Below are positions 1 through 64,000 of a stretch of 64,000 nucleotides of DNA, piece after piece. The DNA comes from a virus (taxonomy: Duplodnaviria > Caudoviricetes). The position numbers were made by a program, and so were the translations under genes. The DNA is taken from positions 1 to 64,000 of IMG/VR virus record IMGVR_UViG_3300030372_004521; one strand, 5' to 3'. The number at the start of each line of letters is the position of its first letter. Position 1 is the stretch's first letter. The notes under the pieces are model-generated. The model saw only the letters and a program-made list of their open reading frames with translations, was not told the DNA's origin and did not search any database.

Positions 1-263
1 ACACTTACACCTTACGGAGATAAGACAGGTTCATCTGCCCCAACAGGACACGTAGCCGCAAGTTCAAGAGTTGTATTAGTACAAAATGCTAGTGGCCAAG
101 TTGGTATTAATGATATTTCACCATCAGACACACTTGATGTAAATGGATCAGTTAGTTTAAAAAATACTAGTGCTACAGCAACAAACTATATTCACATGCC
201 TAGAGGTGGTGGAATTACTTTTTATGGTGATGCTAATCAACATCATGGTATCTTCTCAAGAAA
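1..263 (+). repeat. Direct repeat copy A (matches 45291..45553)
   Basis: First 95 nt identical to 45291-45385; 7 mismatches over 263 nt (at 96,148,181,190,198,206,249), then divergence. Confidence 0.95.
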
Positions 264-759
264 CCTAGTAAATACTGCAGCAGACGATATTTTAATTAGC
301 TCTTATGGTTCTATATATTTTGATTTAGATTCAAATTCAAACAATTCATCTAGTGCAGACTTTGTTGTTGGCAGACATAATTCAAATGGTGGTAATAGAC
401 TTAATCTTAATGGAGAAGATGGCGACCTTATAGTAGCAGGTAATATGACAGCTTATGGTTCAGCTTCAGATTTAAGATTAAAAGAAAATATAGTCACAAT
501 AGAAAATCCATTAGATAAAGTTTCTCAACTTAGAGGTGTAACCTTTAATTACAAAGAAGATGGCTCAAAATCAACAGGTCTTATTGCTCAAGAACTAGAA
601 AAAGTCTTACCTGAAGTGGTGTATGAGACTGAAGATATTAATGATGCTGATGACAAATTTAAAGCTGTAAGATACGGTAATGTTGTTGGGCTTTTAGTTG
701 AAGCTATTAAAGAGTTGAAAGCAGAAGTAGAAGAACTAAAAAAGATAAAAAATGCCTAA
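1..759 (+). CDS. Tail fibre C-terminus with intramolecular chaperone (Peptidase S74) domain; 5'-partial, continues 39111..45290 on the circle
   Basis: Frame open from base 1 (TLTPYGDK...), the same peptide as the fibre at 45291; SD.RLKENI...GLIAQELEKVLPEVV...Y..VVGLLVEAIKEL is the S74 chaperone signature. Confidence 0.9.
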   Translation, partial: TLTPYGDKTGSSAPTGHVAASSRVVLVQNASGQVGINDISPSDTLDVNGSVSLKNTSATATNYIHMPRGGGITFYGDANQHHGIFSRNLVNTAADDILISSYGSIYFDLDSNSNNSSSADFVVGRHNSNGGNRLNLNGEDGDLIVAGNMTAYGSASDLRLKENIVTIENPLDKVSQLRGVTFNYKEDGSKSTGLIAQELEKVLPEVVYETEDINDADDKFKAVRYGNVVGLLVEAIKELKAEVEELKKIKNA

Positions 760-1273
760 GACTAGAGCAGTTACAATGAATCTTACAAGTGCAGGGGCAA
801 GTGCTTCTCAAAATGCTAGAGAATCAGACACTATAAATGTTACTGTCAATATGCCTTCAGGTTTTCAATCTTCAGATTACACTTACAATGCTTTAGCTAT
901 TGCAGGGTGTAGTGTTACCAGTGGAGCTTCAGGTAATCATGGTGGTACTTGTACTATTACAGCTTCATCTTCAGGTACAGCTTATGATCTTAGGTTTACT
1001 GTTATGAAAGATGGGGTATTAGAGCCACAAGACCCATCAGGACAACTTACGGGTTCAGTAGGTGATGAGATAACACAATTTAGTATTAGTAGTGGAGAAA
1101 TAGAATTTGCTGACATACAGACTTTTTGGGGTGGCAGTAATCCAATAGAAATATCAGAATACTATAGAGGTGGTTCTTATGTACCCTCTTTATCTGATAC
1201 AGGCGACAATGACAACATACCAACATCAGGTGAAATTGAAATAGCTGATTTTTACAGTATGTATAAAGAATGA
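752..1273 (+). CDS. Tail fibre-associated/adhesin-like structural protein
   Basis: Follows the fibre; C-terminal SGEI..ADI..F.GG.NPI.ISEYYRGG...NIPTSGEI...DFY motif typical of phage fibre-tip accessory proteins. Confidence 0.55.
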   Translation: MPKTRAVTMNLTSAGASASQNARESDTINVTVNMPSGFQSSDYTYNALAIAGCSVTSGASGNHGGTCTITASSSGTAYDLRFTVMKDGVLEPQDPSGQLTGSVGDEITQFSISSGEIEFADIQTFWGGSNPIEISEYYRGGSYVPSLSDTGDNDNIPTSGEIEIADFYSMYKE

Positions 1274-1280
1274 TAAAAGA

Positions 1281-1289
1281 TGGTATAAT
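1281..1289 (+). promoter_or_regulatory. Extended -10 promoter (TGgTATAAT) 8 nt before ATG 1298
   Basis: Perfect TATAAT at 1284-1289; same TATAAT-N8-ATG in the second copy at 46721. Confidence 0.6.
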
Positions 1290-1297
1290 TTTCAATT

Positions 1298-1636
1298 ATG
1301 GCAATAAGTTATACATGGGATACAAAACAACACGAATACTATCCCACACACAATAGTAAAACCAAAGTCGTTCATACTGTACATTGGAGATTACTAGCAA
1401 CTGATTCAGATAAAGATGAAAACGGTGTTAATTATACAGCCGAAACTTATGGTGCTTGTGCTTTAGATACATCTGATTTATCTAACTGGGTGGCTTATGG
1501 AAGTGTAAATGCAACCAAAACCCAAGAATGGGTAGAAGCTACACTAGGTTCTACAGAGGTGGCTAGTATGAAATCAGCTTTAGATGCTAAAATTGCAGGA
1601 ATAAAATCTCCTTCTAGTGTAAATACTAGTTTTTAG
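1298..1636 (+). CDS. Conserved phage protein (fibre-associated), first gene of cassette copy 1
   Basis: 112 aa, 98/112 identical to 46735..47073. Confidence 0.8.
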   Translation: MAISYTWDTKQHEYYPTHNSKTKVVHTVHWRLLATDSDKDENGVNYTAETYGACALDTSDLSNWVAYGSVNATKTQEWVEATLGSTEVASMKSALDAKIAGIKSPSSVNTSF

Positions 1637-1644
1637 TTTTGTAG

Positions 1645-1995
1645 ATGAATGAAGTAGTTACTATTATTCAACAAGTAGGTTTTCCTATAGCTGCGGCTTT
1701 AGGTCTAGGATGGTTCATTTTTAAATTAATAATGAGAATTGTTGATGGAATGGAAACAAAATTAGATGTTGTTGATGAAAAAGTAGCAGAACAAATAACA
1801 GCTATGGAACAAAGACTAGGTACTAAGTTAGATGGACAGCATGGTATTTTAGTGGCACTAATAGATAGAGTACGTTCTCTTGACAATGAAATCATAAGAC
1901 AAGATACTCTGATAAAGACAATTTTGGGTGTGCCACAATTAATTGACAGTAACAAAATTGCAAAGGCTGACAGAGATGATCAAAGAAAAGACTAA
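1645..1995 (+). CDS. Single-TM coiled-coil membrane protein (holin/antiholin-like)
   Basis: N-terminal TM (GFPIAAALGLGWFIF) then coiled coil; homolog at 47102 with the same C-terminus KIAKADRDDQRKD. Confidence 0.65.
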   Translation: MNEVVTIIQQVGFPIAAALGLGWFIFKLIMRIVDGMETKLDVVDEKVAEQITAMEQRLGTKLDGQHGILVALIDRVRSLDNEIIRQDTLIKTILGVPQLIDSNKIAKADRDDQRKD

Positions 1996-2467
1996 TGATT
2001 TTTTAAAATACTATAAAAGTAAAAAAGGATGTGTAGTTTTACTACTTCCATTATTAGTTTTGCCCGTTTTAGCAGATAAAATGGTACATAAGTTTAAAAG
2101 TCCTAGCTTCAGTGGTGAAAATCAATCAGCACACTATCTAACGATAGAAAACCAAGAATTTAACCGTAAACAAGCTATAAAAGCTGAAATTGAAGCATAT
2201 CAAGACGAATTAGCTAGAGAAGCAGAAAATACGACACTAGCGAGGTTCATAAGAAACTTAGAGTCTAGAATTTATGCACAATTATCTAGACAATTAGTAG
2301 ATGCTCTATTTGGGGAAACACCTAGTACAAGTGGTATTTTAGAACTTATGGGAAATACTATTGAGTACTCTGTAAGTGAAGATGGTTTAATGATAACTTT
2401 AAGGATAACTGACTCAGATGGTAACACGACCGAAATTACTGTGCCTATTGGTTCTTTTACTTTCTAG
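1976..2467 (+). CDS. csgF: Curli assembly protein CsgF-like
   Basis: Signal peptide then MVHKFKSPSFSG...HYLTIENQE; F...LESRIYAQLSRQLV..LFGE...G...L.GNTIEY...ITD..G.TTEI.VP matches the CsgF pattern; ATG 1976 is positionally equivalent to ATG 47433. Confidence 0.85.
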   Translation: MIKEKTNDFLKYYKSKKGCVVLLLPLLVLPVLADKMVHKFKSPSFSGENQSAHYLTIENQEFNRKQAIKAEIEAYQDELAREAENTTLARFIRNLESRIYAQLSRQLVDALFGETPSTSGILELMGNTIEYSVSEDGLMITLRITDSDGNTTEITVPIGSFTF

Positions 2468-3236
2468 TTGTACTAGTTTTTTAATAGACCCATTAGATAA
2501 CAATATAATACCTATAGCTAAACCTGAACCTGCAGAGGTTCTTGATTTATTTACACCTGAATTAGCATCAATTCCTGCTCCTGAGAAGAAACTGTCTGTT
2601 GCTATCTATCCACAATCATTTACAGATCAAACAGGCCAAAGACTTAGTAATTCTATGTATGCAAGTTTCTCAACAGCTATAACACAAGCACCAAATACAT
2701 ATTTAATAAGAGCTTTAAGCCGAGCAGGTAGTGATAATGGTGGTTTCTTTGATGTAGTAGAAAGAATAGGTTTAGATTCTTTAACGAAAGAAAGGCAGAT
2801 CATTAGATCAACTAGAGAAGCATTTGAAGTAGATGAAAATTTGTCTCCATTACAATTTGCAGGTTTACTCATAGAGGGTGCAGTGGTAGGATATGAAAGT
2901 AACACACAAAGTGGTGGACAAGGCGCACGATATATGGGGATAGGAATGTCCAAGCAATATCGGATGGATACTGTAACGGTATCTTTGCGTTTAGTTTCTG
3001 TAAGCACAGGAGTAGTTTTATTAGATGTCTTAACTAGTAAGACGATTTACTCGGCTTCAATTAGTCAAGATGTCTTTCGCTTTCGGGCAAAAGGAACAAA
3101 GCTCGTAGAAATAGAGGGTGGTAATGTTCGTAATGAATCCACCAACTTAGCTCTACAAATGGCAATAGAAACAGCTGTTATTGATCTTATTGAACAAGGC
3201 GAAGAAAAAGGTTTTTGGAGTTATAAACAATTATGA
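2418..3236 (+). CDS. csgG: Curli secretion pore lipoprotein CsgG-like
   Basis: Lipobox LLSSC; F.DQTGQR, FSTAITQ, F.VVER.GLD.L.KERQIIR, GG.GARY.GIG.SKQYR.D.VTVSLR.VSV.TG, NES...A.Q.AIE.AV..LI..G...G.W are CsgG motifs. Confidence 0.92.
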   Translation: MVTRPKLLCLLVLLLSSCTSFLIDPLDNNIIPIAKPEPAEVLDLFTPELASIPAPEKKLSVAIYPQSFTDQTGQRLSNSMYASFSTAITQAPNTYLIRALSRAGSDNGGFFDVVERIGLDSLTKERQIIRSTREAFEVDENLSPLQFAGLLIEGAVVGYESNTQSGGQGARYMGIGMSKQYRMDTVTVSLRLVSVSTGVVLLDVLTSKTIYSASISQDVFRFRAKGTKLVEIEGGNVRNESTNLALQMAIETAVIDLIEQGEEKGFWSYKQL

Positions 3237-3931
3237 AAAAATTATTTTTACTAATGTTAAGTTTGAATGTCATAGCTGATAATGAAATTTACATAAACCA
3301 AGCAGGAGCAACATTAAATCTAGATGTTGAGCAATTAGGAAGCTCAAATATCATAGGTGGAGATGATGCTATCAGTGGTTCAATGACTGCATTTAATTTG
3401 ACAGGCGCTACAATGACACTTGACATCAACCAACTCGGAGATTCAAACAAATTTCTAGGAGATATTATTGCTGATTCATTTACAGGTTTTTTTGAATTTA
3501 ATGGAGATAGCAATACATTCACTATACAAGTTGATCCAACAAATACATATGGTGCTGATAGTAGTGATATTAACGTTGATGTAAGTGGTGGTAGTAATGA
3601 CTTTACTTTAAATGTAGGAACATCTGCTCTAGCAAGTACTTTAGACCTAGACTGGGTTATAAACGGAGAAAGCAATACATTAGATTTTGATATAAATTCT
3701 GATACAGCTACATCTTTCGTAGATATTGATGGTGATGATAACACTATTACATTTGACGGAACTGGTTATGCTGATGGGTATTTCTATTTAGATCAAACAG
3801 GTGATGATAGGACATTTAACATTACACAAAGCTCAACTCTTGCTTCTGACTGGCTCAAAATCATTACTAGTGGTAATGGTGGCTCTGTCTGTATCATACA
3901 AGACGATTCAGGCGGAAACACTTCCTGCTAA
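3233..3931 (+). CDS. Secreted curlin-like (CsgA/CsgB-like) beta-solenoid protein
   Basis: Signal peptide, then ~22-aa repeats with Q.G..N / G.SN turns (NEIYINQAG, EQLGSSN, NQLGDSN, NGDSN, SGGSN, NGESN, DGDDN, DQTGDD); terminal Cys pair; adjacent to csgG. Confidence 0.75.
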   Translation: MKKLFLLMLSLNVIADNEIYINQAGATLNLDVEQLGSSNIIGGDDAISGSMTAFNLTGATMTLDINQLGDSNKFLGDIIADSFTGFFEFNGDSNTFTIQVDPTNTYGADSSDINVDVSGGSNDFTLNVGTSALASTLDLDWVINGESNTLDFDINSDTATSFVDIDGDDNTITFDGTGYADGYFYLDQTGDDRTFNITQSSTLASDWLKIITSGNGGSVCIIQDDSGGNTSC

Positions 3932-4958
3932 TATTGGAAATATATTTGAGTTAAGAGGTAATGCAAAAGTTATAAGAGATAAAGACTATGATGCTGAATT
4001 AAAATTTGGCATCAGGTCTTTAGATGATGTAAGAACAAGTAACGGTAGAGTTGCTATAACATTTCTTGATGATTCTACTGTAAGAATAACTGAACATTCA
4101 AAACTCATCATAAATGAATATATTTATGACCCAAATCCATCTAAATCTAAAGTATCACTAAACTTTGCAAGTGGAACTCTTAAATTTGTTACGGGTAAAC
4201 TTGCTTCTATAGATAAAGAAAACATATCAATCAAAACCCCAAGTGCAGACATCTCAATTCGTGGCACATCATTCACAACGACAGTAGATGAATTAGGACG
4301 TAGTTTAATAATATTATTGCCTGATGAAAATGGACTACCTAGTGGTGAGATAGTTGTTAGTACTCTTGCAGGTTCAGTAGTTTTAAATCAACCATATCAA
4401 GCTACCACAACAAATGTATATGAGACACCACCATCAAAACCCGTAATACTTGATTTAAACGCAAATTTAATAAATAACATGCTCATAGTATCACCACCTA
4501 AAAAGCAGGTCGTAGTAGAGGAAACATACACAAATACAGTAAGCGACCCTCTAGACTTTTTAGAGCTTGATATAGATTACTTAAATGAGGACTTTCTTGA
4601 TGCTGAGTCTGAGCTTGATTTTACTGAATTAGATATAGACTACCTTGATGTCAATTTCTTTGAAGATTTACTAGATATAATAGATGAAATAGATCAATTA
4701 AATGATGATGAACTAGAGTCACAATTTGCTAACAATATTGTTCAAGGCACAAATCTTGGACAAGACTTAGAAACCAATATAACAACAATACTTACTGGCG
4801 ATACTATTTCTTTACGTAGAACGGTAAATCAAAGTGTACAACTAGACTTAGATAGTGGTCTTGCTTATACGGTCATATTCATACAAGATGGTAAGAGTAA
4901 TCAGATTATTGTAAATGGGGGTGGAACATCAAGAATAAGAATTATACAAAGCTCTTAA
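3801..4958 (+). CDS. FecR-domain periplasmic protein with acidic repeat and C-terminal beta region (start uncertain)
   Basis: D.VRT.NGRV.I.F.DDS.V...EHS.L.I.EY.YDP...L....GT..F..G......I.TP.A.I.IRGT.F is the FecR pattern; hydrophobic N-terminus overlaps the curlin gene. Confidence 0.85.
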   Translation: MMIGHLTLHKAQLLLLTGSKSLLVVMVALSVSYKTIQAETLPANIGNIFELRGNAKVIRDKDYDAELKFGIRSLDDVRTSNGRVAITFLDDSTVRITEHSKLIINEYIYDPNPSKSKVSLNFASGTLKFVTGKLASIDKENISIKTPSADISIRGTSFTTTVDELGRSLIILLPDENGLPSGEIVVSTLAGSVVLNQPYQATTTNVYETPPSKPVILDLNANLINNMLIVSPPKKQVVVEETYTNTVSDPLDFLELDIDYLNEDFLDAESELDFTELDIDYLDVNFFEDLLDIIDEIDQLNDDELESQFANNIVQGTNLGQDLETNITTILTGDTISLRRTVNQSVQLDLDSGLAYTVIFIQDGKSNQIIVNGGGTSRIRIIQSS

Positions 4959-6742
4959 TAATACCTTTATTAGCAATATTAGTTATTCCTTTATTATTCC
5001 AATATAAAGCACTTGATATATTAAAGTTAAAAACCTTTGATACTTTTGTTGAAACCCCTGAACCATCAGGATATTTTACAATTTTAAATATTACAGAAAA
5101 TGATGTTAGAAATGAGGGTGGGTGGCCTTTCCCAAGACAACGATTAGCAGAAATACAAAGACAACTTGAAAGAAATGGTGCTATTGGTGTAGGATGGGTA
5201 GTGTCATTCATAGATGAGGACAGATTTGGTGGCGATGACACTTTCATAGATTCTATTGACCAAATTGCTACAGTTGTCGCCACATTTTCTTCAGATACCA
5301 ATATTTTCCCTAAACCAACTGGCACTGTAATTCTTGGTGAAGAATCTACAGGAATACCAATAAACGGTTATATACCAAACATTCCAAAGATTTCAAATAG
5401 CATGATAGAGGGCATGGTTTCTGCTCCGATAGACTCAGATGGTTTGGTTCGCAGACTACCACTTTTATATAAAATTCCTGATGGGTGGACACCTAGTTTT
5501 GCAACCCAAGTGCTTAAGACACTGGTAGGCGCTGATACTTACATAATTAAGACGAATGAAGCAGGGATAGAGGAGATAAAAGTACAAGGACTTCCAGAGA
5601 CAAAGGTGGACAGTTTAGGTCGTAAGTGGATTTCTTGGGTAGATACTCCTGAAATTTCATTAATGGAAATGGAAAATGGAATGGGTGTTCAAGATATTCA
5701 GGGCAAATTTGTTTTTGTTGGTGTAACAGCTAAAGGTGTAATGCCACAATTATCTACAAGTAGTGGTGAGTTATTAGAACCTCATAAGATACAAGCTGCA
5801 CTAGCTGAATCTATACTGGTAAAGAACAGTCCAGTCATTCCATATTGGCATTTAGCTCTAGAATTAGCAATTTTTGTAATTTCAGGGCTTCTTATTTGGC
5901 TTCTAACGCAATATTTCGGACTTACCCTTAGTGTTACTATGGGTGTTTTAGTGATGATCTCTACTGCTTCATATGGATATTGGAGTATAAAACAGGGAAT
6001 ACTAATAGATGTTACTTGGTCATTAATAGGTCAGTTTATTATTGCTTCTACTAGTTTCTATTTTAGGTTTAGAGAACAATTCAAGTTAAGACAACAGATT
6101 AAAAAACAATTTGAGCATTACTTAGACCCACGTCAGGTTAAACGGTTACAAAACAATCCTGAATTATTGAAACTAGGTGGAGAGAAAAGATATTGTACTT
6201 ATATGTTCACTGATGTACGTGGTTTCACTCCATTAACAGAGAAACTTAAACCTGAAGAAGTAACGTACATAATGAATAAAGTATTAACTATTCAAGCAAA
6301 TGCTGTCAAAGAGTCTGAGGGTATGGTAGATAAATATATAGGTGATGCCATGATGGCTTGTTGGAATGCACCTCTAGATGTTGAAGAACATGAGAATAAA
6401 GCAATAGACACAGCAATTGAAATAATTTTAGGCATAAGGGAATTAAACAAAGAGCTTAAAATGCAGAGACTTCCAAAAATAAAAGTAGGTATAGGAATAA
6501 ACTCAGGTGAAGCTATTGTCGGTAACATGGGTTCTGAAGATAGATTTGAGTTTACAAGTCTAGGAGACCCAGTAAATTTATGTGCCCGTTTAGAGTCAAG
6601 TACTAAAGAACAACAGGTAGATATACTCATTGGTGAATCTACTCAAAATAATACTTCCTATAATTTAACAAAATTAGATGATATTATGGTCAAAGGTAAG
6701 AGTAAGCCAATTGGGGTTTACACATATGAGGTAAGAAAATGA
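4958..6742 (+). CDS. CHASE2-domain membrane class III adenylate cyclase (non-canonical start; ORF track start 5201 truncates the conserved N-terminus)
   Basis: Frame open from 4901; LKLKTFD..EPSGYFTILNITE..GG.P.PR..LAE conserved with 50390; D.DG.VRR.PL; three TM helices; catalytic MFTDVRGFT, DKYIGDA, FTSLGDPVNLCARLE. Confidence 0.9.
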   Translation: MIPLLAILVIPLLFQYKALDILKLKTFDTFVETPEPSGYFTILNITENDVRNEGGWPFPRQRLAEIQRQLERNGAIGVGWVVSFIDEDRFGGDDTFIDSIDQIATVVATFSSDTNIFPKPTGTVILGEESTGIPINGYIPNIPKISNSMIEGMVSAPIDSDGLVRRLPLLYKIPDGWTPSFATQVLKTLVGADTYIIKTNEAGIEEIKVQGLPETKVDSLGRKWISWVDTPEISLMEMENGMGVQDIQGKFVFVGVTAKGVMPQLSTSSGELLEPHKIQAALAESILVKNSPVIPYWHLALELAIFVISGLLIWLLTQYFGLTLSVTMGVLVMISTASYGYWSIKQGILIDVTWSLIGQFIIASTSFYFRFREQFKLRQQIKKQFEHYLDPRQVKRLQNNPELLKLGGEKRYCTYMFTDVRGFTPLTEKLKPEEVTYIMNKVLTIQANAVKESEGMVDKYIGDAMMACWNAPLDVEEHENKAIDTAIEIILGIRELNKELKMQRLPKIKVGIGINSGEAIVGNMGSEDRFEFTSLGDPVNLCARLESSTKEQQVDILIGESTQNNTSYNLTKLDDIMVKGKSKPIGVYTYEVRK

Positions 6743-7218
6743 AAGAATTACTTAGTAATATAATTGGTGCAGTAGCGCCAACTCTAGGAACAGCATTAGG
6801 TGGCCCGTTAGGTGGTATGGCTAGTAATGTTATATGTGATGTTTTAGGTTGTCCTAACAATCCTAAAGCTATAGAAAAAGCAGTTGCAGAAGCAACACCT
6901 GAAGATTTAGCTAAGATCAAAGAAGCTGAACTCAAGTTTGAAGCTGAAATGAAAAAACTTGATGTGGACATTTTTGCTCTTGAAACAGCAGATAAACAAG
7001 ATGCAAGAAAAGCATTTAGTAAAGACTGGACAGCTAGAATTATAGGTGTAGCTACCATTGGTGGCTTTCTTGGTTATATATTTTTAGTAACTTTACAACC
7101 ACCTGAACAGAACTCAGAGGCACTTATTAACCTAGTTTTAGGTTATTTAGGGGGTTTAGCTAGTGCCATAATTTCTTTTTACTTTGGAGCATCACATACT
7201 TCCAAAGATAAAGATTAA
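6739..7218 (+). CDS. Holin (3-TM, GTA-holin-like)
   Basis: APTLGTALGGPLGG N-terminus, D.QDAR motif, two C-terminal TMs ending ISFYFGAS; upstream of nuclease and lysozyme. Confidence 0.7.
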   Translation: MKELLSNIIGAVAPTLGTALGGPLGGMASNVICDVLGCPNNPKAIEKAVAEATPEDLAKIKEAELKFEAEMKKLDVDIFALETADKQDARKAFSKDWTARIIGVATIGGFLGYIFLVTLQPPEQNSEALINLVLGYLGGLASAIISFYFGASHTSKDKD

Positions 7219-7259
7219 TGTGCTAGACTTGTCTTGAACTACATATATGGAGAGTAAGT

Positions 7260-7427
7260 ATGTTTGCATTCATTATTGATATATTCGGTATTGTCTCAAT
7301 GGTAGTGTTCTTTGCTTCTTTAATAGCGATGATAACACCTACTCCAAAGGACAATGCATTTTTAGGAAAAGCATATAAGTTAATTGATTTTTTAGCTTTA
7401 AATATGTTTTTTGCTAAAGATAAATAA
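7260..7427 (+). CDS. Small membrane protein (TPTPKD motif), 55 aa, not in ORF track
   Basis: GGAG RBS, MFAFIIDIFGIVSMVVFFASLIAMITPTPKDNAFLGKAYKLIDFLALNMFFAKDK. Confidence 0.75.
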   Translation: MFAFIIDIFGIVSMVVFFASLIAMITPTPKDNAFLGKAYKLIDFLALNMFFAKDK

Positions 7428-7432
7428 TTATT

Positions 7433-7840
7433 ATGTCTGAACCTTTTGTCTATAACTGCTCATTAGTAAGAGTCATTGATGGTGACACTATTGATGTAGA
7501 TATAGACTTGGGGTTCGGTGTGTGGTTAAAAAAACAACGCGTAAGACTAGCAGGTATTGATACTCCTGAGTCAAGAACAAGAAATTTAAAAGAAAAAGCA
7601 TTAGGTCTAAAAGCTAAAGACAGATTAATTGAACTATGTACTGGAGCTTTTAAGGTCAAATCATTAGGTAAAGGTAAATATGGCAGAATACTTGGTATCC
7701 CTTATACGGAAGGTAACAAAGATATACTCGGAAGTAGTAAAGACATTTGCAAAATCCTTGTACAAGAGGGTCATGCAGTTGAATATTGGGGTGGTACTAA
7801 AAAAGCCAAAGTCAGAGAAGACGGAACATGGGGAGAATAA
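7433..7840 (+). CDS. Staphylococcal nuclease (thermonuclease)-like protein
   Basis: RVIDGDT, RVRLAGIDTPE, GKYGRILG motifs; homolog at 53145. Confidence 0.88.
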   Translation: MSEPFVYNCSLVRVIDGDTIDVDIDLGFGVWLKKQRVRLAGIDTPESRTRNLKEKALGLKAKDRLIELCTGAFKVKSLGKGKYGRILGIPYTEGNKDILGSSKDICKILVQEGHAVEYWGGTKKAKVREDGTWGE

Positions 7841-7841
7841 C

Positions 7842-8285
7842 ATGGAAATATCACAAGAAGGAAAATCACTTATTAAGAAATTTGAGGGTTGTCGTTTAGA
7901 AGCATACAAATGCCAAGCAAACGTTTGGACGTGTGGATGGGGCGCAACTAGAGATGTAAAAGAGGGAGATACTTGGTCTCAATCTTATGCTGATGAAAGG
8001 TTTGATGGGGATATAGTTGAGTTTGAAAATTATGTAAATGATCTAGTAAAAGTGCCATTACATCAATATCAGTTTGATTCTATTGTCGCATGGACATTTA
8101 ACTTGGGCCCAACAAATTTAAAAGAATCTACTCTATTAAAAGAGTTAAACAAAACGAATTATGAGGAAGTGCCATATCAGATTAAAAGATGGAATAAAGC
8201 AGGTGGAGAAATATCAAAAGGTCTAATAAGACGTAGAGAAGCCGAAGCACTTTTATTTGAGGGTAAAGAATGGCATGAGGTCTAA
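7842..8285 (+). CDS. Endolysin, phage lysozyme (GH24)
   Basis: MEISQEG..LIKKFEG.RL.AY.C..NVWTCG.G, QFD..V...FNLG, GL..RR.AE..LF; true start ATG 7842 after GGAG. Confidence 0.92.
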   Translation: MEISQEGKSLIKKFEGCRLEAYKCQANVWTCGWGATRDVKEGDTWSQSYADERFDGDIVEFENYVNDLVKVPLHQYQFDSIVAWTFNLGPTNLKESTLLKELNKTNYEEVPYQIKRWNKAGGEISKGLIRRREAEALLFEGKEWHEV

Positions 8286-8561
8286 ATGGCATTAAGTAAA
8301 AAACAAACTAAAAGACTTGGTTCAATCCTTAGTGTAATGTTCAAGGAAACTGTTCCTGAGAATTATGTTAAGGATTTAGCTGATGATGGTTTTGTAGAAA
8401 TAGAAAGCAACAAAGTATCTTTGACCGAAAAAGGCAAAGATGAAAAAAACCGTTTATGTACTTTAGCAGGGCTAAATATCAAATATGCTAGTGAATCAGA
8501 AGAAATGAAGCCCTCAGAAGTGGCTGACTTGGCTTCTAAGGGCTTGAAAGAGAGTAAGTAA
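8286..8561 (+). CDS. Hypothetical protein (possible winged helix)
   Basis: 91-aa ORF abutting the lysozyme; L..DGFVE.....LTEKG pattern. Confidence 0.55.
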   Translation: MALSKKQTKRLGSILSVMFKETVPENYVKDLADDGFVEIESNKVSLTEKGKDEKNRLCTLAGLNIKYASESEEMKPSEVADLASKGLKESK

Positions 8562-8576
8562 TACTAGGACAAGGGT

Positions 8577-8762
8577 CTAAACTACTGCCCTATGACCAAA
8601 CAACGTGTGGAAGTTTTCTTCACAACGTTTTGGATTAAACGTTTCCTTACCACCATATTTAGCATTTATTTCACTTACTTCATATTTAGAGTAATTAATG
8701 AAGCACATTAGATTATGCTCATAACTACTTTTTTCGTCATATTCAAATTGTTTAAAATTCAT
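8577..8762 (-). CDS. Hypothetical protein
   Basis: Last ORF of the leftward early operon. Confidence 0.55.
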   Translation of the reverse strand: MNFKQFEYDEKSSYEHNLMCFINYSKYEVSEINAKYGGKETFNPKRCEENFHTLFGHRAVV

Positions 8763-8764
8763 AT

Positions 8765-9190
8765 CTACCCCTCATAATAGTTTTTAATTCTAGGATGTTT
8801 GTGCAAGTTATTGCAATCCCAAAGTATTCTGTCTCTTATGTCTTGTTCAGTGTAATCAGGACTACACCATATACCGTTTTCTTGTGTTCCAATCACTAAT
8901 GCCTTACCACACAATATGTGATAATAATTTGATTCAAACATGAACCATAAAAATAACTCTTTCTTATCTTCTTTTAATAAACCCTCTTCATCTAATAAAA
9001 TTGAATCTCTTTGATATTTGCCTATATCTTCATGGTTTGCACTTATAATCTGCAGTAAATCATCATCAAATAACTCAATATGACCTTTTAACTTTTTCCA
9101 AAAATACCCATCATTGGGATCATAATCAATCATCAACTTATTGACTTCTTTTTCTTTAGGGTCAATTAAGTATGCTCTAATCTTTTTCAT
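8765..9190 (-). CDS. Hypothetical phage protein (DUF3846-like)
   Basis: AYLIDP...LLDEEGLLK...ILCGKALVIG motif. Confidence 0.6.
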   Translation of the reverse strand: MKKIRAYLIDPKEKEVNKLMIDYDPNDGYFWKKLKGHIELFDDDLLQIISANHEDIGKYQRDSILLDEEGLLKEDKKELFLWFMFESNYYHILCGKALVIGTQENGIWCSPDYTEQDIRDRILWDCNNLHKHPRIKNYYEG

Positions 9191-9436
9191 TTAATGCTCC
9201 GTAAATGCTTTCCCGATTTCCTTAGACAATTTGTTTTGTACTTTCTGCAACTTCATATAAATTTCAACCAAACATTGTAGTTGATCTTCTGTATGAACTT
9301 GGTATGTAGAGTTAATTCTAGGATAAAGTTTTTTGTTTATGTTATTGATGTCTAATGACAGACCAATAAGCACATCTAAGCTATCTACACTGTCGTAGAG
9401 TTGCTCAGTTTCTTTTTTATATCTAGCTTTACTCAT
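9191..9436 (-). CDS. Hypothetical protein
   Basis: Coupled ORF in the operon. Confidence 0.6.
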   Translation of the reverse strand: MSKARYKKETEQLYDSVDSLDVLIGLSLDINNINKKLYPRINSTYQVHTEDQLQCLVEIYMKLQKVQNKLSKEIGKAFTEH

Positions 9437-9615
9437 TTCAAAATTATCCTTATTAGGTTTGCTATCCTAATATTTATAGAAGCATGACCATTTTCAAATC
9501 TTGCGATCATACTTCTATTTGGTACACCTTTAGAGTAATAACCTAACAATTCAGCTAATCTTCCTTGAGACATTCCTTTATCAACTCTAAGTTTTTTTAA
9601 TTCTTCGCCTGTCAT
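9433..9615 (-). CDS. XRE-family helix-turn-helix protein
   Basis: LKKLR...GMSQ..LAELLG.....IARFENG; GAGGAG RBS. Confidence 0.85.
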   Translation of the reverse strand: MTGEELKKLRVDKGMSQGRLAELLGYYSKGVPNRSMIARFENGHASINIRIANLIRIILK

Positions 9616-9779
9616 TTTTTCTCCTCAAACACTGAAACCTTTGTCTTAATAATTTCAAAATCTTCAAGTTGATCTTGAAATCTATGGTGTCGGCTTAAAT
9701 TGTGTTCTTCTAACCATTTCTTTGGATTATTAGTAACAGCTACTAAGTCTTCCTTGAGCATTACATACACTTCACCCAT
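9612..9779 (-). CDS. Hypothetical protein, 55 aa, not in ORF track
   Basis: MGEVYVMLKEDLVAVTNNPKKWLEEHN...; stop/start overlaps on both sides. Confidence 0.6.
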   Translation of the reverse strand: MGEVYVMLKEDLVAVTNNPKKWLEEHNLSRHHRFQDQLEDFEIIKTKVSVFEEKK

Positions 9780-10234
9780 TATGAACCCCAATTATAAGAG
9801 ATATGTTTAAAACCTCTATCATTCTTCTTTGTGAAGTCTAATGCATTTTTTAAACATTCTATATTTAAGTCAAAATCCTCATAACCCTCTTTTATACATT
9901 CTAAGTATGGGGTACTAGGCATAATATATTCTTTGCTATTTCTCATAACATAGAACATAACTGGTTCAGCATAACCGTTTATCTTTCTCCAAGATGTTCT
10001 CTTTAAGTAAAGGTATGGATAACCCTCAAAACGATCTAGTGCTTTCTCGCAATCCTCAGTAATATCCCAAAGTACACCGTGAACTTCTGAACCATCTTGT
10101 TCTTCAATATCAGCTACACCTTTGAATACTAATTTATGACTTGGTAACGAAAACTTACCCATAGGTTTTGCCTTTGGACATCTTCGTTTCATGCCATTAA
10201 TATTTAAGTTTGCTCCATATGCAAAATACAACAT
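9779..10234 (-). CDS. Gamma-glutamylcyclotransferase (AIG2-like)
   Basis: LYFAYGANL....M..RCP.A, V.GVLW.I...CE..LD.FEGYP..Y, PS..Y...I..G. Confidence 0.9.
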   Translation of the reverse strand: MLYFAYGANLNINGMKRRCPKAKPMGKFSLPSHKLVFKGVADIEEQDGSEVHGVLWDITEDCEKALDRFEGYPYLYLKRTSWRKINGYAEPVMFYVMRNSKEYIMPSTPYLECIKEGYEDFDLNIECLKNALDFTKKNDRGFKHISYNWGS

Positions 10235-10482
10235 TACTGCACACTCCTTATTAGCCCATAGTGTTCTAATTGATCTATGAACTGGGCTATATCTTCATAA
10301 ACCAAATCATATCCATACTGGATTTTGATTCTTTTGCTTGTGTTATCTATCCATTTCTCAAAGGGTTCACCAGTAAAATGAAAGACCTTAGAACTTGCAT
10401 ACATTTGCTTGGCAATACTCACCTTACTCATTCCCTCAAGAACACAATTATCTACTTCTATGTAATATTTTAATTTTTTCAT
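10234..10482 (-). CDS. Hypothetical protein between amidoligase and GGCT
   Basis: 82 aa, TAATG-coupled on both sides. Confidence 0.65.
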   Translation of the reverse strand: MKKLKYYIEVDNCVLEGMSKVSIAKQMYASSKVFHFTGEPFEKWIDNTSKRIKIQYGYDLVYEDIAQFIDQLEHYGLIRSVQ

Positions 10483-11423
10483 TAATACCCTGATCTATTG
10501 TTTTCTAAACTTTTAACTCGTCTATTATAAAAAAGTCTTAATTTAGTATTTATTAAGTCACTACCTTTAGATAGTCCATTGAAAAATGTTTTAACATCAT
10601 AATTATTATCATTTAGTTTCTCAAATGGATTATTGTTTAGTCTTATTGCTCTTTTAGCATCACCACACTCAACCATAGCCATACATACTTTTAACCAATT
10701 TATGATCTTTTCCATATCAACAGTACCACTATGTTGTCTGAACTCAATTGTTCCGTGCTTCCAAAAACTTTGTAAATTCAATTTAACGTATCTAGTATAG
10801 TTATTGTGTAACGACTTCAATTTTGACGTTGTCCTTACTTTATTTATTTGAGAGAATATTTCAGAAAGTTGTCCATCTAAATCCCAATTTGATTTGCAGT
10901 AATTACCTTTATTTTCACGTCTTGAATGAGGCAACAATGAATCTATAGTCTTTTGAAACTTAGCATATCTTTTAAATAAATTTTTAAAGTTGCCAATTTT
11001 CCAATTCTCAATCCCAACATGAACGTGCAATCCACAACTTCTGTTTGCACTAGTCCATCTATCAAGCCCATTCACATTTTCATAAAGACTAGTATTAATT
11101 GCTTCAATAGCTAGTTTTAATCTCTCATAGTCTGCTTCACCGTGTAGAACTGGTGTTACTAACTCTAGACCATATGGATAGTCACTAGTATCTCTTATGC
11201 TTGAATCAGTTTTAATTCTCCAAGTATTACTAGAATCAGAGTAGTAAACACTTTCAAATCTAAAATCTGCTACAGGATTACCCTCTGCTTGTTTTGCTTT
11301 TAGGTAATCATTAATTTTAGCTACTGCATTACACTGCGAAATTTTTGATATAAATTCTATTTCAACCCCAAATTTTCTTTTGGTATCAAATGATTCTCTA
11401 TTCAAACTTTTTTCAAATGTCAT
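10482..11423 (-). CDS. Putative amidoligase (COOH-NH2 ligase type 2)
   Basis: FGVEIE, W.I.TDSSI, ELVTPVL, N.SCGLHVHVG, RY.KLNL, TIEFRQH.GT. Confidence 0.88.
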   Translation of the reverse strand: MTFEKSLNRESFDTKRKFGVEIEFISKISQCNAVAKINDYLKAKQAEGNPVADFRFESVYYSDSSNTWRIKTDSSIRDTSDYPYGLELVTPVLHGEADYERLKLAIEAINTSLYENVNGLDRWTSANRSCGLHVHVGIENWKIGNFKNLFKRYAKFQKTIDSLLPHSRRENKGNYCKSNWDLDGQLSEIFSQINKVRTTSKLKSLHNNYTRYVKLNLQSFWKHGTIEFRQHSGTVDMEKIINWLKVCMAMVECGDAKRAIRLNNNPFEKLNDNNYDVKTFFNGLSKGSDLINTKLRLFYNRRVKSLENNRSGY

Positions 11424-11456
11424 TTTTTCAAACTCCTTTTATCAAATAACAATACA

Positions 11457-11485
11457 ATTAGACCATGATTTGTTTATAAATACAA
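11457..11485 (-). promoter_or_regulatory. Sigma70-type early promoter TTGTAT-N17-TCTAAT (extended -10)
   Basis: Upstream of the amidoligase RBS (AAGGAG); nearly identical to the element at 30667-30695. Confidence 0.7.
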
Positions 11486-11517
11486 CCAGTTACAATAAAA
11501 AACTAGGTTTATTTTGT

Positions 11518-11874
11518 CTAAAATGGTGAATTATCAATAATTTTTATTGGAACTCTTTTGTTATAAAGCATTTCAGCTATTCTCTTTCCAGTATCATCAG
11601 GAAGTCCATAAGCATTAAAAAACTCTTTTTCACTGCCATATTTGGTGTGTAGCTCATGGTGATGGTGATAGCATAAGGGTATAACATTTTTGTCATTTGC
11701 TCTTAATCCTATACCCCTAGAACCATCATATGGTTTTAATAGATGGTGTGCTTGTGTTGGCCCTTTGCATTCACAACCCGTATGAAAAGACCTCATAATG
11801 CACTGCATTCTTGCAATACTTTCTAAATGCTCTCTATCCTCAAATCTTTTTTTAGAAGTCTTGGTTTTTTTCAT
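11518..11874 (-). CDS. DUF968-like/HNH-like Zn-binding recombination nuclease
   Basis: HL..I...C....C....QAHH......G.G....D...IPLC..HH.ELH. Confidence 0.75.
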   Translation of the reverse strand: MKKTKTSKKRFEDREHLESIARMQCIMRSFHTGCECKGPTQAHHLLKPYDGSRGIGLRANDKNVIPLCYHHHHELHTKYGSEKEFFNAYGLPDDTGKRIAEMLYNKRVPIKIIDNSPF

Positions 11875-12205
11875 TAGTTTTAGCCAAAAGACTTACGTTA
11901 GTATATGAGACACCCTGTTCTGATGTTTCTTTCCAACCACTGAATAAATAACTTTCACCATCAATAGTAACTGGCCCTTTTATGTCAGGACTTTTTGGAC
12001 TTAATTTTTCTTCTTGAGTATGTAACAACCCAACAGACATCATTAACTCATATTTATGTTCGCCATTAATAAATGTTTTTAGAATAGCAACATATCTTTT
12101 CTTGCCCTGTAGCATTAGTGAACCTTTACGGATTACTTTTGCCTCAGTTTCAGGCCACATACGACCTTTTTTTTCTTTCTGATAATTAGTATTTTCTTCA
12201 CTCAT
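11852..12205 (-). CDS. Putative ssDNA-binding protein (DUF736-like)
   Basis: KSPDIKGPVTIDG..Y..SGW..TS..G..Y..VSL; recombination-gene context. Confidence 0.5.
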   Translation of the reverse strand: MSEENTNYQKEKKGRMWPETEAKVIRKGSLMLQGKKRYVAILKTFINGEHKYELMMSVGLLHTQEEKLSPKSPDIKGPVTIDGESYLFSGWKETSEQGVSYTNVSLLAKTNEKNQDF

Positions 12206-12233
12206 AATTTTTTTCTCCTATTTTTTTTCAAAT

Positions 12234-12500
12234 TTATCCGTAGAGCTGATCTTCTACTTGCTTAATTAATTTTTTCAAATTTTCTTCTTCCCAATCAAAG
12301 TCTTTAGAGAACCAAGCATCAACACATTCTCCATATATATCAGTTAGATCATATAACTCTATATCTTCTTCTAGTGGTAAAGCAGGGTACGAAAATTGTA
12401 TAAACACATAATCATCAACCCTTTTCGCTTTAGTAATATCATTTATATCCTTATCATGCCCTCTATTACCGAGATACATGACCACATCTTCTTTCTTCAT
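12234..12500 (-). CDS. Hypothetical protein
   Basis: ORF with AAGG RBS in the leftward operon. Confidence 0.6.
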   Translation of the reverse strand: MKKEDVVMYLGNRGHDKDINDITKAKRVDDYVFIQFSYPALPLEEDIELYDLTDIYGECVDAWFSKDFDWEEENLKKLIKQVEDQLYG

Positions 12501-12509
12501 ATTTTTACC

Positions 12510-12794
12510 TTAATGTTGTTTTTGTTTAAAAAAAAGACCGTTCTGTATATCCTCAGATACTTCGGGCATCAATTGTTGAAGTTGTATATATTGTTTCAAT
12601 GTCATAGCTACTTTAATTTCTTTTTCTTTAGTAATAATTGGTTCATTATTCCAAACTTCATATAAAAGTCTCTTAACATTGGCACTAATTTTTCTTGCAA
12701 AAAATGCTTGATCTATGAGTTGTAAATTCATTTTCTTTACTTCTTCATAATCTTTTTCACTTACATCAATATCAATTAACATATTTCTAAACAT
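12510..12794 (-). CDS. Hypothetical protein
   Basis: ORF in the leftward operon. Confidence 0.6.
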   Translation of the reverse strand: MFRNMLIDIDVSEKDYEEVKKMNLQLIDQAFFARKISANVKRLLYEVWNNEPIITKEKEIKVAMTLKQYIQLQQLMPEVSEDIQNGLFFKQKQH

Positions 12795-12796
12795 CC

Positions 12797-13087
12797 TTAT
12801 TCTTCAAAACCTTTTTCTACTAGTCTGTATGTATATCCTTTTCCACCAGTTATAGCTTCTTTTTTAACCGTGTTAAATGCCATATTGGTATTCAAATTAT
12901 ACTTTTTTCTTTCAGGCATTTTACGTAAATCTCTCACTGCGGCACCAATTGAGTTTTCACTATAGAACTTATTAGCTTTCTCTTTTATGGTTTCTTGTAA
13001 TTGCCAGTAAGTCCACTTCTTGCCATTTCTCATACACAAATACACACAGTCAGTTATTGATAAAATTTTCTTTTTAGAAGTAATCAT
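12797..13087 (-). CDS. Winged-helix-like DNA-binding protein
   Basis: W.T..L...I.......SE.SI.A..RDLRK...Y.YRL motif. Confidence 0.6.
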   Translation of the reverse strand: MITSKKKILSITDCVYLCMRNGKKWTYWQLQETIKEKANKFYSENSIGAAVRDLRKMPERKKYNLNTNMAFNTVKKEAITGGKGYTYRLVEKGFEE

Positions 13088-13541
13088 CTGACGATTTTGT
13101 AGTTGGTGTTGGATTACTTTGGTATGCAGTTTTGTTGCTCATTTTTTGGTTTGAGAATTTTTTTGATTTATCAACTGCAGTATTACCATCATCATCTTCT
13201 GATCTAAGACCACAAGCCATCATTAAGCTATATCTCTTAGCATAAGTTAAAGCACTACCGAAAGCATGAGGGTCATTCTTTGTTGTTGGCATAAATACTA
13301 CACCACTACTTATTGAACTACCGTGTCCAAATAATACTGTTTCCACTCCAAGTGCATTTTCTTTTTCATGGGCTATTTGTTGAAAATATATCCCATTTTT
13401 ATTTAACAACTCTTTCACTGATTCAATAACAGCCCCAAGTGATGCATAACCACTTTTAAAGTATGGGTTTTCAGAGTCGTTTTTAACATCTTCTACTTGA
13501 CTTTGAAATTTAATCAAAGCATTTACTAATTCGTCTTTCAT
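13074..13541 (-). CDS. erf: ERF-family single-strand annealing recombinase
   Basis: NP.FKS.YA.L..V, GSALTYAKRYSL....G...EDDDGN. Confidence 0.9.
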   Translation of the reverse strand: MKDELVNALIKFQSQVEDVKNDSENPYFKSGYASLGAVIESVKELLNKNGIYFQQIAHEKENALGVETVLFGHGSSISSGVVFMPTTKNDPHAFGSALTYAKRYSLMMACGLRSEDDDGNTAVDKSKKFSNQKMSNKTAYQSNPTPTTKSSDDYF

Positions 13542-13544
13542 ATT

Positions 13545-14342
13545 TCACTCCTTAAATAAAACGTTAGCCCCTTTTATTTCAGTTGGGCCCCACTGTCTCA
13601 TAAAGTTTTCATTGGTAGTGTCAGGTACAAGACATGACATACGTGCAACTTCATGAATATCGCTTGAAAATGACAAAAGGTTCATCATTTTTTTTGCAAT
13701 TAGGTGAATGTCCTTTATATGTTTTTGGACATCATTAACTGGTATTGTTACTAATTCTTTTTTTGTTTTTGTAGCATAGACATAGTCAAGTACTGCTTTT
13801 TTCCCAGTAGCAAGACTGTAGAAAGAAACTTGTCTTTGGTAATCACTACGTAGTTTTGGTGTTGAGCCAGTAGTTTTTATATCTCTTACACAATTTTCAT
13901 ACTCCATATCTATATAACCCATTACTGGTATTGGAATATCATCAAACTTATATTCAACTTTGTGTTGTGCTTTTTCTAGTTTTCCAAAATTTCTATATAT
14001 AGGTATAGCCATTCTAAGAGTTTCAGGTAATAAAAGTTGTCTTTTTATACAACCATCAAAGTCGTATTGATCTCCTAGCCCCTTATCAAATATCTCTTTA
14101 TGGACTATATCGTACCTAGCCATAGATAAAGCAATACATTCTTCTACGGGGGATTCAGGGTGTAAACAAGCATGAGTAATCCCATATTCTGCTATATTCC
14201 CAAATGTCATGGCAGGAGCATATGCTGTATCTCTATACCCTGCTATATTAACTAACCACTTAGCAGGATCACTGCGAAACTTATTTATAGAAGATGGTGA
14301 AAGTCTTGCGACACCGTGTTTCTCAAATGGATTATTTTTCAT
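13545..14342 (-). CDS. PD-(D/E)XK exonuclease (RecB/Cas4-like)
   Basis: LSPSSIN.F, G.IDM......DIKTT, Q...Y; likely start ATG 14342 (MKNNPF). Confidence 0.82.
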   Translation of the reverse strand: MKNNPFEKHGVARLSPSSINKFRSDPAKWLVNIAGYRDTAYAPAMTFGNIAEYGITHACLHPESPVEECIALSMARYDIVHKEIFDKGLGDQYDFDGCIKRQLLLPETLRMAIPIYRNFGKLEKAQHKVEYKFDDIPIPVMGYIDMEYENCVRDIKTTGSTPKLRSDYQRQVSFYSLATGKKAVLDYVYATKTKKELVTIPVNDVQKHIKDIHLIAKKMMNLLSFSSDIHEVARMSCLVPDTTNENFMRQWGPTEIKGANVLFKE

Positions 14343-14369
14343 ATTTTTATCAAATTTTAGACATTTTAA

Positions 14370-14382
14370 ACCCATTTTGGGT
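14370..14382. promoter_or_regulatory. Palindromic operator ACCCA-N3-TGGGT (site 1)
   Basis: In the divergent control region; second perfect copy at 14640-14652. Confidence 0.6.
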
Positions 14383-14416
14383 AGATTACCAGTGTTAATT
14401 TAGATAGACTATAAAT

Positions 14417-14623
14417 ATGAAAATTACTGACTGGTTAAAAAATAATAATATTACTCATAAAGAGTTTATTGAAAGATCAAAAGCACACGGTAAAGAAATA
14501 TCTGTAGGAGCTTTACAAAAGTGGTGTGCCGGTCAAAGAATACCAAGAAAAGACGAGATGGAAAAAATCTATAATCTCACAAATAAAAAAGTAAAACCAA
14601 ACGACTTTTATAATTTGGATTGA
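14417..14623 (+). CDS. Cro-like HTH regulator
   Basis: 68 aa, ..WL.......F.......S..A..KW..G.R.P......I...T...V.PNDF; first gene of the rightward operon. Confidence 0.8.
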   Translation: MKITDWLKNNNITHKEFIERSKAHGKEISVGALQKWCAGQRIPRKDEMEKIYNLTNKKVKPNDFYNLD

Positions 14624-14639
14624 TATTTTTATTTTCATA

Positions 14640-14652
14640 ACCCATAATGGGT
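14640..14652. promoter_or_regulatory. Palindromic operator ACCCA-N3-TGGGT (site 2)
   Basis: ACCCATAATGGGT just before the initiator ATG. Confidence 0.6.
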
Positions 14653-14656
14653 GGTT

Positions 14657-15232
14657 ATGAGTATAGAAGCATTATCGTGGGGTATTAAACAAAATACCGA
14701 CACTCCAACCAGTAAACTCGTTTTACTTATACTTTGTAACTATGCAAATTCAGAACAAAAATCTTTTCCTAGTGAAAAACATTTATCTAAATTATGTGGA
14801 GTTACAGAGAGATCAATACGTAGATGTATTAAATCATTAAAAGAAAAAAAATTAATCAACATAACTGCAAGAGGTTTCAATTCAAATGAATATACTATGT
14901 TACTACAGGACACACATGACCTATCTGTTAGGACACCAGTGACCAATAATACTAAAGCTAAAACTAAAGATATATATGGTGAAAAGTTTGATGGTTTTTG
15001 GAAACTGTATCCAAGAAAAGTGAACAAGTATCAGACAGGTTTGGTTTTCAACAAAATGAAGTCAAAAGAAATTTTAGAAGTAATGAAAGGTGTAAAGAAT
15101 TTTAGAGAAGTGTGCATAAGGGATAACACCGAACAAAAGTATATTCCTCATGCAACTACATGGTTAAGACAAAAAAGGTATCTTGATTATCTTAGTCAGA
15201 AAAGTAATACTCTCAATTCAATTGCAGGATAA
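14657..15232 (+). CDS. Replication initiator (HTH_36 N-terminus, phage replisome-organiser-like C-terminus)
   Basis: KLVLL.L..YAN....FPS...L...CG.TERS..R....L.....I; FD.FW..YP.K..K; IPHA.TWL...RY.D. Confidence 0.85.
   Translation: MSIEALSWGIKQNTDTPTSKLVLLILCNYANSEQKSFPSEKHLSKLCGVTERSIRRCIKSLKEKKLINITARGFNSNEYTMLLQDTHDLSVRTPVTNNTKAKTKDIYGEKFDGFWKLYPRKVNKYQTGLVFNKMKSKEILEVMKGVKNFREVCIRDNTEQKYIPHATTWLRQKRYLDYLSQKSNTLNSIAG
14907..14977. other. Putative replication origin: two iterons AGGACAC-N3-TGACC plus an AT-rich tract
   Basis: Repeats at 14907-14921 and 14930-14944 in the initiator linker, followed by aataatactaaagctaaaactaaagatatatat. Confidence 0.5.
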
Positions 15233-15255
15233 GTTAAAAATATAAGGAGTAAAAG

Positions 15256-16956
15256 ATGATAGATTTAACTGATGAAAATATACGTTTAAAACACAATAAC
15301 TTAGGAACTCAAAAAACTAAGTGTCCTCAGTGTCAGCCACCACATGATTCAAGTGATAGACCTCTAACGGTAACGATAGAGCATGATAATGCAGTATGGT
15401 ATTGTCACCATTGTGGGTGGAAAGGGGGTAAGGGTAATACAAGGGGAACACCATTTAAACCCGTTAGAACACCAATAAGAAGCCCAAAATTACCAAAAGT
15501 ACAAGAAAAAAGCCAAGAAATGTACAGTTACTTTGCAAATCGGCATATTTCAAAGGAAACAGTTGATGATTTTTCTATAAGTACTGATGGGTATTGGATA
15601 GCACTTCCATACTATGATGAAAAAAATGAACTAGTGAATATTAAATACAGGACTAGTGATAAAAAGTTTAAACAAGAAAAACAAACAAAAAGAACTCTAT
15701 ACAACTATGGAAATGTTTTTGATAAAGAAGAAATAATTTTTGTTGAGGGTGAAATGGATGTGCTTAGTTTACATGAAATTGGTTTTAACAATGCAACATC
15801 ATTACCTGACGGTGCGCCTAAAGAAGCTACATATAAAGATAATGATTCAAGGTTTAAAGCACTGCAAAACTGTCCTTTGAAAGCCACTAAGATAATTTTA
15901 TTTACTGATAATGACCAAGCAGGTAAAGCATTACATGATGAACTTCTACATAGATTTGGTAAAGATGTGTGTTGGTATGTTCAGACACCCGAAGATTGTA
16001 AAGATGCTAATGATGTTTTAATGAAACATGGTAGTGATAAGTTGCAAGAAATTATAACTAATGCAATACCATATCCTATTGATGGATTACACACTGTTAC
16101 TGACTATGTTGGTACTGTTTATGATCTTTATAACGGTAATTACGTTAAACCAATAGAAGCAGGTATGGGAGCTTTAGATGATATTTATAAAATCTTAAAA
16201 GGTACTTTCCATACTATTACTGGAATACCTAATCACGGTAAGTCATATTTCTTAGATCAGTTGTTGTTGAGGATTGCACAAAATCATAAATGGAAATTTG
16301 CTCTATATAGTCCTGAGCATTCAACGGGTATGCATATAAGAAGAATAACCCAAATGTTCAAAGAAAAGAGTTTTGACGAGGGTTTCAATAACAGAATGTC
16401 TCAAAATGAGTTAGATGAAGCACTGGATTTTATTTCAAAGCATTACTACTTCATTGAAACAAAGGACGAGATACCAACAATTGATTACATACTAGAAATA
16501 GCAAAAGGTTCAATTTTAAAACATGGTGTAAATGGAATAGTTATTGACCCGTACAATGAGGTGAATGCTTCAAGAGCAGGAAATACTAGAGAAGATGAAC
16601 ATATAAGGGATTTCATTTCTAAGTGTAAACGGTTTGCAAGAGTACATGATGTAGTTGTGTTTGTGATTGCTCACCCAACTAAACTACCAAAAGCAAGTGA
16701 TGGTGGATATGCCCCACCGACTGCTTATGATATAAGTGGAGCTTCTCACTGGCATAACCAAAGTGATGTGATATTAACAATACATAGAGATTTTGATGAT
16801 AACTCTACACAAGTAATGACAAGAAAAGTTAGAGAACAAGATTTGTATGGAAAAATTGGTTCAGTAACTTTTGATTTTGATGCAAATAAAAAGATTTTTG
16901 TTGAAAGAAAAGATAATGTTGATTGGGGTGAAGATGAACATTGGAATGATTCATAA
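15256..16956 (+). CDS. Primase-helicase (T7 gp4/Twinkle-like; Zn finger, Toprim, SF4 helicase)
   Basis: CPQC..CHHC, VEGEMD, D.D.AG, CKDAND, Walker A GIPNHGKS, IVIDP, AHPTK, YDISG.SHW. Confidence 0.93.
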   Translation: MIDLTDENIRLKHNNLGTQKTKCPQCQPPHDSSDRPLTVTIEHDNAVWYCHHCGWKGGKGNTRGTPFKPVRTPIRSPKLPKVQEKSQEMYSYFANRHISKETVDDFSISTDGYWIALPYYDEKNELVNIKYRTSDKKFKQEKQTKRTLYNYGNVFDKEEIIFVEGEMDVLSLHEIGFNNATSLPDGAPKEATYKDNDSRFKALQNCPLKATKIILFTDNDQAGKALHDELLHRFGKDVCWYVQTPEDCKDANDVLMKHGSDKLQEIITNAIPYPIDGLHTVTDYVGTVYDLYNGNYVKPIEAGMGALDDIYKILKGTFHTITGIPNHGKSYFLDQLLLRIAQNHKWKFALYSPEHSTGMHIRRITQMFKEKSFDEGFNNRMSQNELDEALDFISKHYYFIETKDEIPTIDYILEIAKGSILKHGVNGIVIDPYNEVNASRAGNTREDEHIRDFISKCKRFARVHDVVVFVIAHPTKLPKASDGGYAPPTAYDISGASHWHNQSDVILTIHRDFDDNSTQVMTRKVREQDLYGKIGSVTFDFDANKKIFVERKDNVDWGEDEHWNDS

Positions 16957-16977
16957 ATGATGCTAAACTAACCCGTA

Positions 16978-17577
16978 ATGGACATAGTAACAAAAAAAGT
17001 TGATGATTTAATACCTTACTATCAAAATCCAAGAATTATCTCAGAAAAGGCAGTAGAAGAATGTGCCAAATCAATTAAAAATCATGGTATGCGACAAGCC
17101 ATAGTCATTGACAAAGAAAATGTAATTGTTGCAGGTCATACTCGTTTATTGGCATGTAAGTCATTAGAAATGAAAGAAGTACCCTGTATTATTTATGAAG
17201 ATTCACAAGAAAAAATAGATGCATACAGACTAGCTGACAATAAAGTTGCTGAACTTACACAATGGGAAGAAACCTTTTTAACAGAAGAACTAAAGAAGCT
17301 CGGAGACCTAGATATAGAAGTAGCAGGATTTAACCTTGAAGATGATGGAAAGTTTGATGCTTTTGATGATTTAATAGACAAGGATATTCAAGAAGATACT
17401 GTAGGTTACAGAGCAAAAGATTTAAGCAACCAAGTACCGTTGATTTTTTATATGGAAACTGATGAAAGAAAAGCAGTAATGGATGCAATAGAAATAATTA
17501 GAAGAACCTTATTTTTAGACACAAAAACACAGGCACTTATGGAGCTTGTAAGGAGATACAAACTTGATACTGATTGA
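16978..17577 (+). CDS. ParB/Srx N-terminal domain protein
   Basis: PY..NPR, SI...G...I.ID....IVAGHTR..A...L....VP, AYRLADNK. Confidence 0.9.
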   Translation: MDIVTKKVDDLIPYYQNPRIISEKAVEECAKSIKNHGMRQAIVIDKENVIVAGHTRLLACKSLEMKEVPCIIYEDSQEKIDAYRLADNKVAELTQWEETFLTEELKKLGDLDIEVAGFNLEDDGKFDAFDDLIDKDIQEDTVGYRAKDLSNQVPLIFYMETDERKAVMDAIEIIRRTLFLDTKTQALMELVRRYKLDTD

Positions 17578-18250
17578 TAACCCTAAAGATGGTGATGTCA
17601 TTGATATGCTTGAAACCATGTACCCAACTATAATGATGTGCAAAGAAAATGACTTTGCTTCTGATTGTGTGGACCATACTACATATGGTTTTGTTACTGA
17701 GGGTGGTTTTAGTATTAAAAAAGATAATGACACATATATGGTCTCAGAGGGTAGCTTCTTCAGTCTAGCAGGAAAATATGAGTGTAAATCTTTGGTAGAT
17801 GGTTCAAAACTTTTTGCAATAATAAGAAAAGGTTTTAGAGGATTAGATCAAGTAGGAAAAACAGAAGATAGAGGTAGATTGTCATATATTGATGGGTGTA
17901 CAGATACTTTGCTTGTCATGCCACCAAGACTGGGCGACCCTTGTCTTAACTATCTACACTTTCCAGTAGGCATAGATCAAACACAACACTTACACCCAAG
18001 CATAAGAATGGGAATTGTAATAGATGGAAAAGGGGAAGCATTCCAAAAACCTGATGGCAAACAACAGGGATGGGAAAAAGATTTAAAAAAAGGAATGATG
18101 TTTTGTCTAGAGGAAGGCGAGGTTCATAGTTTTAGAACAGCAGAAAACTTCATGGACATTATTGCATATCACCCTGATAGTGATTTTGGACCAACCGACA
18201 CCAACCATCCTATGTTGAATAGAACCTATATAGATCATGGAAAAGGGTAA
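17564..18250 (+). CDS. Cupin-fold protein
   Basis: QTQHLHPS.R.G.V..G.G ... GEVHSFRT metal-binding cupin motifs. Confidence 0.7.
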   Translation: MILIDNPKDGDVIDMLETMYPTIMMCKENDFASDCVDHTTYGFVTEGGFSIKKDNDTYMVSEGSFFSLAGKYECKSLVDGSKLFAIIRKGFRGLDQVGKTEDRGRLSYIDGCTDTLLVMPPRLGDPCLNYLHFPVGIDQTQHLHPSIRMGIVIDGKGEAFQKPDGKQQGWEKDLKKGMMFCLEEGEVHSFRTAENFMDIIAYHPDSDFGPTDTNHPMLNRTYIDHGKG

Positions 18251-18319
18251 ATTTAGGGGGTATTAGGGTATTCCTTAATAGCTTAGAAGCTCTTAGAGAA
18301 CAAGTCAGAGGACTAAAAA

Positions 18320-19546
18320 ATGAGCAAAGTACACAAAAAAAAGACAATTGATAAAAATGTATATGATCTAGCTATTGAAAGAATAAATAGAACCTATGAT
18401 ATTTTTGATACAGTTGTAGTCATGTTTAGTGGTGGAAAGGATTCTACTGTCTGTCTAAACCTTACACTTGAAGTTGCTAAAGAAAGAGGAAAACTTCCAC
18501 TTGATGTATATTTCTTTGATGAAGAAGCAATACCATATGAAACTATAGACTATGTAAAAAGAGTTGCTGATTTGCCTGAAGTCAATATGCACTGGTTATG
18601 TATTCCAGTCAAACATAGAAATGGGTGTAGTAGAAAAAATCCATACTGGTATCCGTGGGGCCCCGAAGATGAGGAAAAATGGGTAAGACCTATGCCTGAT
18701 TATGATTGTGTAATTAAATATGATGATATTCCTATGTTCCCTATAGAAGTAAAAAAAAGACCAAGTGTTCCTGAGATGAACGGTCTTTTGTTTCCACCTG
18801 ATAAAGTTGGTGAAGTAGGTGTGATAATGGGGATTAGATCAGAAGAATCACTTACAAGATACCGTACTATATTGCAAACTGGTCATGGTAGAAGATATGA
18901 ACCATACATGATAAACCTTAAGTCACAGACAGCACTAGCCAATGTTTGGAAAGTATGTCCTATATACGATATGAAAACAGTTGATGTTTGGACTGCACCT
19001 CATAGATACAAATGGGATTACAACACAACTTATGATCTATTTGAAAAACTAGGGCTTACACACTTACAGCAAAGAGTAGCTCCACCATACGGAGAAGAAC
19101 CTATGAGAGGATTATGGCAGTATTCAATTGCCTTTCCTGATATTTGGGAAAAAATGCAAACAAGAGTTGAGGGTTCTGCAACTGCGGCTAGATATGCAAA
19201 TACAGAACTGTATGCATACAATGGTATTCCAACAAAACCTGATGATATAGATTGGATTGATTACTTAAAATACCATCTTATGAAACATGAAGAACCTTAC
19301 AAATCCAAAGTATCAGAAAAAATACAATACTGGATAAGATGGCATAAAAACAAAACATCTGACCCTATTCTTGAGAATCCACACTATCATACGGGTATGA
19401 GTTGGAACTTCTTATTAAGAATTGCTATGCGAGGAGATTTCAAAGACAGAAAATCACCTGCATTTTCTACAGACCCAAAAATAGTTGCTAAAATGAAACG
19501 TGCATATGAGGAGGAACGACATCATGGTAAAAAAAGGGAAAAATAA
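18320..19546 (+). CDS. PAPS-reductase-superfamily PP-loop protein (IbrA/YbdN-like)
   Basis: FSGGKDS PP-loop, F.DEE, W..W, GIR.EES..R, PIYD....DVW, YN..YD, RV..P.G.EP, RV.G. Confidence 0.88.
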   Translation: MSKVHKKKTIDKNVYDLAIERINRTYDIFDTVVVMFSGGKDSTVCLNLTLEVAKERGKLPLDVYFFDEEAIPYETIDYVKRVADLPEVNMHWLCIPVKHRNGCSRKNPYWYPWGPEDEEKWVRPMPDYDCVIKYDDIPMFPIEVKKRPSVPEMNGLLFPPDKVGEVGVIMGIRSEESLTRYRTILQTGHGRRYEPYMINLKSQTALANVWKVCPIYDMKTVDVWTAPHRYKWDYNTTYDLFEKLGLTHLQQRVAPPYGEEPMRGLWQYSIAFPDIWEKMQTRVEGSATAARYANTELYAYNGIPTKPDDIDWIDYLKYHLMKHEEPYKSKVSEKIQYWIRWHKNKTSDPILENPHYHTGMSWNFLLRIAMRGDFKDRKSPAFSTDPKIVAKMKRAYEEERHHGKKREK

Positions 19547-20060
19547 TCAACCTATAACTGAAATACAATGGCTAGACAGGTCTGAGCTTAAGGCAAATGA
19601 CTATAACCCTAATAAGGTATCACCAGTAGAACTAGAGCTTCTAAAAACATCAATAAAACTTTGTGGATGGACACAACCAATAGTTGCTAGATCAAATAAA
19701 GAAATTGTTGATGGTTTTCATAGGTGGACAGTCTCTGCTGATGAAGAAATATATGAACTTACTGATGGTCTTGTACCAGTAGTATTTTTGTCAGATGAAA
19801 TAGACTTGGCTGAGCAGAAAGCAGCAACAATTGTTCATAACAGGGCTAGAGGTAATCACTTAATACTTCCTATGACAGATATTGTTAGAGATTTACGAGA
19901 AAAACATAAGTGGTCTGATGAACAGATCAAAGAGTTTCTAGGTATGGAACAAGAAGAAATAGATAGACTATATGACTATAGGCCTATGACAGAAAAAGGC
20001 AGTGATAAAGAATTTAGTGATGGATGGGTGCCTGATGATGGCAAAAGGGCTTTTGATTGA
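19524..20060 (+). CDS. ParB-like protein (IbrB/YbdM-like)
   Basis: ANDYNPN.V...E..LL..SI...GWTQPIV, IVDGFHR, TI.HNRARG.H, LGM..EE..RL; start probably MVKK near 19524. Confidence 0.88.
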   Translation: MVKKGKNNQPITEIQWLDRSELKANDYNPNKVSPVELELLKTSIKLCGWTQPIVARSNKEIVDGFHRWTVSADEEIYELTDGLVPVVFLSDEIDLAEQKAATIVHNRARGNHLILPMTDIVRDLREKHKWSDEQIKEFLGMEQEEIDRLYDYRPMTEKGSDKEFSDGWVPDDGKRAFD

Positions 20061-20134
20061 TTTATTTTTTTAAAACAAATATAATTTTTAGAACCTATTA
20101 ATTAATTTTAATAAAATTTTTCATTATAATCTTC

Positions 20135-20166
20135 GGGGTAGTTTGCGATAGCTACCCCTTTTTTTT
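20135..20166 (+). terminator. Rho-independent terminator
   Basis: GGGGTAG-loop-CTACCCC followed by T8. Confidence 0.85.
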
Positions 20167-20172
20167 AGTAAG

Positions 20173-20226
20173 AAAGCCACCCTCACCATAATCCAAATTA
20201 CGTCTAATGTTATGAGAGGGGGCTTT
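20173..20226 (-). terminator. Long imperfect hairpin, probable terminator of the leftward unit
   Basis: AAAGCC(A)CCCTC..CATAA / TTATG.GAGGG.GGCTTT inverted repeat directly after the 20226 stop. Confidence 0.5.
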
Positions 20227-20411
20227 TATTCAATGTTTTTGAAATTCTGCCAATAAGTATCATTAGCTTCTGTTTCTTTAAATTGCAAGAGATCAACCAT
20301 TACTTGATAGGGAGTTAATTTATATTCTTTAGCTACTACTTCTAATTCGCTAAGAATAAGGTCAACCTCTTGCTCATTAACAACTTCTAATATTCTTTTT
20401 ATATACTTCAT
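20226..20411 (-). CDS. Hypothetical protein
   Basis: 61-aa coupled ORF. Confidence 0.6.
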   Translation of the reverse strand: MKYIKRILEVVNEQEVDLILSELEVVAKEYKLTPYQVMVDLLQFKETEANDTYWQNFKNIE

Positions 20412-21487
20412 TGTTCTAATATGTAGTCCTTTGTTACTACCCCTTGAGACTTGCTACCTCTAAAGTGTGCTTTTACCCAAGTAAATTTACCATCAGGCAA
20501 ACGTCTTAAATGCTTTCTAACACTATGAAATGCAGTACCACTACTTCTACCACCTATACCACCATTAGTGCTTCCAGTTTCGCTACCAAACATACTAATG
20601 ACAAGTTTTTTATGTTCAAACTTGGGCTTGTTTCTTAAAACAGATGCTTTATGCCTAATGTGAATAGGTTCTATCCAAGTATTTCCTCTACCACCGACTT
20701 TACCAACAGAACATATTTGTGGGTACTGCAAGAAGATCATAAATTTTGTCCAAACAGATACTATAGTACTAACCCATGTCTCTGCTATTTCTATTTCAGG
20801 TAATTCTGCTTCTTGTATTTTAAGACATTCAGGCATATCTACATGCCAACTATATGTACCATCTGAATGAAAGACTATGTAGTACACATTCATATCTAGT
20901 GCAAACTTATTACCATGAGTTATTCTTTCCATACTTGTAGGCAAGTTTTCAATATGATCGTCTTGTAAATGCTTTATGAAATCAGATTTATTGTATATGT
21001 TCATAGAAAAAGCCAAAGAGCATTTGTTTTCAGTACCATCAGGTGGTTCATGGTGAGGTTTACCAGTAAAACCATCATCATCTTCATGTGAACCTGAACA
21101 AGTAATGTGTAAAATTTGTTCGTCAGTTTCCCATTGTAAAAAAGTAAAACGATAAGGGGCATGGTATTTCAACTCAGGCAATAATGCCTTACATTCTTTT
21201 TCTGACAAAGTATTTTCGCTTGTTTCTCTTGCATAAAACTTATTAGACTGAGTAATAAATCTAGATAAATGTAATAACTGTTGTTTCATACTGCCATCCA
21301 TAGTGGATTGTTCAATTGCTTGTAATTGTGGCACTGTATGTCTAGCCCAACAGAAATTCTCAGCAAATTCTCTAGATAAACCCACCAAAGGAGTACCAGT
21401 ACCACCATCTAAACCCAACTCAGCTTTATCAGATGTATTTAGAAGTTGATAAGCATGAATCAGTCTTTGTAATTTTTCATTGTTCAT
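20408..21487 (-). CDS. Hypothetical phage protein with C-terminal H.VR.H.R...G...WV..H.RG motif
   Basis: 359-aa ORF; basic His/Arg C-terminal motif recurrent in phage early proteins. Confidence 0.7.
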   Translation of the reverse strand: MNNEKLQRLIHAYQLLNTSDKAELGLDGGTGTPLVGLSREFAENFCWARHTVPQLQAIEQSTMDGSMKQQLLHLSRFITQSNKFYARETSENTLSEKECKALLPELKYHAPYRFTFLQWETDEQILHITCSGSHEDDDGFTGKPHHEPPDGTENKCSLAFSMNIYNKSDFIKHLQDDHIENLPTSMERITHGNKFALDMNVYYIVFHSDGTYSWHVDMPECLKIQEAELPEIEIAETWVSTIVSVWTKFMIFLQYPQICSVGKVGGRGNTWIEPIHIRHKASVLRNKPKFEHKKLVISMFGSETGSTNGGIGGRSSGTAFHSVRKHLRRLPDGKFTWVKAHFRGSKSQGVVTKDYILEQ

Positions 21488-21493
21488 AAAAAA

Positions 21494-21664
21494 CTACCCG
21501 ATATGATCTGCAGACTGTTCGTGTGCTAGATCAATTAACTTATCTTTAGAAAAATAGTTTTTGCTATCAACAACAATACCATTATCTACGTATTTAATAG
21601 ATTCAGGATTTATGTTGAGTAAATCAACTAATTCTTCTATAGAGTGTTCAACTAAACTTTGCAT
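21494..21664 (-). CDS. Hypothetical protein, 56 aa, not in ORF track
   Basis: MQSLVEHSIEELVDLLNINPESIKYV...; AGGGGG RBS; fills the gap between neighbours. Confidence 0.55.
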   Translation of the reverse strand: MQSLVEHSIEELVDLLNINPESIKYVDNGIVVDSKNYFSKDKLIDLAHEQSADHIG

Positions 21665-21906
21665 ACGTCTAACCCCCTTACCCTATGTGTGATAGAAGTT
21701 TGCTCATACCATTCGTGAATACCATCAACTTGCTCCATCCATAGGTCACCAAATAATTTATACAGAACGAAAGAAGCACGTGCATGACAACGACTTCCCC
21801 TTAAATCAGCATATGTATAACACATACTTGAGTAGGTAAGATGATCACAAATTTCTTTGGTTACCTCACCAGTAGTTTTAGAATTTTTCATATTTTCGTT
21901 TTTCAT
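21652..21906 (-). CDS. Hypothetical protein
   Basis: GGAG RBS before ATG 21906. Confidence 0.6.
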   Translation of the reverse strand: MKNENMKNSKTTGEVTKEICDHLTYSSMCYTYADLRGSRCHARASFVLYKLFGDLWMEQVDGIHEWYEQTSITHRVRGLDVCKV

Positions 21907-21925
21907 ATTTAACTCCAATATGTTT

Positions 21926-21953
21926 ATATTAACAAACAAAAGTTTAAATACAA
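21926..21953 (-). promoter_or_regulatory. Sigma70-type promoter TTGTAT-N16-TAATAT
   Basis: Shares TTGTATTTA with the 11485 promoter. Confidence 0.55.
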
Positions 21954-21986
21954 GTCTATAGACAAAATAATTAACCCATTTTGTAG

Positions 21987-22015
21987 TTTACTTATTAGTA
22001 CTGAAAGGATAGACT
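21987..22015 (+). promoter_or_regulatory. Promoter TTTACT-N17-TAGACT for the packaging genes
   Basis: Correct 17-nt spacing upstream of terS. Confidence 0.55.
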
Positions 22016-22036
22016 ACTGAGAATAAGTGATAATTT

Positions 22037-22615
22037 ATGAGTAAAAAAACACAACAGAATAAAATTACTAAAGATATTCTAGAACAAATACGTAATGCAT
22101 ATGTACAGGGTATAGATGATGGAACAGGTGAAAAGAAGTACAAATCACTTGATGCATTAAGTGTTGAATATAAAGTAGCTAAAAGTAGTTTATATAGGTG
22201 GGCTCAGAAAGAATCATGGAAAGCTCAACAGGAAAGATTCCATACCGAATATCTAGAAAGACTAGATGCAGAGAGACAGAAGGAACTTGTGCATGAAAGC
22301 AAACAATTTGACAGTAATGCGTTAAGAGTAGCTAAGTTTCTTCTCAGTGAAGTTGGAATATCACTTTCTTTAAATTCACAAGCACGTACAAGCGACCCAA
22401 ACTCTAAACATTTATTATCACCACAAGCAGTAGCTCAGTTATCTAATGCGGCACTATCAGCCCAGAAACTAGGCAAATTAGCTCTTGGTGAATCAACGGA
22501 GAATATGAAATTAAATGCAGAAATCAGCGACACAGATGCCTTCCGAGAAGCTATGGAACTGCTTGACACGGTTGCAGAGCAACGCAGACAAACAGGCGAT
22601 AACCCTTTACACTGA
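22037..22615 (+). CDS. terS: Terminase small subunit (putative)
   Basis: N-terminal HTH (L..L...Y.V....LY.W...E.W), directly upstream of and overlapping terL. Confidence 0.7.
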   Translation: MSKKTQQNKITKDILEQIRNAYVQGIDDGTGEKKYKSLDALSVEYKVAKSSLYRWAQKESWKAQQERFHTEYLERLDAERQKELVHESKQFDSNALRVAKFLLSEVGISLSLNSQARTSDPNSKHLLSPQAVAQLSNAALSAQKLGKLALGESTENMKLNAEISDTDAFREAMELLDTVAEQRRQTGDNPLH

Positions 22616-23822
22616 TTGGCTTAAAAAGGCGAGAGAAAAACAACTAAGTCCTAGTGACGAATATAATATATGGTTAATACTTGCAGGTCGTGGGTGGGGT
22701 AAAACTAGAACAGGCGCACAAGATATAGCTCTTTACGCATTAAGGAATCCAAATACAATTTCTGCAGTCGTAGCCCCCACTTTTGGTGATCTGCGTAGAG
22801 TTTGCTTCAATGGGCCATCAGGTTTATTAAGCATTATTCCTAAAGAATGTTTTGATAGCTCATTTGGTACGCAAGGATACGCAAGTAGTATAGCTGAGAT
22901 AAAACTACATAATGGTTCAAAGATAATTGGTTTTGCTGCTGTTAATCCTGAAAGACTGAGGGGACCACAATTCCATAGAGCATGGTGTGATGAATTAGCT
23001 GCTTGGCAATACCCTGAAGCATTTGACCAACTAATGTTCGGTCTAAGATTAGGCAATAATCCACAAGCTGTTATAACAACTACCCCTAAACCTTTACCCA
23101 TCATAAAGAAGCTATTAGACAGGAAAGACGTACACATAACTAGGGGTTCTACCTTTGAAAACAAAGAAAACCTATCAGAATCAGCGCTAGAAATGATGCG
23201 TCAAAGATATGAGGGCACTACATTAGGCAGACAAGAACTTTATGCAGAAATAGTAGAAGATGTTGAGGGAGCTTTATGGAGTCCAAGTTTAATTGAGAAA
23301 GCTAGAAAACCTGCAGGTACAGAAATAGAACTACAACAAATAATAGTAGGCATAGACCCTGCTGTTACTAGTGGAGAGAACTCAGACGAAACAGGAATCA
23401 TAGTAGTTGGCAAAGACTTTAATCAAAGTTACTATGTACTAGATGATATTTCAGGAAGACATACTCCTGATAAATGGGCTAGATTAGCTATTAATGCTTT
23501 TTATGATTGGGAAGCTGATAGAATAGTAGCCGAGGTAAATAATGGTGGAGACTTGGTAGAAAGACTTATCAGGAATGCAGACCCTAATGTTCCGTATCGG
23601 TCAGTTAGGGCAACAAGGGGTAAATTAGTAAGAGCAGAGCCAATATCTGCCTTATATGAGCAAGAAAGAGTACACCATATAGGGTATTTTCCTGAATTAG
23701 AAACCCAAATGTGTACATATACAGGACAAACTACCCCAAGTCCTGATAGACTAGATGCATTAGTATGGGGTTTGTCAGAACTTAATAGATCATCAGGACA
23801 AGCAAAATGGAGAGTAAGTTAA
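22515..23822 (+). CDS. terL: Terminase large subunit
   Basis: AGRGWGKT Walker A, LRGPQF..AW.DE, TTTP, GIDPA, EVNNGG, SPDRLDAL.W. Confidence 0.95.
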   Translation: MQKSATQMPSEKLWNCLTRLQSNADKQAITLYTDWLKKAREKQLSPSDEYNIWLILAGRGWGKTRTGAQDIALYALRNPNTISAVVAPTFGDLRRVCFNGPSGLLSIIPKECFDSSFGTQGYASSIAEIKLHNGSKIIGFAAVNPERLRGPQFHRAWCDELAAWQYPEAFDQLMFGLRLGNNPQAVITTTPKPLPIIKKLLDRKDVHITRGSTFENKENLSESALEMMRQRYEGTTLGRQELYAEIVEDVEGALWSPSLIEKARKPAGTEIELQQIIVGIDPAVTSGENSDETGIIVVGKDFNQSYYVLDDISGRHTPDKWARLAINAFYDWEADRIVAEVNNGGDLVERLIRNADPNVPYRSVRATRGKLVRAEPISALYEQERVHHIGYFPELETQMCTYTGQTTPSPDRLDALVWGLSELNRSSGQAKWRVS

Positions 23823-25865
23823 ATGGCAATAGTAGATGATATAAGAAAAGCTCTAGGGCTTAAAAAAGTAGAAAAGAAACAAGCAGGGTCTGTCATGGGC
23901 TATTTTGGTGTAGGTAGTGGGAATCGTGCCTATAAGTATCAAGATTTAGCTAAAGAGGGATATTTAGAAAATGCAATTGTTTACCGTTGTGTAAACGAAA
24001 TAGCTAAAGGTGCAAGTAGTGTGCCTTTTGTAGTAAAGAGTGGTGATGATATTCTTGAAGAACACCAACTGAATGCAATTTTATCTAGACCTAACCCTTT
24101 GCAAAGTTATTCAGAGTTTTTTAATAGTCTATATGGTTATTTAATGCTATCAGGTAATGCTTATATTTTAAAAGTTGGCCCTGATAATCAACCGCCACAG
24201 GAATTACACTTATTAAGACCTGACAGAATAGTTGTCAAAGGTGATAAGAACTATATGCCTGAACGTTATGAATATATGGTCAATGGAAGGATAGAAAAAG
24301 TTTATGACGTAGATCAAGAAAACGGATTTAGTGATATTAAACACATTAAGTTATGGAATCCATTAGATGATTTCTATGGATGTTCACCTCTTTCGGCTGC
24401 CGCAGTTGAAATAGATCAACACAACTTATCAAGTAAACATAACGTAAACCTATTGAATAATGGCGCAAGACCAAGTGGCGCAGTAATCTTTAAACCAAAA
24501 GATGATGCAGGAATGACAGTTAATTTAACTGATTCACAAAGACAACAACTCATGACAGACCTGAATAATAGATTTTCAGGAACCAGTAATGCAGGTCGTC
24601 CCCTACTCCTAGAGGGAGACTTTGACTGGAAAGAGATGGGGCTGAGCCCTAAAGACATGGATTTTATTAATTTAAAACATTTATCGGCAACTGATATTGC
24701 CTTATGTTTTGGGGTTCCGTCCCAACTTGTAGGAGTGCCTGATGCACAGACCTACGCAAATGTAGCAGAAGCTAGATTAGCTCTATATGAAGAAACTATT
24801 ATTCCATACTTAAAGAAAATTCAATCCGACCTAAATGAATGGCTTGTGCCTATGTTTGGGGATGATTTGCGATTCTCATTTGATGTTGATGCTATACCTG
24901 CTCTGTCAGAGAGAAGAAGAAGAATATATGAAAACGTAACGACTGCTGTTAGAGAGGGTATCATCACAAGAAACGAAGCAAGAGAAAAATTAGGACTTTC
25001 TCCGATGCAAGGTGGTGATGAGCTTTACATATCAGCAAATCTATTCCCGTTGGGTAGTGAACCATTACCACCACCTTCCCAAAGTGAAGATGAAAAAGAA
25101 TATGAAGAATTGTTACATGATGAGCTTTTAGAAGATGAGGAAAACAAAACTTGGGATTGGGATGAATTAGATTATAAAGATGTATCAGACATTGATTTAA
25201 GACCAACAAAAGGTATGCAAAAAGAAGCAGTACAAGCTCTTGAGTGGAGAAAAGAACACAACAGAGGCGGTACTATTGTAGGTGTAACTAGAGCAAATCA
25301 GTTAAAGAATAGAGAAAATCTATCCGTAGATACAGTAAAAAGAATGTTTAGCTTTTTTGCTAGGCATGAAGTAGATAAAGAAGCAGACGGTTTTAGGAGA
25401 GGTGAAGATGGTTACCCAAGTGCAGGTAGAATCGCATGGGGCTTATGGGGTGGTGATGCAGGATTCACTTGGGCTAAAACAAAAGTAGCTCAGATCAATA
25501 GAGAGCTTGATAAAAAAAATGAGCTTGATGTACACGTAGAAGTGGAAACTTCAACACACAAAGCTGAAGTATCTAAAAGGGTAGAAGAAATACTTAAAGA
25601 TAAAATCAAAGACCATAATGAAGATGTAGGCGATGTAGCAAGTAAACGTACTACTTTGGGTGTGTTAAAAGAAGTATTCAATAGGGGTGTTGGTGCATAC
25701 AGAACTAACCCATCATCAGTAAGACCGAGTGTAACTAGCTCAGATCAATGGGCTTTAGCACGTGTTAATAACTTTCTAAGGACTTTACGAACTGGAAGGT
25801 TTAGATCAGGAGCTCATGACACAGATTTATTACCTAAAGGACACCCAAAAAGCTCTAAAAAGTAG
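23823..25865 (+). CDS. HK97-family portal protein with ~250-aa C-terminal extension
   Basis: VYRCV..IA, L..RPNP, G.SPL, NGARPSG, NAG...LLE....W, IA..FGVP, T.NEAR..LG. Confidence 0.93.
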   Translation: MAIVDDIRKALGLKKVEKKQAGSVMGYFGVGSGNRAYKYQDLAKEGYLENAIVYRCVNEIAKGASSVPFVVKSGDDILEEHQLNAILSRPNPLQSYSEFFNSLYGYLMLSGNAYILKVGPDNQPPQELHLLRPDRIVVKGDKNYMPERYEYMVNGRIEKVYDVDQENGFSDIKHIKLWNPLDDFYGCSPLSAAAVEIDQHNLSSKHNVNLLNNGARPSGAVIFKPKDDAGMTVNLTDSQRQQLMTDLNNRFSGTSNAGRPLLLEGDFDWKEMGLSPKDMDFINLKHLSATDIALCFGVPSQLVGVPDAQTYANVAEARLALYEETIIPYLKKIQSDLNEWLVPMFGDDLRFSFDVDAIPALSERRRRIYENVTTAVREGIITRNEAREKLGLSPMQGGDELYISANLFPLGSEPLPPPSQSEDEKEYEELLHDELLEDEENKTWDWDELDYKDVSDIDLRPTKGMQKEAVQALEWRKEHNRGGTIVGVTRANQLKNRENLSVDTVKRMFSFFARHEVDKEADGFRRGEDGYPSAGRIAWGLWGGDAGFTWAKTKVAQINRELDKKNELDVHVEVETSTHKAEVSKRVEEILKDKIKDHNEDVGDVASKRTTLGVLKEVFNRGVGAYRTNPSSVRPSVTSSDQWALARVNNFLRTLRTGRFRSGAHDTDLLPKGHPKSSKK

Positions 25866-25913
25866 GGTTGTTATGGTATTACTAGACCCAAAAAAAGGGC
25901 TTAGACGGGAAAT

Positions 25914-26771
25914 ATGAACCCCGAAATTTCGCAAAAACTACCAAAATATAAGACTTTTCAGGTAAAACGTTATAGAACACGCAGACTTAATGCACGTCAA
26001 GAAGTAATACGACAACTTAGGTTACGTACTACGTTGGAAAAAAATACCTTTGCTAAACTAAGACTTATATTAGATAAGAACATATTTGCAATACTAAGTA
26101 AGTACGAACAGACACAAAACTTTTCTCAGGCAGATCAAACTGTATTAATAAGAAAGATTAATAATGAAATATCTGAACTTATGAACGTACAACTACAACG
26201 TACCTTCAGAGAGGTAATAAACTTAAACATTGAAACTTATGATACTGGCGCTAAAGATTTAGATTTCATTTCTTTCAACAGGCCTATGGCATTCACTTAC
26301 GCATACACTGAATATTTGAGAACTAGAGAACCTCTTTACACAAATATATCAATAGCAACTGCAACTATGTTAGATTCTTTATTAGTTGAGAATCAGGAAC
26401 TATCAATACCATTACAAGTAAAAGCAATAAGAAGCAGAGCTATAAGTCTAAACAGAACTAGGGCTGCAAGAATAGCAAGAACAGAAACACATAATGCGAG
26501 TAGTTATGCTAGTCAAATGTATAACGAAACAGTAAGTAAAGAACTAGGCATAGAGATGAAAAAGAGATGGGTAAGTGTTGGTGACGATAGAACTAGACCA
26601 AGTCATGCAAGAGCAAATGGTCAAGTACGTGCAATTGATGAGGATTTTGAAATCAATGGTGCCCTGATGAAACAGCCAGGAGATTCTAGAGGTGGAGCAA
26701 AAAATGTTGTTAATTGTAGATGTGTAGTTGTATATGTTGATAATGAGGACTTAGACTATGTCAATGACTAA
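25914..26771 (+). CDS. Minor head protein (Mu gpF/SPP1 gp7 family)
   Basis: RIARTE, W....D.RTR..H...NGQ....E.F..G..M..PGD.......NCRC. Confidence 0.9.
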   Translation: MNPEISQKLPKYKTFQVKRYRTRRLNARQEVIRQLRLRTTLEKNTFAKLRLILDKNIFAILSKYEQTQNFSQADQTVLIRKINNEISELMNVQLQRTFREVINLNIETYDTGAKDLDFISFNRPMAFTYAYTEYLRTREPLYTNISIATATMLDSLLVENQELSIPLQVKAIRSRAISLNRTRAARIARTETHNASSYASQMYNETVSKELGIEMKKRWVSVGDDRTRPSHARANGQVRAIDEDFEINGALMKQPGDSRGGAKNVVNCRCVVVYVDNEDLDYVND

Positions 26772-26800
26772 CCATAAAATTAGTTACAAATGTACACATC

Positions 26801-26829
26801 TTGTGCTAGGATACAATTTTAACTACTAT
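26801..26829 (+). promoter_or_regulatory. Promoter TTGTGC-N17-TACTAT
   Basis: Intergenic, 10 nt before the protease ATG. Confidence 0.5.
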
Positions 26830-26839
26830 ATATAGTTAT

Positions 26840-27889
26840 ATGCCGATACCAAAACCAAAAGACGGAGAGAATAGGCAAGACTTTATTAATAGATGTATGG
26901 GAGACAATACAATGGAAGCAGAATACACTGATACCGAACAAAGGTCAGCAGTCTGTAATAACTCCTACGATTCCAAAGGGAATGAAACAGAGGTAGAAAC
27001 CCAAGAGGAAAATACTGACGAAAAAAGCGAAATCCGAGATGATGTATTCACTACTGAAAGTGAAGCATTAGATAGAGCCAAAGAAATAGGTTGCGAGGGT
27101 TCACACTCACATGATGAAGATGGGAACAAAATTTTTATGCCTTGCAATACTCATGAAGAATACATTGAAGCAACAGGCGAAGATGTAAAACAGGAAGAAA
27201 ACATAGTTGAAAGTGAGCATGATTCCATTGAAGTAAAAACTGAGATCAAAGCAGTTTTTGATGAGCAAGAAGTAGATGAGGGGGTTTTTGAGGGTTACGG
27301 TTCTATATTTAATAATACAGACTTAGGTAATGACGTAATTAGAAACGGAGCATTTACTAAATCACTCAAAAAGAAGAAACCAAAAAATGTAAAACTTCTG
27401 TATCAACATAAATCAGATATGCCTATAGGTGTTTTTGATGAAATTTCAGAAGATCAAAATGGACTAAAAGTTAAAGGACGTCTAGCTTTAAAAACTCAAG
27501 CAGGAGCAGAAGCATATGAGTTAATGAAGATGGGCGCACTAGATGGGCTTAGTATTGGGTTTAAGCCGAACCCTAAAGCAGTTCGCTACGATAAACGTAA
27601 GAAGAAACGTATTATTGAAGAAGTTGAACTCATGGAAATATCATTAGTCACCTTTCCTATGAATCCTGAGGCGAGGATTCGTAGTGTAAAGGGTGAGGAC
27701 GTTTCCAAAAGAGAATGGGAGAATGGATTGCGAGATGCTTTCGGTCTTTCTCGTTCAGAAGCAAAAGTAGCAGCAAAAGCTGTTTACATGGCATTTGACC
27801 AACGAGATGTTGATGCGAAAGCCGAAGTGGTAGATGCCATAAACAATTTAACCAAAAAATTTAATTCTTGGAGAGAAGAAAATGGATAA
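26840..27889 (+). CDS. HK97-family prohead protease with N-terminal extra domains
   Basis: FEGYGS.F...D...D....GAF, LLYQH...PIG, GLSIGF, EISLVTFP.N. Confidence 0.93.
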   Translation: MPIPKPKDGENRQDFINRCMGDNTMEAEYTDTEQRSAVCNNSYDSKGNETEVETQEENTDEKSEIRDDVFTTESEALDRAKEIGCEGSHSHDEDGNKIFMPCNTHEEYIEATGEDVKQEENIVESEHDSIEVKTEIKAVFDEQEVDEGVFEGYGSIFNNTDLGNDVIRNGAFTKSLKKKKPKNVKLLYQHKSDMPIGVFDEISEDQNGLKVKGRLALKTQAGAEAYELMKMGALDGLSIGFKPNPKAVRYDKRKKKRIIEEVELMEISLVTFPMNPEARIRSVKGEDVSKREWENGLRDAFGLSRSEAKVAAKAVYMAFDQRDVDAKAEVVDAINNLTKKFNSWREENG

Positions 27890-29102
27890 TTCTGAAGTGA
27901 AAAGTGCTGTAGAATCTATGGGCCATGCGTTTGAAGAATACAAAAAAACAAATGACCATAAATTAGATGCACTTGAAAAAGGACAGAGTGTTGATGGTTT
28001 AGTTGACGAAAAACTTGCGAAAATTGAAGAAAAAATGGACGCATTTGAGGACGTGAACCAAAAACTAACTCAGTCAAACTTAGCTCAAGAGAATCTAAAG
28101 GAGCAAGTTTCTACATTAGAAACAATGCTGAAAAGACCTAATAGTGGTATTGAAGCAAAGCAACTTGACGAGACTCTTAATGCCTTTGATGCATATTGCA
28201 GAAAAGGATTTGATGCATTGAACGATGCAGAAAAGAAAGCATTAACAGTATCTAACGATACAACAGGTGGTTATTTAGCACCGCCTGAGTACATTAGAGA
28301 ACTTCTTAAAACGGTAACTGAAATTTCACCAATTAGATCAATTGCGAGAGTAAGATCAACTGGTCAGAGATCAATTCAAATACCAAAAAGAACTTCTCAG
28401 TTTTCAGCTTCTTGGGTTGCAGAAAGTGGTACAAGATCAGAAACAACTGGATATAACGTTGGTTTAGAAGAAATCCCTGCACATGAGCATTATGCACTTG
28501 TGGATATTTCTGAGCAAGACCTAGAAGATTCAGTATTTGATCTTGAAGCTGAAATGCAGACTGAGTTTGCAGAACAGTTTGCAAAAGCAGAAGGTACAGC
28601 ATTTGTAACAGGTAATGCAGTAGGTAAACCTGAAGGTTTCATGACTAACAGTAGTGTTGGTGAGGTAAATTCAGGTGGAGCTTCAGCATTAACAGGTGAT
28701 GGCCTTATTGCTTTAGTGCATGGTATTAAGTCAGATTATGGTAGAAATGGAACTTTTGTTTTTAACAGAAGCACACTTTCAGCTATAAGAAAACTTAAAG
28801 ATACTGCAGGACAATATGTGTTCCAAGCAGGAATGATGCTTTCAAGTGGAGTACCTAACTCAATATTAGGTTACCCATATATTGAAGCTACAGATATGCC
28901 TGATATCGCAGGAAACGCGTATCCAGTTGCATTCGGTGACTTCAACAGAGCATACATGATCGTAGATAGAGTTGCTATGGCAGTTTTAAGAGACCCATTT
29001 ACACAAGCTACTTCAGGTAATGTAAGATACATAGCCAGAAGAAGAGTCGGTGGACAAGTGGTTCAAGCTGAAGCAATTGTTAAACAAAAAGTCGCATCAT
29101 AA
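27882..29102 (+). CDS. Major capsid protein (HK97 fold)
   Basis: Coiled-coil delta domain, GGYLAP.E, W..E, AF..G.G..KP.G, KLKD..G.Y, FGDF, R.GG. Confidence 0.95.
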   Translation: MDNSEVKSAVESMGHAFEEYKKTNDHKLDALEKGQSVDGLVDEKLAKIEEKMDAFEDVNQKLTQSNLAQENLKEQVSTLETMLKRPNSGIEAKQLDETLNAFDAYCRKGFDALNDAEKKALTVSNDTTGGYLAPPEYIRELLKTVTEISPIRSIARVRSTGQRSIQIPKRTSQFSASWVAESGTRSETTGYNVGLEEIPAHEHYALVDISEQDLEDSVFDLEAEMQTEFAEQFAKAEGTAFVTGNAVGKPEGFMTNSSVGEVNSGGASALTGDGLIALVHGIKSDYGRNGTFVFNRSTLSAIRKLKDTAGQYVFQAGMMLSSGVPNSILGYPYIEATDMPDIAGNAYPVAFGDFNRAYMIVDRVAMAVLRDPFTQATSGNVRYIARRRVGGQVVQAEAIVKQKVAS

Positions 29103-29114
29103 GAGAGGTATTAA

Positions 29115-29564
29115 ATGAGAGATTTAGCAAATAATATTTCTATAGCCCAGTCACTAGCACCTGCTGTAAGAACAGCTGATGCAAATGGTACTGGAGTGGA
29201 TTTACAATTTTTTGAATCAGCTACAATAGTAGTTGATACAGGCGCAGAGGGAGATACTTTATCAAGCTCTGTAAAAATTGATTTTAAATTAGAAGAATCC
29301 AGTGATGATTCATCTTATTCTGCTGTTACAAGTCAAAGCTCTGTAACAGATGGAACAGTTGATTCAAGTGGAATTTTCTTAACACTAGATGCTAATGGCG
29401 AGACTCCACAAGTCATGTCTATTGGTTATGTTGGTGGCGCAAGGTACGTAAGAGTAGTAGCAGATTTTACTGGTACTCACTCAAACGGTACACCTGTAGC
29501 TGCTAGTGTAATTAAAGGACATCCAAGACATAATGTGGATGCTGACGCGAGTAGTAGTTACTAG
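29115..29564 (+). CDS. Capsid decoration/cement protein (putative)
   Basis: Follows MCP; G.GVD..., L.ES.D...Y..V, GY.G..RYVR motifs. Confidence 0.65.
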   Translation: MRDLANNISIAQSLAPAVRTADANGTGVDLQFFESATIVVDTGAEGDTLSSSVKIDFKLEESSDDSSYSAVTSQSSVTDGTVDSSGIFLTLDANGETPQVMSIGYVGGARYVRVVADFTGTHSNGTPVAASVIKGHPRHNVDADASSSY

Positions 29565-29575
29565 TAAATAATATT

Positions 29576-29601
29576 GGGGGGTCTTTGACCCCCCTCTTTA
29601 T
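29576..29601 (+). terminator. Rho-independent terminator
   Basis: GGGGGGTC-TTT-GACCCCCC then TCTTTAT. Confidence 0.75.
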
Positions 29602-29613
29602 ATAGGAAAAAAA

Positions 29614-29979
29614 ATGGCAAAGAAGAATAAAAAATACAAAATATTAATCCCTAAAGCAGGGTCTAATAATGAATTTGGTACTGAGACAAAGTTATATGAG
29701 CATGATGAAGTAGTTGATGCAAATGAAACATGGCAGTCTGATTTAATGGAAACATTTGTAGAAAATGGATGGGCTATGGAGATCAAAGCTGATAGTGCTG
29801 ACGAATCAGTAGAAGTAGAAGCTGAAATCAAAAGAGCAAGAAATGAAAAAGGACAACTCATAGGAGATGATCCTGATACACCCGACATAAATGAAGCATG
29901 GGAAGGTGGTGAAGCTCCTAAGACTGCAAAAAAATCTACTAAGAAGAAAACGACAAAGAAGAAAACTACAAAGAAGTAA
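29614..29979 (+). CDS. Hypothetical head-region protein with RAR..KG....DDP.T...NEAW motif and Lys-rich tail
   Basis: AGGA RBS; motif shared with 52608..52760. Confidence 0.7.
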   Translation: MAKKNKKYKILIPKAGSNNEFGTETKLYEHDEVVDANETWQSDLMETFVENGWAMEIKADSADESVEVEAEIKRARNEKGQLIGDDPDTPDINEAWEGGEAPKTAKKSTKKKTTKKKTTKK

Positions 29980-30076
29980 GGAATTATATTTAGAATAGAG
30001 GGGCCTTAGTCATAAAATTTTTTTCTAATTTTAGTGTTCTATATTCATTCTGCAGAGGCCCCTCTCCCCTTAACAA

Positions 30077-30628
30077 ATGAATAGTTATTTTATTGGTTTA
30101 CAAGAAAAGCTACCTATTGAGGTATGTGATGAAATTGTAAATACTATCAAACAAGAACAAAAAGAAGATGCACAAACTATAGGTGGTAAAGATGATGATT
30201 ACCGTAAAACCAAAGTAGTAGGAATACCTTTTGGCAGCGAGAAACATAAACTATATGATGATGTTCTAAAACCATACGTATTATCAGCAAATAGACAGTG
30301 TTTCGGATTCTCTCTTAACGGTGTAAGTGAGTTTCAAATAGCAGAGTATGGAACTGGACATTTCTATAAAGAACACATGGACTGCTTCTTAAAGAATATA
30401 GCTTCACAAAGAAAACTATCTATAACAGTGCAACTTTCTGAAGCAAAAGAATATGAGGGTGGTGATTTTCTATTCACAAAAGATATTAGCACTCCTTGTC
30501 AGGACTTGATGAAAGAGAAAGGCAGAATAATAGTTTTTCCAAGTTTTATATACCATCAAGTGCAAAAAATAACGTCAGGAACACGTTATTCCCTAGTTGG
30601 GTGGTACGAGGGAAACCACTGGAAATAA
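30077..30628 (+). CDS. 2OG-Fe(II) oxygenase (PKHD/prolyl-hydroxylase-like)
   Basis: Q...Y..G.FY..HMD, RKLS.TVQLS...YEGG, FPSF..H.V.....G.RYSLV.W. Confidence 0.92.
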   Translation: MNSYFIGLQEKLPIEVCDEIVNTIKQEQKEDAQTIGGKDDDYRKTKVVGIPFGSEKHKLYDDVLKPYVLSANRQCFGFSLNGVSEFQIAEYGTGHFYKEHMDCFLKNIASQRKLSITVQLSEAKEYEGGDFLFTKDISTPCQDLMKEKGRIIVFPSFIYHQVQKITSGTRYSLVGWYEGNHWK

Positions 30629-30666
30629 GCATCTAAACGAAACATACAATTATTTTCAAATAAATG

Positions 30667-30695
30667 TTTACATTTATAAACAAACATGGTCTAAT
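30667..30695 (+). promoter_or_regulatory. Early-type promoter TTTACA-N17-TCTAAT (extended -10)
   Basis: Near-identical to the 11457-11485 element; followed by GGAG RBS. Confidence 0.7.
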
Positions 30696-30716
30696 AAAGG
30701 TATGGAGATTAATAAT

Positions 30717-30929
30717 ATGAATAAAAAAAGAAAAGACGAATTATTTGATAAACTACTTAACCAGTGGGAAAACGAAAAGCAATTGAAGTCAAAATATAAA
30801 AACTTTGATGATATGGAATTGATTAAAATGCAAAGTCATGCTGATGAAGCGACTGTTATAGAGATTGATAGATTACTAACAATACGTGAAGATGAAGCTA
30901 TGACTAGAGCAGAAGCAGGGTGGACATAA
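30717..30929 (+). CDS. Hypothetical protein (moron-like)
   Basis: True start ATG 30717 after GGAG. Confidence 0.65.
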   Translation: MNKKRKDELFDKLLNQWENEKQLKSKYKNFDDMELIKMQSHADEATVIEIDRLLTIREDEAMTRAEAGWT

Positions 30930-31282
30930 TGATTGATTTTGAAAAAATTATAAAATACTCAGAAGAATATGATGAAGCTATGAACGTTGAACTAGAGATA
31001 GTTAAAAATGCTTATGGATCAGCTCTTCCATACAGTATCAAGTTGCCAAACAAAATGACTGGTATGAGTCTTGTTGAATTTGGTGATACTACTCAGCCAC
31101 GTTGGGATGCACTAGACGAAGAAACAGGATATGGAAATATGCTTAAAAAGTACGATGTTTATTACGATAGTGGTTTTGCTGATTATCCTGTATATGGCAA
31201 TACAGCAAGAATCTTTTACAGAGATTTAGATAAAGCACAGGGAGCTTTGTATTACTTAAAAAAAGTGCCAACTAATTATTAA
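30920..31282 (+). CDS. Hypothetical protein (moron-like)
   Basis: Coupled to the previous ORF (TAATG at 30927-30931 is an alternative start); followed by a terminator. Confidence 0.65.
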   Translation: MDIMIDFEKIIKYSEEYDEAMNVELEIVKNAYGSALPYSIKLPNKMTGMSLVEFGDTTQPRWDALDEETGYGNMLKKYDVYYDSGFADYPVYGNTARIFYRDLDKAQGALYYLKKVPTNY

Positions 31283-31307
31283 TCTCTTGATCCTTTTATA
31301 GGCACTT

Positions 31308-31335
31308 CCCCACTTTAACGAGTGGGGTTTTTTTT
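31308..31335 (+). terminator. Rho-independent terminator
   Basis: CCCCACT-TTAACG-AGTGGGG then T8. Confidence 0.88.
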
Positions 31336-31363
31336 GTCTAAAATTATGTGATAGACTACCGTT

Positions 31364-31549
31364 ATGTCTAATAAATCATTAGCCAGTATATCTAGACTTG
31401 AAGCACATGAGCGAGAATGTTCTTTGAGATATAAAAACATAGAGGATAGATTAGAGAAAGGTCATGCACGTTTCAATAAAATTGATGCTATGCTATGGGG
31501 TCTATATGGTTTATTAGTCGCATCTATAGGTATAGATAAACTTTTATAG
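31364..31549 (+). CDS. Small coiled-coil protein with C-terminal TM
   Basis: HERECSLRY..IE.RL..G..RF..ID..LWGLY. Confidence 0.65.
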   Translation: MSNKSLASISRLEAHERECSLRYKNIEDRLEKGHARFNKIDAMLWGLYGLLVASIGIDKLL

Positions 31550-31559
31550 GAGATTTTTT

Positions 31560-31778
31560 ATGTCACAAAAAGAAAACGACAAAGTTAAGCAGTTAGAAAC
31601 TGAAAATGAAGTGTTAAAGAAACAACTAGAAGATACTAACTTCTTGTTGGGACAGTATTTAAATAAGTCAATGCAGTTAGAGCAACAACTGATGCTCTCA
31701 AACAAACGACAACAAGCAGAATCCGAAGATTCACAAAATGTCTCAGTTGAGACTGCAGAGGGCGAAATGGTTAATTAA
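31560..31778 (+). CDS. Coiled-coil hypothetical protein
   Basis: AGGAG RBS; heptad pattern. Confidence 0.6.
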   Translation: MSQKENDKVKQLETENEVLKKQLEDTNFLLGQYLNKSMQLEQQLMLSNKRQQAESEDSQNVSVETAEGEMVN

Positions 31779-32434
31779 TGGCAGGTTTAACGGTTAGTGT
31801 AGCTCCGACAGCAGAACCAGTTACAAGAGCAGAAGCTAAAACTTTCTTACGTATAGATCATTCAAATGACGATACATTAATAGATCAATTAGTCCAAGCT
31901 AGTAGAGAGTTTGTTGAGGAATATACAGGTCGTGCCATTATGTCACAGACCTTAGTGCTAACATTAGATGCTTTTGATGAATTAGCAGACCCTCTTTGGG
32001 AAGGCACTAAGACAGGACCTTATAAAAATTACTATAAAAACTATGTAACACTTGCCAAAGCTCCAGTTAGATCAGTAACAACAGTAAAAACATATGATGA
32101 TGATGATACTGCTACGACTATGGCTTCAACAAAGTACTATGTAGATATTACGAGAGAACCTGCAAGAGTTGTTCTTAGAACTGGTGAAACTTTCCCAACT
32201 GCTCTAAGGGTAGCCAATGCAATTGAAGTAACTTACGTAGCAGGGTACGCGAGTTCAGGCGCAGTGCCACAAGCAATAAAGACAGCAATATTGCAGTATG
32301 TTTCTTATTTGTATGAGCATAGAGGGGATATGTATGAAGCTAAAGCAAGTGTTCCGTCTAGTTTAGGCAAAATATTACAACCATACGTAGTATTTAAAGG
32401 ACAAGGAAGCTCTGTTTATTCAGCGATAGGGTAA
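31778..32434 (+). CDS. Head-tail connector/adaptor (gp6-like)
   Basis: EPVT..EAK.FLR.D...DD.LI..L..A.RE..E.YTGR, Y.AGY, VP..IK.AIL..V..LYE.R. Confidence 0.9.
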   Translation: MAGLTVSVAPTAEPVTRAEAKTFLRIDHSNDDTLIDQLVQASREFVEEYTGRAIMSQTLVLTLDAFDELADPLWEGTKTGPYKNYYKNYVTLAKAPVRSVTTVKTYDDDDTATTMASTKYYVDITREPARVVLRTGETFPTALRVANAIEVTYVAGYASSGAVPQAIKTAILQYVSYLYEHRGDMYEAKASVPSSLGKILQPYVVFKGQGSSVYSAIG

Positions 32435-32754
32435 TGATCGGGCAACTACGTGAATCTATCACAATACAAACATTAGCCAGTACAAAAGATACTGGTGGGG
32501 GAATATCAGCTAATTTTGCTGATTCTGAGACTATACATGCCCGTATAAAGCCAACAAACGGAAAAGAAGTATTCCAACAAGGGGTAGTGCAAGACAGGGT
32601 TACACACGAAATATTCATCAGATATAACTCAAGTGTTACAGCTAAGACGAGAATCAAGTATGGAAGTAGGTTTTTCAACATAAGGTCTGTCATTAATATT
32701 GATGAAAGAGACCGATACATGAAACTTCTAGCAGAAGAAGGGGTCGCAAGTTGA
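32434..32754 (+). CDS. Head closure protein (SPP1 gp16-like)
   Basis: G.LR..ITIQ, G.E.......TH.I.IRY, RI....R.FNI..V. Confidence 0.88.
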   Translation: MIGQLRESITIQTLASTKDTGGGISANFADSETIHARIKPTNGKEVFQQGVVQDRVTHEIFIRYNSSVTAKTRIKYGSRFFNIRSVINIDERDRYMKLLAEEGVAS

Positions 32755-33182
32755 AAACTAAGGATTCTAAAAAAATTAGTAGAGCTATAAACCAAAAGCT
32801 AGATAAAAATGTTAAGAGGAACGTTAGTCGTTTATTAGAGAAAGCAACAATGTTAATAGAAAGTACAGCAAAGGAATCTATACAACAAGGGGTAAAATCA
32901 GGAAGAAAATATACAAAGAGAGGTGTAACTCATACAGCATCAGCAAAAGGAGAAGCCCCTGCAACTGATACTGGTTTTCTAGCTTCTAATATTGGTAGAT
33001 ATAGTGTAAAAACTGATTCCAAAGGAAGAATTGTTGCAACAGTATATAGCTCTGCTCCTTATTCTAAATTCTTAGAATTTGGCACAAGGAATATGGGAGA
33101 AAGACCCTTCATGTTACCTGCATTAGAAAAAAATACACAAAAGATCATAAGAGACTTTAAAAAAGGTGGGTTACTGAAATGA
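32751..33182 (+). CDS. HK97 gp10-family tail component
   Basis: AS..GEAPA.DTG.L..I, Y...LEFGT..M..RPF..PA. Confidence 0.88.
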   Translation: MKTKDSKKISRAINQKLDKNVKRNVSRLLEKATMLIESTAKESIQQGVKSGRKYTKRGVTHTASAKGEAPATDTGFLASNIGRYSVKTDSKGRIVATVYSSAPYSKFLEFGTRNMGERPFMLPALEKNTQKIIRDFKKGGLLK

Positions 33183-33586
33183 CCATTGGTTCATTCGCTT
33201 TACAAGAAGCAGTCTATTCAACACTCAATGGTGATAACACTTTAACTAGCACCTATGGTGCCGAGATATATGATGAAGTGCCTGAAGATTCAGCTACACC
33301 TTATGTCACTATAGGATATGGAACAGCAACTGATTATTCAACACAAAATATTGATGGTGGAGAACAAACATTAACAATACACGTATGGTCTGAATACAGA
33401 GGTGCAAAAGAAACTAAACAAATAATGGACAGAGTGCATGATTTGATGCATGATAGTACTTTTAGTGTTACTGGATTTAATCTTGTAAATATGAGATTTG
33501 AATTTAGTGAGATTATAAGAGACCCAGATGGGCTAACAAGACACGGTATTATGAGATTCCGTGCAATAATTTTAGGAACTAGCTGA
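33179..33586 (+). CDS. Tail terminator (DUF3168)
   Basis: LQ.A.Y..L, YD.VP.....PYV..G, T.HVWS...G..E...I, DPDG.TRHG. Confidence 0.88.
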   Translation: MTIGSFALQEAVYSTLNGDNTLTSTYGAEIYDEVPEDSATPYVTIGYGTATDYSTQNIDGGEQTLTIHVWSEYRGAKETKQIMDRVHDLMHDSTFSVTGFNLVNMRFEFSEIIRDPDGLTRHGIMRFRAIILGTS

Positions 33587-33601
33587 TTATAGGAGAGAAT
33601 T

Positions 33602-34015
33602 ATGGCAGCACAAAAAGGAGCTTCATTATTATTAAAAGTTGGAGATGGGTCTTCACCTGAATCGTTTACAACAATTGCAGGTCTCAGATCAACTTCAATC
33701 ACACTTAATGATGAGGCAGTTGATATTACTAATAAAGATAGCTCAGGAAACCGTGCTCTATTAGCAGACGGTGGTATTTTCTCAATTTCCCTAAGTGGAA
33801 GTGGAGTATTTACTGACCATGCAAGTGAAGCAACCCTGAGAACGAAAATGAATGCAACAACATTCAGCAACTTTCAACTTTTAATACCTGATTTTGGTAC
33901 TTATACAGGGGCCTTTATGGTTTCCTCATTAGAGTACTCAGGTGAATACAATGGAGAAGTAACGTATTCTGTTAGTCTAGAATCTAGCGGTACAATTACG
34001 TTTGCTACAGTGTAA
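33602..34015 (+). CDS. Major tail tube protein (TP901-1/GTA-like)
   Basis: MAAQKG..LLLK.GDG....F.T.AGLR......N...VD.T..DS, IPDFG...G.F....LEY.G..NGE.TY..SL.S.G. Confidence 0.92.
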   Translation: MAAQKGASLLLKVGDGSSPESFTTIAGLRSTSITLNDEAVDITNKDSSGNRALLADGGIFSISLSGSGVFTDHASEATLRTKMNATTFSNFQLLIPDFGTYTGAFMVSSLEYSGEYNGEVTYSVSLESSGTITFATV

Positions 34016-34017
34016 TT

Positions 34018-34275
34018 ATGAGTTGGGAAAAAGTAGAAATTCACGTTGATGATCTAACTTTAGTTGGGTATATGGAAGATGATATGCTCAACATGCCCGC
34101 CTCTGTAGAATTAGGAGACGAAATAAAAGTTGGTAGTAAGGTCTATCCAATTGTGTCATTTGAACATGATGCAAGAGATGATAGATATGACATTAAATTG
34201 AAACTTGCAGTTGCAAGTCCTAAGAAAAAGGAGTCAAAAAATGACGAATCCCCTAAAGGGCCAAGTAAAGGTTAA
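34018..34275 (+). CDS. Hypothetical protein
   Basis: 85-aa ORF between the tube and chaperone genes. Confidence 0.55.
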   Translation: MSWEKVEIHVDDLTLVGYMEDDMLNMPASVELGDEIKVGSKVYPIVSFEHDARDDRYDIKLKLAVASPKKKESKNDESPKGPSKG

Positions 34276-34588
34276 ATTAGCAGGTCAAGAGTATTCTGCT
34301 AGACTTACAATAGATTCACTAATGCAGATAGAAGATGCATTAGGTCAAGGTATTATTAAAGTCGCTCAAAGAATGTCTGAGGGCGACGTTAGGATTAGAG
34401 ACCTAGTTACGGTCTTATTACCTGCTCTACGTGGTGGTGGTAAAGATTTACAAGCCGCCGATATTACCAAATTGGTACAGAAAGCAGGTATTGTAGAAGC
34501 TACAAAGGTAGTTGCTAATTTACTAGCGAAAACCTTAACTGATGATTCAGCTGAAGAATCAGGGGGTGAGAAAGCAGAGGGAAAGTAG
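34241..34588 (+). CDS. Tail assembly chaperone (G-like, GTA gp10-like)
   Basis: MTNP.KG.V...L.G......LT...L..IE..LG; AAGGAG RBS; ends in slippery GGGAAAG. Confidence 0.82.
   Translation: MTNPLKGQVKVKLAGQEYSARLTIDSLMQIEDALGQGIIKVAQRMSEGDVRIRDLVTVLLPALRGGGKDLQAADITKLVQKAGIVEATKVVANLLAKTLTDDSAEESGGEKAEGK
34579..34585 (+). promoter_or_regulatory. -1 ribosomal frameshift site G GGA AAG
   Basis: Same heptamer as lambda G/GT; the -1 frame reads GGG AAA GTA GAT AGT TTG into 34594..34782. Confidence 0.88.
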
Positions 34589-34593
34589 ATAGT

Positions 34594-34782
34594 TTGCCTA
34601 TCGGTAGGTACATGGAAATTTGTTTGGGTATGATAGGCATGAGACCTAAAGACTTTTGGGATTCAAGTCCAAAAGAAATATATAAAGCTATTTCAGGTTT
34701 TATAGAATTTAATACAACAAAAAAAGATAAACCTATGTCTAAGGGTGAATTAGATGATCTTATGGAGAGGTATCCTGACTAA
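34594..34782 (+). CDS. Tail assembly chaperone T segment (expressed as the GT fusion)
   Basis: G.....P..FW..SP.E, M.K.EL..LM.RYPD; immediately before the tape measure gene. Confidence 0.82.
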   Translation: MPIGRYMEICLGMIGMRPKDFWDSSPKEIYKAISGFIEFNTTKKDKPMSKGELDDLMERYPD

Positions 34783-37184
34783 TGGCTACTACAGTTGATA
34801 CCCTCTTAATTGAGCTAAAAGCAGAAACTAAGAACCTTAGAAAAGGTCTTGATGGTGTAAACAAAAAATTAGGCGCAACTGAAAAGAAGTCTAAAAGTGT
34901 AAGTAAAACTCTAAAAACTGTAGGTGGTGCTCTTGCTACTCTAGGTGGTGCCGCTGTTATAGGGAATATAGCTACTACCGTAAGAAAGTTTGAGGACCTT
35001 GAAGCTACTTTACGAGCAGTAACTAAAAGTAGTGAAGCCGCCGCTACTGCTTTTGAATTAATAAGAAAATTTACAGCACAAACAACATTCCAAGTTGATG
35101 AAGTTGCAACAGCATTCATAACCTTAAAACAAGCAGGTATAGTACCAACAAGTGAAGTACTAAGAGACTTTGGTAACTTTGCTGCAGGTATGGGTAAGAG
35201 TATTACCCAATTAGCACAAGCCGCCTTTAATGCCACAACTGGTGAGATGGAAATGCTCAAGCAGTTTGGTGTTATTGCTCGTCAGCAAGGCGATAAGATA
35301 ACAGTTACTTTTGATGGTGTAACCAAAGAAATTGAAAGATCAGGATTCTCTGTTATTCAATATCTTAGAAGCATTGGTAGAGAAAACTTTAGTGATGCTA
35401 TAGAACAAAGAGCAAACACCTTAACTGGTGCTGTCTCAAACTTACAAGATGCTTTTGCTGAGTTTCAAGTACAAATAGGTGATGGTGGTCTTAGAAGTGC
35501 ATTAACTGATATATCTAAAGGGCTAAAATCTGTATTAGAAAATAATATGGACGTAGCTCATGCTATCGGTACAATTTTGGGTGGAGCATTACGAGCATTA
35601 GCATTTGTAATCACACTTGTTTTAGATAACTTTAAATTATTAGTTACTTTCTTAGCTGTTAGATTCCTATTGACCATAAAAATGGTCACTGTAACAACAG
35701 CACTTTCAACAATAAATTTCAACAGAATGACAATTTCATTGAATGCAGCAACAGCGGCTTTCGGTAGATTAACTATAGCAGCACGAAGAAACATAATAGC
35801 TCTTGGAATTACTGCCGCCGCAGGTGGATTAATGTGGTTATTCAGCGATAGTACAGATGAAGCAACTGATTCTATAGAAGATTTAGATGAAGAACTGAAT
35901 AAAATGTTAGGAAGTATCCAAGATGTGTCTATATTGTTAAGTAGCACTGATCTTACCAATTTTAATTTATTCAAAGACATACAAGGCCAAGCACTAGCGG
36001 CAGGAAAATCTATACAAGACCTAATAAATGAAGATTTTAAAGGTCTAGCTGAAACGTTAAACAATGTAAGAAACTTAGAAGTGGCAAAATCAATTGTCGC
36101 TATGAGTCCTGAAGATAGAGCCAAGATAATGGTAGATAGAATGTACACACCTAAAGGTATGAAAACGACATTTATTGGTGACACTGATATAGCTACTCCT
36201 TTTGAAGATTTAACTGAAACTGAAATATTTGATTTATTTAGACCTGATGGAGCTTTTGCAGATTTAGCTTCAGGTGGTTTTATGAGTGCAGGTGGTTTAG
36301 GTGGTCTATCTTTAATGAACAAGGGTTTCACAGACTTAAATGACATACTTAATACTGTTGATATAACAATGTTTGGTGTCCATGAGACACAAGATGATTA
36401 TATTGCGTGGTTACAAAGTAAACCGTTTGAATTTCTCTTAAATGACATGGAGAAAGGAATACTGGATTTAGCAAGATCAACCGTTGACGAAACTGAAATA
36501 ATGAAAGATGCATGGAATGGTCTAACTGATGAAGCAATAATAGACTTACACGAAACTATAAAACAGTTTCTACCTGAATCACTCCAAGATATAGAAGATT
36601 TTACAGCAGCAGTAGATTTATCTTTTCAAGAGCAAAAAGATGAAGCAAAAGGGTGGTCAGAATCACTACAGGATGCAGTAGAAACAGCTAGTCATGCTTT
36701 TACAAGTGATTTGGTTAATGCACTAGCAGAGGGGCAGAAAGGTTTAGACGCATTCAAAGACTTTTGTGCTGATCTCGCTAAACAGATTATTACTATATTC
36801 CTAAAAATGTCAGTGGTTAATCCTATACTCAACTCTATATTTGATCTTTCAGGTGATGATGCATTCACTACCTTTTGGAATCAAGGTAAAGCAAGTGGTG
36901 GTAAAGTCCAAAGACGTACACCTTATCTAATAGGTGAAAGAGGTCCTGAAATATTTGTGCCTGATACAGGTGGAAGTGTATTAAATAACATGAATGCTAA
37001 GAATGCTATGGGTGGTGGCGCAGTAATTGTCAATCAGTCAGTTAATTTTGCTACAGGTGTTGTGCCAACAGTAAGAGCAGAGGTATTATCATTAATGCCA
37101 CAAATAGCTGATGTAACAAAAGCCGCTGTAGTTGATTCAGCTTCAAGAAGTGGAAGAATGAGAGGAGTATTGTCAAATGCCTAG
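34782..37184 (+). CDS. Tape measure protein
   Basis: 800 aa, helical and Ala-rich; A.GG.V.....Y.IGE.GPE.F.P...G lambda-type C-terminal motif. Confidence 0.92.
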   Translation: MATTVDTLLIELKAETKNLRKGLDGVNKKLGATEKKSKSVSKTLKTVGGALATLGGAAVIGNIATTVRKFEDLEATLRAVTKSSEAAATAFELIRKFTAQTTFQVDEVATAFITLKQAGIVPTSEVLRDFGNFAAGMGKSITQLAQAAFNATTGEMEMLKQFGVIARQQGDKITVTFDGVTKEIERSGFSVIQYLRSIGRENFSDAIEQRANTLTGAVSNLQDAFAEFQVQIGDGGLRSALTDISKGLKSVLENNMDVAHAIGTILGGALRALAFVITLVLDNFKLLVTFLAVRFLLTIKMVTVTTALSTINFNRMTISLNAATAAFGRLTIAARRNIIALGITAAAGGLMWLFSDSTDEATDSIEDLDEELNKMLGSIQDVSILLSSTDLTNFNLFKDIQGQALAAGKSIQDLINEDFKGLAETLNNVRNLEVAKSIVAMSPEDRAKIMVDRMYTPKGMKTTFIGDTDIATPFEDLTETEIFDLFRPDGAFADLASGGFMSAGGLGGLSLMNKGFTDLNDILNTVDITMFGVHETQDDYIAWLQSKPFEFLLNDMEKGILDLARSTVDETEIMKDAWNGLTDEAIIDLHETIKQFLPESLQDIEDFTAAVDLSFQEQKDEAKGWSESLQDAVETASHAFTSDLVNALAEGQKGLDAFKDFCADLAKQIITIFLKMSVVNPILNSIFDLSGDDAFTTFWNQGKASGGKVQRRTPYLIGERGPEIFVPDTGGSVLNNMNAKNAMGGGAVIVNQSVNFATGVVPTVRAEVLSLMPQIADVTKAAVVDSASRSGRMRGVLSNA

Positions 37185-38055
37185 ATTAATAAGTATGCCA
37201 ACAACACCAAATTTTGTACAAAGTGATTTTACTTTAGTAAGAAGTGTAGCTACAACTGTTTCACCTTTTAGTGGCGCATATAAGACACAGGAGTATGACA
37301 ATGTTTATTGGGAAGCAGTAGTTTCTCTACCACCTATGAGAAGAAGTCAAGCTGTTGAGTGGCAATCATTTCTTTTACAACTAAAAGGACCAACAAATTA
37401 TTTTAAATTTGCTGACCCTGATGCTCTTACTAATACAGGTTCTTATTCAACTGCATATTTAGTATCAGACCCTAGAATAAACGATACTTCAGAAACACTA
37501 TCTTGGAATGCTTCAAATAATACAATTACAGCAGCTACTTCAGGTTTCTTTGACAACATAATTGCAGGGGATTTTATATATATAACAGGTGCAGGAGATG
37601 ATTCAAACAATGGAACATTTAAAATTAATTCAAAAACCAGTGGCACAGCAGTTGTAGTTGATAGAGACCTAGTTACTGAAAACACTACTGCAAGTTGCAA
37701 AGTAAGACAAAATGTTAAGGGTGTAGAAGCACTGTCATTAGAAGCTAGTGGAAGCAGTATAACTGGAACAATAAAGAAAGGTGATTATCTACAAATACAA
37801 GGTGCCGCTAGTACAACGACAAATCCTGTACAACTGGTTCAATGTGTAGAAGATGCAACAGCTACTACTGATAGTGGGAATGACCACTATTCAGTGCGAA
37901 TAGAACCAAAACTACGTGCAGACTTTGCAGATGGAAATTATGCTGTTTTCACAAATCCAAAAGGTTTATTTAGATTAACAACTCCAACGGTGAATTGGTC
38001 AGGCGATAGAGTCTCTAATTACGGGTTTAGTTTTAACTGTACTGAGGTGGTGTAA
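37177..38055 (+). CDS. Distal tail (Dit-like) protein with internal insertion
   Basis: SPF.G...TQ.....W.A...LPP.....A..W..FL..L.G, I.P.LR, P.G.FRL. Confidence 0.65.
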   Translation: MPRLISMPTTPNFVQSDFTLVRSVATTVSPFSGAYKTQEYDNVYWEAVVSLPPMRRSQAVEWQSFLLQLKGPTNYFKFADPDALTNTGSYSTAYLVSDPRINDTSETLSWNASNNTITAATSGFFDNIIAGDFIYITGAGDDSNNGTFKINSKTSGTAVVVDRDLVTENTTASCKVRQNVKGVEALSLEASGSSITGTIKKGDYLQIQGAASTTTNPVQLVQCVEDATATTDSGNDHYSVRIEPKLRADFADGNYAVFTNPKGLFRLTTPTVNWSGDRVSNYGFSFNCTEVV

Positions 38056-38702
38056 TGGCATCAAGGCCGGGAATAGATACAAGTTTAGTCAATAGATTAG
38101 GACAAGATCACTCAGATTTATTTTATGCAGTTAAAATGGAGTTTGATTCAGGCACTCTAAGGTTTTGGAGTGGTACAGGCGATTTTGTTCTTGATACTGG
38201 GGCTAGTAATGCAGATGAAACATATACAGGCGCAGGTAGTTTACTAACTGTTTCAGCAATAGAAGATGATACAGAAGCTACCAGTAAAGGTATGTCTTTA
38301 TCTCTTTCAGGCATGAACTCTACTGTTAATAACTATGCTCTTACGGAAGAATATCAAAATAGACCAATAACTGTTTACTTAGGTTTTATGAATGGTGGAG
38401 AAGCAGTTGGTAAATTAGTTATGTTCAAAGGGCGAATGATGAACATGACAATTAATGATGGCCCAAGTAGCAGTACTATAACACTTGAAGCAGAAAACAG
38501 ATTACTAGACCTTGAGAAACCATCTAACTATAGATATACCAAAGAAACACAAAATGAATTGTTTGCAGGTGATCTAGGTCTTAATTTTGTAGAAGTATTA
38601 CAGAATGCACAATTAAACTGGGGGCCAATAATGCTTGGTGTTGCAGGTGGTTCATACAATGTAGGAAATGATGGTACTAATATTCATCGGAGCATTAAGT
38701 AA
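38055..38702 (+). CDS. Minor tail/hub protein (DUF2163-like)
   Basis: R.WSG.G, Y.G.G.L, L.LSG, F.G.M..M, ENRL.DL......RYT...Q.....GD.G..FV. Confidence 0.75.
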   Translation: MASRPGIDTSLVNRLGQDHSDLFYAVKMEFDSGTLRFWSGTGDFVLDTGASNADETYTGAGSLLTVSAIEDDTEATSKGMSLSLSGMNSTVNNYALTEEYQNRPITVYLGFMNGGEAVGKLVMFKGRMMNMTINDGPSSSTITLEAENRLLDLEKPSNYRYTKETQNELFAGDLGLNFVEVLQNAQLNWGPIMLGVAGGSYNVGNDGTNIHRSIK

Positions 38703-39118
38703 TGAAAGATGAGAATTGGGAGTCATTATTTTTTAAATATCTTGATAAAGTAAAAAATAAGAAATTTTCATGGAAAAACTGGAATTGTTGTAATTTTGTA
38801 GATCAATATATTTCCTCTGTAAGCGATTTTTCCTTTATCCCTAATAAAACGGACTGGAATAACAAAAAAACTGCCTTAGAAGCCATTAGAAAGCACGGAG
38901 ATACCTTTCCTGATGCTGTAACCAGTGTGATGAAACAACAAAACATAGAAGAAATAAATAAAAACTTCATTTCTACTGGAGATATTGTGCTTTTCAAGGA
39001 AAAAGAACATCTCTTAGGTGTATGTGATGGAAGACAAGTTATAGCAGTAAGTGATGATGGTTTAGTAACAAAACCTATGAGTATAGCTGAAAAAGTTTGG
39101 AGAATACCTAATGTCTAA
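38702..39118 (+). CDS. NlpC/P60-like tail tip protein
   Basis: F.W...NC..F, GD.V, G.C.G, WR; position before the J-like gene. Confidence 0.7.
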   Translation: MKDENWESLFFKYLDKVKNKKFSWKNWNCCNFVDQYISSVSDFSFIPNKTDWNNKKTALEAIRKHGDTFPDAVTSVMKQQNIEEINKNFISTGDIVLFKEKEHLLGVCDGRQVIAVSDDGLVTKPMSIAEKVWRIPNV

Positions 39119-42100
39119 GGCAACAAGAGAAGCTATAAAAATGACCATAATAGCAGGATTAGCTCTTGCTACTGGTAATCTCCTTTTTGCTGAAGCGGCT
39201 GTTTTTACTCTTACTAGTGGTCAAATACTACAAACAATAGTTGTAGGTGTAGCTACTCAAATAGCTGTTTCTTATTCAAGAGGTTTAGATTCAAATTCTG
39301 CAAACTTTGGTTCTAAGATAGTTAGACAAGACCCTATTGCTCCTAGACAAATTGTTTACGGTAAAACAAGAGTTGGTGGAAACGTAGTTTTCATGGATAC
39401 AACTGGCACAGATAACTCTGAATTACATTTAGTAGTAGCTATTGCAGGACATGAAATTAACTCAGTAGAAAAGATATTTGTTAATGATGTTGAGCTTACA
39501 TCAACTACTAGCACAATTAATAGTGAAACTGTACATACAGTAACTAACACACACTTTACTAATACAGAAAACGATTATACGACTTTCGGTAGTGGTAGAT
39601 TAATGAGGTTTACTACAGAATTAGGGGCAGATAATCAGGAAAGTAATGGTTATCTAGTAAACAATACAAGTTTTACAACTGACCATGATTTAAAGGGAAT
39701 AGCATATGTATATTTCCATATGATATATGACAGAGAGAAGTTGGGCCGACTTCCACAAATGCAATTTGAAGTAAAAGGAAAAAAACTTTATGACCCAAGA
39801 TCAACTGAAACAGCATGGACTGATTCTAGTGGAAAAGATATTGGTAGAAACCCTGCCTTAATAGCTAGAGATATTCTTACTGATACAAGGTATGGAGTCA
39901 AAGCAACAACAGGAACTAATGGCGAGATCAATGACAGCACTGATGCAGGTGGTTTCGCTAATGCAGCTAATGCTTGTGAAGTGTCAATTACAGATGGGAG
40001 TGGTGGTACTGAAAACAAATATGTAGCTGATGGTTTTTCTCATATGTCCACAAATCAAGCTGACATATTAGCAGGAATCATGGGTTCTTGTGCAGGAAAG
40101 ATAAGCTATGCCAATGGTCAATTTGGTATGTTCGTAGGTGTTGCACAAACACCATCCCTTACCATTACTGATGATGATTTAATCTCAGAACTTCAGATAC
40201 AAAATGCTACAGCACAAGGTATGGTTTTCAATACAGTTAAAGCTGTATATGTAAACTCAGCAAATGACTATGTTTCATCTGATGCGCCAATTAGAAATGC
40301 AGGTACAAATCCAAGTGGTAGTGGTGAAAGTTATTTAGCTACAGATACACCAACAGGGGGCACACAAGCAAACTTTAGACAGACATTTGAAATGAAGTTG
40401 CCTTTTGTTACAAGCCAAACACAAGCACAAAGATTATCCAAGTTAGCTTTAGATTATCAAAGAAGAACTAAGATGGTTACAGTATCTACAAGTCTAAAAT
40501 TCTTGAGAGTACAACCGTCTGACTGGGTTTACTTAACAAACTCTAGAATGGGGTGGACTAATAAAGTCTTTGAGGTTCTTTCAGCAAAAGTTGATACAAC
40601 TACTGAGGGTTCTTTATTCTGTAGTTTACAGCTTAAAGAGATAGACTCTAATGTTTTTGCCTTTGTTGCTAATGATTACATAGTAGGACAAGCTGATGGT
40701 AGTCTTGGTGATAGTGGTGGTTTCACACTAGGAGCTCCAACATTAGCTAGTGATGGTCTTTCAGAAGTCGTTTACAACGATAACGGTACAGCAAAAATAG
40801 CACTTGATGTGACTTGGACTAATTCATCTAGTGCAGGAATAGGGGCTACAGAAATACAGTGGCGATTAGGTGGTAGCTTCGGTACTCCAACTTCAGTTGC
40901 AGAAGTATCACCTGATATTAATACTTTCAGAATACCTGATATGATCGCAGGACAAACGGTTTATGTACGTGTACGACACACAAACTCAACTCAGTTAGGT
41001 ACTTTCTCAACAACTAGAAGTAGAACTATAGCAGGAGACACAACAGCACCATCTGTACCAACAAGTCTTTCAGTTAGTACTGGGTTACCACAAATGAGAA
41101 TTTCTTGGGTTAATCCATCTGATACAGACCTCAGATCAATAAAAATCTATAGAAGAACTGCAAATACTGACCCAACTGATGATACATATTTAGTAGCAAC
41201 TGTTTCAGGTGAACCTGCTAAAGCTATGGATGTAGTACAAGGAGCATCAGATGGCCTTAGTTATAACACAACGTATTATTTCTGGCTTAGAGCAGTAGAT
41301 TTTTCAGGAAACCAGTCTAACTTTACAAGCTCTGCTAATGGTAGCTTTGCTCGTATAGGTGATGGTGATTTTCAAGGTAGTGGTGGTTCAACATATAGAC
41401 AGAGCCAAGCAGGTAACAATAATGCTCCAACAGATTCAGCTTTTAATTCGTCTTTTGGAAGATTACCTAGAAATAATGATGTTCTTGTCAGCACTAATAC
41501 TACAAATAAAGAAAGTATTGCATATAAGTATTCAGGTCAAACATCAGGTTCAGCAGGTGGTGGTGGTTCTTTCTCTGATTTAGGTTTCTTTTTAACAGGT
41601 GATCTAATAGGTCTTGAGGGTGAGGGAGTACAAGACGTCATTTCAAACACAACTACAGGAAATCAAGGTGCTATTACCTTTAATAAACATACTCAAAAAA
41701 TGCAGACCTATGGTAACTATGAAGCTGATACAGACTTCTTGCCAACAATTGATCTTTATTCGCAAAGAAAAACAGGTGGACAAACTAGTGGTGGTAGTGG
41801 AGAAGGTAAATCAGGAAGTCTTACATTTAGTACAAATCTTTGGAGTAGCTCAAGTGGAAACCTAGCTGCTGAAGAAACTATTGGTGGCATTTATATGGAC
41901 ATGAATAGCAGGACAGAGGGTTTTGGTAATAATTCTACTAATCCAAGTGCTAAGATGCTATTTAAGTTAATACAAGCCCCTGTCCTTTCAGGTAATGATT
42001 ACAATAACTACACAATATTAGAGCTAGACCGACACAATGGCTCACATCTAAACTCAGGGTTAGATATTGACCCAAATATAACAGATCATGCTCTTAAAAT

Positions 42101-45100
42101 TGATGGTACTGAGGTTATAACAAGTTCAAGAAACTTAACCAATATAGGAACTATAGCTAGTGGCAATATTACAGTTACAGGTAGTGTAACAATATCAGCT
42201 GATTTAACAGTAAGTGGCACAACCACAACGATAGATACCACAAACTTAGATGTTAAAGATAAAAATATCACTTTGAATTATGGATCAGGCGATACTTCAT
42301 CTAATGCTGATGGTGCAGGAATAACTATTCAAGATGCTGTAGATGCATCAACAAATGCAACTTTCACATGGAATGCAAGTGATGATAATTTTGAACTTTC
42401 ACATGGTTTAGATTTTGGTGATAGTGCAAAAATAAGACTAGGTACAGACAATGATTTACAAATTTACCATGATGGTAGTAATGCAAGAATAAGAGAAATA
42501 ACAGGTGAGCTTAGATTACAAACTACATCTAGTGGTGTTAATGCTTTAGTTGCGAAATCAAATGCAGCAGTAGAGCTTTATCATGCAGGTTCAAAAAAAT
42601 TAGAAACATCAAGTAGTGGTATAGATGTTACAGGAAATGTAAGTCTTACAGGTGATGTAACCATATCAAATGCAGGACCAACATTATATTTAACTGATAC
42701 TGATAACAACCCTGATTGGCAGATCAAAAATGGTAATGGTAATTTAAGGTTTATTGATGCAACAAATTCCGTTGATGTTCTTACTCTAACAAGTAGTGAT
42801 GTCACTATAGATGCAGGTGGAGACATTATTCTTGATGCAGATGGTCAAGATGTTATTTTTAAAGATGGTGGGACACAGTTTGGCTCTATAAGAAAGAATG
42901 GCAACAATATTCAACTTATGGCTTCTATAGAAGATGGCGATATTACATTTCATGGTGATGATGGTGGTTCAGCTATTACAGCTATGGCAATTGATATGTC
43001 TGCTGGTGGAAATGTAGGTATCGGCACTACAAGTCCAACAGGTAAGTTAAATATAGTAAGTGGTTCTTCAGGTAGTTATTTAGTAAATTTAGATTATAAC
43101 GATGGTACTGATGGGGGTGGGTTCTATCAATCAGGTTCAACAGGTTTATCACTATTTCTTAAAAATTCTTCAGCTACACAAACAGTACAAATAGCTACAG
43201 CAGGTGATAGTTACTTTAATGGTGGTAATGTAGGAATTGGCACTTCTTCACCAACAGCTAAATTACATATACATAATACATCTACTACTTCAGATGGAGA
43301 TGGAACAGCAGACGAATCACCAACAGGTCAAGATAGTATTTTGCTTTACGGTCATGGGGGTACAAACGGTCAAACTTACGGGGGTATAACTTGGTTAGGT
43401 GGTAGTAGGAGACGTGCCATGATAAGTGCTGTTGCCGAAAATACTGATACTGATTTTGTAGGATTAGCATTCTATACTCAAGGGACTGACGGTTCAGGTG
43501 ATTTTAATGAATCAATGCGTATAGCTCGTGATGGTGATGTGGGAATCGGAACTCAAAGTCCGAGTTTTTCAGCAGGTTCAGGTTTAGAAATAAGCAGAGC
43601 AGGTCCAGCGACTTTAAGACTAGAAGATACAGATGGTACAACAGGTGCAACAGAATTGGTCCAAGTTGATGCAGACGGTTATTTATTAACAAGACAAAGT
43701 AGTAGTGCTTTAATTTTTGGAATTAATAGCTCTGAGAAAATGAGGCTAGCTTCTTCAGGAGACGTTGGGATCGGTACTTCCTCACCTGATAGATTATTAA
43801 CTCTGCAAGGAGATAATTCTTATATGTGGATGAAAGATGCAGGTGGTGGTAATGTAGCTTTTATTGGGGGAGATGGTGCTAATGATGGATTTATAAGACT
43901 TTATAATGGTAGTCATTCAGCAAAAGTAGAAATTCAAAGTGATGGCGATACATATTTTAATGGTGGAGATGTGGGTATTGGTTCTTCCTCACCTGAAGAA
44001 AAACTACACGTCTCAGGAAACATATTGCTTGATGATGGCGATCCTAGATTATATTTTCAAACAGGTTCATCACATTATAATTGGAAAATAGCAGCACAAG
44101 ATTCAACAAACAAAGGTTTTGAAATATCAAGTGGGGCTGCTGATGGTGATGCTAATAGTGATACTTATACCCCAAGAATAGTTATAGAAGCTGATACAGG
44201 AGATGTGGGAATTGGTACAACAGCACCTGCATCTCCACTTCATGTTGAAACAGCAGACGATCAAATAGCAGATTTTTATTCAACTGATACTGATGGTTAT
44301 ATCAGGGTTAGAGATTCAAATGATAGTCTATATGTTTCTTCTGATAATGCAGTAGGTTCATTTGGGGGTAATGCAGGGGCTAATGCTAATAATATAAACA
44401 TAAGTTTGACAAGTGGTGCTGTGGGAATCGGCACTACCTCGCCAAGCTCGTCACTTCATGTAGCAAAAGCAAACGCAGCTTTAGGTTTTGATGCAGGTTT
44501 ATGGATTAGCAGTAATCCAAGTGATTATACTGCAGGTAGAGGTGGTGGTATTACTTTCCAAAATGTTGATGTATATACAGCAGGAATTTATGGATTAAGA
44601 GAGACATCAAGTTGGGAAGGGGCTTTAGCTTTTTATACTCATACTGACGGAAGTGGAAATACTTTTGGCTCAACCTTTACAGAAAAAATGAGACTGACTA
44701 ATGAAGGTCGTTTAGGAATCGGCACAACCTCACCTTCATATGCATTACATATAACATCTGCTTCTGATGGCATAAATATAAGTGGTTCAAGTGCATTTGT
44801 TAGATGGAACTCAGGAGATATGCAAATTAGAAATGCAGGTTCTTATTCTATGGCTTTTGATACTTATGATGGTTCAGCTTTAACAGAAAAAATGACCATT
44901 GATACTCAAGGTAATGTTAAAGTTTCAAAAGGTGGTATATCTTATGATGGCGAGGGTAAGATTTACTCTTGGAGAGCTCAAAACAATGCGGGAAATGCTA
45001 GTAATTACACAAAAATAGCATCAGTTTCAGGTTCACATAGCACAAGATTCTATATAAATCTATATGGTAGAAGTCAGGGTTACTCAGATGGAGTATTAGG

Positions 45101-46562
45101 GGCTATGGCTACTATAGTTGGTCAGATAAATAACGACAATAATATTGACCTAATGTATTACAACTTTTTTGCTGATGATGATGCTATTAATGGAGCAGGT
45201 CATGTTGATACTGGAAGTTGTACAGCAGACATATATGTTCAAACAGGCACTTATTCAGAATTGGTGGCACAAGGTGGAATCTCAGATGGAACACTTACAC
45301 CTTACGGAGATAAGACAGGTTCATCTGCCCCAACAGGACACGTAGCCGCAAGTTCAAGAGTTGTATTAGTACAAAATGCTAGTGGACAAGTTGGTATTAA
45401 TGATATTTCACCATCAGACACACTTGATGTAAATGGAACAGTTAGTTTAAAAAATACTAGTGCTACAGCAGCAAACTATGTTCACATACCTAGAGCTGGT
45501 GGAATTACTTTTTATGGTGATGCTAATCAACATCATGGCATCTTCTCAAGAAATCAAAGCAATAGTTCAGCAGATGATCTTATGATTACCTCTTATGGAG
45601 CGGTTTATATTGATTTAGATTCAAATGATAATAATAGTTCAGGTGCAGACTTTGTTATAGGTAAACATAATAGCACTAGTAATGATTTGTTCTTTGTTAA
45701 TGGAGAAAATGGTAATGTTGGAATAGGCACTTCTTCACCTGCACAAAAACTACATATTAAAGACACTAGCAATCCAGCTTCACCTAATGGCTCAGTAATT
45801 ATAGAAGGTCAAAGAGATGGTACTGCTAACTTAATGGAACTAAGAGCAAGAGACCATTCATCAACAAGCTCTGCTTTACCTAATGGACAAGGTGGAATTA
45901 TAAGAATGAATGGCTTTGACGGTACTGACTTTGAAGAAATGGCTTTTATCGGCTATCAAGCTGATGGTGCCGCAGTAGCTGACGGAGATGCCCCTAGTAG
46001 ATTAATATTTGGAACTACGACAGATGGTTCAGGTGTAGTAACAGAAAAAATGAGGATAGATAATGCAGGAAATGTCGGAATCGGAACAACCTCACCTAAT
46101 AAAGAATTAACTGTTATTGGTGATATTTCGTCAACAGGGACCGTATCTTGTGCAACCATATCTAAATTATCAGGATCATTTAAAATAGACCACCCACTAA
46201 AACCAAAAACACATTCTCTAGTTCATTCATTTGTTGAAAGCCCACAAGCTGATAACCTATATACTGGTGAAATCGAACTTAAAGAAGGTAAAGCAGAAAT
46301 TAATTTAGATGAATGGTTTGGAATGACAGAAGGAACAATAGTTGCTCTTAATAGAGATTTTAGAGTATTTACTACTAATGAATCAGATTGGGATAATGTT
46401 AAAGGTAAAATACAAAACAATATTTTAACTGTTTACTCTCAAAATGAAAAATCAACTGCTAAAGTTTCTTGGATGGTTGTGGGAGAAAGACAAGATAAAG
46501 AAATATATGAATCTGATTTAACTAATAGTGAAGGTAAAATTATAGTAGAACCAGAAAAGTGA
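39111..46562 (+). CDS. Central tail tip (J-like) protein fused to FN3 domains and a long modular fibre; C-terminus after ~45550 probably belongs to the second phage
   Basis: PR.IVYG..RVGG, G.K.YDPR, NPAL...D.L, FN3-like SW.NP.D.DL and YY.W.RAVD.SGN.S; about 11 G(N/D)VGIGT.SP-type repeats; ends SGSFKIDHP. Confidence 0.88.
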   Translation: MSKATREAIKMTIIAGLALATGNLLFAEAAVFTLTSGQILQTIVVGVATQIAVSYSRGLDSNSANFGSKIVRQDPIAPRQIVYGKTRVGGNVVFMDTTGTDNSELHLVVAIAGHEINSVEKIFVNDVELTSTTSTINSETVHTVTNTHFTNTENDYTTFGSGRLMRFTTELGADNQESNGYLVNNTSFTTDHDLKGIAYVYFHMIYDREKLGRLPQMQFEVKGKKLYDPRSTETAWTDSSGKDIGRNPALIARDILTDTRYGVKATTGTNGEINDSTDAGGFANAANACEVSITDGSGGTENKYVADGFSHMSTNQADILAGIMGSCAGKISYANGQFGMFVGVAQTPSLTITDDDLISELQIQNATAQGMVFNTVKAVYVNSANDYVSSDAPIRNAGTNPSGSGESYLATDTPTGGTQANFRQTFEMKLPFVTSQTQAQRLSKLALDYQRRTKMVTVSTSLKFLRVQPSDWVYLTNSRMGWTNKVFEVLSAKVDTTTEGSLFCSLQLKEIDSNVFAFVANDYIVGQADGSLGDSGGFTLGAPTLASDGLSEVVYNDNGTAKIALDVTWTNSSSAGIGATEIQWRLGGSFGTPTSVAEVSPDINTFRIPDMIAGQTVYVRVRHTNSTQLGTFSTTRSRTIAGDTTAPSVPTSLSVSTGLPQMRISWVNPSDTDLRSIKIYRRTANTDPTDDTYLVATVSGEPAKAMDVVQGASDGLSYNTTYYFWLRAVDFSGNQSNFTSSANGSFARIGDGDFQGSGGSTYRQSQAGNNNAPTDSAFNSSFGRLPRNNDVLVSTNTTNKESIAYKYSGQTSGSAGGGGSFSDLGFFLTGDLIGLEGEGVQDVISNTTTGNQGAITFNKHTQKMQTYGNYEADTDFLPTIDLYSQRKTGGQTSGGSGEGKSGSLTFSTNLWSSSSGNLAAEETIGGIYMDMNSRTEGFGNNSTNPSAKMLFKLIQAPVLSGNDYNNYTILELDRHNGSHLNSGLDIDPNITDHALKIDGTEVITSSRNLTNIGTIASGNITVTGSVTISADLTVSGTTTTIDTTNLDVKDKNITLNYGSGDTSSNADGAGITIQDAVDASTNATFTWNASDDNFELSHGLDFGDSAKIRLGTDNDLQIYHDGSNARIREITGELRLQTTSSGVNALVAKSNAAVELYHAGSKKLETSSSGIDVTGNVSLTGDVTISNAGPTLYLTDTDNNPDWQIKNGNGNLRFIDATNSVDVLTLTSSDVTIDAGGDIILDADGQDVIFKDGGTQFGSIRKNGNNIQLMASIEDGDITFHGDDGGSAITAMAIDMSAGGNVGIGTTSPTGKLNIVSGSSGSYLVNLDYNDGTDGGGFYQSGSTGLSLFLKNSSATQTVQIATAGDSYFNGGNVGIGTSSPTAKLHIHNTSTTSDGDGTADESPTGQDSILLYGHGGTNGQTYGGITWLGGSRRRAMISAVAENTDTDFVGLAFYTQGTDGSGDFNESMRIARDGDVGIGTQSPSFSAGSGLEISRAGPATLRLEDTDGTTGATELVQVDADGYLLTRQSSSALIFGINSSEKMRLASSGDVGIGTSSPDRLLTLQGDNSYMWMKDAGGGNVAFIGGDGANDGFIRLYNGSHSAKVEIQSDGDTYFNGGDVGIGSSSPEEKLHVSGNILLDDGDPRLYFQTGSSHYNWKIAAQDSTNKGFEISSGAADGDANSDTYTPRIVIEADTGDVGIGTTAPASPLHVETADDQIADFYSTDTDGYIRVRDSNDSLYVSSDNAVGSFGGNAGANANNINISLTSGAVGIGTTSPSSSLHVAKANAALGFDAGLWISSNPSDYTAGRGGGITFQNVDVYTAGIYGLRETSSWEGALAFYTHTDGSGNTFGSTFTEKMRLTNEGRLGIGTTSPSYALHITSASDGINISGSSAFVRWNSGDMQIRNAGSYSMAFDTYDGSALTEKMTIDTQGNVKVSKGGISYDGEGKIYSWRAQNNAGNASNYTKIASVSGSHSTRFYINLYGRSQGYSDGVLGAMATIVGQINNDNNIDLMYYNFFADDDAINGAGHVDTGSCTADIYVQTGTYSELVAQGGISDGTLTPYGDKTGSSAPTGHVAASSRVVLVQNASGQVGINDISPSDTLDVNGTVSLKNTSATAANYVHIPRAGGITFYGDANQHHGIFSRNQSNSSADDLMITSYGAVYIDLDSNDNNSSGADFVIGKHNSTSNDLFFVNGENGNVGIGTSSPAQKLHIKDTSNPASPNGSVIIEGQRDGTANLMELRARDHSSTSSALPNGQGGIIRMNGFDGTDFEEMAFIGYQADGAAVADGDAPSRLIFGTTTDGSGVVTEKMRIDNAGNVGIGTTSPNKELTVIGDISSTGTVSCATISKLSGSFKIDHPLKPKTHSLVHSFVESPQADNLYTGEIELKEGKAEINLDEWFGMTEGTIVALNRDFRVFTTNESDWDNVKGKIQNNILTVYSQNEKSTAKVSWMVVGERQDKEIYESDLTNSEGKIIVEPEK
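45291..45553 (+). repeat. Direct repeat copy B (matches 1..263); closes a 45,290-bp circle
   Basis: Direct nucleotide comparison; same reading frame. Confidence 0.95.
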
Positions 46563-46714
46563 ATTTAGAAGAAGAAATAAATAAGCTTAAATTAGATGTA
46601 GAAAGTCTTAAAAAAGATTCACACCCACCCAAAGGATTATTAGATCTTGATGGTGCAGCAGAATTAATAAAAAAAATTTCAAAATTGGAAGATTTAATTT
46701 ATAAAGCACAATAA
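46559..46714 (+). CDS. Small coiled-coil protein, 51 aa, not in ORF track
   Basis: GTGA overlap with the fibre stop; MNLEEEINKLKLDVESLKKDSHPPK... Confidence 0.6.
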   Translation: MNLEEEINKLKLDVESLKKDSHPPKGLLDLDGAAELIKKISKLEDLIYKAQ

Positions 46715-46720
46715 ATAGAG

Positions 46721-46726
46721 TATAAT
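46721..46726 (+). promoter_or_regulatory. -10 TATAAT 8 nt before ATG 46735
   Basis: Conserved with 1284-1289 although the upstream genes are unrelated. Confidence 0.55.
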
Positions 46727-46734
46727 TTTTAATT

Positions 46735-47073
46735 ATGGCAATAAGTTATACATGGAATACAAAACAACACGAATACTATCCAACTCATAATAGTAAAACA
46801 AAAGTCGTTCATACTGTTCATTGGAGATTATTGGCAACTGATTCAGATAAAGATGAAAACGGTGTTAATTATACAGCCGAAACTTATGGTGCTTGCAGTC
46901 TGGACACTTCTGATCTATCTAGTTGGGTAGCTTATGGAAGTGTAGATGAGGCTAAAACTCAAGCCTGGGTAGAAGCTACATTAGGTTCTACAGAGGTGGC
47001 TAGTGTTAAGTCAGGTCTAGATGCTCAAATTGCAGGAATAAAATCACCTACAAGCGTAAGTGCTAGCCTTTAA
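46735..47073 (+). CDS. Conserved phage protein, first gene of cassette copy 2
   Basis: 98/112 identical to 1298..1636. Confidence 0.8.
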   Translation: MAISYTWNTKQHEYYPTHNSKTKVVHTVHWRLLATDSDKDENGVNYTAETYGACSLDTSDLSSWVAYGSVDEAKTQAWVEATLGSTEVASVKSGLDAQIAGIKSPTSVSASL

Positions 47074-47101
47074 TTATAAAGAATAAATAACACATTTCTA
47101 A

Positions 47102-47452
47102 ATGGAGCAAGCAGTCTCAATAATAACGGAGTTGGGCTTCCCAATAGCAGCGGCTTTTGGTCTAGGAATATTTGTTTGGAAATTAATAATGAAAATTATT
47201 AATGGAATGGAACAAAAATTAGACACCCTAGATGAAAAAGTTAAAACAAGTTTAGATACTATGGAGGAAAGAGTTTCAACAAAACTTGATACTCAGTATG
47301 GGATTATTGTATCTTTAATTGATAGGGTAAGAGCCTTAGATAATCAAACGATTAGACAAGATGTTCTGTTAAAAACATTATTAGGAGTCCCTAATTTAAT
47401 TGATATAGAGAAAATAGCAAAGGCAGATAGAGATGACCAAAGGAAAGATTAG
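47102..47452 (+). CDS. Single-TM coiled-coil membrane protein
   Basis: Homolog of 1645..1995. Confidence 0.65.
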   Translation: MEQAVSIITELGFPIAAAFGLGIFVWKLIMKIINGMEQKLDTLDEKVKTSLDTMEERVSTKLDTQYGIIVSLIDRVRALDNQTIRQDVLLKTLLGVPNLIDIEKIAKADRDDQRKD

Positions 47453-47873
47453 TTTAGTATTAATAATATGTTTATCAGTATCATCTGATGAAATGGTCCA
47501 TAAATTTAAATCCCCGTCTTTTAGCGGAATAGGCACCTCAGCTCATTATTTAACCATTGAGAACCAGGAGCATATGCGTAAAATGACAATAAAAGAAGAA
47601 ATAAAAGCCCTACAAGAAGAATTAGAAAGAGATGCAGAGAACACTACCTTAGCTAGATTTTTGCGTAATTTAGAGTCTAGGGTGTATGCACAATTATCTA
47701 GGCAATTAGTTGAAAATCTTTTTGGTGAAACTCCTAGTGATAACGGAATATTAGAATTAGAGGGAAATACTATTGAATATAGTGTTGTTGATGGAGTCAT
47801 AACTTTAACCATTACAGATGTGGAGGGCAATGAAACTACCATACAAATTCCTGTGGGTAGCTTTACTTTTTAA
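47433..47873 (+). CDS. csgF: CsgF-like
   Basis: MVHKFKSPSFSG, LESRVYAQLSRQLV; homolog of 1976..2467. Confidence 0.85.
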   Translation: MTKGKISLVLIICLSVSSDEMVHKFKSPSFSGIGTSAHYLTIENQEHMRKMTIKEEIKALQEELERDAENTTLARFLRNLESRVYAQLSRQLVENLFGETPSDNGILELEGNTIEYSVVDGVITLTITDVEGNETTIQIPVGSFTF

Positions 47874-48708
47874 TCTTACAGGTTGTGCATTATTATTTGA
47901 CCCAATAGAGAATAACCTACCCCCAATAGAAAGAATAGAAAATGCTACGATAGACACATTATTAGTGCCTGAACTTGCTAATGTTAATTTAACAAGCCTT
48001 CAAAAGCCAGTAGTAGCAATATACCCTCTTTCTTTTACAGACCAGACAGGACAAAGAAGAAGTAATAGTTCTTATGCAACTTTTAGTACAGCAGTAACAC
48101 AAGCTCCTCATGCTTATTTAATAAGAGCACTAAAGCACGCTGGCGAAAATAATGGTGGTGTTTTTGAAGTTGTTGAAAGAGTAGGGCTCGACAATGTTAC
48201 AAAAGAACGCCAAATTATTCGTAGTACCCGCCAAGAGTTCGGGGAAGAAAATAAATTGCCAAGTTTAATGTTTGCTGGCTTGATAATGGAAGGTGGTGTG
48301 ATATCTTATGAGAGTAATATTGAAAGTGGAGGTGCCGGAAGTCGATATCTAGGCATTGGAGCCAGCCGTCAATTCCGCAGAGATACAGTAACTGTTTCAT
48401 TAAGAACTGTTTCTGTAAGCACTGGCACTATTTTAATGGAAGTTCTTGTAACTAAAACCATATTAAGTGCTTCACTAGATACTGATGTTTTTAGATTTGT
48501 ATCAGATTCAACAGAATTAGTAGAGATAGAAGCAGGTTTAGTAAGAAATGAATCTATTAATATTGCCTTACAAACAGCTGTAGAAACTGCGGTATTACAA
48601 ACAATAAAAGAAGGAAATAAAAAAGGTTATTGGAGCATAGATGAGTATAATGAGATTAAAATTGATAAGCCTTGTGATGATGCTGAGTGCATTGATATAC
48701 GGGGATGA
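47818..48708 (+). CDS. csgG: CsgG-like lipoprotein
   Basis: Lipobox LTGC; DQTGQR, FSTAVTQ, VVER.GLDN.TKERQIIR, DTVTVSLR.VSV.TG. Confidence 0.92.
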   Translation: MWRAMKLPYKFLWVALLFNLTGCALLFDPIENNLPPIERIENATIDTLLVPELANVNLTSLQKPVVAIYPLSFTDQTGQRRSNSSYATFSTAVTQAPHAYLIRALKHAGENNGGVFEVVERVGLDNVTKERQIIRSTRQEFGEENKLPSLMFAGLIMEGGVISYESNIESGGAGSRYLGIGASRQFRRDTVTVSLRTVSVSTGTILMEVLVTKTILSASLDTDVFRFVSDSTELVEIEAGLVRNESINIALQTAVETAVLQTIKEGNKKGYWSIDEYNEIKIDKPCDDAECIDIRG

Positions 48709-49360
48709 TAATGAGATATATGTTTCCCAGTCAGGAGCTACCGCAAATATTGATTTAGTCCAGCTAGGAAGCGGAAATATGATTGGAGGGCTAGATTCCA
48801 CATCAGGAAACTTAACGCCATTTGATCTTGATGGTGGAAGCCTAAATTTAATATTAAAACAAATAGGTGATGGCAATAGCTTTTTAGGCGATATTTATGG
48901 TGACAATATTACAGCAACCTTTGAATTTGATGGGGATAACAATGCTTTTACAATACAAGCAGACCCTGATAACACTTATGGAATAAGTGGTTCCAACTAT
49001 GATGTTTCAGTTGTTGGAAATAGCAACACTTTTAGCTTAGAAACAGGAACAACAGCACTATCAGACAATCTCGATATGGACTGGACTGTCAATGGGGATG
49101 GGAATAATTTCGATTTTTCAGTAAACTATGATGGTGGAACTAATTTTGTTGATGTTGATGGTAATGATAATACTATTAATTTTGAAGGAACTGGGTACGC
49201 AAATGGATATTTTTATTTAGACCAAACGGGCAATGATAGGACATTTGAAATTTTCCAGTCATCAACACTGGCAAGCGACTGGCTTACAATACTTAGCACT
49301 GGTTCTGATGGTGTCATCTGCATTCAACAAGATGACAGCGGACTCTCAGTCAGTTGTTGA
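48641..49360 (+). CDS. Curlin-like secreted beta-solenoid protein
   Basis: Signal peptide; NEIYVSQSG, QLGSGN, QIGDGN, DGDNN, VGNSN, NGDGN, DGNDN, DQTGND repeats; terminal Cys pair. Confidence 0.75.
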   Translation: MSIMRLKLISLVMMLSALIYGDDNEIYVSQSGATANIDLVQLGSGNMIGGLDSTSGNLTPFDLDGGSLNLILKQIGDGNSFLGDIYGDNITATFEFDGDNNAFTIQADPDNTYGISGSNYDVSVVGNSNTFSLETGTTALSDNLDMDWTVNGDGNNFDFSVNYDGGTNFVDVDGNDNTINFEGTGYANGYFYLDQTGNDRTFEIFQSSTLASDWLTILSTGSDGVICIQQDDSGLSVSC

Positions 49361-50390
49361 TGTAGGAAACATATCTGAACTTAATGGTTCTGCTCAAATT
49401 GTAAGGGATCAACCTTACACCGCAGAACTAAAATTTGATATAAAACAAGATGACCAAGCCGTTACAGCTAACGGCAGAATGGCAATTACTTTTTTAGATG
49501 ACTCTATAGTGAGGCTTACTCCTCATTCAAAATTAACTATAGATGAATATATATACGATAGTAATCCTTCTAATTCTAAAATGGCTATAACTTTTGCCTT
49601 AGGCACGGTCAGATTTGTAACAGGAAACTTAAATAAAATTGATAAAAATAATATTAAACTATCGACCCCAACTGCTAATATTGCTATTAGAGGCACAGAT
49701 TTTACTTGTACAGTGGATGAGCTGGGGCGTTCTCTCATTATTTTATTGCCTGATATTCATGGTGTTTCGAGTGGGGAAATTATTGTTACAACCGCAGCAG
49801 GATCAGTCACTCTTAATAAACCATACCAAGCAACCACAGTATCAGTATTTGAAAACGAACCAGCAAAACCTGTAATTCTGGATTTAGATCTTAGTCAAAT
49901 TGACAATATGTTGATAGTTAATCCACCTAAAGAACAAGAACTTAATAATGATGAATCTTCTAAAACAACCAATACTAATATCTTGGATGTTGATTATTTA
50001 GAGTTTGAAGACTTAGATATAGATTATCTTGCTAAAGATGACTTAGAGTTTAATGAACTTGATATTAATTATTTAGATGTAAATTTTTTAGAAGATTTAC
50101 TAGATGTTATAGATGCTCTTAATGTTGCTGAAGAAGAAGATGAGCTCGCACAAAATATAAATTCTGTAAACATAACTGGAACTAATTTTGGACAGGACCC
50201 AGACACACAAATAACTACATTTTTAACCGGACAAACGCTTACTCTTATGCGTAGTGTTGCAGAGTCAGCAAGAGTTGATATAGACTCTTCTAGCAGTTTT
50301 ACAGTTATTTTTATTCAAGATGGAATTTCTAGAACTGTAAAAATAAATGGAGGTTCGGGGAGCATTATTAAAATAACCCAAAGTGATTAA
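49233..50390 (+). CDS. FecR-domain protein (start uncertain)
   Basis: T.NGRM.I.F.DDS...L..HS.L.IDEY.YD, TP.A.I.IRGT.F; homolog of 3801..4958. Confidence 0.85.
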   Translation: MIGHLKFSSHQHWQATGLQYLALVLMVSSAFNKMTADSQSVVDVGNISELNGSAQIVRDQPYTAELKFDIKQDDQAVTANGRMAITFLDDSIVRLTPHSKLTIDEYIYDSNPSNSKMAITFALGTVRFVTGNLNKIDKNNIKLSTPTANIAIRGTDFTCTVDELGRSLIILLPDIHGVSSGEIIVTTAAGSVTLNKPYQATTVSVFENEPAKPVILDLDLSQIDNMLIVNPPKEQELNNDESSKTTNTNILDVDYLEFEDLDIDYLAKDDLEFNELDINYLDVNFLEDLLDVIDALNVAEEEDELAQNINSVNITGTNFGQDPDTQITTFLTGQTLTLMRSVAESARVDIDSSSSFTVIFIQDGISRTVKINGGSGSIIKITQSD

Positions 50391-52126
50391 TGAATAAAAT
50401 ACTATTAATATTACTTATAGTTCTCGGCTTACCATTAGTTTTTCAAAGCACTCCTACAGAAATACTAAAATTAAAAACTTTTGATTATTTGGTTCCTGAA
50501 AAAGAACCATCAGGCTACTTTACTATATTAAACATAACAGAAAAAGATATAGACAATGAGGGGGGATATCCTATTCCAAGAGCTCGATTAGCAGAGATTC
50601 AAAGAGAGCTTATAAGAAATGGTGCTATTGGTGTTGGTTGGGTAATTTCATTTCCACATCCTGATAGGATGGGAGGGGACCAAGTATTTGGAGAGTCTCT
50701 TAAACAAAGTACATCAATTTTAGCAATGTTTGAATCCCCAAATCAAATATACCCAGAAACTGTTGGAACAGTGATACTTGGGGACAATAATGGTGGTATG
50801 TTATCTAAAGGTGTAGTTCAAAATACTCCTAACCTTAGATATTATGCACAAGAGGGTATTGCAACTGCACCTACCGATGTTGATAATTTGGTTCGCAAAA
50901 TACCTCTCTTATTAAGAACCCCTGAAGGCTATGTACCATCTTTTGGTACTGAGGTCTTAAAAGCTTTAGTTGGAGCAGATACCTATGTAATAAAAACCAA
51001 TGATCTTGGAATAGAGGAAATTAGAGTTAAAGGTCTGCCGCCAATTAAAACAGACTCTTACGGAAGAAAATGGATTAGTTGGGTTAAGACTCCAGAAACC
51101 ACATTAGAAGAAATGGATGTTGAAGGTAAGTTTGTATTTGTTGGAATTACTGCTCCAGGAGTTATGCCACAAATTGCAACTCCAGCAGGATTATTGGAGC
51201 CACACAAAATTCAAGCAGCATTATCTGAGTCAATTCTAATTCCAGACTCACCATATATTCCAGATTGGGCATTAGCTGCTGAAATTTTAATTTTCTTAAT
51301 TTTTGTCTCTCTTATTTGGCTTGTAATCAATTTTATGGGCACTAGGAAGGGTTTAGGTATGGTTATAATTATAATGGGCTCTACGGGCTTTACAGGCTTT
51401 TATATTATAAATAAAGGCATTTTACTGGATTTTAGCTACACTTTAGCGTCAGAATTTATTACTGCTAGCGTTGCTTACTATATAAACTTCAGAAAACAGT
51501 ATTTACTTCGCCAACAAACCAAAAAACAATTTGAACATTACTTAGATCCCCGACAAGTAAAAATTCTTCAAGATAATCCTGAGCTGCTGAAACTCGGGGG
51601 AGAAAGAAAATATTGCACCTTTATGTTCACTGATGTAAGAAATTTCACATCTATGTCAGAATCTTTATCCCCAGAAGAAGTAACTAAATTAATGAATAAG
51701 GTTCTTACTATACAATCAGATTGTGTAAAGTTTTACGATGGTTGTATTGATAAGTTTATTGGGGATGCTGGATTTTTTGTTTTTAATGCACCATTACCTT
51801 TAGAAAAACATGAAGAAGCTGCTGTTTTATGTGCTATAGAAATGCAAGATAAAATGAAATCTTCAGGGCTTGGTGTAGAAATAGGCGTGGGAATATGCTC
51901 TGGTGAAGCAGTTCAAGGAAACCTTGGTAGTTTAGATCGTTTTGATTGGACCTCAATCGGTATGCCAGTAAATCAAGCAGCAAGGCTTGAAAGCTCTACT
52001 AAAACTGTTGGGGAAAATATATTGATATCAGAATCTACTGCAAAAAAATGTGATTTTGAGTTAAAATTATTAGAACCAATAAAAGTTAAGGGCGTAAGTA
52101 AACCCTTAAATATATATACAGTGTAA
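50390..52126 (+). CDS. CHASE2-domain class III adenylate cyclase
   Basis: N-terminal TM, CHASE2, 3 TMs, MFTDVRNFT, DKFIGDA, WTSIG.PVNQAARLE. Confidence 0.9.
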   Translation: MNKILLILLIVLGLPLVFQSTPTEILKLKTFDYLVPEKEPSGYFTILNITEKDIDNEGGYPIPRARLAEIQRELIRNGAIGVGWVISFPHPDRMGGDQVFGESLKQSTSILAMFESPNQIYPETVGTVILGDNNGGMLSKGVVQNTPNLRYYAQEGIATAPTDVDNLVRKIPLLLRTPEGYVPSFGTEVLKALVGADTYVIKTNDLGIEEIRVKGLPPIKTDSYGRKWISWVKTPETTLEEMDVEGKFVFVGITAPGVMPQIATPAGLLEPHKIQAALSESILIPDSPYIPDWALAAEILIFLIFVSLIWLVINFMGTRKGLGMVIIIMGSTGFTGFYIINKGILLDFSYTLASEFITASVAYYINFRKQYLLRQQTKKQFEHYLDPRQVKILQDNPELLKLGGERKYCTFMFTDVRNFTSMSESLSPEEVTKLMNKVLTIQSDCVKFYDGCIDKFIGDAGFFVFNAPLPLEKHEEAAVLCAIEMQDKMKSSGLGVEIGVGICSGEAVQGNLGSLDRFDWTSIGMPVNQAARLESSTKTVGENILISESTAKKCDFELKLLEPIKVKGVSKPLNIYTV

Positions 52127-52134
52127 GGATTTAT

Positions 52135-52611
52135 ATGAAAAATTTATTAAAAAATATTGTCGGTGCTGTAGCACCAACACTCGGAACAGCATTAGGCGGA
52201 CCTTTAGGGGGTATGGCTAGTAATGTTATATGTGAAGTTTTAGGTTGCCCTAACAACCCTAAAGCTATAGAAAAGGCTGTTGCTGAGGCAACACCAGAAC
52301 AGATGATGCAGCTTAAAAAAGCAGAGCAAGAATTTGAGGTGCAGATGAAAGAGTTAGATGTTGATATCTTTAAACTCGAAACAGAAGATGTACAAGACGC
52401 TAGATCAAAATTTAGTGGTGACTGGACATCTAGATTTCTTGGTTTTATAACTATTGGTGGCTTTATGGGTTATATCTTTCTGGTTACTTTACAACCGCCT
52501 GAACAAAATTCAGAAGCACTAATAAATTTAGTTTTAGGATATTTAGGTGGTTTAGCTAGTGCTGTGATATCTTTTTATTTTGGAGCCTCACATACAAAGG
52601 AGGACAAATGA
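52135..52611 (+). CDS. Holin (3-TM, GTA-holin-like)
   Basis: Highly similar to 6739..7218. Confidence 0.7.
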   Translation: MKNLLKNIVGAVAPTLGTALGGPLGGMASNVICEVLGCPNNPKAIEKAVAEATPEQMMQLKKAEQEFEVQMKELDVDIFKLETEDVQDARSKFSGDWTSRFLGFITIGGFMGYIFLVTLQPPEQNSEALINLVLGYLGGLASAVISFYFGASHTKEDK

Positions 52612-52760
52612 GTTTTTGGGAAAAAGTTGGCAACTTCTTTGGTTGGGTTAAGGTTAGAAGTCGTGATGAAAACGGCAGATATGTAGCTGATGATAAAACT
52701 ACAGCAAAGAATGAAGCTTACACAATGGTGCATAAAGATTTAGTCAAGAAAAAGAAATGA
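52608..52760 (+). CDS. Small protein, 50 aa, with RSR...G.YVADD......NEAY motif; not in ORF track
   Basis: AGGAGG RBS; ATGA overlaps on both sides. Confidence 0.7.
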   Translation: MSFWEKVGNFFGWVKVRSRDENGRYVADDKTTAKNEAYTMVHKDLVKKKK

Positions 52761-53005
52761 TTGAATATAGAGGCGAAAAATTTAGTGGTTATAACAAACC
52801 TAAAAGAACTCCAGGAAAAAGTAAAAAATTTGCTGTAGTGGCTAAGGTAAAGGATAAAATAAAATTAATTCGTTTTGGTGACCCTAATATGAAAATTAAA
52901 AAAAACCAACCGGCAAGACGGAAAAGTTTTAGGGCAAGACACAAGTGTGATACTAGCCCTCCAAGTAAACTAACAGCAAGATATTGGTCTTGCAAAAAAT
53001 GGTAA
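52757..53005 (+). CDS. Small basic protein
   Basis: Lys/Arg-rich; RFGD.NM......RRKSFRARH.C, ARYWSCK.W motif. Confidence 0.75.
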   Translation: MIEYRGEKFSGYNKPKRTPGKSKKFAVVAKVKDKIKLIRFGDPNMKIKKNQPARRKSFRARHKCDTSPPSKLTARYWSCKKW

Positions 53006-53014
53006 GGAGATAGA

Positions 53015-53140
53015 ATGTCATTAGTTAGAAATATTAATAAAAGAAGAAAAGCTGGAACAAGCAGACCAAAAAGTAAATCAACTGTCTCTAAAAAAGCGTA
53101 TGCAGCTATGAAGAGAGGTTGGAAAAAATCTAAAAAATAA
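53015..53140 (+). CDS. Very basic 41-aa peptide, not in ORF track
   Basis: AAGGAG RBS; MSLVRNINKRRKAGTSRPKSKSTVSKKAYAAMKRGWKKSKK. Confidence 0.7.
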   Translation: MSLVRNINKRRKAGTSRPKSKSTVSKKAYAAMKRGWKKSKK

Positions 53141-53144
53141 TCTC

Positions 53145-53570
53145 ATGTATGAATATAAATGTGAAGTTACAAGAGTGGTTGATGGAGACACTGTTGACTG
53201 TGTAATTGATCTTGGCTTTTCAATACTTTACAAGTCTAGAGTTCGTTTATTTGGTATTGATACACCTGAATCTAGAACAAGAAATTTAGACGAAAAGGCA
53301 AGAGGCAAGCTCGCAGCTGGTTTTTTAAAAGCTTGTATAGACGAAGGTAATGAAGTTGTTTTAAAAACAAAGCTTAAAGATTCTAAAGGCAAGTTTGGTA
53401 GAGTTATAGCAACTGTTGTTGTGGATGGCACTGATATAAATCAAACCATGATAGACAAGCATTTAGCAGTTGCTTATTTTGGACAATCTAAAAAAGACAT
53501 CGAAGAAGAACATATGGTTAATAGGAAAAAGTTAATAGAGTTAGGACTATTTACTCCAACTGAAGAATAA
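53145..53570 (+). CDS. Thermonuclease-like protein
   Basis: RVVDGDT, RVRLFGIDTPE, GKFGRV. Confidence 0.88.
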   Translation: MYEYKCEVTRVVDGDTVDCVIDLGFSILYKSRVRLFGIDTPESRTRNLDEKARGKLAAGFLKACIDEGNEVVLKTKLKDSKGKFGRVIATVVVDGTDINQTMIDKHLAVAYFGQSKKDIEEEHMVNRKKLIELGLFTPTEE

Positions 53571-53571
53571 A

Positions 53572-55248
53572 ATGGCAGGATTTAAACTTACAACATTTAC
53601 TGGGTTAAGCACAAAAATCTCCCCTCGACTATTGCCTGAAGATATGTCTCAAAATGCTCAGAATGTTTTATTAGATGCTGGTAGAATAGAAGGGATACCA
53701 ATCGATACTAATGATGATTCTGAAGCAGGTAATACACATCCTGCATCACATATATCTTCAAGCACTAAATCAATATTTAAAGCTTCTTCAACATCCTGGT
53801 TTACTTTTACTGAAGATGTAGATGTTATTAGAAGCCCAATTAAAGAAGACACTCAAGGTAGATTTTATTTTACAGGGTCTGGAACTTATCCAAAATATAC
53901 ATCAACCTCAGTAGGAATATCTGGATCAGGTCCATTCCCAGCAGCAAGTTATAGATTAGGACTACCAACCCCACCAGCATTTACTTCTGCTCCTAGTGTA
54001 AATAATGCCACCGCTGAAGATGGAGCAACAACAAGTTCAAGAGCTTATATTTATACAGAAATAACCACTTTTGGAGAAGAAGGACCTCCTTCAGTAGTAA
54101 CATCTTCAGAAATTGTAGATGCAGCTAATGGTTCTACTGTTACCTTAAGTATGCCAGCAGCAACATCTGGAAACTATACAATAGCAAAAAGAAGAATATA
54201 TAGAACAGATGTAAATGGTGTTTTTAGATTTGTTAAAGATTTGGCTGGAACTTCTTCCGGCACAACCACAGAAGCGGTTACAGATGATTTGCTTGGGGAA
54301 GAAATAGAGTCTTCAGATAATTTAGCACCACCAGATGACACTTCAGCAGATCATCCAGATGGACCAATGTTAGGTATTACTGCAATGCCTAATGGTATAA
54401 CTGCTGGATTCTCAGGCAACACTTTACTTTTTAGTGAGTCATATCTGCCACACTCATATCCATTAGCAAATCAATTAACAACAAAAGATGATATTGTTGC
54501 AATAGCATCTATTGCTTCTGGCTTATTAATAACAACAAAAGGCAAACCTTTATTAGCTTCAGGAACAGACCCTAGTGCTATGGCTATGGTAGAAATAGAT
54601 GCAAATTTACCATGCGTAAATAAAAGATCTTTAGTTGATATGGGAGAGTATGCAATCTATTCTTCACCAGATGGTCTTGTTTTAGCTACTAATTCAGGGA
54701 TACAGCTTATTACAGAACAGATACTTACTAGAGATCAATGGCAAACAAATTATTACCCAACAAATGTTGAGGCATATGAATATGAGGGAAAATATATAGC
54801 GTTTACTTGGGATGGTTCAAATAATGGCACAAAAAAAGGCTTTATATTTGACCCAAGAGGAGGTAAGAATGCTTTTGTAAATATAGATTTTTATGCTACT
54901 GCTGGATATAACGACAGGGAGAATGATGAATTATATTTGGTTATTGATGGTCTTTTAAAGAAATTTGCTAGAGGAGCTACTAGAAGATCATATGTTTGGA
55001 AATCAAAAGAGTTTTATAGTAACAGACCTCTTTCCCCAGGAGTTGCTAAAGTTGACGCTGAATCTTATTCTTCTTTAACTTTTAAACTTTACGCTGATGG
55101 AACTTTAAAGCACACTAAAACTGTAACCAACTCTAATCCTTTTAGACTACCAGGAGGGTATAGAGCCAAAGTATTTGAAATACAGTTGGAGGGAACAGAT
55201 ACAATAAACGAAGTTTGTGTTTATGAAAGTCCACAGGAGATAGTCTAG
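53572..55248 (+). CDS. Podovirus-type tail nozzle/stabilisation-like virion protein
   Basis: PRLLP...Q.A.N, R.Y.YT..T..GEEGPPS, RRIYRT, FSE.Y.PH..P, Y.S.DGLV, W.SKEF; beta-propeller-like; upstream of ejection-like genes. Confidence 0.6.
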   Translation: MAGFKLTTFTGLSTKISPRLLPEDMSQNAQNVLLDAGRIEGIPIDTNDDSEAGNTHPASHISSSTKSIFKASSTSWFTFTEDVDVIRSPIKEDTQGRFYFTGSGTYPKYTSTSVGISGSGPFPAASYRLGLPTPPAFTSAPSVNNATAEDGATTSSRAYIYTEITTFGEEGPPSVVTSSEIVDAANGSTVTLSMPAATSGNYTIAKRRIYRTDVNGVFRFVKDLAGTSSGTTTEAVTDDLLGEEIESSDNLAPPDDTSADHPDGPMLGITAMPNGITAGFSGNTLLFSESYLPHSYPLANQLTTKDDIVAIASIASGLLITTKGKPLLASGTDPSAMAMVEIDANLPCVNKRSLVDMGEYAIYSSPDGLVLATNSGIQLITEQILTRDQWQTNYYPTNVEAYEYEGKYIAFTWDGSNNGTKKGFIFDPRGGKNAFVNIDFYATAGYNDRENDELYLVIDGLLKKFARGATRRSYVWKSKEFYSNRPLSPGVAKVDAESYSSLTFKLYADGTLKHTKTVTNSNPFRLPGGYRAKVFEIQLEGTDTINEVCVYESPQEIV

Positions 55249-57212
55249 TGGCAAATGACATCCTAAAAGGAAAAAAGAAAAATCCAAAAGCTAGAGGGAC
55301 TTTCCCAATTCCCAGAGATTGGAGCCAGGAAGGAAAAAGATTCGGACAATCTATTCAAGATGCATTACAACAGCTTAAAGGTGAAAAAGGAAATACATTA
55401 GATAGGGCTGTAACTTTTAAAGACCTTGTTGATACAGGAATAGCTAAACAAAATTTTAATATGACTGGATCTGGGTCCAGCTTTGTAATAGGAGATGAAA
55501 GTAATATAGATGGAGTTGATACTCCTTCAACACCAACAGGAGTAACAGCTTCAGGAGCTTTCCAAAACATTTTAGTTTCTTGGGATTACCCAACATATGC
55601 TGGACATTCACATACAGAAGTATATGTCAGTAACAGTAATTCCTTCGCCTCAAGAACATTTTTAGCTCAAACCACATCTTCTGTTTTTAGTCATCAAGTT
55701 GGTAATGCAGCAACAAAATATTATTGGATTCGCCATGTAAACCAAAATGATATTTCTGGAGCGTTTCATAATGATACTCCTGTAAATTCAACAACCTCCC
55801 AAGATGTTGGTGCTTTGATGACTTCATTAGGCGAAGATTTATCAGGATTACCGGGCTATACAACCATAACAGGCTTGATATCCGATGGAATGGAAGTTAT
55901 TAGAAGTGCTACCGCACCAACTACAAGAAGTGGTGGCGGTGCTATAAAAATAGATGACATATGGATTGATACAGATGATGGACAAATCTATTTAAGGAAC
56001 GCAGCAAATAATGCATGGGTAGCTTCAAGAGATGCTCAACTTGTATCAGATGTTTCATCTTTAACAACAACAGTAAACAGCAACACAGCAAGCATTAGCA
56101 CGAATGCTACAGCAATATCAACAGAAACATCTGCAAGAACTACAGCAATAAATGCTTTAACAGCCACAGTAAATGGAAATACTTCTTCTATAACAACAGT
56201 TTCTAATGCGGTGGCAAATGGCACTTCTGCTCAAGCTGGTTATGGAATATCTGTAGATGCAAACGGAGCAATCGCAGGTATGTATATTATGGCTGATAGT
56301 AGTGGAAGCCTTCAAAACAATACATCTTCAACTAATATAGTTTTTGTAGCAGATCAATTAGCTATTAGATCAAGCGTTGCTGCTGGTGAAAATTCTGATG
56401 GTGGCAGTGGAAATGTTTATACACCTTTTATTGTTAGAACTTCTTCAACAACATTAAATGGAGAAACCGTCCCTGCTGGAGTCTATATTAAAGATGGTTA
56501 CATACAAAATGGCTCAATAGCAAGTGCAAAAATTGGGAGCCTTAGTGTTGATAAGCTTTCTGGAACATTTGCTGAATTAGATACTGTTTTAACTGGTCAA
56601 TTATCAGCAGATTCAATCACTGTTGATGGAGTAACCTTAGATACTGATGGTAGTGGAAATTTAATAATTAGAGATGGCGGTGTTGGTGACGATCAGTTAG
56701 CAAACTTTAGTGCTGCAAAAATAACAACAGGACAACTAGACTCTGCTAGAGTTAATGTTGACACTTTAAATGTTAAATTTTTTGCTGATGTAAGCTCTAA
56801 AATATATTCACATACAGGAACAGCAGTACCATTAAGCGTTTTTGGAAAAGCTATTCAATTTGATGGGTCTTATCCAGGGGATCAAGTAAATAATACTGAA
56901 ACAACTTTTTTACCAATAACTATTAGTAATGTTAGGAATGGGTCTCAGTATAGAGTTGTTTATTCTGCTGTATTAGGAGATACAAGAGATGGAACAATTC
57001 AATATTCTTTTGATAATTCTTCATGGACATCACTTACTCCAGTTGTGGAATCAGATGCTGGAACATATAGAACATATGTATTTATTTGGGATGGGACATT
57101 AACAGGAATGACTTCAGGACAGTCCCAAGTTTACTGGAGAATTAATTGGGTTGGAGGAACTCATAACTCAACATACCAATCAATGTATGTAACAATAGAT
57201 AATACACAATAA
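55248..57212 (+). CDS. Tail fibre/host-specificity protein (FN3, coiled coil, DUF1983-like)
   Basis: RAVT..DL, YYWIR.VN, VD.NG.IAG, F.AD...I, PF.V, GVYI....I.NG.I..AKI..L. Confidence 0.75.
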   Translation: MANDILKGKKKNPKARGTFPIPRDWSQEGKRFGQSIQDALQQLKGEKGNTLDRAVTFKDLVDTGIAKQNFNMTGSGSSFVIGDESNIDGVDTPSTPTGVTASGAFQNILVSWDYPTYAGHSHTEVYVSNSNSFASRTFLAQTTSSVFSHQVGNAATKYYWIRHVNQNDISGAFHNDTPVNSTTSQDVGALMTSLGEDLSGLPGYTTITGLISDGMEVIRSATAPTTRSGGGAIKIDDIWIDTDDGQIYLRNAANNAWVASRDAQLVSDVSSLTTTVNSNTASISTNATAISTETSARTTAINALTATVNGNTSSITTVSNAVANGTSAQAGYGISVDANGAIAGMYIMADSSGSLQNNTSSTNIVFVADQLAIRSSVAAGENSDGGSGNVYTPFIVRTSSTTLNGETVPAGVYIKDGYIQNGSIASAKIGSLSVDKLSGTFAELDTVLTGQLSADSITVDGVTLDTDGSGNLIIRDGGVGDDQLANFSAAKITTGQLDSARVNVDTLNVKFFADVSSKIYSHTGTAVPLSVFGKAIQFDGSYPGDQVNNTETTFLPITISNVRNGSQYRVVYSAVLGDTRDGTIQYSFDNSSWTSLTPVVESDAGTYRTYVFIWDGTLTGMTSGQSQVYWRINWVGGTHNSTYQSMYVTIDNTQ

Positions 57213-57583
57213 TGTTATACACAATATATAAAAAAAGCACTGGATTAATATGCGGGACTGGTTCGAGCCCAGTTGATAGCCTTTCTGATATAGCTATTAA
57301 TAATGACGAAGGAATAGTTGAAGGAAATTATGACCAGAAAAAATATAAAATTGTTAGCGGATCAGCTATTACCTTTGTTCCAAGCTTGTTTCCTGCGTTA
57401 AGAAGAAAAAGAAATTTTTTACTTCAAGAGTCCGACTGGACCCAATTACCAGATTGTGGTCTTTCAAATTCTAAAAAAACTGAATGGCAAACTTATAGGC
57501 AAAATTTAAGGGATTTACCTGCTTCTTACAATGAGGGAGATTTACTTGAAAATGTGGTTTATCCAACAGCCCCAACCCTTTGA
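57212..57583 (+). CDS. Tail fibre assembly chaperone
   Basis: LR..RN.LL.ESDWTQ.PD, W..YRQ.LRDLP. Confidence 0.85.
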   Translation: MLYTIYKKSTGLICGTGSSPVDSLSDIAINNDEGIVEGNYDQKKYKIVSGSAITFVPSLFPALRRKRNFLLQESDWTQLPDCGLSNSKKTEWQTYRQNLRDLPASYNEGDLLENVVYPTAPTL

Positions 57584-57608
57584 TACAAATGATAAAAAGT
57601 GATATCTT
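57580..57608 (+). promoter_or_regulatory. Promoter TTGATA-N17-TATCTT (extended -10) 8 nt before ATG 57617
   Basis: Canonical spacing. Confidence 0.5.
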
Positions 57609-57616
57609 ACAAGAAA

Positions 57617-58021
57617 ATGTTAACACAAGTTGATGTTAGAGATTTTTGGGATTTAATAGCTCCAGGAGTCTGGGAGATTAAAAATGAATCAGAACCAGAC
57701 TGGAGACCAGAAGATATTTATACAGCTTTAATAAACAATGTGGCTGAATTATATGTATCTAAAGAAGAAAATCCTTGTAAAAGTTTTATTATTTTACAAG
57801 AAAAACTAAGTATTTTTAATAATACTAAGTCTTTATTAATTTGGTTAGCGTATGATAAAAGAGGTAATGCAGCAGATAAATACATGAACTATATAGAAAA
57901 CATGGCGAAACAGAGAGGTTGTAACAAAGTAGAATTTTGGACCCCTTGGGAAAATTTAGCAAAAGCATTATCTTCTAAAGGTTATAAAACAAAACTTTAC
58001 TTAACGGAGAAAGAAATATAA
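57617..58021 (+). CDS. GNAT-like fold protein typical before podovirus internal virion genes
   Basis: L.IWLAY, IE..AK..GC..V.F.T. Confidence 0.55.
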   Translation: MLTQVDVRDFWDLIAPGVWEIKNESEPDWRPEDIYTALINNVAELYVSKEENPCKSFIILQEKLSIFNNTKSLLIWLAYDKRGNAADKYMNYIENMAKQRGCNKVEFWTPWENLAKALSSKGYKTKLYLTEKEI

Positions 58022-58620
58022 TGTCATTCGGTGGCGGTTCAGCAACAATTAAAGATACAGCAGCACAGAAAAAATTAGCGTCTATTGCTGCACAAAGATT
58101 TAATCTTTATCAACAATATTATGTTCCTTTAGAAAATCAATATATGTCTGATGTTTTTGCTATGAAAAGTCCAGCAGCATTTAAAGAAGTTGAAGGTTTT
58201 GTTAGTGCTTTACAACAGCCAGAATTTCAAGCAGGAAGGAGGCAATTACAAGCTCAAGCTTTTGCTCAAGGTATGGACCCTACTAGCGGACAATACCAAG
58301 CCAGAGCAGCACAATTCCAGGAAGCACAAGCACAAGGAATGGGAAGAGGCTCTGCTGAAGCTTTATCTGGTCAATTAGATAGATATTATCAGGGTATGCA
58401 AAATATAATAGCAATGGGTCAAGGTCAAGCAGGAAAAGCAATGTCAGGTTTAGGTGATGTTGGAGCACTAGCCCAAGAAAGAGGAAGGTCAATAGCTCAA
58501 CAGTCTTTAGGTAGATATACATCAAACTTAGGAGCAGCCGGAACTGGAGCAGGTCTTGGCTTTGGATATTATCTTTCACAAAACCCAAATTCTAATTTTG
58601 GGGGAGGAAATAATACTTAA
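58021..58620 (+). CDS. Internal virion/ejection protein (putative)
   Basis: MSFGGGS N-terminus; Gln/Ala/Gly-rich helical; G.DP.SG motif. Confidence 0.6.
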   Translation: MSFGGGSATIKDTAAQKKLASIAAQRFNLYQQYYVPLENQYMSDVFAMKSPAAFKEVEGFVSALQQPEFQAGRRQLQAQAFAQGMDPTSGQYQARAAQFQEAQAQGMGRGSAEALSGQLDRYYQGMQNIIAMGQGQAGKAMSGLGDVGALAQERGRSIAQQSLGRYTSNLGAAGTGAGLGFGYYLSQNPNSNFGGGNNT

Positions 58621-59195
58621 TGGCTTTTTTTCAAGACATTTTAGGACCAGGTGGTAAAACAGGTTTACCATTACCAGGCTATCAACAAAGCCCAGGATAT
58701 GGTTCTGGTGTTTATTCAATGCCAAATCCAGGTTTTGGCTTTGGTGGAGAGCCAGGCTACGGTGGGCAAACTCCAAACCCAGGATACAATTATGTAAACC
58801 CTTTTAGACAAGGAGACCAAGCTGCTCAAGAAACTTTAGCTGATTTATATGAAGCAGAATTTCAAGATTATTTAAATAGGTTTTTTCCAGTAGAACAAGA
58901 CCTTATCTATCAAATGACTGAGGGCTTTGAAGGTTTACAGCAAGAAGAAATTGGTAGAGCTCAAGAAGCGGTTGCAAAGCAATACGCTAATGTTAGAGGT
59001 CAAGAAACAAGAAGGCAGGCTGGTTATGGTTTGTCTTTAAACCCACAAGGGCAAGCAGATTATCAAAGATCTCAAACTTCAGCTTTAGTGGCAGCAAAAA
59101 ACTTTGCACGAATGAGATCAGTTGAAAGAAGAAATCAAATTATTTCAGGTGGTTTAGGAAGTGCTATGACACAAAGGAGTACAATAGGTGGCTAG
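58620..59195 (+). CDS. Internal virion protein (putative) with PG(Y/F) repeats
   Basis: Gly/Pro/Tyr-rich N-terminus, helical C-terminus. Confidence 0.55.
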   Translation: MAFFQDILGPGGKTGLPLPGYQQSPGYGSGVYSMPNPGFGFGGEPGYGGQTPNPGYNYVNPFRQGDQAAQETLADLYEAEFQDYLNRFFPVEQDLIYQMTEGFEGLQQEEIGRAQEAVAKQYANVRGQETRRQAGYGLSLNPQGQADYQRSQTSALVAAKNFARMRSVERRNQIISGGLGSAMTQRSTIGG

Positions 59196-59619
59196 TGGTT
59201 TAGGCGGTTTATTAGCAGTAGGTAGAAGACAAAAAGAGCAGGCTTTGTCTGGTCTTACTAGGGCTGCTGAATTAGAGACTCAAAGAGAAAGTCTTAACAG
59301 ACAATTAAAAGAACAACGAAGGGCAGCCGAAATGAATGTTGTAGGAACTGCTGGAGGTATTGGTGGTGCTCATGTTGCATCTCAATATGCTTCTGCCGAT
59401 GCAGCAGCAAAAGCATCGATTGCAGCAGCAAATGAAGCGACATTAGCTATGGACCTTGCTTCTGGAAAGGGGGTGCAAGAAGCATTAACAGCATCAGAAA
59501 AAGCAGCCGCAGCAGTTGGTACAGCAGAAGCAACCCTGGGAGCAAAAATTGCAGCCGCAGGTCCAACCATACTTTTAGCTATAGCAGGAGGGTATCTTCT
59601 TAAGAAGATATTTGATTAA
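59188..59619 (+). CDS. Internal virion/pilot protein (putative)
   Basis: Ala-rich, hydrophobic Gly/Ala segments, C-terminal TM-like segment. Confidence 0.55.
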   Translation: MASGLGGLLAVGRRQKEQALSGLTRAAELETQRESLNRQLKEQRRAAEMNVVGTAGGIGGAHVASQYASADAAAKASIAAANEATLAMDLASGKGVQEALTASEKAAAAVGTAEATLGAKIAAAGPTILLAIAGGYLLKKIFD

Positions 59620-61199
59620 TGAGCTTTTCAGGAGGATTTAAAGATGGTTTTGGTTATTATTTAGCTTTTGCTGATGAAGAGAGAAAAAGAAGAGAATTTG
59701 AGCAAAACGAAAGATTAATCACATTAAGAGAAGTAGAAGGTGAGAGTCGAGCAAGTTATTATGAAAGTTTAGCAGCAACAGCGGAGCGTGAACGATTACT
59801 AATGGATGCAACACCAGGAGACTACACAAATGTTGCCGATAAAGACATTCCATTTTCAGTACAGGAAATGATAAATAGGACTGAGAAGTCTAGAATCGAT
59901 TTAAAAACCTCTGAACTGAACCTTAACATAACAAATACTAACCTGGATGTAGAGTTATTGAAGCTAAATAATGTAAAAGACCAAGAATCCTTAAGAAAAA
60001 TAGTAAATGTATCTAATTTATTATCTAATGACACTATTAATCCAACAGTGGCAGCAAGTATGCTAGAAGAAACCCTGGTAAATTTAAGAGATAATGAAGC
60101 TTTAGATTTTACAAAATTTGTAAGTGAAGAATATTGGCAAGGATGGGAAAGAATAGCCCCATATTTAGAAAACGGAGATTTTGAAACAATAGCAAACGAT
60201 CATTCAGATGTTTTAACAACAATATTTAGTGAAAGGCTTAAAGTTTTTGAGGGTAAAAATTTTATTGCCAGTGATGGTAGGGAAGGAACTATTAAAAATG
60301 TTTCTTTCTCTGGTTACAACCCTGTAGCAGACAGTGCTAATATGTTAATTCAAGGCGATTTTGTTGTTGATTTTAATGGGGTAGAGGAAACTCTAACATC
60401 ATATTTACCAGACAATGTAAGAGCTCAAAAAAATATAACACAAGACACTGAAGGAAATGACGCAGGATCAGTATCTATAGCCGATGTAGTTGATAGAGTT
60501 TCTGCTGAAAAAGATTTTGCAATGTTTTTAGTAAATAACCCTGATGCTTTAGAAACATTTAAAAATGCTACAAAAGGAATGGTTAGGGCAGAAGATGTTG
60601 ATCCAAGATATTCAGAATCTTTAGTTAAAACATACACAAACCTCAAAAAAGAAGGAGAAAGATATATTGGGGATGTTTGGAGTCGAGCTGAAAAATCAAG
60701 GCTAGATACAGTGATTGAAAAAGATAAAGAGTCAGCTTTTCTTGAAAGTATTTATTTTGCTGACCCAGGACTAGGTTCACAATATATAAACATAACACCA
60801 GATGCTACAAAAATGGGTGGTGATCTTTTTGAGTATAAAGAAGGTGCTAGTCAAGGTGGTTTACAAGATGCTTGGGTCTCAAAATATGCTGATCCAGAAG
60901 GACTTTGGGCAGAAGTTAATAATCTTTATTCAAGTTCAAGAGAGATATATGATATATCAGATGGAAGGCAACCTTTCTATTTTATATTAGGAACACCCCA
61001 TAGACTTGATACTCCAAGAGAACAAATTGAATTGTTTTTACAAAACAGATTACAATCTAATCGCCTGATCGACTATAACGCTTTAAATAATGAAGCAGCT
61101 CAACAATGGGAAAACTTATACAACACCCCTTGGGAAGAGGTGGACTCTCAAAAATATTTAGCTTTCATGTCAGCATTTATAGAAGCAAAGGGGTTATAG
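59619..61199 (+). CDS. Internal virion/DNA-transfer protein (putative)
   Basis: 526 aa, MSFSGGF..GF start, position in the ejection cluster. Confidence 0.55.
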   Translation: MSFSGGFKDGFGYYLAFADEERKRREFEQNERLITLREVEGESRASYYESLAATAERERLLMDATPGDYTNVADKDIPFSVQEMINRTEKSRIDLKTSELNLNITNTNLDVELLKLNNVKDQESLRKIVNVSNLLSNDTINPTVAASMLEETLVNLRDNEALDFTKFVSEEYWQGWERIAPYLENGDFETIANDHSDVLTTIFSERLKVFEGKNFIASDGREGTIKNVSFSGYNPVADSANMLIQGDFVVDFNGVEETLTSYLPDNVRAQKNITQDTEGNDAGSVSIADVVDRVSAEKDFAMFLVNNPDALETFKNATKGMVRAEDVDPRYSESLVKTYTNLKKEGERYIGDVWSRAEKSRLDTVIEKDKESAFLESIYFADPGLGSQYINITPDATKMGGDLFEYKEGASQGGLQDAWVSKYADPEGLWAEVNNLYSSSREIYDISDGRQPFYFILGTPHRLDTPREQIELFLQNRLQSNRLIDYNALNNEAAQQWENLYNTPWEEVDSQKYLAFMSAFIEAKGL

Positions 61200-61200
61200 T

Positions 61201-64000
61201 GTGGCAGAAAAATTTGATTTCAGGGACCCTTTTCCAATATCAGGGCAATCGCCATTTCTAGAAGAAGATAAAGAAGAAGAAGAAGATTCTAAAGTAATTG
61301 GTCCTGGAGGTTTATCTGTTTCCGCTGAAGACCAGCCACCATCATTTGACTGGGTTAACCCTATAACACCTTTGGCAGACAGCACCACTTGGGCTCAACC
61401 CGTAAAAAAATTAGCTTACGAAACTGTCGAATTTGGTTATGATCTAACACGAGGCATTCCAGCCTTAATGTCTGAAGCCGATGAAAGGTATCCAGATTCT
61501 AGCATGGAGAACTTGAAGTATCTTAAAGATTGGGGTTGGACTGGAATAGAAAATATCGGAACTAGATTTGAACAAATGTGGAAGGGAATTGAATTTCAAA
61601 TAAGTGAAAGTGTATCAAGTCCCGAAGCCTCATATTCTCCAGAAGTAATGTCGTATGGTGGTGGATATGGGCAGGATAGATGGAGTGCTCCAAGAATTAA
61701 CCCAAATTATCTAGAGAGAGAAGAGTTAAGAGCTCAAGGTAAACAAGATTCTGAAATTGATGAAATATTCTCCAAAAGACGAGAACCAGCCCTGAGAGCG
61801 TTTCAGGAGGAATGGAAGAACCTTGAAAAAGTTATAAACAAAAGAAACAAAGATGCAAATTTAGGAGAATATGGTTCCATAGCCGCTTCGGGTGTTGAGT
61901 CAGCAGCAGTAATTGCCTCTGGAATAGCTCTTAATTTTGCAACTGGAGGAACAGCTACTGTCCCTACAACAACTACCATCCTTGGTTATTTTGGGCTACA
62001 AACCCAAGGTATAAGTTACGGAGAAGCAAGAAGGCAGGGTCTTCCACATGGCGAAGCAGTAAATTATGCAAACATAAATGCACTTTTAGAAGTTGGGACA
62101 GAAGCATTACCGGTACTAAGATATATGAGACCAATAGGCGGTAAAAGAGTAACAGATATATTTAAAAGAGGTCTTGTTGATGTAACAACTGATGTAGGAA
62201 TGGAAGTTGTAAATGGTGTTCTGCAAGAAGTAAATACTGCTTGGTTTGATTTAGAAAGTAATTTAAAGGATGCTTATGATAACAGAAACAACCCTTTATA
62301 TGATGGACCAACAGTAGGCGAGGCACTAACGGATGTTGCATCACACTCTTTTTTAGCAGCAATAATTGCATCTGGAGGAATTTCTTCTGCAATAACTACA
62401 GGGGAAGTTGTTTATTCTCCTGAAGTAAACAATTTAATTAAAGGCTATAAGAATGACCCTAAAATAAACGAGTTTATAGATAATTTTGAAACATTAGTAA
62501 ATAACTCAGGACTAAATCATCAAGCTATAGATGAGTTTGCTCAAACAGTTTTTTCCCCAGAGTTTGCTCAATACAATATATCTACAGTAGAAGAAGTTTT
62601 GGCTCAGAAAATTCTAGAAAAAGAATTTATTAAACCAAAAATAACACCAGTAGAAGGGGAAGCAGACACACTTACAGAAGAAGGCTTAGAGGAGAAAAGG
62701 GCGGAAACAGAAACAAGTGATGAATACTTTGACCGAACATCTAGAATTAACCAAAGAAGAAGGCAACAAGCAATAGACCAAGATCCAGAGTGGGCAGAAG
62801 CTAGAGAACAAAATGAAAGAATCAATCAAAGTGTTGCTGAACAAGTTGAAGAAAAATTTCCAACACAACCTCAAGAATTTTCTTGGAATAATCCATTAGA
62901 TAATAAAGTTGAGCCTCTAAAAGTTATAACATCAGGAAATGAAGTATTAAATCCAAATTTCAGCAACGAGCCTACAACTAAAGAAGACCTTAATATGTGG
63001 CAAAGTATTAATAATTATCAAAAATCATTAGAAAGCAAAATACCTGAACAAATAAAACCTATTATAAAAACCACTTATGACACCAATGATCCTGATTTTA
63101 TTGCAGTAAGAGATAAGATTATTAAACAAAAAATTTGGAATAATACTAGAAATTATAACGGGCTAAATGAAATAATAAAAAATTTCCCAGATTCAGAATA
63201 CGCTACGATGAGAGATCTTTTACCTGATGAGGTAAATAATGTTGCCACAGCTGCTTTGAACTTAATTAATTTAGGTATGCCTATAGAAATTTTTGATGAC
63301 TTAGGCAGTATTCTTGTTGCCGGAAAAGACTCTTTTAAAAATGTAAGGCAAAACAATAAAGATAAAGTTCTTATAAGAGGAATTTACTCCACAAAGAATC
63401 AATACCTATTATTAGACCCCACTGTTGGAGTTACAACTGGTGAGGCTATGAAAACAAAAACTAATCTTTCTGAAAAACAATTAAAAGATTTAGATGATGG
63501 TAAATACTATGAATCCCCTATGGGAGCTAAATATGAACTTATGCAAATACTATCTCATGAACTAGCACATCATATAGATTCATATCAAAGTGGTTTTGAT
63601 GGATTGTTTGCTTCTCAAGGCTCACCGTTATTTGATATAGACATTAATGATTTTACTTCTAAATTTCCAGGAATATCTACTGGACCAGGTTATCAATTTA
63701 CCTCACAAGATTTTGAGAATGCTGGACTTGGACCGATTCTTGCAGAAGCAGTAAGTATGTATTTAAATGAAAGTAATTCCTTAGAAGATTCAAAAGCCCT
63801 GAGTGCAGCAATGTTGGGCTATCCTTTAAAACAATTATTCTCAATAAGCTCTAGAGAAGAAATTTTAGAAAAAGGAAAGGACCCTAAAGATTATGAAGCT
63901 CAAAACCAAGGCATAGTTGACTTAGTAAAATCAGAAACATTTGCACAACTTTATGCAATGTATTATGCTAATAAAGACTTGTTACGGGAGCAAGCTCCCC
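61201..64000 (+). CDS. Large internal virion/polyvalent-type protein with zincin HExxH motif; 3'-partial, not in ORF track
   Basis: GTG 61201; the frame appears open to the window end (>930 aa; spot-checked); HELAH at 63556-63570 and ETFAQ at 63934. Confidence 0.7.
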   Translation, partial: MAEKFDFRDPFPISGQSPFLEEDKEEEEDSKVIGPGGLSVSAEDQPPSFDWVNPITPLADSTTWAQPVKKLAYETVEFGYDLTRGIPALMSEADERYPDSSMENLKYLKDWGWTGIENIGTRFEQMWKGIEFQISESVSSPEASYSPEVMSYGGGYGQDRWSAPRINPNYLEREELRAQGKQDSEIDEIFSKRREPALRAFQEEWKNLEKVINKRNKDANLGEYGSIAASGVESAAVIASGIALNFATGGTATVPTTTTILGYFGLQTQGISYGEARRQGLPHGEAVNYANINALLEVGTEALPVLRYMRPIGGKRVTDIFKRGLVDVTTDVGMEVVNGVLQEVNTAWFDLESNLKDAYDNRNNPLYDGPTVGEALTDVASHSFLAAIIASGGISSAITTGEVVYSPEVNNLIKGYKNDPKINEFIDNFETLVNNSGLNHQAIDEFAQTVFSPEFAQYNISTVEEVLAQKILEKEFIKPKITPVEGEADTLTEEGLEEKRAETETSDEYFDRTSRINQRRRQQAIDQDPEWAEAREQNERINQSVAEQVEEKFPTQPQEFSWNNPLDNKVEPLKVITSGNEVLNPNFSNEPTTKEDLNMWQSINNYQKSLESKIPEQIKPIIKTTYDTNDPDFIAVRDKIIKQKIWNNTRNYNGLNEIIKNFPDSEYATMRDLLPDEVNNVATAALNLINLGMPIEIFDDLGSILVAGKDSFKNVRQNNKDKVLIRGIYSTKNQYLLLDPTVGVTTGEAMKTKTNLSEKQLKDLDDGKYYESPMGAKYELMQILSHELAHHIDSYQSGFDGLFASQGSPLFDIDINDFTSKFPGISTGPGYQFTSQDFENAGLGPILAEAVSMYLNESNSLEDSKALSAAMLGYPLKQLFSISSREEILEKGKDPKDYEAQNQGIVDLVKSETFAQLYAMYYANKDLLREQAP

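What the first reader, a model, noticed from the sequence alone, without database searches (positions are those of the whole stretch)
1284..7218. Phage-borne curli pore + curlin + FecR + CHASE2 adenylate cyclase cassette: candidate trans-envelope sensing/cAMP system next to lysis genes
Seen: the order [112-aa gene]-[TM coiled coil]-csgF-csgG-curlin-like-FecR-CHASE2/cyclase-holin occurs twice (1298-7218 and 46735-52611), in a siphovirus and in a podovirus-like phage, intact and diverged. The cyclase keeps both metal-binding Asp (FTD, IGD), the Asn/Arg of VN..ARLE and the Lys/Thr pair of ATP-specific class IIIb cyclases. No CsgE, CsgD or CsgC is recognisable. Established: csgF/csgG have been reported in marine T4-like myophages (pelagimyophages, OM43 phage Melnitz) with unknown function. 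In Sinorhizobium the CHASE2 cyclase CyaK needs the FecR-domain outer-membrane protein NsrA to perceive signal. Inference: the CsgG/F pore and its curlin-like cargo act as the outer-membrane input, FecR as the periplasmic relay and the CHASE2 cyclase as the output. The infected cell could then sense an external cue (superinfecting phage, cell contact, nutrient) and change cAMP, for example to tune lysis timing through the adjacent holin or to reprogram CRP-dependent host metabolism.
Basis: partly seen in the sequence, partly recalled or inferred. Interest (0 to 1): 0.92.

Follow-up and report, generated by a model that had tools for sequence, protein, structure and literature searches.

The report
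Known phage curli–cyclase module, twice
Two marine phage genomes that an assembler strung into one record each carry the already published 'viral curli' gene module, whose FecR-like and CHASE2 cyclase genes look like a bacterial-type envelope sensor pair whose function is still untested.

Summary
Both stretches (1298-7218 and 46735-52611) encode DUF7936, a small membrane coiled-coil protein, CsgF, CsgG, a curlin-like beta-solenoid, a secreted FecR-domain protein, a CHASE2 class III cyclase with intact catalytic residues, and a holin-like protein. The copies are 54-88% identical and under purifying selection.

The cassette occurs twice because the 91,881-base record is a walk through two phage genomes, a roughly 45-kb siphovirus and a roughly 49-kb podovirus-like phage. 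They share part of a tail-fibre gene.

The module is not new. HTVC008M and Melnitz carry and annotate it. Wittmers et al. 2022 (PMC9599517) described "HK"-CsgF-CsgG-CsgA/B-FecR-(CsgA/B)-adenylate cyclase in pelagiphage podoviruses and myoviruses. New here are a siphovirus carrier, frequent placement beside lysis genes, the "HK" having no kinase domain, and FecR plus CHASE2 read as a sensor pair. Six of 20 bacterial CHASE2 loci had a FecR-domain neighbour; none had CsgG.

In related phage contigs FecR follows CsgG in 59 of 59 and the cyclase is present in 31 of 33, so FecR is tied more tightly to the pore than to the cyclase. Coupling to lysis timing is unproven.

The parts
1..759 (+). C-terminal end of the siphovirus tail-fibre gene (context). 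Bases 1-95 are an exact copy of 45291-45385, in the same codon phase.
1298..1636 (+). DUF7936 protein, 112 aa, with no export signal. It is 88% identical to copy 2. It probably travels with the shared tail-fibre module and is not a cassette member.
1645..1995 (+). Small membrane protein, 116 aa: N-terminal hydrophobic helix followed by a coiled coil. It is the gene in the position of the 'HK' of the published module and has no kinase domain.
1943..2467 (+). CsgF homologue, copy 1. The ORF runs from a TTG at 1943; the start is probably the ATG at 1976. It has a signal peptide.
2418..3236 (+). CsgG homologue, copy 1, a lipoprotein with an LSSC lipobox.
3233..3931 (+). Curlin-like secreted beta-solenoid protein, copy 1. 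It has Q-x-G-x-x-N repeats and two C-terminal Cys.
3801..4958 (+). Secreted FecR-domain protein, copy 1: signal peptide, FecR beta-sandwich, acidic linker, C-terminal beta domain.
4901..6742 (+). CHASE2 class III cyclase, copy 1. The frame is open from 4901; the start is probably the ATC at 4928; the first ATG/GTG/TTG is only at 5201.
6739..7218 (+). Holin-like membrane protein, 159 aa. Its start overlaps the cyclase stop by 4 bases.
7433..8285 (+). Context: SNase homologue (7433-7840) and endolysin (7680-8285, phrog_7 E=6.8e-54).
42617..45385 (+). Stretch of the 2483-aa tail-fibre gene (39111-46562) that both phage genomes run through. The record's last 77 bases equal 42617-42693 and its first 95 bases equal 45291-45385.
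46735..47073 (+). DUF7936 protein, copy 2.
47102..47452 (+). Small membrane coiled-coil protein, copy 2 (phrog_18771, function unknown).
47433..47873 (+). CsgF homologue, copy 2.
47818..48708 (+). CsgG homologue, copy 2, with an LTGC lipobox. It aligns to E. coli CsgG (4UV2) at E=3.7e-41.
48641..49360 (+). Curlin-like beta-solenoid, copy 2. AF2 model: pLDDT 76, all beta.
49233..50390 (+). Secreted FecR-domain protein, copy 2. It matches phrog_37870 (E=7.7e-71), and its core has the fold of the periplasmic domains of FecR/PupR-type regulators.
50390..52126 (+). CHASE2 class III cyclase, copy 2, 578 aa. The Lys/Thr specificity pair points to an adenylate cyclase.
52135..52611 (+). Holin-like membrane protein, copy 2 (phrog_1544, function unknown).

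Best explanation
These are two members of the already described marine-phage 'viral curli / type VIII secretion' module. One lies in a roughly 45-kb siphovirus and the other in a roughly 49-kb podovirus-like phage, and the assembler joined the two genomes into one record.

Every conserved cassette protein is targeted to the cell envelope. A small inner-membrane coiled-coil protein comes first. CsgG (an outer-membrane lipoprotein channel) and CsgF (its second constriction) build a pore. A curlin-like beta-solenoid is the likely exported cargo. A signal-peptide-bearing protein follows, with a FecR-type beta-sandwich, a disordered linker of about 85 residues that is 30% acidic, and a small C-terminal beta domain. 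Last comes an inner-membrane CHASE2 receptor fused to a class IIIb adenylate cyclase.

My committed reading is that late in infection the phage installs this set as one envelope-spanning unit. The FecR-domain protein belongs to the CsgG/F-curlin assembly and also acts as the periplasmic partner of the CHASE2 domain, as FecR-domain proteins appear to do beside bacterial CHASE2 cyclases. The state of the outer-membrane assembly is thereby reported as cAMP to host targets.

Shown: gene content, intactness, co-conservation, purifying selection, catalytic residues, export signals, and bacterial FecR-CHASE2 adjacency. Inferred: every physical contact, the nucleotide made, the signal sensed, and the downstream target.
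For: Families and residues.

Export signals: all cassette proteins have an N-terminal hydrophobic signal or anchor, and only DUF7936 lacks one.

Selection: pN is 0.22-0.31 against a saturated pS of 0.66-0.77 for every cassette gene.

Co-conservation: in the 80 best of 595 confirmed CsgG loci, the small TM protein is present in 62 of 62, CsgF in 65 of 65, curlin-like in 65 of 65, FecR in 59 of 59 and the cyclase in 31 of 33. FecR lies upstream of the cyclase in 11 of 11 cyclase-seeded loci that have upstream sequence.

Same order in myophages: HTVC008M and Melnitz.

FecR protein: the core matches PupR and BDI_1681 periplasmic domains (Foldseek E=3e-4 to 1e-3). The linker is 30-31% Asp+Glu.

Bacterial context: 6 of 20 bacterial CHASE2 loci have a FecR-domain ORF nearby, and 19 of those 20 are CHASE2 cyclases. 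Campylobacterota CHASE2 cyclases cluster with a FecR-domain outer-membrane protein (PMC9239204, passage). In S. meliloti, CHASE2 cyclases sense a signal through the outer-membrane protein NsrA (PMC13001267, passage).

Pore: Phe56 of the E. coli CsgG constriction loop is kept.
Against: No experiment or fold supports any contact.

Three related loci (L080, L092, L025) keep CsgF-CsgG-curlin-FecR without a cyclase. The FecR protein therefore works without the phage cyclase in some phages.

None of the 20 bacterial CHASE2 loci had CsgG, CsgF or a curlin-like gene. The coupling of the two halves thus has no bacterial precedent in that sample.

No cNMP-binding protein is encoded in the record, so any receptor must be the host's, and the host is unknown.

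The FecR C-terminal domain shows no profile similarity to the curlin-like protein.

The cyclase domain also matches Pycsar cyclase models (E=5.4e-23), so the product is not proven to be cAMP.
Confidence: 0.45

Rival explanations
1. This is a curli-fibre machine. CsgG/F export the curlin-like protein, which polymerises on the infected cell. The fibres cause aggregation ('sibling capture') or shield the cell against superinfecting phages. FecR and the cyclase are only regulators. This is the reading of Wittmers et al. and Zaragoza-Solas et al.
For: CsgG, CsgF and a curlin-like protein are always together. The best structural match of the curlin-like model by Z is a curli subunit CsgA (8C50, Z 16.9, 21% identity). 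A second gene in L006 is a clear Curlin_rpt protein (E=3.3e-15). The published hypotheses are in PMC9599517 (passages).
Against: Both cassettes in this window lack the second, clear curlin-repeat gene. The curlin-like protein scores only marginally for Curlin_rpt. CsgE and CsgC are absent. Buchholz et al. report no clumping of Melnitz-infected cells (PMC9004378, passage). A secreted FecR protein without an anti-sigma domain cannot regulate transcription in the FecR manner.
Confidence: 0.25
2. This is a lysis device. The CsgG/F channel, with the small membrane protein, is part of the lysis cassette: a regulated outer-membrane or envelope pore that times or completes lysis. This is the proposal of Buchholz et al.
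For: The cassette abuts holin-like or endolysin genes in both window copies. The same holds in 13 of 17 related loci with enough flank on both sides. The copy-1 holin-like start overlaps the cyclase stop. In L013 spanin-like genes follow the cyclase. The nearest named Atlas clusters for the small membrane protein are holin and releasin families, but at 0.87-0.88 they are leads only.
Against: In HTVC008M and Melnitz the module lies between replication genes and tail/baseplate genes, and no lysis gene is annotated in the stretches viewed. In small phages, sitting near lysis genes may only reflect the usual site for accessory late genes between tail and lysis genes. A curlin-like cargo, a FecR protein and a cyclase are not needed for a pore.
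Confidence: 0.12
3. These are two unrelated accessory units that merely travel together: a CsgG/F-curlin unit, and a FecR/CHASE2 cyclase unit copied from a bacterial sensor pair. There is no functional coupling between them.
For: Bacterial FecR-CHASE2 pairs occur without CsgG (0 of 20 with CsgG). The cyclase can be lost (L080, L092, L025) or inverted (L014, L119) without loss of the rest.
Against: FecR stays with CsgG in 59 of 59 loci, even where the cyclase is lost. The fixed order recurs in phages with unrelated head and tail gene sets. Genes overlap without intergenic gaps.
Confidence: 0.13
4. The cyclase makes a nucleotide other than cAMP, or makes cAMP to interfere with host cyclic-nucleotide defence such as Pycsar-type systems.
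For: The cyclase domain matches PycC models of PADLOC (best E=5.4e-23).
Against: The Lys and Thr/Ser specificity pair and the closest solved relatives (Cya2-derived cyclase 6FHT, CyaB 3R5G) point to purine, ATP-type specificity. All class III cyclases resemble PycC. No effector with a cNMP-binding domain is in the record.
Confidence: 0.05

Closest known systems
Pelagiphage 'viral T8SS/curli' module (Wittmers et al. 2022, mSystems, PMC9599517), also carried by Pelagibacter phage HTVC008M and Methylophilales phage Melnitz
   Same: Same genes in the same order: small membrane protein ('HK'), CsgF, CsgG, CsgA/B-like, FecR, adenylate cyclase. The FecR protein is 36-39% and the cyclase 30-32% identical to the myophage proteins. 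No CsgE, CsgC or CsgD.
   Different: The carriers differ. One is a siphovirus with a tape-measure protein. The other is a podovirus-like phage with an integrase and a DnaB helicase. The paper reports HTVC023P-type podoviruses and myoviruses. Both window cassettes lack the second CsgA/B gene. The module sits directly beside holin-like and endolysin genes.
Escherichia coli curli system (CsgG-CsgF channel, CsgA/CsgB fibre, CsgE, CsgC, CsgD)
   Same: CsgG aligns over residues 48-277 to E. coli CsgG (E=3.7e-41) and keeps the DxTGQ...FSTAV loop and Phe56. The CsgF profile is matched from near its N-terminus. The cargo is a beta-solenoid with Q-x-G-x-x-N repeats.
   Different: Constriction residues Tyr51 and Asn55 are replaced by Asn and Thr, with a one-residue insertion. 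CsgE and CsgC are absent. FecR, a CHASE2 cyclase and a small membrane protein are added. The CsgG score of 156 bits is far below the NCBIfam equivalog cut-off of 505.
Bacterial CHASE2 adenylate cyclases with FecR-domain partners (S. meliloti CyaK/CyaD1/CyaD2 with NsrA; Campylobacterota CHASE2 cyclase clusters)
   Same: CHASE2 periplasmic domain, membrane segments and a class III cyclase, with a FecR-domain protein encoded beside it.
   Different: The bacterial FecR-domain neighbours found here are either large (about 1000-1900-aa open frames) or about 150-163-aa open frames, and have no CsgG or CsgF nearby. The phage protein is 385 aa, with an acidic linker and its own C-terminal domain.
FecR/PupR cell-surface-signalling anti-sigma regulators
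   Same: The fold of the periplasmic domain matches (4M0H, 6OVK; TM to target 0.46-0.51; about 150 residues aligned).
   Different: There is no cytoplasmic anti-sigma domain. The N-terminus is a cleavable-looking signal peptide. Calling the protein an 'iron-dependent regulator' is therefore not justified.

Membership tests
Pelagiphage viral T8SS/curli module (Wittmers 2022) | Gene order: small 'HK' gene, CsgF, CsgG, CsgA/B-like, FecR, (second CsgA/B), adenylate cyclase, all on one strand | tested here: met
   Both copies show this order. The second CsgA/B gene is absent in both. The published order is given in passages of PMC9599517.
Pelagiphage viral T8SS/curli module (Wittmers 2022) | Homology of FecR and the cyclase to those of HTVC008M and Melnitz | tested here: met
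   tblastn: FecR E=5e-51 and 1e-42; cyclase E=3e-72 and 3e-54. The FecR protein matches phrog_37870 at E=7.7e-71.
Curli type VIII secretion system (E. coli type) | CsgG outer-membrane lipoprotein channel | tested here: met
   Pfam CsgG E=1.5e-43 and 1e-44. Lipoboxes are present. It aligns to 4UV2.
Curli type VIII secretion system (E. coli type) | CsgF | tested here: met
   Pfam CsgF E=1.5e-15 and 3.4e-17, above the cut-off. There is no phmmer match to solved CsgF chains.
Curli type VIII secretion system (E. coli type) | Curlin-repeat fibre subunit (CsgA/CsgB) | tested here: inconclusive
   Copy 2 reaches 25.2 bits summed, above the 20.7-bit cut-off; copy 1 reaches 11.5 bits. Whole-protein E-values are 0.0085 and 0.27. 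The model's top VIA match is a CsgA (Z 16.9), tied with unrelated beta-helices.
Curli type VIII secretion system (E. coli type) | CsgE periplasmic gate and CsgC chaperone | tested here: not met
   No match in the whole record at E<=0.1, while the E. coli control rings. CsgD was not searched.
FecR-type anti-sigma regulator | FecR periplasmic domain | tested here: met
   Pfam FecR E=8.9e-11 and 7.6e-10. Foldseek matches to 4M0H and 6OVK.
FecR-type anti-sigma regulator | N-terminal cytoplasmic anti-sigma domain followed by a membrane anchor | tested here: not met
   The FecR domain starts about 40 residues from the N-terminus, preceded only by a short signal-like hydrophobic segment.
FecR-type anti-sigma regulator | Partner ECF sigma factor and TonB-dependent transducer nearby | not tested
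   No search for these was run. None of the ORFs scanned gave such a hit.
CHASE2 receptor class III adenylate cyclase | CHASE2 domain between membrane segments, followed by the cyclase domain | tested here: met
   Domains. Hydrophobic segments at 1-25 and 288-340 of copy 2.
CHASE2 receptor class III adenylate cyclase | Two metal-binding Asp, transition-state Asn and Arg, and a Lys plus Asp/Thr/Ser specificity pair | tested here: met
   D415, D459 and R532 are invariant. K455 and N528 are each present in 9 of 10. The position aligned to Thr of CyaB (3R5G) holds T, S or D. The assignment of roles to these motifs is recalled from the class III literature.
CHASE2 receptor class III adenylate cyclase | Makes cAMP | not testable with these tools
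   Needs an enzyme assay.
Pycsar defence system | Cyclase together with a cNMP-binding effector | tested here: not met
   PycC models match the cyclase domain, but no cNMP_binding domain is in the record.
Histidine kinase (the 'HK' label of the published module) | HisKA and HATPase_c domains | tested here: not met
   The proteins are 116 aa, and 87-93 aa in L006. They give no Pfam, NCBIfam or PHROG hit to any kinase, even at E up to 5. That these genes are the paper's 'HK' is inferred from position only.
Holin (GTA_holin_3TM, PF11351) | Membership of a holin family | tested here: inconclusive
   No Pfam or NCBIfam match. It belongs to phrog_1544, of unknown function. One Atlas cluster at score 0.95 has PF11351 on 11% of its members. 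It has two or three hydrophobic segments and lies next to an endolysin in L009 and L006.

The most novel reading that the evidence does not exclude
The FecR-domain protein is a trans-outer-membrane tether. Its folded FecR domain stays in the periplasm against the CHASE2 domain. Its roughly 85-residue acidic, disordered linker threads the CsgG/F channel, which Buchholz et al. predict to be positively charged inside for Melnitz. Its C-terminal beta domain sits on the cell surface with the curlin-like solenoid. The phage would thus build, from a secretion pore, an outside-in sensor that converts a surface event (contact with another phage or cell, or loss of envelope integrity) into cAMP. The signal would be used late in infection, possibly to time lysis through the adjoining holin-like gene.
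Probability: 0.12. Interest if true: 0.85.

Novelty: new member of a known kind. Interest (0 to 1): 0.35.

Why it matters
The module is very common in marine viromes. At least 595 CsgG loci were confirmed in IMG/VR, and at least 4119 FecR-type proteins were found at E<=1e-5. It gives infected cells an outer-membrane pore and a cyclase, which the cited papers say the cultured hosts (SAR11, OM43) lack.

This window adds a siphovirus and a second podovirus lineage to the known carriers. The module therefore moves between phages with unrelated head and tail genes.

Reading FecR plus CHASE2 as a bacterial-type sensor pair, instead of as an 'iron regulator' plus a separate cyclase, turns a vague 'auxiliary gene' story into assays that can be run in E. 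coli and in the culturable Melnitz and HTVC008M systems. It is not a new kind of system.

Tried and rejected
blastn of the cassette against GenBank phages found nothing. Only the protein-level searches did.

Complex prediction on the FecR domain (residues 40-232) with the CHASE2 domain (residues 20-312) scored 0.00, below the mark, and the controls were not run. There is no verdict either way.

I checked whether the FecR C-terminal domain is a curlin-like rung. hhalign of A2 against A3 gave probability 0.3% over 7 columns, so I dropped the idea.

Foldseek of the curlin-like model against the PDB gave nothing at E<=0.001. The VIA-wide search put a CsgA first, tied with SufD-type beta-helices.

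Promoter and terminator scans were not above shuffles: 32 promoter-like sites against 35.9 expected, and 26 against 30.4. Terminator-like sites were 6 against 3.0 (sd 1.8) and 7 against 3.9 (sd 2.0). I did not use them.

No tRNA or tmRNA was found in the window.

The genome-contig scan with the FecR alignment found only 7 contigs. All carry the phage-type cassette and sit in MAGs titled Pelagibacter (2), Maricaulis (2), Parvibaculum (1) and Neomarinimicrobiota (2 ends of one contig). I treat them as probable binned phage contigs, at most a weak host hint, and not as bacterial operons.

Host: not determined. The portal proteins have only about 30-40% identical relatives among isolates.

Expression: no RNA holder was listed for 42501-52500.

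Cover: in runs X2-X4 the bins 41001-42302 have almost no cover, while cover is present from about 42300 onward. As the tool directs, I record this here only and do not use it as evidence.

cNMP-binding ORFs: two occur in MAG G001 and none in G005. Both MAGs are incomplete, so this says nothing firm.

I did not use the search of protein representatives, and I built no trees.

Supplementary files of papers are closed. Data Set S1 and Fig. S3 of PMC9599517 may list contigs like these, including siphovirus-like ones, and I could not check that.

The NsrA paper (PMC5952392) is not held.

A library search for CHASE2 + phage + curli found 0 papers. PMC9599517 does not contain the word CHASE2. These are the only searches behind my statement that the CHASE2-FecR reading of the phage module is not in print.

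Full report
WHAT IS THERE. On the + strand, 1298-7218 and 46735-52611 hold the same eight genes in the same order. Pfam names six of them in each copy: DUF7936, CsgF, CsgG, FecR, and CHASE2 plus Guanylate_cyc in one protein. The 116-aa second gene has no family. The fifth gene gets only a marginal Curlin_rpt match (E=0.0085 and 25.2 bits summed for copy 2; below the cut-off for copy 1).

The genes abut or overlap with no intergenic gaps. In copy 1 the start of the holin-like gene overlaps the cyclase stop by four bases. The copy-1 cyclase frame is open from 4901, but its first ATG, GTG or TTG is at 5201. The N-terminal 90 residues align well with copy 2, so the start is probably the ATC at 4928, behind a purine-rich stretch.

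The copies are 54-88% identical in protein. Non-synonymous differences are 0.06-0.31 per site, against saturated synonymous differences of 0.35-0.77. Both copies are therefore maintained by selection.

WHY IT OCCURS TWICE. The window is the first 64 kb of a 91,881-base IMG/VR record. Outside the cassette, the two halves share only pieces of a tail-fibre gene and an SNase gene. Each half has its own packaging and head genes.
- Half one: terminase 22515, portal 23823, protease, capsid 27882 and tape measure 34782.
- Half two: terminase 81909, portal or adaptor 83493, capsid 86653, integrase 69532, DnaB helicase 74488, an internal virion protein at 53572 and a tail fibre at 55248.

The record's first 95 bases are an exact copy of 45291-45385. 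Its last 77 bases are an exact copy of 42617-42693. Both lie in the codon phase of the 2483-aa fibre gene.

Public contigs support the join. In run X1, one contig covers 44817-45538 and carries, at 6 of 6 diagnostic positions, the letters of the record's start and not those of 45386-45496. It thus joins the fibre gene to base 1 of the record. Another X1 contig starts exactly at 42617. In run X2, a 3004-base contig bridges 44437-47440, that is, the fibre end into cassette 2.

An independent 42.5-kb contig (L013) has the order tail genes, fibre, cassette, lysis genes, early genes. That is the order of half one once it is closed into a circle.

I conclude that the record is a walk through two genomes. 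One is a siphovirus of about 45.3 kb (1-45290) carrying cassette 1. The other is a podovirus-like phage of about 49.2 kb (42617-91804) carrying cassette 2. They share about 2.7 kb of fibre gene.

HOW CONSERVED IT IS. A cyclase-seeded scan of IMG/VR gave 13 loci. FecR lies upstream of the cyclase in all 11 that have upstream sequence, and the full order is kept in the 8 that reach far enough. In one of them (L014) the cyclase is inverted.

I examined the best 80 (57-82% identity) with HMMs built from my own alignments. Counts are given only for loci long enough to show each gene:

| Gene | Loci with the gene / loci long enough |
|---|---|
| Small membrane protein | 62 of 62 |
| CsgF | 65 of 65 |
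| Curlin-like | 65 of 65 |
| FecR | 59 of 59 |
| Cyclase | 31 of 33 |

These 80 loci are the closest relatives, so they are not an unbiased sample.

DUF7936 occurs in only 3 of 54 loci and has no export signal. I assign it to the shared tail-fibre neighbourhood and not to the cassette.

L080, L092 and the MAG contig L025 have FecR followed directly by lysis genes, with no cyclase. A holin-like or lysozyme gene lies within 3.5 kb upstream or 6 kb downstream of the cassette in 13 of 17 loci with enough flank.

IT IS ALREADY KNOWN. tblastn finds the FecR protein and the cyclase in Pelagibacter phage HTVC008M and in four Melnitz genomes. Their GenBank records annotate CsgF, CsgG, a curlin-associated protein and an adenylate/guanylate cyclase in this order; Melnitz also annotates a FecR domain protein and a second curlin-repeat protein where HTVC008M has two hypothetical proteins.

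Wittmers et al. 2022 (PMC9599517; I read the abstract, section 8 and passages) describe the module as 'HK', CsgF, CsgG, CsgA/B, FecR, second CsgA/B and adenylate cyclase. They found it in nine HTVC023P-type podoviruses and in pelagimyophages, at all 65 GOV2.0 stations, and expressed in metatranscriptomes. They propose transfer between virus families. They call FecR an iron-dependent regulator and never mention CHASE2.

Buchholz et al. 2022 (PMC9004378, passages) propose that the phage CsgGF pore times lysis, and they report no clumping of infected cells. Zaragoza-Solas et al. 2020 (PMC7029224) I saw only in the search listing.

ANATOMY.
- CsgG aligns to E. coli CsgG over residues 48-277. Phe56 of the constriction loop is kept. 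Asn55 is Thr and Tyr51 is Asn, with one extra residue. Both copies have a lipobox.
- The curlin-like protein has a signal peptide, recurring Q-x-G-x-x-N motifs and two C-terminal Cys. It is predicted as an all-beta solenoid (pLDDT 76, pTM 0.71). Its best structural match by Z is a curli subunit CsgA (8C50; Z 16.9, rmsd 9.1, 199 aligned, 21% identity), tied with unrelated beta-helices.
- The FecR protein has a signal-like N-terminus in all relatives. Its core, residues about 85-225, is modelled at pLDDT 61-88 and matches the periplasmic domains of BDI_1681 and PupR. A disordered stretch at 228-314 is 30-31% Asp+Glu and 2-3% Lys+Arg, with LD(I/V)DYL repeats. A small beta domain covers 317-382. 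It has no anti-sigma domain, so it is not a FecR-type transcription regulator.
- The cyclase has an N-terminal membrane segment, a CHASE2 domain, further membrane segments at about 288-340, and a class III catalytic domain. That domain is closest to the Cya2-derived cyclase 6FHT/2W01 and to CyaB 3R5G. It carries Lys where Cya2 has Glu, and Thr where CyaB has Thr.
- The 'HK' is a 116-aa protein with one membrane helix and a coiled coil. No kinase domain is detectable.

THE FecR-CHASE2 LINK. I drew 301 genomes from the class of G001, a MAG titled Candidatus Pelagibacter, so presumably Alphaproteobacteria. Of these, 136 had a CHASE2 match. I fetched the surroundings of 20 of the top-scoring matches, choosing those with enough flanking sequence. 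Nineteen are CHASE2 cyclases. Six have a FecR-domain ORF in the flank, in four cases a roughly 1000-1900-aa open frame. None has CsgG, CsgF or a curlin-like gene. My phage-derived HMMs may miss distant FecR domains, so six is a lower bound.

Published passages agree. Campylobacterota CHASE2 cyclases cluster with a FecR-domain outer-membrane protein. S. meliloti CHASE2 cyclases sense a plant protein through the outer-membrane protein NsrA.

MECHANISM AND ODDS. I am about 95% sure that this is the published module in two new carriers. I put 45% on the reading that it is one envelope-spanning unit, in which the FecR protein links the CsgG/F-curlin assembly to the CHASE2 cyclase and the output is cAMP. 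The rivals are:
- A fibre machine for aggregation or superinfection shielding: 25%.
- Two co-travelling but uncoupled units: 13%.
- A lysis pore: 12%.
- A non-cAMP or anti-defence cyclase: 5%.

The strongest fact against a simple relay is that FecR is kept in 59 of 59 loci while the cyclase can be lost. FecR is therefore first of all a partner of the pore and cargo. No receptor for cAMP is encoded in the record, and the host is unknown.

VERDICT. This is a correct and careful observation of a module that is already in print. The links to the pore and to lysis remain inference. The instance is a new member of a known kind, of moderate interest.

Noticed in passing
window 1-95 and 42617-45385; whole record, 91,881 bases: The IMG/VR record, rated 100% complete, is a walk through two different phage genomes that share about 2.7 kb of a tail-fibre gene. 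Its ends are exact, in-phase copies of internal fibre sequence, and a public contig closes the first genome.
   Followed up: yes
window 4901-5201: The copy-1 cyclase has a conserved N-terminal region but no ATG, GTG or TTG start before 5201. Either the ATC at 4928 is used as a start or there is an assembly error.
   Followed up: partly
L080, L092 (IMG/VR) and L025 (MAG contig): These are natural variants of the module. FecR is followed directly by holin-like or lysozyme genes, and no cyclase is present.
   Followed up: partly
L006:9193-9990: A second curlin gene lies between FecR and the cyclase and is a clear Curlin_rpt protein (E=3.3e-15, six stretches). Both window cassettes lack it.
   Followed up: partly
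L013:11755-12514: Directly after the cyclase come two overlapping genes that look like a spanin pair: a membrane-anchored coiled-coil protein and a lipoprotein with a lipobox. An SNase and an endolysin follow.
   Followed up: no
L021 and L026 (both ends of one 60,834-base contig binned in a Neomarinimicrobiota MAG): The cassette is split over the two contig ends, with curlin and FecR present at both. This is probably a complete circular phage genome that was binned into a bacterial MAG.
   Followed up: no
window 7433-7840 and 53145-53570: Both phages carry a staphylococcal-nuclease homologue just after the cassette: between the holin-like gene and the endolysin in the siphovirus, and before the internal-virion-protein gene in the podovirus-like phage. 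Several relatives have it too.
   Followed up: no
window 47077-47510, 49681-50114 and 52719-53152: In all four laid runs, summed contig depth spikes over the small membrane-protein gene, part of the FecR gene and the 82-aa gene at 52757-53005. These segments seem to be shared by many phages in those samples.
   Followed up: no
window 39111-46562 and record 61201-69447: Two giant ORFs are present: a 2483-aa tail fibre with repeated GIGT-type motifs, and a 2748-aa protein whose C-terminal part matches PHROGs of unknown function (phrog_14770, E=2.3e-122).
   Followed up: no
window 10482-11423 (-) and 18320-19546 (+): The siphovirus carries an amidoligase-like gene and a PAPS-reductase-like gene (phrog_2443 and phrog_2302).
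   Followed up: no
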